From Klebsormidium nitens (Eukaryota > Plantae > Klebsormidiophyceae): a stretch of DNA of 41,053 bases. The translations under genes were made by a program, and so were the position numbers. Below the pieces are notes generated by a model that was not told where the DNA came from, searched no databases, and saw only the letters and a program-made list of their open reading frames with translations. Shown in pieces: positions 1-41,053 of the stretch; positions within the stretch are counted from its first letter, which is position 1; every line of letters begins with the position of its first letter. The stretch is taken from positions 1-41,053 of the forward strand of contig DF237674.1 in the NCBI GenBank assembly GCA_000708835.1, read 5' to 3'.

Positions 1-2477
1 GAGGGGGCAGCACCGCCGGCGCCGGCATGCCCCTCGGGCGACCACTTCGTGTCGACCTCTTTGTCCTGCCACGTGGCTGGCTCGTTCGTTCCTTCAGCAA
101 GTGCGGAGCCTGCAGGCTCCAACGAGGATTTCGCACTTGCCTCTGCACACGGTGTGCAGCTCTCTGAACGGCTGAGCACTGCTTGCCTCGTTGTCAAGGA
201 ATCTGGCCCTTCGAGGCCATCGCCTGTATACCCGTTGTCTGTGTGCTCGCTAGTGTCTCCGTCTCTGCGCAAGTCAACCGCCGCCTGCTTTGGGCCCTGC
301 CGAGTGAATGCTTCGCGACCCTGGCCGCACTTGAGGAGCTCCCGTGCCGTTCGCATCCCGCCCTCCCCGCTGCGCTGGCCCACCCCGTCGTCGTGCTCGT
401 CCGCCCGCGCGGCAGTCGCCTCCCGCACCGCGCGCGCCGAGGCCTTCTCCTCCTGCCGCTCGTCATCCTGCCCGACGCTCATCATGCGCAGCGCCGGCCT
501 CCATTGGCTGGGCCCCTGCCTGGCCTGGCTCCGGAAGAAGCTGCTCGCTAGAGGCCCTCCCTCCCCGATGCCCTTGTCTCGCTGCACGTCGTCGATGGCG
601 CCGTCTACCCCTTTCTCCTGCGTCCCCTCTGGCGACGGCGCCTCGTCTGGCTGCCCGCTTCTCCCGCGCACCGCATCTGCTTGCACTGGCTCAGCCCCGT
701 TGGTCACCACAGTCTCGGACCTAAGCTCTGGATTGACGCGCGCATAGTAGCCCCCTGCCGTTGCCTCCTCCGTCCATAGGCCGTCCTAAGCCGGTGGGGA
801 GGGGCCGCTTGTCGTCGCAGCCGTGCTGGCCTCGTCCTGGCAAGGCGCGGCGCCTGGACGCGTGACTGCGGCTGTTGGCGGGCGGGGCAGGCGGGCCAGG
901 CGCGTGCGCGCATCGTGCTGGATGACCCCCACCAGCTGCTCCTCCGCTGCGCAGCAAGGGCAGCCTGCGGCGGGGCAGGCCGAGGCGCCCGCATCGGAAG
1001 CGGCACAGGCTGCACACAGTGAACACAAAGGCGGGGAGCACGAGAGTGAGCCCAATGGCAGGTCCTAGAGGGAGGCAGCGCACGAGCACAGGTCATATAA
1101 TGGCAGGCGTGGCTCGTCGAGGGTCGGCCCAGGCTGGTGCTGGAGGTACGGACTTCGTGAGAACAAGACAAATTTCATTGAAAAGGGGACGAAACGCCTG
1201 CAAAGAGGAGCCCTGGATATTTTAGAGCCTTTGCATGTGCTGACAGGAGGAGAGCGGAATAGACCCGATTGCAGCATGAAACAGGCTGCGAGATTGTCCT
1301 ACGGGAAGAACTGATGTCCCACGGGAAGAAGTGATGTCCAAAAGCTGCAAACAAAAGCAGGCAGTGTGCAGAACGAGCCATCAGAAGTTCGTTTGGGTGC
1401 ACAAAAGCCACTGATGAAGCTTTCAATGAAAGACGACTTACTAGACAAGCGGCTTCCAGATTTTACGTCTCAAGCACCCCATCATAATGCTTGTCATCCG
1501 TCGAGCTTTTTCCTTTGTTGCTTGATGGCCACTTTCTTGCCTCAAGTTTTCCTTTTCTTATGCAGCATGACTGATTGGTAGGCCCGAGTGGGTCAGAGGC
1601 TCTGCTTGGCTGTCGTCCTAGCATGGCTGCCAAACCCTGCGGCGTTGCCGCTTCCATCGCACATTGGGCGGCTTGTCAAGCAAACCGTTAGCCTTTAGCC
1701 TATTGTATAAAGCAAGGTTTGAACTTTGGCCTGTTGTATAAAGCAAGGTAGAGGTTCCCGAAGTTTTCAGCTCAGAGCTGCGCTGCAGAATTGGATGGTA
1801 TCCCCCCCAGCACATTCCCATCTTCCAGCAATTCAAGATCGACATGAGCCAGAGTTTGAGGCTGGGGCCCGCAGGATGAGTCGGATTGGGGATCGAGAAG
1901 AGATCCGGTGGACCGGATGCCATCAAAAGGTTGATTCAGTGGAGGCGTCGCGTGACCTAGTGGTGACATTTGTACCTGGGGCCGAGCCGCGGGGCAGCAT
2001 TGTGGCGTGGTGCGTGGCTGGAGCGGTGGCTGTGCCGGCGCTTGCGGCGGTGTGCCGCAGGAAAGCCCGCTCGGTGCCGGCGGTGAAGCCGCAGCCGCAC
2101 TCCCAGGGGATCTGCAGCAGTCCAAGTGGCAGTGTCAGCAGGGAAGCGACTTGGGGCAACCAGGGATTCGCAGGCGCAAGGGACCTCTGGCCTCTTGACT
2201 TCGGCTTACGTGGCACGAACTTGGTGGCAGGTGTTCGAACGAGGAGAGCCTTTGCACACCAAGTGTCACATGGTTGTCTGATCAATAGATTGAGCCCAGG
2301 CGGAGAGTCTGGCCACTTCTGCTAAGTTTCATGCGAAAGCAGCATCTTTTGAAGGTTAGCAGCGAGGGCGCCTCGGCGCCTGGCAGCCGCGCGGTGGGGC
2401 TGCACCTGCACGGGCCCGTGGTACCGCCGCCAGGGAGTCGCGAGGGGGGGGTCTGCGGGCACGGGGGCGCCGGGCAT
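1..2477 (-). CDS. Spliced gene of unknown function, 3'-partial (continues past the left window edge); N-terminal CxC...H zinc-finger-like motif followed by a long disordered region
   Basis: Proposed exons: 2477-2406 (MPGAPVPADPPLATPWRRYHGPVQ, then gtgcag), 2111-1976 (after gctgac...ctgcag; IPWECGCGFTAGTERAFLRHTAASAG...), about 1009-867 (ACAASDAG...AEEQLVGVIQHDARTRLARLPRP...) and 785-1 (DGLWTEEATAGGYYARVNPELRSETVV...EVDTKWSPEGHAG, open to the edge). Splice phases are compatible. The donor near 866 is weak. Confidence 0.55.
1295..1340. repeat. 20-bp tandem repeat, about 2.3 copies, in an intron
   Basis: tgtcctacgggaagaactga / tgtcccacgggaagaagtga / tgtcca read directly from the sequence. Confidence 0.85.
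1698..1749. repeat. Direct repeat with 31-bp period in an intron
   Basis: gcctattgtataaagcaaggt (1698-1718) and gcctgttgtataaagcaaggt (1729-1749). Confidence 0.8.
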
Positions 2478-3953
2478 GGCGAGGGGACGGGGGACCGGGG
2501 CAGCAGGAGCGCTACAGCGTATAACGCGCATGAGCCGGAATAGCGTCTTACGTGGGAGGCGCCTTTTCTCTGCAGTGTCCTTACATCCGGACCACAGTGT
2601 TGATTTACGTCCGTGGTCGTGCCCTCCGGCTCGCTGGGGCTCACGCTCAAGCTGCGTCAACTACAACACATTACACCGTCTGCAACAAGCCTATTCCGCT
2701 TTGAGAGTTGCACTACTGCTCAGTCATAATCTGTAACAATGGAAGTCGTAGTATCAGTTCCAGGAAGCTCATGTATAATTTGTCCTCGAATCGGAGTAGC
2801 AGGACCGGATGAATATTGTGGCAGAAGACAAGAAGCTAGCTACATATGATATGTGTCCAAAGAAGCTGACTCGATAGATGGAAAAGGGTACATTGGATGC
2901 ATGATTGAACTAGAGAAATCTTGTATCAGGATAATCAAGCATACAAAACATAGTAATAAGGCCTTGAACTGCCCTGTTTCCTCTTCCGTGCACGTCGCTC
3001 TCGTGCCTCAGGCTTTTCAGCTTGGTCGCCTCGACGCATATCATGCAGCCACTGTAGCTGATACCATGAACTGATGAACAGAGAACCGTACTCTACCGTA
3101 TCATTCACTTTTTGCCGCACTCAGGCTTTTGCTCGGAATTCGGACTGAATGCCGAGCCACGGCTAAGCCGACCGCCCGCGTCTCCAGCCCAGGTGTGCAC
3201 CTGCCGGCTCGTGTCTCCAATTATGCTGTCGAATCATTGCTCCCTTCTTTGGCACTTCACTTCCAGCGGCCGGGGTCGAGTCTGCAGGGCAGTTGCTTAT
3301 CGACGGTCATCTGTCAAGCCCAACGACTTAAATGGACGGCTTGAAACCGCGACTTTATCATGAGCAATTCTCAACCGTCGGATTTAACTGGCGGTGTGTC
3401 TTGGTATCTCTCCCCTTTGCATGCATCAATCGCTGCATTGCGAACTGTGTGCCAGCATAGCTCAGAAGAACCAATAGGTGACCTTCTCCCTTTTCTTTCA
3501 TAGGCATTCCTCAGTTTCGTCGTTTCCAACGTTGGCCGGCTGCCCTTGCCGTGCCTTGCTGCTTGCACCACCTTGCGGCATTGGGCGACTGTGGGCGGTC
3601 GCTCTGCCCCTCGGGCGCTGTCCTTGGGCGCCACCACTAGCGGCCACGTCCCTCTTCCCCCCTTGTGGCTGCCACGCTGCCTTGGTCGATGGCCCGAGGG
3701 ACGGCCGCCTCGTGCTGCTCGACTGCCTCGCTGCTGCAGCGCTGCAGCACGGGACCATGCTGGGCCAGGCCCCTGGCAGCCCATCTGGCCACTCAGTCAG
3801 CAGCAGCTGGGCAAGGGAAGATGCCATTGCACTGCATGCCAGCAGTAGCCAGGCCATTTGTGCACGTTCACGCGGTGCGGGAAAGTGCTGTAGCAGGCAG
3901 CGGTGTGCACCTTGCACTTGCCTCCCCCTGCCTGCCTGCCAGCCAAGTTCTCT

Positions 3954-6900
3954 ATGGCGGGGCCCGCAGCGCCCCCCTCCCACCCAACGCCATTGCTCGG
4001 GGGGCTGCTCCTCCTGCTGTTGCCGCTGCTGCTGCTTGCCCCCCCGGCTGCAGCCAATGTGCGGCTGGCCTTCCCCCCTGCCCGCGGCCTGGGTGACTTC
4101 TTGTACGCCTCACAGCTGCAGCCCGGCCCCTGCGGTGGTGGGGCGAGGACCATTGGAGCAGTCACGCAGCTGCAGGCGGCGGCCCTGGTCAATGTGTCGT
4201 GGCACAACAGCCACCCCACCCCAGGTGAGCCCACCATTCCGCCAGAGGCTGTCAGGGGCTTGGGCATGCCCTATGGGGAGGGGGCAACTGCAATACCTCT
4301 CCTGCCAGAGCATCCCGGATGCAGGCTGGGTCTGCAGCACGTATGGAGCGCACGATAGGCGGGGGGCCGGAAGGAGCCACAAGGTGCCCCTCTTTGGACA
4401 CCCCCATTGAATAGAGGGCAGGACCGCTGGCAAACCCCTACAGCGTCTGACAGAACTCCATCAATTTTTTTAGTGTTGCACCTCGATATGTGTTCCTAGC
4501 AGTGCAGTCCACTTTCGTGCCCTGGCCACATCATTGTCAACGAGGCCTTCGATAGGGCAGTGTCCAAGCTCACGCCGGTGGGTCGTATGTTGCCTCCTTT
4601 CTATCCTGGAGCTCGCTCTGGTCTTCTCCACTCTGCCTTGCGTTGCCCCACGCCTTGAGTGGATGGTTGATCTGCAGAGTCTCTCCGTTAACTCTGTTCC
4701 GCTCGCACCTACCCCCCCCCCTCTCCTCTCTCCTGCCCCCCGCCGTTCCCCGTTGGTTATGCCTACCCAACCTCCCCCTTCCTGTGTGTGCAGGTGCCCG
4801 CTTCTCCCTGGCGCTGCTGGACGCCGCTGGCTCTCTGCTGGTGCCCTACAGCGCAGCCTCGCTGCTGCCGGGCGGGGCAGCGGGTGGGGCGGACCCGCTG
4901 CAGACGTGGCAGCTCATCCAGCTGCCCGCCCTGCCGTGCCCCAACTGCACGCTGCGCCTCACAGAGATTCTGCCCACCGGGGCTCCCGGCATGTTGAGTG
5001 CTCCCCCCGAGCTGTGGAGCTGTGCTGACGTCAATGTGACCCTTGGCCTGGACGCATGCTCCAACCAATGCCAAGGTACGGCTCCCTTCTAAGCATTCTG
5101 GCCCCTCCCCAGGAACGGTGGCCGCACTGGTGCGGGCCAGAGCCATGCCGCAGCAGTGTGTCATGATGTGGGCGGTCAGGCATCGCAGGGGGCCGCGCAG
5201 CTGACGCCGCTGTCCCTGTCTGCCGGCGTGCAGGGTGGGGCACCTGTGTGCTGGAGCCGGCGGGCCTTGGAGCGTGAGTCCCCCACAGCCGCGCACCTCC
5301 ACCGCAAGAAGGGCATATGCGGGGCTGGATGAGGGTGTCCTTGACAGCCTGCTCTGCACAAGTTGTCTTCCTGTCAAGCTCCTCAACCTTGCGCCCCAGT
5401 TCCTTTCCCCCCAGGCGTGACGCCTGTGCCCTTTGCTGCCTGTTGCCCTGCAGGTTTGCGTGCCAGTGCAACTCCGCGCTCCCCCTGCTGGCCCCCCCTG
5501 GCGCTGCGGCCCCCACGTGCGCAGCGATCTCGGGCACGTACGGCGAGGTGCGGGATGCGTGCGTGGACGACAGCGACTGCGGCGCTGCGGGGCTGTGCGT
5601 GGCGCGCACGCCCTCCCAGCCGCGCCGCTGCTTCTGCAAGGCGGGCTGGAGGGGGCCGCTGTGCACACAGCGCAGCCAGCTCTCGCTGGATGTCCAGGTA
5701 GGTTGTAGTACAGTGGAACGCAATCTTGTCAACGAGCCTTGAAGACGGCTTGACGCATTGACAGACCTTGGCTCCCACTATGTATCACTCGTAGTTGGGC
5801 TTTTCAGCGGCGGCAAAGTCTCCAAGATAGTAGCATCCCAAGTAGCATCCCAAAGGGCATCTTGCATCTATGTCCGCAAGTCTTACAGACAGAGACTCCG
5901 GTTGCTTCGCATTGACTCTTCTATGTGCACAGTCCCTTGGCCTAACTGCGCCTCTGCTCTTTTGCTTGCCGGGCTGCGTTCTGAGCATCTGAGAATTGTG
6001 TGCGGCTGTCTCGCATCGCTCTTGCGGCCTCTTCTTCGCCAGATCCGATCGGCCAGCCACGGGCGCAGACGCTTCCCGCCGCCCTGTTCCGCGCCTGCTG
6101 ACTGGCACTGCCTCTTGTGCTGCTGCAGCTGGACCTGCGCGCGTGGGAGGTGCAGTACCCGGTCAAGCTGCGTGCCCCCGGCGTGGCCGTGTATGCGCGC
6201 ATTGTAGGCCCCCCTCAGGCGCAGCTCATCGAGGTGGCTATGGCCGCCGTCACGGAGTCGTATGTCAGCGTCGGCTGGCGCCCCGCCTCGCTCGACCAGG
6301 TGCGCACCGCTCGTAACCACGTGATGCACCGGTTCTGTGCCCGCTGCCGTGTCTGAGCAAGCCCGCCCGCCTCGTGTCTGCCCCGCCCGCTTACCTTCTT
6401 TTCCGCCTCTCCCCGCCATAAGGGGCGCGTCCCTGTTGGTGCAGGCTGCGGCGCTGCCGGCTCTGCTGCCGGGGCCGGCCACCCTGGTGCGGGAGTCGCC
6501 CTTGGCGCCGGTGTACCAGAACACGTCGCTCCTCTACGATGCTCTCGCCCCTCCGGCGCCGCCGGGGCCCAACTTGACGCTCCTCTTCGGCAGCCCGCCC
6601 TCGGGTCTGCCCCTGGCAAACGGGACGGCCAACATCACCGCCAACGCTACGGCTACCATCGCGGCCAACGCTACGGCCAACACTACGGCCAACACTACGG
6701 CCAACGCTACGGTTGAAGCGGCGGCCAACGTGAGCGCGGGCGCAAGCGCCAATGCGACGGCCGTCCCTGGCGGGCGGCGGCGGCTGCTGCAGGCGGGGGC
6801 GGCCGTGCTGGCCGCTTTCAACCGCAGCAGTCCCGTGGTGGCCGCCCCCGGCCGCCTGCCGCCCAGCTGGCTCGCGGACATCACCGCGTGCTATGCGGTC

Positions 6901-9900
6901 GGGGAATATTTTAAGGTGACGTACGCGCGTTGAAACATTGCCCGGCAGGGTGCCACCCGTCGTGTTGCCCGCGAATGCCTTCGAACCCTGTTTCTTGGCT
7001 GTTTCAGTGCGAAGCTTTCATCAGAGAGCTTGCCTCTAGCTGTGCCTCCTAGCGCGTGTCACAGAGCACTAAGCGAGCCCGGTGCCTTCTTCTGTGCCCC
7101 CTCTGAGTTGCCACGATCTGTGGCCTTCCGTGCTGCCCTTTGCCTAAGCGCGCGCGCGTGGCAGGTGGAGGACCTGGGCGGCGGCGCCGGGTACGGCACG
7201 CCCCTCCCCGACGGCGCGCTGGGCGGCACGGACGACATCGTGGACGCCATCGGGCGCGCCGCGGGCAGCCTCGTCTTCTGCAAGTTCCGCAGGTGAGCGC
7301 GCAACGCCACACACGGCGCGGGGAGGGCCGCGCATGCAGCACGATCTCCGTCCGCGCCGTCATTCTCAAAGTCGGCGGACTCTTTTTAAGCCCCTTGAGA
7401 TTCAAAGGGGTTCAGCCAAGGCGGCGTGTATCCGGTAAAGCCGGTACAGACTGGCTTTAAATCCTGTATCGCAAAAGCAAGGGATGAGTTTTGCACGCCG
7501 GTGAGCGCTGGCCTGTCTTCCAGGCTGTCGTTTGCTGCGTTCCATGCGTTGCGTGCCCGCCCACTGGTGTGCTTGCGCGCGCGCAGGCCGCTGGTGTCGG
7601 CGAACCTGGTGGGCGACCAGCCGGTGACGCTGCGCGAGGACCAGACGGTCATGTGGGCCGTCGGCCAGAGCGGCGCGCAGGCCGCCAACGAGAGCCGCGG
7701 CACACTCGACCGCGCCGCGCTGGAGCAGCTGTACGCGCCCACCGACATGCTCGACCACGGCCGCGCCAACCGGTGAGCGCGCGCGCGCCAGTCGCCACTC
7801 GGCGATAGGCTGTGCGGCTGCCACGGGCCACGGCCGGCGGGGATTGCGCTTGGGTAGTCGAGTGTAATGATGAGGCGCCCGCTGTGGCTGACGCCTTCGG
7901 CGCTTCCCCTTGCAGCGGCGTGTTTGGCAATCTGAACCTCATTTTGGGCCGCCCCGTGGGGGTCGTCTCCCGCGGCACGTGCCCCCCTTCTCCGCTGCCG
8001 CTCTTCGACTGCACCTTCCGCATCAACGCGCGGTGAGCTGTCTCCCCGTCCTTCCCTCCACAGTGAGCGGCTGTTGACGCTTGCTGCCAGCCTGCTGTCA
8101 TTGCACTGCTCTTCCTTCGAGTCTTCGAGAATGGGGACTGGAGTAAGCTGTCCCCTGCCTCTGATCCGCCGCCGCTGTTCTTGCTCCAACTTTCTGTCTA
8201 CCACCTATCTGGTGTGCGTATATTTGGCGAACACGGCTTCAAGACTGCTCTTATCATTAGCCGGCGCTTTCTGGACCAACTTGTAGCACCTTTCTCTTCA
8301 CCCCTTTGCATGTTGCAGGTTCGAGCACCTGAAGCAGATGTCCTTCTTTCCTCGATACCATTCCTTTTGCTGTTGCACAGGTTATGAGAGACAGACGCTC
8401 CATTGCCCCACATGCTCATTGCATCGTTCCTTTCCCCGTGCTCCAGCCTGCGCCTGCACTGGCGCATCGTGGCCGCCTCCATTTCGCTGGCCCTCGAGTT
8501 CCCCGCCTCCGCAGGCTGGGCCGCCCTCGGCTGGTCCTCCGACGGCCGCATGGTGGGCGCCACCGCCGTGCTCGCCGAGCAGCCCGCGGCGGTGCGCCTG
8601 GTACAACTGCAGGCGCAGACCGTCGCCGGCGTGCAACCCAGCACCGTCTTCCCGCTCGCGCACCCGCAGCTGGCCCGCCAAGACGCTGCTACCGCCGTCC
8701 TCAGGTACGCCAACTCGCTGCCCCTCGCCCCGTGCCATCCCGCTAGGCCGTGCTCGCCTCTGGCGGTGGCGGCCCGTCCTGGCTGTCCTGCAGTCACTGG
8801 CCCCCCTCCAAACCCGCGCTGGGCCCCCGTGGTGTGGTGGCCTTCTCGGCGGTCCCGCGTTGCCCTCACCTGTGCGCCCCCTGTGTGCTGTCCCGGCAGC
8901 TTTACGCGGCCGCTGAGCGCGGGTGCCGCGGGCGCCAGCATCGTGGCGGGGCAGGCCAGCCGGCTGGTGTGGGCCCTCGCGGAGGACGGCCGCCTCGGCC
9001 TGCGCTACCACCGCCTGCAAAACAGGTGGGTGCGCGCACCCAGGCCACGCGCCGCAGCGGCAGCACCGCCGGAGAGCAGCCGCCTGCTGAGGATGCCCCT
9101 CCAGTCGGCGGCGCACTCGGGCTTGGCCCCTGCCTGCATTGCTGTCTCGTTGCAAGGACCGTAGACAGCCCGGCGTGCGGAGCGGCTCTGCTCCTAGGGC
9201 GGCCTCCTCCTCTGGCGGGGCTCTCCCTGCCCCCTCCCTGCTCGTCTTTTCTGTTGCCACGCTAACGCATGCTGGGTGCCCCTGGCAGGGGCAGCTTCAG
9301 CCTGGACTTCTCCACGGGCGTGGGCCGCGCCGACCGCAACCCCGTCGGTAAGGGCCCCCGCCTCCGCTCCGCTGCCCTGCCAAGCCTCGCAGCCGTGCAC
9401 AGGTTCCGCTTCACAACCGCACGCCTTCCTCCATTGGCAGCAAGGCTGCCTCGCCTCTGGGCCTGCTCGTTGCGTGTGTCTAGGTGTGCGCTGCGCTGAC
9501 GTGCGGCGCTGGCGCGGGTGCAGACTGGTACGGCCTCCACGGCTGGCTCATGGCGGTCGCCATGGGCGCGCTCCTGCCGCTGGGCCTTATCTTCGTGCGG
9601 GCCAGCCGCGCTAACAAGGTACGCCTGCGCGCGCGCGCCGCAGCGTCCGACCGCCCCCTGCCACTCTCATACCAAATGTATCCGGGCTTAGATCTTGCAC
9701 CCGGTTAGGGAGACGCTAACCAAGGATGGACACGTGGGTACATTCTTGCAGAAGGCTTTTCAAGGCTTTCTTCTTTCTTCTTTCTTGCCCTCCTGAGATG
9801 GAGGACATTTGGAACATTATCTCTGGGCCTTTCAAAAGGCGTTTTCGTGGAGAATGGGGGACAAGATAGCTCTCCTACTTTGGCGGAACCATGGGCGGCA

Positions 9901-11601
9901 GCCATGGCAAAAATCCAAAAGTGCACGCAAACAGCCGTGATGTATACACAATTTTCTAATCGACGGTCCACATCTGCGGTTGGAAAAAGTGCTCGGCAAG
10001 ATGTGGGACCGGACATATTTGGCATGAGACTGCCGTGCCGGTCTGCCTCCTGCTCCGCTGCCGGGGCGCTGCTTCCACCGTGCCGCGGCTGACGTGCGGT
10101 CCCCGGGTATGCTGTGGTGCGTGCAGGCGGAGGCCGACGCGTGGTACTTCGAGGGGGCGCACGTGGCGTTCCAGCTGCTGGGGGCTGCTGCGGTGGCGGC
10201 GGGCCTCACCATCGCGTTCCTCACCTTCCTGGGGGGGCCCGGCCGCGCCATCCACACGCTGCACGGGATTGTGGGGCTCGCCGTCGGCGGGGCGCTCCTG
10301 GCCCAGGTGAGGGGCAAGCGGGGGAGAAGGGGGGTGAAGGAGGAGCGGGGAGAGGCGAAGGGAGAGGCCCCTGGGAGAGGTCACGCTGGAGTAGGGCTGC
10401 CTTGGCGCAAGAAGGGAGCAGATCTGAGTATGTCGGACACGTCGAGCGCAAACGGAGTCAGCTTGGATACGTCTACTGTAGTCGTCTCGCTCGCTGCCTT
10501 ACCCGTGAGTCTCCGCGCGATGCCTGCTGCAGGTGGCGGCGGGGTGGCTGCCCTTCCTGGAGTACACGCCGGCGGTGGAGCGTGCGCTGCGGCTGCTGCA
10601 CGCGGGCGTGGGCTGCGCGGTGCTGGCGGGCGGCAACTGGGCCGTGCTGCTGGGGCTGTACCGCTACGCCGCCTTCACCGGCACGCGCATCTTCGTGAGC
10701 TCCCGCCACTCCCTGCCATCCGCCGCACCGCTGCCGGCCTGGGGCCGCCTCGCCGCTATTCGCTTCTGCGCATGGATCCCCGGCCGCTCGGTGCCTGTGT
10801 TCCCGCTGCCCGCCCCTCTCGGCGTGTCCCCCCCGCCTCACCCTGTCTCGCTCGCCCGTCTCTGCAGCCCCTCGTGGTGGGCCAGGGCGCCACGCTGGCG
10901 GTCATGGCGCTGCTCTGGCTGCTGGCGGCCGTCGGGGCGCGCTGCGTGCGCGGCCGCGCCGGCGCTGCGCCAGGGCGGCCCCCCAGCCCGACGCTGCGCC
11001 CCTGGGTGCCCTCCGAGCTGCAGGGGCCCTTCAAACAAGAGGTGCGCGCAGGTGTCGCAGCCCCGGGGCCGCGCGGGAAGCGAGAGGCCGCAGGCCACGG
11101 CCGCTATGCGGCACCTTAAATGGAGTCTAGAAAGGCGATACAATGTTCGCTACAATTACGACACAGGGGATGCGGACAAAGCTCTTTGCTGATGGTCTGT
11201 GCTGACTTTTAAGGTCTCACGCTTTATTACCAAAAGTACAAGTTCTCGCACGAGAGCTTTGCGGCTGCCCAATGCTCGCGTGCCGCCTGGTTGTTCGGTC
11301 CCCCTCTCTAGCTGACCCGCTGCGTCGCTGGCGGCCCGCGCAGGGCGGCGTGCCCGCGCTCGAGTACGCGCACCCCTTAGCGCTCACGCGCGGCAGCGGC
11401 AGCCAGCGCTTCCTGCTCTCCGACGACGACCTCTTCGACGGCAAGGACTCGCCCGCGCCGCGCACCTACTCGCCGCCCGCGCGCGTGGACCGTCCGGGGG
11501 AAGGCCACCCCAGCGACTCCGTCAGCAGACGGGTCAGCCGGGGCGGACCGGAGGGCGGCCTGGAGCGGCAAAGGTCGTTCCGCGGGTGGGTCAGCCCGTA
11601 G
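3954..11601 (+). CDS. Secreted/membrane multidomain protein, 1073 aa: signal peptide, LPMO/BIM1(X325)-like domain, two EGF-like modules, two DOMON domains, 5-TM cytochrome b561 and a cytosolic tail (extended CYBDOM)
   Basis: 17 GT-AG exons: 3954-4224, 4794-5075, 5234-5273, 5454-5697, 6129-6299, 6445-6915, 7165-7292, 7587-7772, 7916-8032, 8447-8704, 8900-9025, 9289-9347, 9524-9618, 10127-10306, 10533-10694, 10868-11041, 11344-11601. They total 3222 nt with every phase compatible and a TAG stop. Motifs: LLLLLLPLLLLAPPAAA signal peptide; NVRLAFPPAR..GPCGG..CPNCTLRL..LWSCADV; CVDDSDCGAAGLC..RCFCKAGWRGPLC; ESYVSVGWRP..GGTDDI..KFRRPL..VMWAVG..DHG; GWAALGWSSDGRMVGATAV..FTRPL..LVWA..YH; b561 histidines in GLHGWLM, GAHVAFQ, TLHGIVG and LLHAGVG. 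Confidence 0.88.
6628..6711 (+). repeat. Coding 12-bp tandem repeat, 7 units of about GCCAAC(G/A)CTACG, encoding ANxT N-glycosylation sequons
   Basis: Units gccaacatcacc, gccaacgctacg, gctaccatcgcg, gccaacgctacg, gccaacactacg, gccaacactacg, gccaacgctacg translate as ANIT ANAT ATIA ANAT ANTT ANTT ANAT. Confidence 0.9.
9665..10029. mobile_element. Putative MITE (365 bp) in intron 13 of the CYBDOM-like gene
   Basis: Left end tctcataccaaatgtatccgg and right end ccggacatatttggcatgaga are inverted repeats at 18/21 nt, with partial pairing further in (gcaagat). The interior is non-coding and more AT-rich than the host intron. Flanks ctgccac / ctgccgt may be a decayed target-site duplication. Confidence 0.65.
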
Positions 11602-12977
11602 AACAGGGACCGGGGGAGGGCGGAGAGGCCACCGACATCCCGGTGTCCTACTTGACAGCTTGAACGTGCCGAGATCTTCATGAGAGCCCGATGTACCATA
11701 CTCGACTCGAGGTCCAAGTTGGAAGCCGGTTGATTGTTCGTCTAGAGCCTCGACGGCTTCACTAAACAGATTAGGCTCGTATAGTCGGACATAGTCCACC
11801 TTTCTACTTTGCATGTTCACCGCGCAAGCCTGTTATAGCAGCGCAGTGCAAAACTAATTGGTAATCAGTACCATGAGCAGATGTGTAGCCAAGAGCAATC
11901 GCCAAAGTTTCCTATATGCTATTAGAATCTGTTCTAGAGTCCGTTGAACTAGTGAGTCAACAGTGTCATTCCTACTCGAACATTCAAAACTGCTTATATT
12001 GGCCTCTGAGAACGTCGACGTCATACAGCCGCATACAGCTTCCTCGCTGCATTTAGGCGTGTAACATGAGACTCAATCACTGATCATGATCAGCTTACCC
12101 CTCCCCAGAGCATGCTAAACTAGCCAAACGTTGCATTACCATAGGTTTTTCAATTTGGCCAAGCTAGCGCTAAAAGTTTTACGCGACAGTGCATAATTCT
12201 AATTAAAGCGAGCGGGCAGAATATTGCAACATTCTCCGCGCTTGCGAATCTGGGGCCTCGACACAGGACGGGGGTTCGACAATGGAGAAGCGATGGCGAG
12301 CATATAATATGTTGTGCATAGTTAGCCTTCAGTGCGTACCACTTTTGAAAACCTCTGCCTTACACCACGAACGCTTTAATCATACGTTGATTGTAGTGAA
12401 GAAGATGGAAAACAACTTATCAAGTTAAATCCTGGCACAATATTGATGTAATTCGCATGCATGAAAGCCTGTGACTTCTTTGGCTACATGGCACTACTAG
12501 TATAGGTAAGTACTAGCTGCACTACACTTTTGCAAAGCTATGAATGATGGGAGCAAGGCCCAGGCTAGCTGTTGACATTAGTATATTGTGCATGCACATA
12601 CAAAAGTATATGCATGCACAAAGTACACAGCACTTTCCACTTGTAGCAGATTCGGCAGACTATTACAAGTCAGTGATTGCCGCTTGCCCAAAAGCGTCCA
12701 CCATGGTCCAATATTCGTACTCACAGCTAGATTCCAGAAATCGACAGATGGCAAAATTGCTTGATTGATAGCAGGTTTCCCACAAACAATACACAACTCA
12801 TTCGAAACTGTACAAAGGGCTCGCTAACGCCAGCAAGCCGGGAGCTTTGACAACAGACGACACCTTCTGTCGCTGCACAATGCAAACACCTGCTCGAACT
12901 AGTGGAACCAAACAGGGCGGTTCTGCAGCCAGGCTAGAAAACAGACGCCACAGCTGCTCCCCAAGACGTGTAAACTA

Positions 12978-15900
12978 TCAGGAGGCGGTGCTCGGCCTAA
13001 AGGAGTCTTTCAAGGCCTGGACTGAGGCCTCGAACGACAACCGCGACCTTCCTTCCGCCACACTTGCATCTGCTGCGCTCCCCTCTTGCAGGCCCGCTTC
13101 TTTCCTGCGGGGCCCCTTTCTGTGGCGGGCCCTCCCGTTGCCCGCCTCCCCCAGCTTCCGCTCGCCTGGTGCTGGCGCCCCCTTGGGCGCAGGCACGGCT
13201 CGCGCGCGCTCCAGCAGCTCGGCAGCCGCGGCAGGCCGCCCCGCCTGCTGCTCCAGCAGCGACCACTCCTGCCACCCCCACCACAGCAAAGGGCGTCAGG
13301 CAAAGGCACACGCCGAGCAAACCGAGCAACAAAGCAACGCACCAACGCCCGCAACAGCAGTGGGCATGCGGTTGACACCGCAGCATGCTCTACTTCAGCG
13401 CCAGGCCGGAGGCTGTGCTGTGCGGCGGCTCACCGTCCAGGCGGGCTGGTGGCGGGGGTCCATGTACGTGGCGCGCTTGAGCAGCGTGCGCGCCGCGTCA
13501 AGTGCTCCGAAGAGGCGCTCCATGCGCGCATACGCTGTGAGCGGGGCCGGGTCGTGCGGGACCTCCTGCAGGCAGGCCTCGAAGAGACGGCGCGCGCCAA
13601 ACACGTTGCCCGTCTCCGCCTCCAGCAGGCCCCACGCCTGCACCGCGGGCAGGGCGAGCGTGTCAGCAATGCAGCGCAGCGCCGCGGAGGAACACAGCGC
13701 GGCAGGCAGCAGGCATGGAGCGCAGCGCAGGCTCGGCCGAGCGGACGGCCCCAGAGAGCATCGCTGAAGCCCAAGTGGTGGTCGGAGCTGGCCCCTTGGA
13801 TTGACGGGACTGCCACACCTGTCGTCGCGCTTTACAAGGACACAGAAATCTACTCAGGGAACTCAAAAAGGCTCCTTGTGCTCAAACGTGAAGCAGAGTT
13901 CGATCACAACCAGGAACGTAGAAGCAGCACAGTACATAAAAAACCCACCGGAGACTCTCCGACACACAAACACCAAGGAATTCCAACCGCTCAGTAGCAC
14001 CATGCGTGCGTCCGACCACCACCGCTGCAAAGACTGTTCATTCGCGGGGCCAGGCTGAAGGTCGCGGGCTGACCTGCCACGCGGGCGCGTTTTTCTTGTC
14101 GATGTCGAGGCAGCGCTGGTACAGCTCCGTCGCCTTCTCCTTGCCCTCGGGGCAGCCGCGGCGCGCCTCCTGCTTGGCCCACGTCAGCAGCAGGCGCGCG
14201 TCGCGGGGATCCAGCGCCAGCCCCCGCTCAAACAGCCGCCGCGCAGCGCCAAAGTCGCCCTGCTTCGCCTCAAACACGCCCCAGCTCTGCACGAAGCCAG
14301 CACGTGTCAAATGACGTGTGTGCGGCTGGCCCGCAGGCGCTGCCCTGGCCTGGCAGACACCGCGGAGAAGTGGCCCCGTGGTTCTTGCTTGAGGAAGTCT
14401 GCTTGGGGGAACTCAGGCGCGGCAAGTGTAGGCGGCTCACCCACTAACCTCAATGGCAGTCACTCCTGCTGTTCAGTGCAGACGAGAGCAAGCTTGCCGT
14501 GCCTGGCACAGACAGTTGCTGTCGAGTGAGTCCAGACACGAAGTTGCCTGCAAGCGCCGGGCGCACAGGTGCATGGGTGCGCCGCGCGGAGCGTACCTGC
14601 CAGGCGAGCACGTTGTGCGGTGCAGCGGCGGCTGCCAGCTGGAAGTGGTCCCTGGCGGCAGCAATGTTGCCGGCGTCGGCCTCCAGGCGTGCCAGAGTGA
14701 GCCGCAGTACCGCGTCACGGGGCGCCGCCTGCAGCCCCGTCAACAGAAGCGTGCGGGCGCGTGCCACATTTCCCTGTGAGGCAAAGCTCAGCGCCAGCTG
14801 GTGCAGCGCCGCCCCGCTGCGAGGCATGCTGCCCCGCTCCCCGCCCCGCCCCAGCACGTGCCGCAGGGGGTCGGCCCCCGCTCGCGCCGCCGAGACGCCC
14901 CCGCCGCTGCCTCCTTCGGCTGGCCTGCAGCGCGCTGCTGCTCTGGCGCAGCTCCGGNNNNNNNNNNNNNNNNNNNNNNNNNNNNNNNNNNNNNNNNNNN
15001 NNNNNNNNNNNNNNNNNNNNNNNNNNNNNNNNNNNNNNNNNNNNNNNNNNNNNNNNNNNNNNNNNNNNNNNNNNNNNNNNNNNNNNNNNNNNNNNNNNNN
15101 NNNNNNNNNNNNNNNNNNNNNNNNNNNNNNNNNNNNNNNNNNNNNNNNNNNNNNNNNNNNNNNNNNNNNNNNNNNNNNNNNNNNNNNNNNNNNNNNNNNN
15201 NNNNNNNNNNNNNNNNNNNNNNNNNNNNNNNNNNNNNNNNNNNNNNNNNNNNNNNNNNNNNNNNNNNNNNNNNNNNNNNNNNNNNNNNNNNNNNNNNNNN
15301 NNNNNNNNNNNNNNNNNNNNNNNNNNNNNNNNNNNNNNNNNNNNNNNNNNNNNNNNNNNNNNNNNNNNNNNNNNNNNNNNNNNNNNNNNNNNNNNNNNNN
15401 NNNNNNNNNNNNNNNNNNNNNNNNNNNNNNNNNNNNNNNNNNNNNNNNNNNNNNNNNNNNNNNNNNNNNNNNNNNNNNNNNNNNNNNNNNNNNNNNNNNN
15501 NNNNNNNNNNNNNNNNNNNNNNNNNNNNNNNNNNNNNNNNNNNNNNNNNNNNNNNNNNNNNNNNNNNNNNNNNNNNNNNNNNNNNNNNNNNNNNNNNNNN
15601 NNNNNNNNNNNNNNNNNNNNNNNNNNNNNNNNNNNNNNNNNNNNNNNNNNNNNNNNNNNNNNNNNNNNNNNNNNNNNNNNNNNNNNNNNNNNNNNNNNNN
15701 NNNNNNNNNNNNNNNNNNNNNNNNNNNNNNNNNNNNNNNNNNNNNNNNNNNNNNNNNNNNNNNNNNNNNNNNNNNNNNNNNNNNNNNNNNNGTGGCCACT
15801 GCAGCAGACAGGCTGCGCAGAGCCGCGCGCGCCTCGGCCAGGTCCGCTTCCACGCGCTGCCACTCCTCCGCGGCACAATCGCCCCTCTGCTTTGCGGCGG

Positions 15901-18900
15901 TGGCCTCTCGCTCGAGGCAGGCCTGCGCGCGTGCGTACACCTGGGAGGCGCCCGCCCCAAGCGGGTCGCGGCTCTCAAGGTGCCCAAAGAGCAGCCACAG
16001 GCGGCCCTCGTCGGGGTGCCGCTCCGCAACCACGTTCAGCAGTGTGCGGGCAGCGTCGTACCGCCCCTCCGCCATCTGCCGCTCCACCCGTTGCAGCGCC
16101 CGGGCCAGCCCGCGCCCGCGCTCCCCCTCTGTCCCTGCTCGCCCGTTTCCCCCCTCTCCTGCCGGCGCCAGCCCCAGCTCTGCAGGCCCCTCGTTGGGGA
16201 TGCCGGCCAGCCGCCGGTTCAGCTCTTGCCGCGTCAGCACGTGGTCGGCCCCACCGTTGGCCCCCCCCGGAGTGCGGCCGGTGCCAGACGGGGTTGGGCT
16301 GGGGTGCGGGTGCGGCTTGGCGGCGCTGGAGGCGGTGTAGTGGCTGAGCTTGCGGTCCAGGTCGCTGCCCTTCTCCACCAGGAACTCCTGCTCGTCCACC
16401 ACCGCCGGCGGGGCCCCTGCGGCGCGGCCCCCGCGCTGCCGCAGCTCCTCCACCAGCTCCTCCGCAACAGCGCCGCGGCTCGCCACTGCGGCCACGCCGC
16501 TGCCCCCCCTACCTCCGAAGCTGGCCCCGACGGCCTGGCTGCGCGGGGCGCCGCTGCGCGCACCTCCTGCTCCCAGGGCCCTGCCCCCCACCCTCCCCGC
16601 ACTGGCCGCCACGCTGCTCGGGCGGCTGCTACTCTGCACACCCCGCAGTAGTAACTCCCGGCTGCTGCCCTCCAGCCCTGCGCGCCGGGCGCTCGTGTCC
16701 CCGCCTGTGCTCCAGCTTGCGTTGGCCGCGCCGCCTGTGGCTTCCACCCCTCTGTCTGCCCCTGCTGCGCCCTCCTCGGGTCTGGGTCCTGCCTCCGCCC
16801 TGTTGCCAGCCCCCGCAGCAGCTCCCCCCCTCTCGTCTGCATCTTCCGCACACGGCGACCTCTGGGCATCTCCCTCCCCGGGCGCTCCTGGTATCGGCTG
16901 CCCTGTTGTCGCCCCCTTCTCGTTGCCGTCCTCCAAGAGGGGCCAGTACGACGCTTCCGCGACCTCGCCGGGCGGGTCGGCCCAGGCGGCAGCCAGCTGG
17001 GCGTGGATGGCGGCGTCGCGGTCCGGCAGGTCGCGCAGTACGGCGATGCGGCGGCGGAAGAGCGCAAACTCGGCGAGGGACACACTGCCGTCCGTGTTGC
17101 AGTCCAGCAGCGTCATCAGCTCCGCGGCGTCGCCTGCCCCGCTCGCGCCCAGCTCCAACATGGCCGCCTGCAGCTCCTCCACGCTCAGGCGCCCGTCCCC
17201 GTTCTTGTCCAGCATCGCAAACACGTGGTCCTCCGCGGCAGCCCCCGCCACCACCTGCACACCGCGGCCATTGTCAGGGCGCGCCTCCCACCACCGCAGC
17301 CACAAGGCTTGCAGCAGCGAAGCCTAATGCAGCACACTCTGCAGAATGAGTGGATCCACCCCAGTGCCCCTCATGCAGTGCCCCAGGGGCTCAGGCAGGC
17401 TGGGTGCCCCAGGGTGCTCACCGGCGTGGCCCGCCCTGGCGGGGTGCGGAAGCTGGCGGCGGCCATCTGCGCAGCAGCCTCCATGATGAGGCGCAGCTGC
17501 TCCACCTGCACACCCAGCGCCCACGCGCCAACAGTCAGCAGCCAGCGCAGCAGGACCCCAAGCACCAGGGCGGAGCCTGCCAGCTGCAGTAGCACTTGCT
17601 GCTCAAGACAGTGCGCTGTGAGTGACCTGCGTCGACTGCCAGCTGGCATTCCCCACCTGCTGAGGATCGGTGAGGCCCCCCTTGTAGGCTCCATGCGCGG
17701 CAGCCCCCGATACGGCCTGCGCATCCATGCGCTCAGTGCGGACCTGCAGCTCCACAGGGGGGGCCACCCCGCCCCCCGCGGGCTGCACCAGCATGTGCAG
17801 GCTCTGGTACCCGTTCTTCTTGGGCCTCCCAATGTAGTCCTGCACAACCCCGCAACCAGGGCTTAGTAAGCACACACCGCCACACAGCAAAACGCAGCCC
17901 AACGCAGGCGCCTAGACCAGTTCCAGCCCCCAGAGCGCACTGCCCCTCACAGGAGCCTCGTTCTATGCTGGCCCGCGTGAGGGTAGCCCATGACCAGGTG
18001 GGCACTGCTGCGGCTCACCTTGTAGCGCTGCGGGACCTCCTGCCAGAGCTGCAGTGCCACCTCGCGCACGCGGTAGCAGGCCTCCGCCCCGCGCGCCTCC
18101 TCCGCGGCTCTTCCCCCTCCAGGGACAGGCTTAATGATCATGCGCAGGCCCAGCAGGTCGTACACCTCGCTGTGGCCCCGCCCATCCCTGCGTCACCCCA
18201 ACCACGCTCAGCACAAGGACCGCTCTGGCGCAGCGTTTGACACAACGCAACCATCCATGGTCAAGGGGCAGGACGGGAGGTGCTCTGACATCGGCCTGCT
18301 GCATACGGAGCAGCGCGGAGTGCGCGCAGGGGCCTCACTTGAGCTGCTTGCGCATGAAGCTGTAGAGGCTCTTGGTGCGGCTGGAGAGCGCCCAGCTGTG
18401 CGCCAGCTGCCCCATGCGGCTGTCGCGGCGCAGCGCAGCGTCCAGCGCGGCCGTGGCGCCGTCCAGCAGAGCCGGGCTGTCGGCCCAGTGGCGCCGCAGG
18501 AAGGCCTCACACGACGCGTAGGCGGAGGGGTAGAGCACGCGGAACGCGGCGTCCTCCAGCTCCCACATGAGGCTGCCCGTGCCGAGCGCGTGCGCCATGG
18601 GCGCGTAGATGGCCAGCGTCTCCAGCGCCACCAGCGCCTGCTGGTACCGCGGCAGCCCGCCCACGTGCCGCATCGTCTCCAGCCGCGCCGCCAGCTCCAC
18701 CACAATGGCACGCACTGCACCCAGCCACAACAATGGCACGTGAGGAGGTGCAAACGGCTTGGCAAAGAGCTGACGAACAGGACAGGACACAAAGATGAGG
18801 GCAGGAGGCCTGAGCAACATGCTTTGCTTAAGCTGCAGCACATGGCAGCCCCCTGCTCAGTGGTCATGAGCTGCTGCTCAATCCAAGAGCCCTTTACACA

Positions 18901-20679
18901 TGCAGCGACTCAGGAGGGGCAGTGCAGGCTCACCGTCATGGAAGGCGAGGCAGAATTGGCGCAGCGCTCGTGCGGTGTCATCATCATACGAGTCGACGCG
19001 TGAGGGCAGAGCACGCACACGGCCGCTGTCGTGCAAGAGGCGCCCCACTGCAGGGCCGAGCTCCGCCTCCACAGCCGCCTCACTCAGCGTGCCCGCCGCC
19101 ACCGCCTCCACCAGCACGCCCGCCGCCAGCGTGGCAGCGTCCATCTGCAGCAGGCCCGCAGCACGTCAGCACAGGCGGGGAGGCAGTACGGGACACAAGA
19201 GAAAGCAGTGAGTAAGGCCGCAAGCAGGGCAGGCGGTGCAGGCGCATGCAAGAACGGCGAGGCAAGAGACGCAGACCTTTAGGCTGGCCAGGGTTTTCGC
19301 AATCTCCAGGGCCCTGAGCAGGCGCGGGCGGCCGCCCTCTGCAACGCAGGGTCCTTGCAGCGCGGGGACAGCAAGCTTGAGAGCACCCAGCAAGACCTGC
19401 GGGAGGCAGGGGGCCGGGGGTGGGGAGGAGGCCGGGCGGGCAAGGGAGCCAGGGCAAACAAGAGCACAAGCCAGCAGCAGACACGAGCATAATAGGGGAT
19501 TCGGCAACCCAGGAAGACCAGCCTAAGCAGAGCAGAGTAAAAAAAGTGGAGATCCTGCGCTGACTAGGACTTCAGTGCAACATGGGAAGCATGCATCCCT
19601 CATTCGCACAGGCAGCAGATCATTCTGTTCAATGCTCCCTGCTCCTCAGGCCACAGCGCACAAGGCCCCACTGCCACCTGTCAATTCCTGCTGCAACCTC
19701 GCAATGGTGTGGCAGCACACGAGGCAGGCTTGGTGCAAGCCCACGAGTCTGCTGCGAAAAGGCGTGCGCAGAATCTGGCGCGCCTGACCTGCGCTGCTGC
19801 TCCATTGCCCACGTCCGGCGGCAGCTGCGGCGCGAGCCTGTCCCACGCCGACACCAGCTCCACGATGCGCTGCCCACCCAGCCGCTCCACACTGAACCCC
19901 GGCTGCTCGCGCACGCTCAGCCACAACTCCTCACTCGTCAATTCTCCAGCAACCCCAACCTCCGCGGCAGCCTCTCTTCCCTCCCCCTCCTCCTGCCAGC
20001 TGCCCTGCGGATCGATGCTCCCATCCAACAGAGGCTCCCTCCTCCGCCCCTGCTGCAACCTGTCATGCGGCGCAGGCGGTGCTGTCCGAGGCGCAGCCAG
20101 GCTGTCCAGCCAGGCACGCGCAGGCACAGGCGCGCCCGACAACGACCGGCGCCGGCTCACGCCGGACGCCTTCAGACCCCCAAGGTCTGGCAGACGCGTT
20201 AGGGCCAGCGATGGCTTTGCCCTCTGTTGACTGGGCGGGCTGCGCACCCCTCTGCTACTCACTTTCTGAGAGCACAGCAGGCAGGTGCTGCTCAGAGTTG
20301 CGGGACCAAGCGTCGAAGCATGTGCACCCTGCAGACACACACAAGAAGCTACGTGGGGACAACTTCCAGACCCTGCCAATGTCAACAAACAAGAAAGCAT
20401 GCGGAGGCAGGGCAGTCAAAAGAGCCCTTCACTGGGCCCCCAGCAGAGCCGCGTGCTGGACATCACCCACAACTCATTGAGACAGATGCAGAAGCACACT
20501 CTCCAGCAAAGACGCCATACCTTCCCATGCGGCGGGGTTCTCCTCTTAGTTGCGCGTTGCTTTCCATGCCAACCCTCTGATTCTTTCAGGGCGCTCAAAC
20601 TGTTTCTACTCTCGACAAGGATATGGGCAATTCTTCCGACTTCTTGCTGCCAAGGAACAGAAGCAACACACGGTGCCAT
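12978..20679 (-). CDS. CRSH: Ca2+-activated RelA/SpoT homolog (CRSH/RSH4-type ppGpp synthetase) with two EF-hands and a C-terminal HAT/TPR array; likely plastid-targeted
   Basis: Exons (minus strand): 20679-20521 and 20328-19789 (both less certain, transit-peptide-like), 19396-19277, 19144-18934, 18714-18339, 18187-18019, 17839-17657, 17505-17422, 17254 to about 14597 (contains the N gap), 14286-14074, 13637-13434, 13268-12978. Motifs: DVRAIVVELAARL, ETLAIYAPMAHALG..WELEDAAF, SRTKSLYSFMRK, EVYDLLGLR, DYIGRPKKNGYQSLH, VELQVRT, GAAAHGAYKGG. EF loops DKNGDGRLSVEE and DCNTDGSVSLAE. HAT repeats such as AWGLLEAETGNVFGARRLFEACL. Confidence 0.88.
14958..15791. other. Assembly gap (834 N) inside the RSH gene
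   Basis: Run of N. It falls in the HAT region, so the exon structure and repeat count there are incomplete. Confidence 0.99.
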
Positions 20680-21111
20680 GTCCTGAATGACAACTTAACC
20701 CAACAAGCATGCGGTCACATGAATCCCTTCTTTCCCACGGCCATCAAATAGCCTGTGCGAGAGCATCCAATGCATCCAAGGCTGTCATCTACAGCGTGTC
20801 CCGCGTAATGCAGACCTGATGGATGGCTACCTAGGAAGCCGCCATAACACTTCAGATATTAATGTGGGCTTCCCTCACTTTCTTCCACCTCCTGGCTGAC
20901 CCACCTACCTCTTGCTTCCAACAAGTTGCTCTAGCAGCTAGCTGCCCTCGTGCTTCAACAGGTACGTACCTGGCAATATCTTCGGGGTCCAAATTCACAA
21001 ATGCTGATGCGAAACTGTCCGCCTGCGAAGCTGCTACCAAGCTAGGTAGCTGGATATTGTATTTTTCAACGAGCACACTTAGATCTTTACGAGCCGAGCC
21101 CTACCATGCTA

Positions 21112-21392
21112 CCGTACCAACACGCCGGTTGATCAGAAATTAATAATTTTGACAATTTGCCCAATATTCTGATATATATTGACCTACTCTGCCCAATGTT
21201 TCAAATGGTTCAAAATTCCAATTTTGTTATTTGGATTAAATTTGAGGGGTAAAAGAATAGATTTCGCAATAAATGCAGATTTGCCCAAATCTCTGAAAAT
21301 TTCCAAAACGAGTTGCCCAAATTGTCAAACGTCCATTATCAATCGAAATTAATTATTGGGCAAAAATCTGCCCAACCGGCGTGTTGGTACGG
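21112..21392. mobile_element. MITE (281 bp), Tc1/mariner-superfamily type, with perfect 20-bp TIRs and TA target-site duplication
   Basis: CCGTACCAACACGCCGGTTG at 21112-21131 and its exact reverse complement at 21373-21392, with TA on both sides (21110-21111, 21393-21394). The interior is AT-rich and non-coding, with six TGCCCAA motifs. Confidence 0.9.
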
Positions 21393-22049
21393 TATAATAG
21401 CTGCTATATTCACTCTAGGTTCTGAAACATAGGACTTTCGTTTTTGATGTTATAGGCGGAAATCAATTGCAGCCAGAGTCCAGACTCTGCCAGCCAAAAG
21501 TGCAACGTGTCAACGCTGAGAATCGTCGATACAACTACAATACGACTAGGAATCCTAAGGTGTCCAAAGGCGCACGTTGCAGGACAATTGTGAACTAGAC
21601 GTGGGGCCGGGGAGAGTCACGAATACCCGTGAACTCAGTCGGACATGTACGGTACGGCATAGACGGTTGAGTTTTAGTTTCTTTGTTGGCTAACAATAGA
21701 CTTGAACGCATTGCTTTGTAGGTACTACAGTACCTATGTCAATACATCAATACCTTTTTCCCCTCCGGTGAAAAGATACATCTGCAGCATCAAAACTTGC
21801 ATCAATGCTCATGCGCCTTCCGCCGCGAGGCCGCGGTCTACATCTCCGCCCGAATCGAAGCTAACCGCTAGTCAGTGCGGATATTATGAATAAGCGGTTG
21901 CCATGAGCCCGCCAATACGCCAAGAGTTGGGTTTGGACCGATGTAGCACATGGAGGTTTGGGAGGGTAGCTAGGCATTCGAAACTCAAACATTGATTCCG
22001 GTGTATGCCTTAGAAGCCTATGGCCCATGTGGCTACAGTGTTTGAGAAG

Positions 22050-23600
22050 ACAACATCAATATTGTTCATAGTATATTGCTAGGCTTCGTGCTGACCTCCG
22101 CTGAGTCGGTGTAAGAAGATAAGAAGATAAGAGAGTCTGAAGAACATACCCGGTGGCAACAGCCCATTGTAACCCTACAAGGCTAGGCCAAGTTGGCACG
22201 GAAAATAAAAGAACACCCACACATGAAGTCAACCCAACATCCGTTCCCTGCGGTGGGCTTGCCAGGCATTCAAAACCTTCACGACTCACTTCACTCACGA
22301 CGGTTGCGCTACCTATTAATCTGGGCACTCCGGTGCATAGATTCGTCAATCTCTTTGTCGAATTGCTTAGCAAGTCATGTCACCGAGTTGGTAAGAATGG
22401 TACAAACGAGCATAATACAAGAAGTGCTCATGCAGAGTAAAAAGACGGGTTGTAAATTCCGCAGTGCAATTTGTCAGCGCCAAGACATCGCTTTTGATGG
22501 ACAAACTCGGGTGGAGCGTTGCAAGATAGAGAACCTTGAATTGGAAGCTGAAGCTATCGGCCATCTCTCGCACGGCTCTTGCCCCATCCGCACAAATGGG
22601 GTCTTTGCATGACCGGATTCCTCTTCGTTACAAATCATTGCACCAAAGGATATATCCACATGTATCTCTTGCTACTGTGCTAAACATGGATGCGGTCCAC
22701 GAAGGTCGGCGGATGCTCTTATACTCGTTGTATTTTCAACGGGCAGGCGGACGGGTGCTCGTTGAAGAAGAGAGTCTAGAGTTCATATGTACACACGGAG
22801 TGACAAATCATTGTATCGAAACGGGGATTAGCTAGGCATGTGTCAAACGGCTACATGTCATGTGGACACGAGCCCGACTACTAAGCAACCATTATGAAAC
22901 TCGAGTTCCTGCTAATGACGCAAGAGTACATGCAAGGCGAGGTGTAGTACTGAGAAAGCGCTTCCGCTAGGACGGCTTTTACTTTGCCGATTTGAATCGC
23001 TGGGACACGGAAGGAGCGGGCGATTGTATCCACTTCAAAGCCAAGCCAGGAAGCGCATTGAACGGGGAATAGGATGCACTTTGGGATGCTGAGGAAGGCA
23101 CCCAAGGTGGACAGGGTGAGAACAACGAAGAGGTATGACGAATGCAGAGCTCATAAATTTTGGACATGTCGGAGCTAAGAGAACTACCCATATGACAATA
23201 ATATTCACCGGGCTCGAATGCTATTCACAAACAAGAGAAAAGCTACATATTTGACAAATCCCTTGGCTGTAGTTCGCTCACTGAGCTGGTAAGATCATAG
23301 TGCATGGTCATTGGTCTGCACAACACACCGTCTCATCAGGCGTCATTATAGGTTTCAAACTATCGGCCCGGCTCTAGCGCCGACGCCCAACGGTCTACAC
23401 AACAAGGCCTATGATAAGATGGCCCTTGTTGATGACCAACTTGAATGTTGGCAGTCGCTCCAAACGTCTTGCACCAGCGTACCAATTGGTATTACTTTGG
23501 GCCCAATGCAATGACTGATCAGGGATACAAGTAGTACGCCATATGCGCCAGCCCTTACCATCCAATGATTTTCGCAGGCTACCGTCCAAAGGGGCATGTG
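22050..23600 (-). mobile_element. Degenerate DIRS-like (tyrosine-recombinase) retrotransposon remnant, RT / RNase H / downstream domain
   Basis: Fragment LGAFLSIPKCILFPVQCASWLGFEVDTIARSFRVPAIQIGKVKAVL (about 23105-22970) matches the C-terminal pattern of DIRS-type RT (LG..v...K..l.P.q...wLGf.iD....f.vP..ki). Further downstream are NCTAEFTTR and ASPPQ..LFSVPTWPS, resembling the N..AD.LSR and PP..P.W.S motifs. There are many stops and frameshifts, and the boundaries are approximate. Confidence 0.55.
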
Positions 23601-24115
23601 TGCGACTGACGACTCAAAAGCTCGAGGAACTTGGACTATGAACTAGGGTCGAAAGTCAACGAGCCATGGGCTTCTAATATTAGCGAAAGAAACCCAAACT
23701 TAATGCCATTGCTAAGTCTACAACTGCCCTACATGTTAGCAACTATCTTCCACACCTTGCATATCCCCCCAACATGAAAGAGGGAGGGAGTCGCCGGGTG
23801 GACCAGACCAAAAGATCAGCCTAAGCCGCACAGAATCAGAAACAGAGATTGCCCTAATCGCGTGGAAAATACCATGCAGCAATCTGGCACTCGATGCGAG
23901 AGAACATTTGGGAAAACTTAAAGCGTCGTGAGAGCATGGTTGTCGAAAAAGCCTTTTTATGGGAGACAGGTTCTGCATTCCCAGACTGGCTATTGAGCAG
24001 CAGTGACGCGCCTCTCTTCACTACGTCTGCATCTGAAACACCCTGATCCAGAGCTTTGATGCCCCCATCTGTTTCCTTCGAGCTTCGTGAGGTTCACAAT
24101 CCACTTCGCCGCAGC

Positions 24116-24120
24116 TTACA
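24116..24120 (-). promoter_or_regulatory. Candidate UGUAA polyadenylation signal of the p44 gene
   Basis: TGTAA on the minus strand about 107 nt after the TGA stop. UGUAA is the established chlorophyte near-upstream element. A 5-mer match is weak evidence. Confidence 0.35.
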
Positions 24121-24226
24121 CGTTCTGGGGCGTTCCCACGGCCCAGAAACGTCCTTGTTGGAGGCGCCCGTGTTGCTTCGTTCAGGTCCGCCGCCCGCTG
24201 GTGCGCGGGTGTGCGCTGGGCCGCGG

Positions 24227-27200
24227 TCATCCGGGGGGGTCGTCGGGTGCGGCTGGGCGGCACTCGCAGCCGGGGCAGTTGTGCAGGCTCTCGTGCACGA
24301 TGGCGTCGCAGTCGAAGCAAAAGTGGCGCGCGCAGCGGGGGCACACCAGACGCACGCCGGTCGCACCACCTGGCAGCCCAAACCGCGAGGTCAGCAATGC
24401 GGCAATGACCCGGGCACAACCTGGCGAGCCGGGAACGACGACATAACAATCTTCGTCTGCCATGCCTCCAACAGGCGCCGGAGTGCCGCGCTCCTTCTTG
24501 ATCGGGCTTAAGACACAGCAACTGCAGTTGGCCCCACCACAAGTCCAAACGGCGCTGCTAGTCTGCGCGTCGCTACCCAGGATGAGCCCGCACCCGCGGT
24601 TCAGGCTGCGGGCAGGGGTCGCGCCTCACCCGCAACGCCGGGCAGCCCAGCCTGGCAGGCGAAGCACGTGGCCGGCAGCGCAGCGGAGGAGGAGGACGCC
24701 TGCAGGCAGAGGGACGAGTCAGCGGAGGAGGCACCAAGGTGGGCCGCGCCAAGCAGGGGGCGGGGGGGGGGGCGGAGTGGGGCGGCAGCGCAGCAGTACC
24801 TGCCACTCGTCGTAGGGCGGCACCGGGAAGAGGTGGTGGTAGCTGCGCGCCAGGTGGGGGGACGACATGAGCGTGATGCTGCACACGTGGCACTCCGTGG
24901 GCAGCTCGCACACCTGCGTCAGCACGACAAGGGTCAAAAGCGCAAAGACCCCCCGGCGAAAGCAGGCCTCCCACTGCACATCCAGTACCGCTGCTCGAAG
25001 ACAGGCGGCGCAGTGGGAGGGGGCCCCTGTCGGCCAGGTGGCGCCCTCCATCTGGCATAGCGTGGGGTGCAGGTTGGCGGCGCGGCGGGGAGGGGGAGGG
25101 GGGCAGCTCACCCGGGCCTTGCAGCGCGGGCAGACGTAGGCGCCGTCCAGGCGGAGGTCGGCGTGGCAGGCGCAGATGCTGGCCGCGCCGTCAGGCTGCC
25201 GCTGCAGGCAGCACAGGCAAGGGGGCGTCACCACGCGCTAGCGCCAGACGTTGAGGCAGCGCCNNNNNNNNNNNNNNNNNNNNNNNNNNNNNNNNNNNNN
25301 NNNNCGGCGACAGGCAAGGGGGCGGTCGACCACGCGCTGCGCCAGACGTTGAGGCAGCGCCGCGTCAGTCAAAGTGGGCCGGACAGGGCGGGGGCGAGCC
25401 AGGAGCGGGGGGACGGGGCCATGCGGGTTACCTGGGGGAAGCCCATGCGGATGAGGCTGGCGGGCGCGTCCTGCTGCAGGGCGGGCGGGGGGGGCGCGTG
25501 CTCCAGCAGCAGGTCGCGCAGGTGGCCCTGCACCCGCCACCAGTCCATGCAGCGCGTCAGGCGGGCAGCCGGCCAACCAGTCCAGCCCGGACACAGCGGA
25601 CAAGGCAGAGGGAGGGAGGGGAGACGGGCGGGGCGTCCATCACTGGGCGGCAGGCATGGCAGTGGAGGCGGGCCGTACCTCGGAGGTGGCGATGGTGTAG
25701 GTGCCCCCGGTGAGGCGGGCCAGCGTGGCGCAGATGTACACCTGCACCGCGCCACGTGCTAGGCAGTCAGGAGCAGGGGGACGCACCGCCAGGGGCAGGC
25801 GGGGGGCACCAAAGGAGCAACGAATGGCGGGAGCATCCATGGAGGCTGTGGGGGAGCGCAGACCGGCGGCCGTGCGACGGGGGGCGAGGGCCCCACCTCG
25901 GCGGCGAGGCCCACGACGGAGCAGCGGATGCGGTGCTTCTTGCAGGCGGCGATGGCCGCGTGGATGTCCCCCGGGTCGCATGTCGTCAGCGCCGACGACA
26001 CGACCACCACCTGCACCAGCACCGCGAGAGCACGGCCGCAGCAGCAGTCAACGGGCATCCCAAGGAAAGCGCGCCAGAGAGCGGTCCGGCCTGGAAGCCA
26101 GGTGGAGCTGGAGGGAGAGGCCAGGAGACAGGAACGGAGGGGCCCCCTCGCCCGGGCAGCGCCACCACTGGGCAGAGTGTGCACCGCGGCGGGGGTGGGC
26201 GGCGGGCGTACCTCGCGGTGGCCGTAGGCGGGGATGGGCGCCAGCGCGGCGCGGGCGAGGTCCAGGCCGTTCTGCAGCGACGCCTCGCCGTCAGCACCCA
26301 GGCTCGCCCTGCAGCAGCAACGCGAGGAGGGGGGGGAGAGCCGCAGCCGTCGTTCAGCAGGGAGAGGAGACAGCCAGGGAGAAGGCCCTATGGACGGTCT
26401 GATAGGTCCTCTGGATATGCAAAACATCGCCGAACATAGGGATGACAATGGAGAAGCGGGAATCAGGAGAGCAGATTTAGGTGCTCGACGGAAATTAGGT
26501 GCAAATCCGGAAGAGCCAAGGGAACGGGGGCAGCGATAAGAAGAAAATCTAAGGAGGAACGCAAGTCGAGGGGAAAAGAAAAGCAAGCACGCCAGACCCC
26601 CCTGGGGACTAAGAAGAAGAAAGACAGGCTGTCGGAGCAGCAGAACAGAATACGCAGCTGCGATGGGGGGAGATAATGATCATGGTCAAGGAATTTGCCA
26701 GCACTCCGGAAACCAGGTTCAGCGCACGCTCACACACACACATGAAGTGAAGGGTACGGGCATGTTGGGTAGGAAACGGAGGGTACTGACTCGGAGAAAG
26801 GGGTTGGGGGAGTTAAGACGGGGGTGGGAGGGAGAACAACAGGGAGAGGGGGCAAGGGCGGCGGTGGCTCACTTGAGGGCGGTGATGTGGGACTGCGGGC
26901 TGCCGCTCAGCTCCGTCAGCTGTGCACACACAGAATATGGCGCTCATCAGCGATGCGAAAAGGCCATAGGGGGTCACCCAACAAGCTAGGAGCCCAGCTG
27001 ACGTGGTGGGGGGGCGGCTCACCCGCTGGGCCACGCCGGCGCGCAGCGCAATGATGCCCAGGTGGCTCAGCGGGTTCTGGTCAAAGAACTCGCGGATGAA
27101 CACCTGCAGCGCACGACACCGCCCTCAGTCCCCGTCTGGCGCGCAGGCAGCCTCCCCATAACACAGTGGCACAGAGGAAGCGCGTTCCGGGCACGGACAT

Positions 27201-29006
27201 CAGTAGCAGCGGCAGCAGGGCGGGCGCGCACCTCCACCAGCGCTGCCACGACGGCCATGCGCGACGGGTGGAAGTCAACCTCGGCCGCCGCGCGCGAGAG
27301 GTCCACCACCTGCCAGCGCAGCAGCAGGAGCAGGAGGAGGGGGCGTCAGGGGGAGAGGGGCCGAGGAAGCGGCGAGGCGGGCGGAGCAGGCAGCGGGCCA
27401 CAGGAATGGGGGGAACAAGAAGGGATACAGAGGAACCGGGCAAAGGTGGTCGAACAAGGCAAGGCGATACAGTCGCACGCGCTGGTTGGGGAGCACAGGA
27501 CGAGCATGCCTCGGCGCAAGGCTTGATCAAACAGCAAGGATGGCAGGGCGCACCAGGACGAGGTAGCGAATCATGCCCCGCCGAATACGTGCGGCAGGCG
27601 CAGCGAGGTGCCTGCGAGAAAGGCAGGCACGGGCGGGTGCCCCCAGTCATCATTGAGAAGCGGGGCAGGCATGAGGGGCCNNNNNNNNNNNNNNNNNNNN
27701 NNNNNNNNNNNNNNNNNNNNNNNNNNNNNNNNNNNNNNNNNNNNNNNNNNNNNNNNNNNNNNNNNNNNNNNNNNNNNNNNNNNNNNNNNNNNNNNNNNNN
27801 NNNNNNNNNNNNNNNNNNNNNNNNNNNNNNNNNNNNNNNNNNNNNNNNNNNNNNNNNNNNNNNNNNNNNNNNNNNNNNNNNNNNNNNNNNNNNNNNNNNN
27901 NNNNNNNNNNNNNNNNNNNNNNNNNNNNNNNNNNNNNNNNNNNNNNNNNNNNNNNNNNNNNNNNNNNNNNNNNNNNNNNNNNNNNNNNNNNNNNNNNNNN
28001 NNNNNNNNNNNNNNNNNNNNNNNNNNNNNNNNNNNNNNNNNNNNNNNNNNNNNNNNNNNNNNNNNNNNNNNNNNNNNNNNNNNNNNNNNNNNNNNNNNNN
28101 NNNNNNNNNNNNNNNNNNNNNNNNNNNNNNNNNNNNNNNNNNNNNNNNNNNNNNNNNNNNNNNNNNNNNNNNNNNNNNNNNNNNNNNNNNNNNNNNNNNN
28201 NNNNNNNNNNNNNNNNNNNNNNNNNNNNNNNNNNNNNNNNNNNNNNNNNNNNNNNNNNNNNNNNNNNNNNNNNNNNNNNNNNNNNNNNNNNNNNNNNNNN
28301 NNNNNNNNNNNNNNNNNNNNNNNNNGAGAAGCGGGGCAGGCATGAGGGGCCGCAGCCTTGCAGCAATGACCAGGGACACGCCTGACAGCCCCGGCAGCGC
28401 AGGCGGCCAGCGCGGCGCAGCAGGTGACAGGGGCCCCAGGAGGGGTGCGGCCCACCTGCGGCGGCGCTCGCGCTGCTGCGCGGTCACGTCCAGGGCGCGC
28501 AGCAGGCCCGCATCGTCCTCCTGCAGCATCTGCACCCCGCACCACAGCCCAGCGTCAGCCTCCCAGGAAGCAGGCCAAGCCAGCGCCGGCACCCGGCCCC
28601 ACGGCCTCACCCAGCGCACTCAAGGCCCGGCAGACACCTTCAATACCCTCGACCCGAAAGCAATCTTTGTGATGACCCACAGAGGAGGCGGCCCGCAGCA
28701 CTCACCTCCCATGACCGCTCGTCAGCGTACTCGCGCTCCCAGGCCTGCCACACACAACAACAACAGGCTGCATAAGGTGGGGGTGAACGGACAGCTGCAG
28801 AGGCAGTGGGCGCAGCGCTGCTGAATGACAAGCATGATGGCGGGGTGGTGCAAGCGCAAGGGTCATGAGGACATGCGCGCTGTGAGCGGCAGGCTGACCC
28901 GTGCGTCGCGCCCCGCTTCTTCTGCCTCCAGGTCCCCATCCTCCTCGGCGTCCTGCAGGAGCGCGTCGGCAGGTGGGCCCTGCGGGTGGGGCCCAGCAGG
29001 AGACAT
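24227..29006 (-). CDS. GTF2H2: General transcription factor TFIIH subunit 2 (p44/SSL1), 423 aa
   Basis: 15 exons: 29006-28899, 28744-28706, 28529-28456, 27611-27554, 27309-27232, 27103-27023, 26919-26873, 26308-26212, 26010-25897, 25741-25679, 25527-25432, 25201-25112, 24913-24800, 24699-24630, 24369-24227. They total 1272 nt with compatible phases. Motifs: [109 protein letters not shown]. Both N gaps fall in introns. Confidence 0.96.
25264..25304. other. Assembly gap (41 N) with duplicated flanks
   Basis: About 50 bp, acaggcaagggggc...gcgccagacgttgaggcagcgcc, occurs on both sides of the gap with a few indels. Confidence 0.95.
27681..28325. other. Assembly gap (645 N) with identical 26-bp flanks
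   Basis: gagaagcggggcaggcatgaggggcc at 27655-27680 and again at 28326-28351. Confidence 0.97.
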
Positions 29007-30250
29007 GCGGAGGGCCGGCAGAGACGAGCGGCCAGCACAGGAAGGACAAGGAATGAGCAGGATGGATCGGCGACTCGAAGGACGGCCGCCTGCGCCTCGC
29101 CAATTGTGCAAGGCCCGGCTTCCCTGGCCTAGGATAGGCTTTTCACAGCCTTCAAGGGATTGCACAGCATTCTACTGATGCGGTCTCTTGACACTTGCCC
29201 AATGTTGAACAACTGTTTTCAGATTTAGGTTTATATTTACAGTGTCAATCGGCTAGCCTCCAGCTTGCCAGCGAGCTTCAGTCGAAGCGGAAGAGGTGGT
29301 GCCCTATCCAGGTCCTGTCCAGAACTTGAAGACGACGTGCTGCATTTGAAGCGGGTGTAGCCATTGGCATTTGAGGCGCCGTCTGTCTTGGCGGTTTCAT
29401 CCATCCAGGGCAGGTCCTTCCGTGTCCCTTGTTACGAGGTGCACCAAGTGTCCGGTGGTGCACGTGGATTGCCCCCGCGCGCACCTCGTCTCGCCAGCTT
29501 GCGGAGCGCGGCGGGGCTCCTTGCTGGTGCGTGCTCCCTGCCCTGCTCCCTCACTGCGCGCACTTTTACTGCCACTGCCGCTCCATCAGCCCTGTTTGTG
29601 TCAGTTGCCACTGTCCTGCTTTCCTCTGGGGCTCTTTCTGACTTGTTTGTTGCACTTGCCATGCTGAGGGGTCTGGACCAAAGAGAGGAGTGTGGTGGGT
29701 TGTGATGGTGGTCGCGGATCTTGTTACACCTCTCTTCCCATGGAACGTTGTTGATGGAACTTTGACTGGGACGCCGGCGGCCACCATGTGCACTCAATGG
29801 TATTTGTGTGCCCGCCTTACCTGCACCACTGGTTGCTCTTGTTGGATGCCTCTGTCGATCTCTCGGTTGCGCTGTCCCCCCTGGCCCCAGCCTGCCCCGC
29901 TCTGCTGCCCTGCTTCCCGTTCCTGCTGTTGTAGTGCTGGCTTGGTTGGCGCCTGGTCTGCGTGCCTTGGCGCTGCAACCGCTCTCATGGCGCTCTCTTT
30001 TCTTGCTGCACATTTGCACCACTACAAGCAATGCCCTAGAGAAGACATGGAGTGCGCGGGCAAGCTGCTTGCGCTGCTTTGGGGCTAGGGTTGTACGGGA
30101 GCCTTTGTGAATCATGCCTGCGCTGTCTCTCCGTTGCCTCACCCTCTGCAATTTTTAAGAATCGCTGCACTGTTTTCAGGTTCTGGTGCTCACCCTGGCG
30201 GACCTTGTCTTTGTGGACCAGACAGCGCAGCGCCGGCCCCAGTGGTGCCC

Positions 30251-32594
<2,344 letters not shown>

Positions 32595-35500
32595 TATATT
32601 ACCATTCCATCAAAAATGCCCGGCCAAATCTTTTTGCTTGCAATGATGGTAGTAACGCGAAAGGCTGGTCTCCAAATGCATGTTCTTATTGATCCTCTTG
32701 ACAATTCATGTCGACACACGTATCCAGCCATGATTGAACTGCGCTCTTTCAATCCAGTACGTGCGTTCAGCCATCTTATGCAATGGGCACTACATGAGCT
32801 TGTCACACCATGAGCAGTGTCCAGATTTCCGACGGTCCATGGATGGTGCATCATGCATGGTTTATACATTGCTAATATGGGACGCATGCGTGTCGCGTAC
32901 AGATTGTCTAGAGCAATCATTGAAGCTCTCATGCACGGGTTCCAATGTCACTCAATCGTGACTAACTGTAACTCCACTTGGTCGACGTTTAGCCGAACAC
33001 AGCTCCGAGGGCCGAACCGACATTGATCGAAATGAATCCAATTCATGCAATTCATGCTAGACAACACAATGACTCGATCGAATTGATTTCAGCGCAGTGA
33101 ATTGACATGGACATATGTCACATGAACGGAGGGGCTACATCATAATGTGACCCGGAACCTCTCATCGATTATACTTTATCACACAGGCGGTTTATATGCG
33201 GATTTACGATTCCGTGAACTCGGCGGTCCAAACCGCAATTAATGCATCGGCGGATGCATCGCCAATTGACCGAGATGTAGGATTTCAAGATTGCCCTCTT
33301 TGGAGAGTCCGAAACCGCGATTCAATGGCAGGAAAATTGGGAATATTAAAGGTTCAAAATAAATTGTGGCACCGTTTCGTTTCGTCCTATGGAAACATGG
33401 TGTAACTTGAGACTTAAGCTCTCCTCACCCAGTGTAACAAATTGCAACAAAGCAGCCCGATGTTTCATCGATGCAGACTAAAGTTAGAAAGAACCAAAGT
33501 TGGAAGACTTTTACGTTCGATTGGGACGTCGAAGTCAAGGTCCCGCTGCCGAGCTTTGGTTATGCCGCGCGCGTATTCAGACCACTAAGGCCTATATTAT
33601 CAACAGGTCGAAGGCTTATATCCGATGAACGTATAGCCGCGTATAGCGGGCTCATCGAAACATGACAAGCTCAACATCGACTGCCGCCAGTCCCAAACCG
33701 CGATCTCAAGATTGAGAACCGAGGTGTGTCCTCGGTCACTCCGCAATGCAACCGCGGTCTATAGTGTCGACTCCCCGGTCTCCAAAACCGCATAATAAAC
33801 CGCCTGTGCAATGAAAAGTTTCCTTGACCCGAGTCCTTCTTTAATGGAGGCCCAATTGACTCAGGTGATTCCAAAGGCAACTATCATAACAACTATCATA
33901 AGATGCATCGGATTGGCCTTCTCGTTCTGAAAGTTGACTTAACGCTTACTCGGAAAGTTTTGAATCAGCTTCGGCACTGAAGATGATCAAACGCACGATA
34001 GTAATACAGGTTAGGAATTAAAATGAGTTGTTCAATAACCTCAGTTTGGAGCCGTAGTCAGCTAAGTTGACTGTGTATATATAGTACGAATCGTTTTGTG
34101 CTACTAACCATGTTCCAAGGCAAACTCTGCTTAAGTGTTAAACTTTCCATACTGCATCTTTGTCTCGTGAATCTAGCAATGACCGTAAGCTTTGCTCCCC
34201 TTCACCTCGAAGGATCGAAGTTGGAAGATGGAACGCTCTTCTAAGGTTGTTATATGTTGGGCAATCAAATTCGAAATGGACCTCGTCCTCTACTTTTGCG
34301 GCCTAACACAACGCACGATATCTCTCTATGCGCGGCTTCCCGGCTTCCCCCGCCAGGCTCCAGTCCTATCGCTCTAGCTATGGCCAGAATTATGAGCCAA
34401 ACTGCGGAAATGAGTGGGGTCCTCCGAGAGGAGTCCGGATGAGGGTGAAGCGGGAGCGTATGCGGCCAAGCATAAGGGCTACCCGAACTTAGAAAAGAGC
34501 CGGGGAATTTCAAGAGGTGGGAGTTCAAAGCAAGCGCTTTTTTAGGTTCATTACTAATATGAATAAGTGTCAATCAATCACAATGTTCAAAACATTCCAG
34601 ATCCTGAGGAACATGTACCTTAGCTTTCAATAACTCAATTCACCTCGACCGGGCACTCGTCGGTTCGACTATATGAAATCCTATCCAAGTGACCGCGTCT
34701 CTGTACGGCTCACTCGGATAATTATATCACTTGCTACATGAGCTCGAGGACCACCTCGGACTTCTGGTCGGTAGTACTATACCAAGTTGGTCGTACTGCC
34801 GTACTACTCGATTCACAGATACACAGATGCATACTGATGGTCGGGACTAAGGTCGCAACGAGCCAAACACGCGGAACTTCCGAATCTTGAATTTAGTTTC
34901 AGTGTATCCTGCATTGGCTACGGCTATCACACATGGTCTTGTTTATTCATATTGTTTTTGCAACCGCATGCTATGTCGATGAAACAAAGCGGACTGCGCA
35001 GGCTGCTTGGATCCAAATGTGATTGGATGATTTAAACGTTCGGGAAAATGCTTATCACTGTCCGAATGGCACGGACCTTCTTCCCGGAGCACAACCACCA
35101 GCATGGCTGCCATAGCAGGGAAGGCAGCTTCCGGATGGCTGTGTGGTTGAAGTTGAGAAGCTACAAAGAGGCTTAAGGGGCCCATAGATCTGCATCTTTG
35201 AAGGTTTCCAGGTTTTCCGTTTGCATGTTCTGTCCAGCAGAACCATGCAAAGCATGGTGAAATTTCTTGGAAGTGAGGTTGAAGCCACCGCGCAATGACA
35301 TGCTACATTTTGTAAAGCATGTTCCCGAACTTTCTGTGCAGCTGAAATACCTTTCATCAAGCAATGGAACACATATCTGAAGTTTCTAAAGAAAAGAACA
35401 TGGAAAGTTTCGCTGTTCTCTAAAACCCGAAAAACCCCGAAACATTGCCTGTCCGAGAGCTCAGATGAGCTACCTAGCTAGCTTCTTTGATCCACTCCTA

Positions 35501-38099
35501 TTTACCGCATAATCAACACAATGCAACCACCCAAAATGTACTGAGCAACGTGCAGAATGTCTAACAGAGAGACTCCATCTGTCCCCGCATGCAAAGTGGT
35601 TACAGAATGGCAATGTAGAGACAAATAGCACAATGCAGCTACAATTGCCATCGTTTGTTGCATTGCTAGCCAGATGTAGCTTGGCAGCTATGGCGAGCCT
35701 TGCTCGGTTCAACTCGCAAACCGTCGAAGCCTACTGTGACTTTTCGATGGTGACTAGTTTGAATTCAGTCTTACTTTTGATTTCAATTTAAACACCTGGA
35801 TGCGGCCGAGAGCACAAGTTCTCAATCTTTTCAAGATTTGGCGTTCCAAATGTAACGCGTTTCAAAGATGTAAGCAGGCCCTCATTGTAACATTATCAAT
35901 TATACCAACCGAATTAGGTTTTGTATATGGAACTTAATCTACACAAAGATTCTGGTTGGCTTTGTTGTAGAACGGTTCTATTGGGCACTGAGTGCTGCTC
36001 GAGGTACCGCATACAACTACCACAGGTACCACTTATTGTACCCATGCTACGGCATTCAGATTTTTAAGGTGGAGATGAGTATTAGGCAATGGCGCATCAT
36101 CATGGCGCATTTGAAGGTTGAGATTCTACGCAGCAAAACCGCAGCTCTTTTAAGAAGGGTTCAAACTTTGAATGGGGCGAAGGACCAAGCGAAAGCTGCT
36201 TTCAAGTACAGAATGGCAGAGGGTTCATGCGGAATCCGACGCTACAAGAAAGGTACTTTGTTAATGAGCTCAATCATAAGTGCGATGGGGTGATAAACGA
36301 CACTTTCGTTACTAATAAGAAGCACGAAGGGATTTTGACCCAAAACATGACCGACGTATTGCTGCATTCAGACACAACAGCACAAAGATTGCAACGTTAG
36401 AAGCCACGCCTGTCATTTATGGACACGCAGTTCGTTCAAGTACGTACGCAAGCATCATTCAAGCAGGGCTAAAAGGTGCAGGTTATCATATGGCGGCGAT
36501 GTCAGCATTGTGTTAAAAGGAAGTGTTGACGCAGCAGTTTCTGGGGATCTTGAGTGCGGTCCCAGCAATCATACGTAGCAGATGATGCAACACATGTTGT
36601 GAGAGGAGGTCGACGATGTCCCCATAGTGGTAGCAAGACGCACATCTCTTCTTCTTCCACTCAAAGGGAGCTCAAAGGAGCAGGGACTCGAGCCGCAGGG
36701 TGCGGTCGCCGACGGGGATTTCGGTCGTCGCTGGTCCCCTTTCCCAATTGGAGGCCGGTGCCGAATGCAGGCAGTCGGGGTGGAAGAGGCGAGCGCCAGC
36801 CGGCGGGGGCTAGTCCGGGTAGGGGGCATGCCGGGTCTCGTTAGGCTGCATTGCAGCCTACAAGAGCTTTGGCAAAACCGAGTTCAAATTGGGGTGACCC
36901 AAAGAACATATTGGCCGATGCGGAGGGTAAGCCGAGGGCTTTTTTTGAGGAGCGTGCTCCGGGTATATGGGAGCCTTGAGAAGGGAGCTCCGGAGGAGAC
37001 TTTTCAAATGCATGCAAGTATATGATGGAGACTCGCGAACCAATGTCGCAATGATCTTGCATCGCGGCCCCAAGCTCATTTTTTACGAAGACAAGTCTCC
37101 AGCTTATGCGCACGTTTGCGTAAGACTGCCACGCAACAGTTTCCTGAATTTTGTCTGTTGTCGTTTTCCTGCCCGGGGTTCATTGGTGTTACATTTCAGT
37201 ATTTTTCATGTGCACGCTCTCATCAATCCTAGGCTTCGATCCCGTACATTCTACCCAATCGCTGTGAAGAGTTGTATGTTTTGTGCGCCGTCTCTCAAAA
37301 GAGTACGCACCGTTTTCTTAGCGGATACCATCAACTGCTCATTCCCGCTTTCCGTTCGCTTATAGTTGTATTTCTTGTAATTTACGTGATTGCTCTGACC
37401 AGCAATGAGCCTCTGCATACCTTTGTGGTTATTGTCGGTTATTGTTCCATTGACGAATTGCAGCTGCAGTACGAAGTCGATCCGCCTGAAAATCACCGAA
37501 TTTATGGTCGCCGAGGGAAACGAGCCGTGTGTACTTTACGGTTTTGCAGGTACATTCACTTTGCGATTTTGTGTGGTGATCAAATCTAATGACGTCAGCA
37601 TCCTTCGACTCCACCTGCGGCATTTTATGCTAGCAAGTCTTCTATACCTACATGGCACTTGAAGTACATTCAATGGCTCCTCTTCTTGTTCTTTCAAGTC
37701 AAACGCTCCTTCGACGGTTGTCGCTTTTTGTTATGCGTTTTACTACGGCAGTATGAGCACCTTTTTCACAAGCCAGTCATATGAGGTGACTTCCGTCACT
37801 TTTCAGGAATTTTCCGAAAGCCTAACAATAGATAACGGTAAATCTGCCAGGTTTCCAAAAGATCTTTGTAGTGGTCGGAATCCAAATCGGTCGGAAATCG
37901 ACGTTAGGTCGTGGCAGCCTGTAGTAATAGACTGCGCAAAACGACATGACAAAACGTTGCCTTTTTTGTGCGGCCTAAACAAAATGGGGAACACCAAATG
38001 CTTCCGGCCTTGATTAGCCGTATATCTCCCCTGCATGCCAGCTAGTATTGAATTGTTCATTAACGTCGCTTTGGAGCCGTGATCAGCTTAGTCGACGCA

Positions 38100-39193
38100 A
38101 ATCTAAGCTATTGCTGAAGTCTTTGCATTATACTAGTTCTCGGGCCTTTCATTGCGGAGATATAAAAACTTGCCCACAGCACTGTCTTGTAGGTTCAAAA
38201 CTGCTTTCAACCTTCTACTTTCCTTGTCTTCAAAAGTGAAATCGAGCATTGTTCTTAAATTGATATAGGCTGGGCAATGATAAACGAAGTGGGTTTCGTC
38301 TTCAATGCTGCCCACATTGCAAACTAAGCATAACCTTTCACTACGCGCTTTCCTTTGCCAAGAGCCAGTTTTTATGGTCAGATTATAGAGGCCCAATGTG
38401 AATCGTGTGAGTGGAAGCAGAAAACGAGAGTGCGCTAGAGTATCTAAGTACGGCTTAAACGAATATCCTTGCTTTACAATCTCAAAATACGTGCAGAACT
38501 TTCGGCCTTCTTCTCTAAGATCCTGCATGTAAGCAAATTCCGAATGCTGGCAAAGAAGTCTGATATCGAAAGGCCCCATTGGTTGACCGTCTCATACCGG
38601 CTCCTTCGCTTTTTCGACGATTTTCGCGAACCAACCCCCGCGATCGGTAGCCCACATCTCCTTTGACTCCTCAAAAGCCAATCTCGCTTGTCGATCACTC
38701 ATAAGCCTTCCAACCCTTTTGGCGAATTTGAAGATCTACTCCCACCTTTTGATGACCAACGAAAAGAGATCAAATCCGCCTAAAACCGCCTTCGAGAGGG
38801 TGGACTTTCTCACTCGAAGCACACTCCGCAGGAACCCCCAGTGCACTTTTTCCGTTTGCTTGCCGTCCCCATTCGAACCCCACTCCGGACTGGTCCTCGG
38901 GCCCCACACTTCCCCCCCATACCCAAGGATTGGACTCACAAGCAGATTAAACCATCTCACCCTCGTGCTTGGTTTCCGAAGTCCTAGCTCGGCACATCTT
39001 TGCTCCATGGCAAATGCCACTTTTCGGCCCGCAGCTGCTAAATTCTGAACCTCAAACCCCCATTGCAGCTGAATTGCACTCCTAGGTACCGGTAACCGGA
39101 AACAACGTTGACACGTTTCCCCCAATACACAAAGTTTTTGTAGAGAGTCGTAGTGTAGTTGCTTTACTCGTCATCGGGTCTTATCGTGTTGCG
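38100..39193 (-). mobile_element. 3' portion of a non-LTR retrotransposon (RTE-X-like LINE), frameshifted
   Basis: RT C-terminus YRYLG..NLAAAGRKVAFAMEQRCAELGL..LVSPILGYGGEVWG..EKVHWGFLRSVLRVRKST. Terminal domain LTRFTLGLYNLTIKTGSW..RSERLCLVCNVGSIEDETHFVYHCPAYINLR, a CCHC knuckle. The 5' side is cut by the assembly gap. Confidence 0.85.
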
Positions 39194-39350
39194 NNNNNNN
39201 NNNNNNNNNNNNNNNNNNNNNNNNNNNNNNNNNNNNNNNNNNNNNNNNNNNNNNNNNNNNNNNNNNNNNNNNNNNNNNNNNNNNNNNNNNNNNNNNNNNN
39301 NNNNNNNNNNNNNNNNNNNNNNNNNNNNNNNNNNNNNNNNNNNNNNNNNT
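39194..39350. other. Assembly gap (157 N) between the LINE and the Copia element
   Basis: Run of N. Confidence 0.99.
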
Positions 39351-39459
39351 TCAAACCGCCTAACGGTTTAATCGTCTGAACGCCGTGCACGCACGCCGGC
39401 GCTCACTAATCCAAACCTACACGGGTCGAACCCTAATCACATAGTAATTCGGCTAACCA

Positions 39460-41053
39460 GGATCACCAAATTCGAACACTCCCACTTTGATAAATTACTC
39501 TGGCCTGCAACTCGTCACGCTCCTCTTGCGAGCTGTCTTTTTCGCCTTTGGCGTCACCCACACGCCTCACTTTTGCCATCGTCGCTTTTCTCTGGCGACG
39601 TCTTCTCCACTCCGTGCTCCGGCACTTCGGCTCCACGGCTTCCGTTGTTGCTTCCACATTTGCCCGATACCATTCGGCGGTCTCCCGTCGCACTCTCGCG
39701 GCATATCTTCTCAACTCTTGGGTCTCCACTATAGGCTTCTCCGTTGCAGGCTGTTCCACATCGGCGGGCTTGCTCTCCACCGCCGTCTTTAAGCTCTCTT
39801 TGCCCTTTCTGATCTCCTCGGACTCCCCCACAACTTCGCGCACAAACTTCCACTATCGGCCCACATTGGCTCCTTTTTGAATCTGTGCGCGCGGCGCGGC
39901 CGCAATATGTCGCGGGCGCGTGCGCCTCTCCCTCACGCGTCATCTCAATTTCCGCCCCTTTTTCGACAAAATTTGAACATGTGCGCGGCGCTTCGTCCGC
40001 CCCCACAACGGTTCCCCACTCTCGTTCGGCGCCCCCATTCTCGTCGTCCGACTCGTCTAGGTCGACCTCCACGACCTTCACCGTCTTGTTCACCACGCTT
40101 TCCGCTCTTACCGGCCTCTTTGCCGTGGCGCACACCCGGTTCCCCTTGAGCGGACCCCTTGCACGGAATGCTCTATGCTTTCCCACGGTCTCGATCTTCC
40201 ACAGTCCTCAACGTTTGATAGCCTCCATACGGACCACATTGTCCGTCTCGATCTACGCGGTTCTTCCCTCAAGCACCACTCGTGCTCCCGCGGCGGGTGC
40301 TCTAGATAGCGAGAACAAATTCGCCTGTGCCCTCGGAGCGTGCCGGACCTCCTTCAAGGTTACCGTACTCAGACCGCTCGGGGACTTGCACTTAAGCTCC
40401 ACTTCCCCAATGCCCACCGCAATCGGAGACTCACCACATATCCCCACGATATTCTCGTCACGCACGAGCTCTCTGTAGCTCGTGAATTGGCTCCGCTCGG
40501 CCGTGACATGCTGGGTGCTGCCCGAGTCAACAATCCACACCCCTTTGCGCACATCCCTTGTCGTCGCCCAATGCCGTAAAAGCTACTCCGTTTGCATCCC
40601 TCGCAAACTCTCTCTCCTCTGCGCGACCACTTGCGCGCGCGCTTTGCCTACAACTGCTTCTGTGTGACCCCTCTTGCCGCACTTGCGACACTCGGCATCG
40701 CGCAACTTCCACTTTGCCTTCATGTGGCCCGCCTGGCCACAACAATAGCACGTTTGGTGGATTTGAGCTCCCGCCTCTCACTCCCGAGCTTCTTTTCAGC
40801 TCGTTTGAGCTTCCCCGGCCCTTCTCAGAGCTCGAGTAGCCCCTATGCTTGGCGGCATACGCCACCGCTCCAGCTCCACCCGAAATCCCCACCAAGGACC
40901 CCGCTTCAGCCCTCAACCTTAGCTCCTTCTCCGGCTTCTGCTCTCCTGCATTAGCTTTGGCTGAATCTCATCTAGGGTTAGCTCTTCCTCTCCGAGCATC
41001 AAAAACTCCAGAACGATGGCATACTCTTCCGGCAAACCTTCCAAGGCGTGCAC
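39460..41053 (-). mobile_element. Degenerate Ty1/Copia LTR retrotransposon (gag, zinc knuckles, protease, start of RT), extending beyond the right edge
   Basis: Gag segment LEGLPEEYAIVLEFLMLGEEELTLDEIQPKLMQ. Decayed knuckles CYCCGQAGHMKAKW and CRKCGKRGHTEAVV. Copia protease WIVDSGSTQHVT..VTLKEVRHAPRAQANLFSL. Pre-RT segment RRYAARVRRETAEWYRAN..EP. Multiple stops and frameshifts. Confidence 0.9.

Follow-up and report, generated by a model that had tools for sequence, protein, structure and literature searches.

A predicted CYBDOM-class membrane protein of Klebsormidium nitens with an LPMO/BIM1-like head that starts with asparagine

A seventeen-exon gene and its transcript

The window, the whole stretch of DNA analysed, comprises positions 1-41,053 of the forward strand of contig DF237674.1 of Klebsormidium nitens (GCA_000708835.1). 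On its plus strand lies an open reading frame of 3222 nt in 17 exons, with all introns of the form GT..AG, the spliced translation of which is a protein of 1073 amino acids (Table 1). The phase-consistent 17-exon frame proposed in the original prediction is thereby borne out.

Table 1. Coordinates of the gene, its exons and the features of the encoded protein within the window
Feature	Position	Strand	Basis
Whole coding region, 1073 codons and stop	3954..11601	+	splice model, RNA joints, relative's exon structure
Exon 1	3954-4224	+	splice model
Exon 2	4794-5075	+	splice model
Exon 3	5234-5273	+	splice model
Exon 4	5454-5697	+	splice model
Exon 5	6129-6299	+	splice model
Exon 6	6445-6915	+	splice model
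Exon 7	7165-7292	+	splice model
Exon 8	7587-7772	+	splice model
Exon 9	7916-8032	+	splice model
Exon 10	8447-8704	+	splice model
Exon 11	8900-9025	+	splice model
Exon 12	9289-9347	+	splice model
Exon 13	9524-9618	+	splice model
Exon 14	10127-10306	+	splice model
Exon 15	10533-10694	+	splice model
Exon 16	10868-11041	+	splice model
Exon 17	11344-11601	+	splice model
Predicted signal peptide, residues 1-34, Leu-rich core, ...PPAAA before cut	3954..4055	+	hydropathy, small residues at -3/-1
Asn35 codon AAT, at LPMO/BIM1 N-terminal His position	4056..4058	+	translation, RNA contigs
LPMO/BIM1-like module, first half, residues 35-90 (NVRLAFPPARG..PCGG..SWHNSHP)	4056..4224	+	Pfam, three-taxon alignment
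LPMO/BIM1-like module, second half, residues 91-178 (CPNC..LWSCADV)	4794..5056	+	NCBIfam
Two EGF-like modules, Cys179-Cys220 (exons 2-4) and Cys234-Cys268 (exon 4)	5057..5664	+	six-cysteine patterns, Pfam
Candidate distal DOMON1, residues 280-637, exons 5-9, split by long insert	6129..8032	+	motif reading only
Low-complexity insert rich in N-x-T/S sequons (exon 6)	6445..6915	+	sequon count, TRF
Membrane-proximal DOMON2, residues 638-785, exons 10-12	8447..9347	+	Pfam, kept Met/His
Met672 codon (DOMON2, ..SSDGRMVG..)	8550-8552	+	
His760 codon (DOMON2, ..YHRLQNRG..)	9009-9011	+	
Cytochrome b561-type domain, five helices	9524..10957	+	hydropathy, Pfam on relative, language-model neighbours
His790, His828, His862 and His899 codons (b561)	9538, 10160, 10262, 10599	+	translation
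Predicted cytosolic C-terminal tail, residues 961-1073, RRVS and RQRSF sites, then stop	10958..11601	+	translation

Introns 1-12 are present as joints with exact borders in spliced RNA contigs (four runs, drawn from four studies), and intron 13 is indicated by RNA contig ends which, at 9619, read into the start of exon 14. The predicted 17-exon transcript is to this extent seen in RNA, whereas introns 14-16 have their support in conservation, namely conserved blocks matching exons 13-17 and an identical exon structure in a close relative. As exons 1-13 and, in unbroken frame, the beginning of exon 14 are contained in a single RNA contig of 3,776 nt, the N-terminal part and the DOMON/b561 part lie on one mRNA and form one polypeptide, so that the proposed joining of LPMO-like, EGF, DOMON and b561 parts in a single chain holds. 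The length of this contig fits a 5' leader, the 3222 nt and a 3' UTR of approximately 430 nt, the fitted end of which falls just before the only TGTAA. That the long reading frame is an annotation artefact fusing two adjacent genes is hardly credible; the general caveat applies that a single transcript is not proven by a contig which bridges two genes, and no point in support of a fusion was found, while the unbroken frame of the contig, the identical joints in three further studies, the fitting length and the same frame-preserving exon structure in the relative all speak against it.

The relative retains all 17 exons and an intact reading frame with a dN/dS of 0.25; the frame is under purifying selection. 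By region, dN/dS is 0.20 for the second half of the head (residues 91-178), 0.14-0.18 for the DOMON1 region and 0.20 for the C-terminal tail, which is conserved in the relative.

The membrane-proximal DOMON and the cytochrome b561 domain

Domain profiles were scanned exon by exon, and all domain matches are exon-sized and below the curated cut-offs. For exon 10, Pfam DOMON is the sole match (E 1.7e-5, with 7.4e-6 for the relative), under the 32.7-bit cut-off because just 85 of the approximately 150 residues of this membrane-proximal domain (DOMON2) could be scanned. The domain ends four residues before helix 1; its Met672 and His760, 88 residues apart, are kept in the relative, and the sequence around the methionine is similar to the SxDxxMG motif known from animal CYBDOMs, proteins combining cytochrome b561 and DOMON (PMC10691727).

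The five helices of the adjoining b561 domain are placed by hydropathy at residues 789-813, 827-855, 857-886, 900-919 and 928-960, and the four conserved histidines, with a spacing of 38/34/37, are each located near the start of helices 1-4 respectively. Pfam Cytochrom_B561 (PF03188) is the sole match on exon 14 of the relative (E 0.04; 14.6 bits, where the cut-off is 23), the K. nitens exons scanned singly gave no PF03188 match, and the language-model neighbours are Atlas b561 clusters (score 0.86, 180 shared features). All six predicted haem ligands are kept in the relative, where the adjacent His859 is an arginine. The codons originally named as those of the four b561 haem histidines and of the methionine and histidine of DOMON2 are confirmed, and both domain labels stand, with the expected family as the best or only match, under cut-offs for the single exons.

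Topology, as judged from the signal peptide and the five helices, would place the C-terminal tail in the cytosol; the 16 N-x-S/T sequons without exception, and all but two of the 22 cysteines, are N-terminal to helix 1. The arrangement is that of the Arabidopsis proteins HYP1 and CRR, in which a signal peptide and an extracellular Met/His DOMON directly precede a five-helix b561 domain with two histidine pairs (PMC10784544, PMC10784552). In HYP1, where His-to-Leu changes abolish the trans-membrane current, the Met-His spacing is 84 and the His-His spacing 34/33/36 (PMC10784544), values nearly matched by the K. nitens protein. Because of the five helices, the two histidine pairs, the DOMON Met/His pair and this HYP1-like ligand spacing, the reading of the membrane-proximal half as having the anatomy of a CYBDOM electron conduit is supported, and the same ascorbate-driven three-haem conduit as in HYP1 and CRR may be expected.

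The EGF modules, the sequon-rich stalk and the conserved tail with its RRVS and RQRSF sites would also suit a surface receptor or adhesion molecule, with EGF modules, stalk and head doing the work, the b561 domain serving as redox sensor or anchor and the phosphorylatable tail signalling. The retention of all six haem ligands and the constraint on b561 and DOMON2 argue that electron transfer has been retained, though, and the tail is without a signalling domain, which leaves such a receptor improbable.

The extracellular part and its histidine-less head

Distal to DOMON2, the first of the two DOMONs originally proposed (DOMON1) could not be confirmed. Motifs such as ..YVSVGWRP.., ..FCKFRRPL.., ..VMWAVG.. 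and ..DHGRANRG.. can be read in this region, but exons 5, 7, 8 and 9 gave no Pfam match in K. nitens or in the relative, no tool gave a match, and a Smith-Waterman comparison of DOMON1 with DOMON2 was not above shuffles (z = 0.69). By a reading of motifs rather than an aligned profile, the haem-ligand position has no methionine. The insert encoded by exon 6, which is eight codons shorter in the relative, holds 12 of the protein's sequons (residues 362-462) and a tandem array at 6625-6712 (period 12 nt, 7.3 copies; TRF). As for the two EGF modules, the second is recognized by its cysteine pattern (234-240-246-257-259-268) and by profile (Pfam EGF_Teneurin at E 1.1e-4, its 22.7 bits just short of the 24.3 required, and four other EGF models), while the first, which spans three exons, is assigned by its six-cysteine pattern.

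The head follows the predicted signal peptide, the hydropathy of which peaks at residues 9-40 and the cleavage site of which, placed by the small residues before it, is conserved in orthologs. For its first half, the sole match is to the Pfam BIM1-like_dom (residues 34-85 against profile positions 2-50 of 140; E 0.12, 13.3 bits against a cut-off of 27), and its second half matches NCBIfam sce4755_fam, a polysaccharide monooxygenase-like family, in three taxa (E 0.013, 0.0012 and 0.13; profile positions 110-145 of 146, 12.3-18.9 bits against a cut-off of 75), in both cases with exon-sized pieces. The language-model neighbours of the head, SCE4755, LPMO_10 and BIM1-like clusters, all score below 0.9 and are leads only. 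A module of the LPMO/BIM1 type, as predicted, thus has weak collinear family matches in its favour, but these are below the cut-offs and the first residue is not a histidine; with scores so far below the family cut-offs, the gene is not filed as a member of X325/BIM1 or SCE4755.

The head might instead be a lineage-specific beta-rich domain unrelated to LPMO/BIM1, with the matches arising from short motifs (FPPARG, PCGG, CADV). This would agree with the low bit scores of both matches and language-model scores, with PDB searches by head sequences and profiles, which gave no match, with phmmer, which was run exhaustively against 1.84 billion representatives and returned nothing but two ORF fragments from close relatives, and with the failure to obtain a fold prediction (AlphaFold2 restricted to exon 2, three input sequences, pLDDT 43, model unusable). 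On the other hand, each independent half has an LPMO-like family as its sole match, and order and register are right, from the start of a 140-position profile to the end of a 146-position one in a module of approximately 145 residues. As the family had been named in advance in the original prediction, the per-family probabilities are approximately 5e-6 and 1e-6 or lower, and the signal peptide is predicted to be cut exactly before the residue aligned with His1 of the H-x-x-L-x-x-P-x-x-R-G pattern. An unrelated head is consequently regarded as unlikely.

An N-terminal histidine is, to our knowledge, the defining residue of every histidine-brace protein. Its amine and imidazole provide two of the three ligands of the brace (PMC10952591). 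The mature N-terminus of the K. nitens protein, from the predicted cut ..PPAAA|NVRL.., is Asn35 and not histidine; the nearest histidine upstream is His10, within the signal peptide. The asparagine is kept in three taxa (AAT in K. nitens, AAC, a synonymous change, in L001, AAT in L002) and conserved across a dS of approximately 0.85, and the RNA contigs of four runs contain no letter variant at its codon. Because the first mature residue is an asparagine kept in three taxa and free of RNA variants, a canonical histidine brace is impossible in the head as predicted. Histidine-brace proteins also have a second, internal histidine as copper ligand, joined in X325 by an aspartate. The K. nitens head is under purifying selection, its His84 and His87 (SWHN[ST]HP) and Asp169 (CADV) are invariant in the three taxa, with His84 located where the match to the BIM1-like profile ends, and the CPNC motif is retained, so that the head could bind metal non-canonically.

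Known relatives and the proposed function

Cellobiose dehydrogenase's cytochrome domain reduces fungal LPMOs in trans. Its DOMON-type Met/His b-haem is likewise an extracellular electron donor and provides the functional link between DOMON and LPMO, but there a soluble system, with a flavin dehydrogenase as its driver, serves separate LPMOs with an intact brace, whereas the K. nitens protein is predicted to be membrane-bound, presumably ascorbate-driven and equipped in cis with an LPMO-like domain without the brace. On the lines of the original prediction, electrons from cytosolic ascorbate would pass via b561 and the DOMON haem or haems and end at a metal in the LPMO/BIM1-like head, which would oxidise wall polysaccharide, reduce or capture copper as BIM1 does, or make reactive oxygen species. 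Such a chain draws on the presence of every part in one polypeptide on one mRNA, on the collinear head matches to two LPMO-like families, on the conserved His84/His87, Asp169 and CPNC, on the head dN/dS of 0.20 and on the established reduction of fungal LPMOs by a DOMON-type cytochrome. Against it, the brace histidine is replaced by asparagine in all three taxa, DOMON1, itself unconfirmed, reads as without the haem methionine, and the head is approximately 450 residues away from the DOMON2 haem, with the two EGF modules and the putatively glycosylated insert of approximately 150 residues in between; for AA9 relatives with arginine or lysine at the histidine position no activity was seen, as cited in PMC6950343. 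The N-terminal module as a redox-active terminus is not supported, a copper centre terminating the wire is unlikely, and the chain as a whole is judged quite unlikely. Because of the asparagine in place of the essential copper-binding histidine, the outermost domain more probably serves for binding than as the terminus of a redox wire.

Loss of the N-terminal histidine has a parallel in the LPMO superfamily, in AA9-like proteins which are maintained with arginine or lysine at His1, one of which, when tested, had no oxidative activity (Frandsen et al. 2019, in PMC6950343); they are secreted, single-domain and fungal, and belong to another LPMO family with another replacement residue. The fungal LPMO-like copper proteins X325/BIM1 (PF20238) and the monooxygenase-like family SCE4755 (NF043005) share with the K. 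nitens head a module of approximately 145 residues right after the signal peptide, weakly and collinearly matched, the N-terminal pattern x-x-x-L-x-x-P-x-x-R-G..PCGG and the C-terminal ..CADV.. strand. Unlike X325/BIM1, a single domain with a C-terminal GPI anchor, the K. nitens module starts with asparagine, has neither brace nor GPI anchor and would be tethered via EGF, DOMON and b561 parts.

Plant HYP1 and CRR are approximately 400 residues long with nothing N-terminal to the DOMON, in contrast to the approximately 600 extra residues (LPMO-like module, two EGF modules, candidate DOMON1 and sequon insert) and the 113-residue tail of the K. nitens protein. Among animal CYBDOMs there are forms with an additional N-terminal module, the reeler, and forms with two DOMONs (PMC10691727), and SDR2/FRRS1 and CG8399, together with the two-DOMON proteins of some insects, come closest in architectural logic. 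Their head, however, is a reeler domain, for which exons 1 and 2 gave no match at E up to 5, they are without EGF modules, and the two-DOMON insect proteins have Met/His in both DOMONs, while the distal K. nitens copy seems to lack the methionine. One sentence of a 2019 profile-tree survey mentions LPMO-related clusters with Pfam DOMON/EGF domains (PMC6950343); this passage, the sole published mention found of LPMO-type, EGF and DOMON parts in one sequence group, names no taxa, b561, residues or function. Novelty, as originally suggested, would hold for the full LPMO-like/EGF/DOMON architecture with b561, of which no description was found in the literature, but not for N-terminal modules and paired DOMONs in CYBDOMs or for LPMO/DOMON/EGF clusters as such. 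The CYBDOM class is already known, and the composition of the head differs from that of known members.

Taken at the level of sequence, the gene product is probably a CYBDOM-class type-I membrane protein with five helices, a surface reductase driven by ascorbate, the LPMO-like/EGF head of which serves for binding and is not catalytic. By analogy with HYP1, CRR and SDR2, cytosolic ascorbate would reduce the inner b-haem (His828/His899), from which the electron would pass to the outer b-haem (His790/His862) and next to a third b-haem, for which Met672 and His760 of DOMON2 would be the ligands. At the solvent-exposed edge of the DOMON haem, the electron would then go to an acceptor outside the cell, for example ferric or cupric chelates, monodehydroascorbate or another, separate protein. 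The more distal part of the ectodomain, with the candidate DOMON1 apparently lacking the haem methionine, the sequon insert, the EGF modules and the Asn-first LPMO/BIM1-like module, would be a non-redox binding or positioning head, which, in a role akin to that of the reeler of animal SDR2/CG8399, may for example hold the reductase at a glucosamine-rich wall or at a partner.

A single spliced transcript and its conservation

Rebuilt from 3700-11900, the gene encodes 1073 residues in a 3222-nt ORF composed of 17 exons, with GT..AG at every intron, which reproduces exactly the phase-consistent 17-exon ORF of the original prediction; the start codon is the first in-frame ATG downstream of an in-frame TAG, and the codons proposed there as haem ligands indeed translate to His790, His828, His862, His899, Met672 and His760. 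Part of the stretch is contained in 19 public runs, and the best shares (0.31-0.46) are close to 0.41, the proportion of the 6-kb query made up of exons, as expected for RNA. Read layout over 3900-9899 in four runs, from four studies and under two organism labels, gave spliced contigs with GT..AG joints at precisely the predicted borders of introns 1-12, with no alternative letters or indels reported over this interval. In all four runs the contig match ends at 9619 and continues with the start of exon 14, which indicates intron 13. The RNA label of these runs is a guess, but the intron-skipping joints demonstrate that the contigs stem from spliced RNA. A single 3,776-nt contig carries exons 1-13 and continues into exon 14, so that separate transcripts for the N-terminal and the DOMON-b561 parts, which had been named as a refuting observation, give way to one mRNA. 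This contig corresponds to a leader of 121 nt, the 3222 nt and a further 433 nt, its calculated end at ~12034 falling just before the only TGTAA. For introns 14-16, located outside the layout, the blocks conserved with a close relative coincide with exons 13-17, intron interiors being unaligned, and the same exon structure in this relative provides a second support. The gene and its transcript are real and well supported.

The orthologue of the close relative was rebuilt from two contigs of one sample, the loci L002 (reached via the protein match P0001) and L003 (via P0007). It possesses 17 of 17 exons with AG/GT borders and an intact ORF of 1064 residues; exon lengths are equal except for exon 6 (-24 nt) and exon 17 (-3 nt). 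All putative ligands are retained; dN/dS is 0.25 overall and 0.14-0.50 in the individual parts, the signal peptide excepted. In a more distant relative, the 2.2-kb locus L001, exons 1-4 are kept in order.

Several features of the locus accompany this gene model. RNA contigs of two runs reach 378-425 nt upstream of 3900 and, if collinear with the genome, would stand for a long 5' leader in which four uATGs lie out of frame, with uORFs (86-200 codons) overlapping the main start, making translational control possible. Intron 10 is in frame and stop-free, such that its retention would add 65 residues to the membrane-proximal DOMON2 with the ORF unbroken; it has next to no depth in the contigs of the four runs. 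Intron 13 comprises 508 nt here versus 136 nt in the close relative; ~390 nt, including a microsatellite, are without counterpart in L003, which may reflect a gain of sequence at this locus or its loss from the relative.

Coordinates of the gene, its parts and neighbouring features
Feature	Nucleotides	Residues	Remark
Gene, plus strand	3954-11601	1-1073	ATG at 3954
In-frame TAG	3891-3893
Putative 5' leader	~3475-3953
uATGs	3689, 3757, 3821, 3836
LPMO/BIM1-like module		35-178	exons 1-2
C-P-N-C pair	4939-4950	139-142
Probable DOMON1		280-637	exons 5-9
Exon 6 tandem array	6625-6712		12-nt unit, 7.3 copies
DOMON2		638-785	Met672, His760
Intron 10	8705-8899		195 nt
Intron 13	9619-10126		L003: 4186-4321
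Segment absent from L003	9640-10030		within intron 13
CTTTCTT microsatellite	9766-9786		within intron 13
Predicted helices 1-5		789-813, 827-855, 857-886, 900-919, 928-960	hydropathy
Tail with RRVSRG, RQRSFRG	11500-11598	~1040-1073	predicted cytosolic
TGTAA	12060
N runs (assembly gaps)	14958-15791, 25264-25304, 27681-28325, 39194-39349		first run causes the apparent GC of 0.15 at 15001-16000

The membrane-proximal half and the middle of the protein

Plant CYBDOMs, proteins combining cytochrome b561 and DOMON, have recently been shown to use cytosolic ascorbate as electron source for the apoplast; an H-x-x-x-G-I motif occurs among them. They are established ascorbate-dependent ferric/cupric reductases (PMC10784544, PMC10784552), and the algal members TEF22 and Cre14.g609900 of Chlamydomonas are putative ferrireductases (PMC4855317). 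As family, PDB and fold tests were run on single exons, all scores to be discussed are lowered. Exon 10 alone matches solely Pfam DOMON, with an E of 1.7e-5 and of 7.4e-6 in the relative. Hydropathy predicts a signal peptide followed by five helices, and the location of 16 of 16 N-x-S/T sequons and 20 of 22 cysteines before helix 1 agrees with an ectodomain outside the cell and a tail in the cytosol. The four histidines are placed near the start of helices 1-4, whereby helices 1 and 3 would carry the outer and helices 2 and 4 the inner haem. Arabidopsis HYP1, an experimentally tested plant member, equally has a five-helix b561, and replacement of its outer His pair abolished the trans-membrane current (PMC10784544). 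Ligand spacing is 88 residues for Met-His and 38/34/37 for His-His here, compared with 84 and 34/33/36 in HYP1.

The single-exon scan gave no Pfam b561 match on the b561 exons of the window; exon 13 weakly matches DUF2427 (E 0.13), which co-occurs with PF03188 in one Atlas cluster. Exon 14 of the relative, 90% identical to its counterpart here, has Cytochrom_B561 as sole match (E 0.04, profile 37-79 of 137), and the language model places the window's exon 14 beside 'eukaryotic cytochrome b561' clusters (score 0.86 with 180 shared features), which are leads rather than proof. PDB sequence and profile searches with the DOMON2 and b561 pieces were blank. On profile, helix, ligand and neighbour evidence together, we accept DOMON2 and b561 as a putative CYBDOM core. 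Within it, His859, suggested as helix-3 ligand by the H-x-x-x-G-I motif, was rejected, as it is Arg in the relative, whereas His862 (codon 10262) is kept, which favours the ligand originally assigned to this helix. The basic-residue/serine sites of the tail, mostly kept in the relative, may be targets of phosphorylation and could in this way control the reductase.

Towards the N-terminus, two six-cysteine patterns were recognized as EGF modules, the second matching EGF_Teneurin (E 1.1e-4) and four other EGF models. From the two DOMONs of the original prediction, DOMON2 is recovered by its Pfam match; the distal DOMON1 shows DOMON-like motifs by eye and a ~150-residue insert rich in N-x-T sequons, single-exon scans gave no Pfam match in the window's species or the relative, and neither BLASTP, phmmer nor Smith-Waterman with shuffled controls (z = 0.69) revealed significant similarity to DOMON2. 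We regard this region as a probable DOMON. Judged by motifs, the haem Met position falls in ..PSWLADI.., which contains no Met, and a Met/His haem in DOMON1 appears unlikely. The tandem array of exon 6, part of the sequon-rich insert, has the unit ACGGCCAACACT and codes for T-A-N-T repeats, which form successive N-glycosylation sequons; L003 has 8 codons fewer in this region, the length of which seems variable.

The N-terminal module and its first mature residue

In fungi, the LPMO/BIM1 superfamily takes electrons from DOMON-type cytochromes. Exon 1 has BIM1-like_dom as sole Pfam match (E 0.12, residues 34-85 on profile 2-50 of 140), and the end of exon 2 solely matches the NCBIfam SCE4755 'polysaccharide monooxygenase-like' (profile 110-145 of 146; E 0.013, 0.0012 and 0.13 in three taxa). 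Among the language-model neighbours of exon 2 are SCE4755, LPMO_10 and BIM1-like clusters, all below 0.9. While all family scores of these exon-sized queries are far under curated cut-offs, two independent halves point to LPMO-like families in the right order and at module length, and the family had been named beforehand; we therefore consider membership of the module in the LPMO-like superfamily quite probable.

Divergence of the module is nevertheless very high. When residues 30-90 (exon 1) were compared exhaustively by phmmer with 1.84 billion representatives, two ORF fragments only (P0001, P0002) were recovered as relatives, and word-indexed protein searches returned the query itself or nothing, apart from P0007, which led to L003. 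PDB sequence and profile searches with exons 1 and 2 were blank, metagenome scans with alignments of both N-terminal halves gave no relatives, the window's own exon-1 ORF is not on record by exact look-up, and the window contains no paralogues of the module. An AlphaFold2 model of exon 2 alone from three sequences (pLDDT 43) was discarded. Four giant proteins (P0003-P0006) were rejected as relatives, since their alignments break up into numerous short pieces rich in Gly/Pro, which recur every 57-93 residues and individually score close to zero. Three of these, P0003, P0005 and P0006 (1906-6810 aa, one with a SprB repeat match), show 8-14 short periodic ..G..PGPCGG..-like stretches against the exon-1 query, a likeness judged to be motif or compositional and not homology.

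LPMO-type proteins start with H-x-x-L-x-x-P-x-x-R(-G). Here, the signal peptide ends with ..PPAAA and the mature protein starts with N-V-R-L-A-F-P-P-A-R-G, Asn35 occupying the His1 position in register; the same region reads ..AAANVRLAFPPAR and ..ATANIQLVFPPAR in two relatives. With the codons AAT, AAT and AAC in the three taxa and a module dS of ~0.85, Asn has been kept through synonymous change. RNA contigs of four runs contain no letter other than that of the Asn codon, and the sole His upstream, His10, lies within the signal peptide. The histidine brace consists of the amine and imidazole of the N-terminal His plus a second His (PMC10952591); with Asn35 in place of the N-terminal His, the module lacks the hallmark of the family. 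AA9 relatives carrying Arg or Lys as first residue are described as having no activity (as cited in PMC6950343). His84, His87, Asp169 and the C-P-N-C pair are invariant, and the module dN/dS is 0.20; the module is functional, though a canonical copper centre is probably not its role. The original prediction of an LPMO-like terminal module as redox end of the wire consequently finds no support and is improbable: for a single chain ending in copper, the key residue is missing. The extracellular CxxC, which overlaps the sequon N141-C-T, may serve as a disulfide, as a redox pair or in metal binding.

A probable CYBDOM with an extended head

In the most likely reading, the protein is a trans-membrane reductase of the CYBDOM type with electron exit at the DOMON2 haem; it would carry a non-catalytic head extension, built from a pseudo-LPMO-like module, both EGF modules and a probable DOMON lacking haem. 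Animal CYBDOMs likewise include members with an N-terminal reeler module of unexplained role and some with two DOMONs (PMC10691727); literature searches retrieved no paper joining CYBDOM and LPMO, or histidine brace, DOMON and transmembrane. That the head instead binds copper or iron via the free N-terminal amine, His84/His87 and Asp169 (or the C-P-N-C pair), being reduced in cis by the DOMON2 haem, we consider improbable. If true, an LPMO-superfamily domain would for the first time be coupled within one chain to an ascorbate-driven electron conduit across the membrane, as a self-contained machine for reducing or capturing metal at the surface or for oxidising the wall.

Returning to the preferred reading of a reductase with a non-catalytic head, practical importance stays modest as long as the head is not found to bind metal, and an LPMO-like label should be taken as catalysis only once the first mature residue has been checked. 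The gene represents a transcript-verified algal CYBDOM with a putative N-terminal module from the LPMO/BIM1 superfamily; the brace is lost, yet the fusion would record an evolutionary association of both folds in one chain and offers a concrete construct for probing the role of extra CYBDOM heads, which may be substrate/wall targeting or metal handling.
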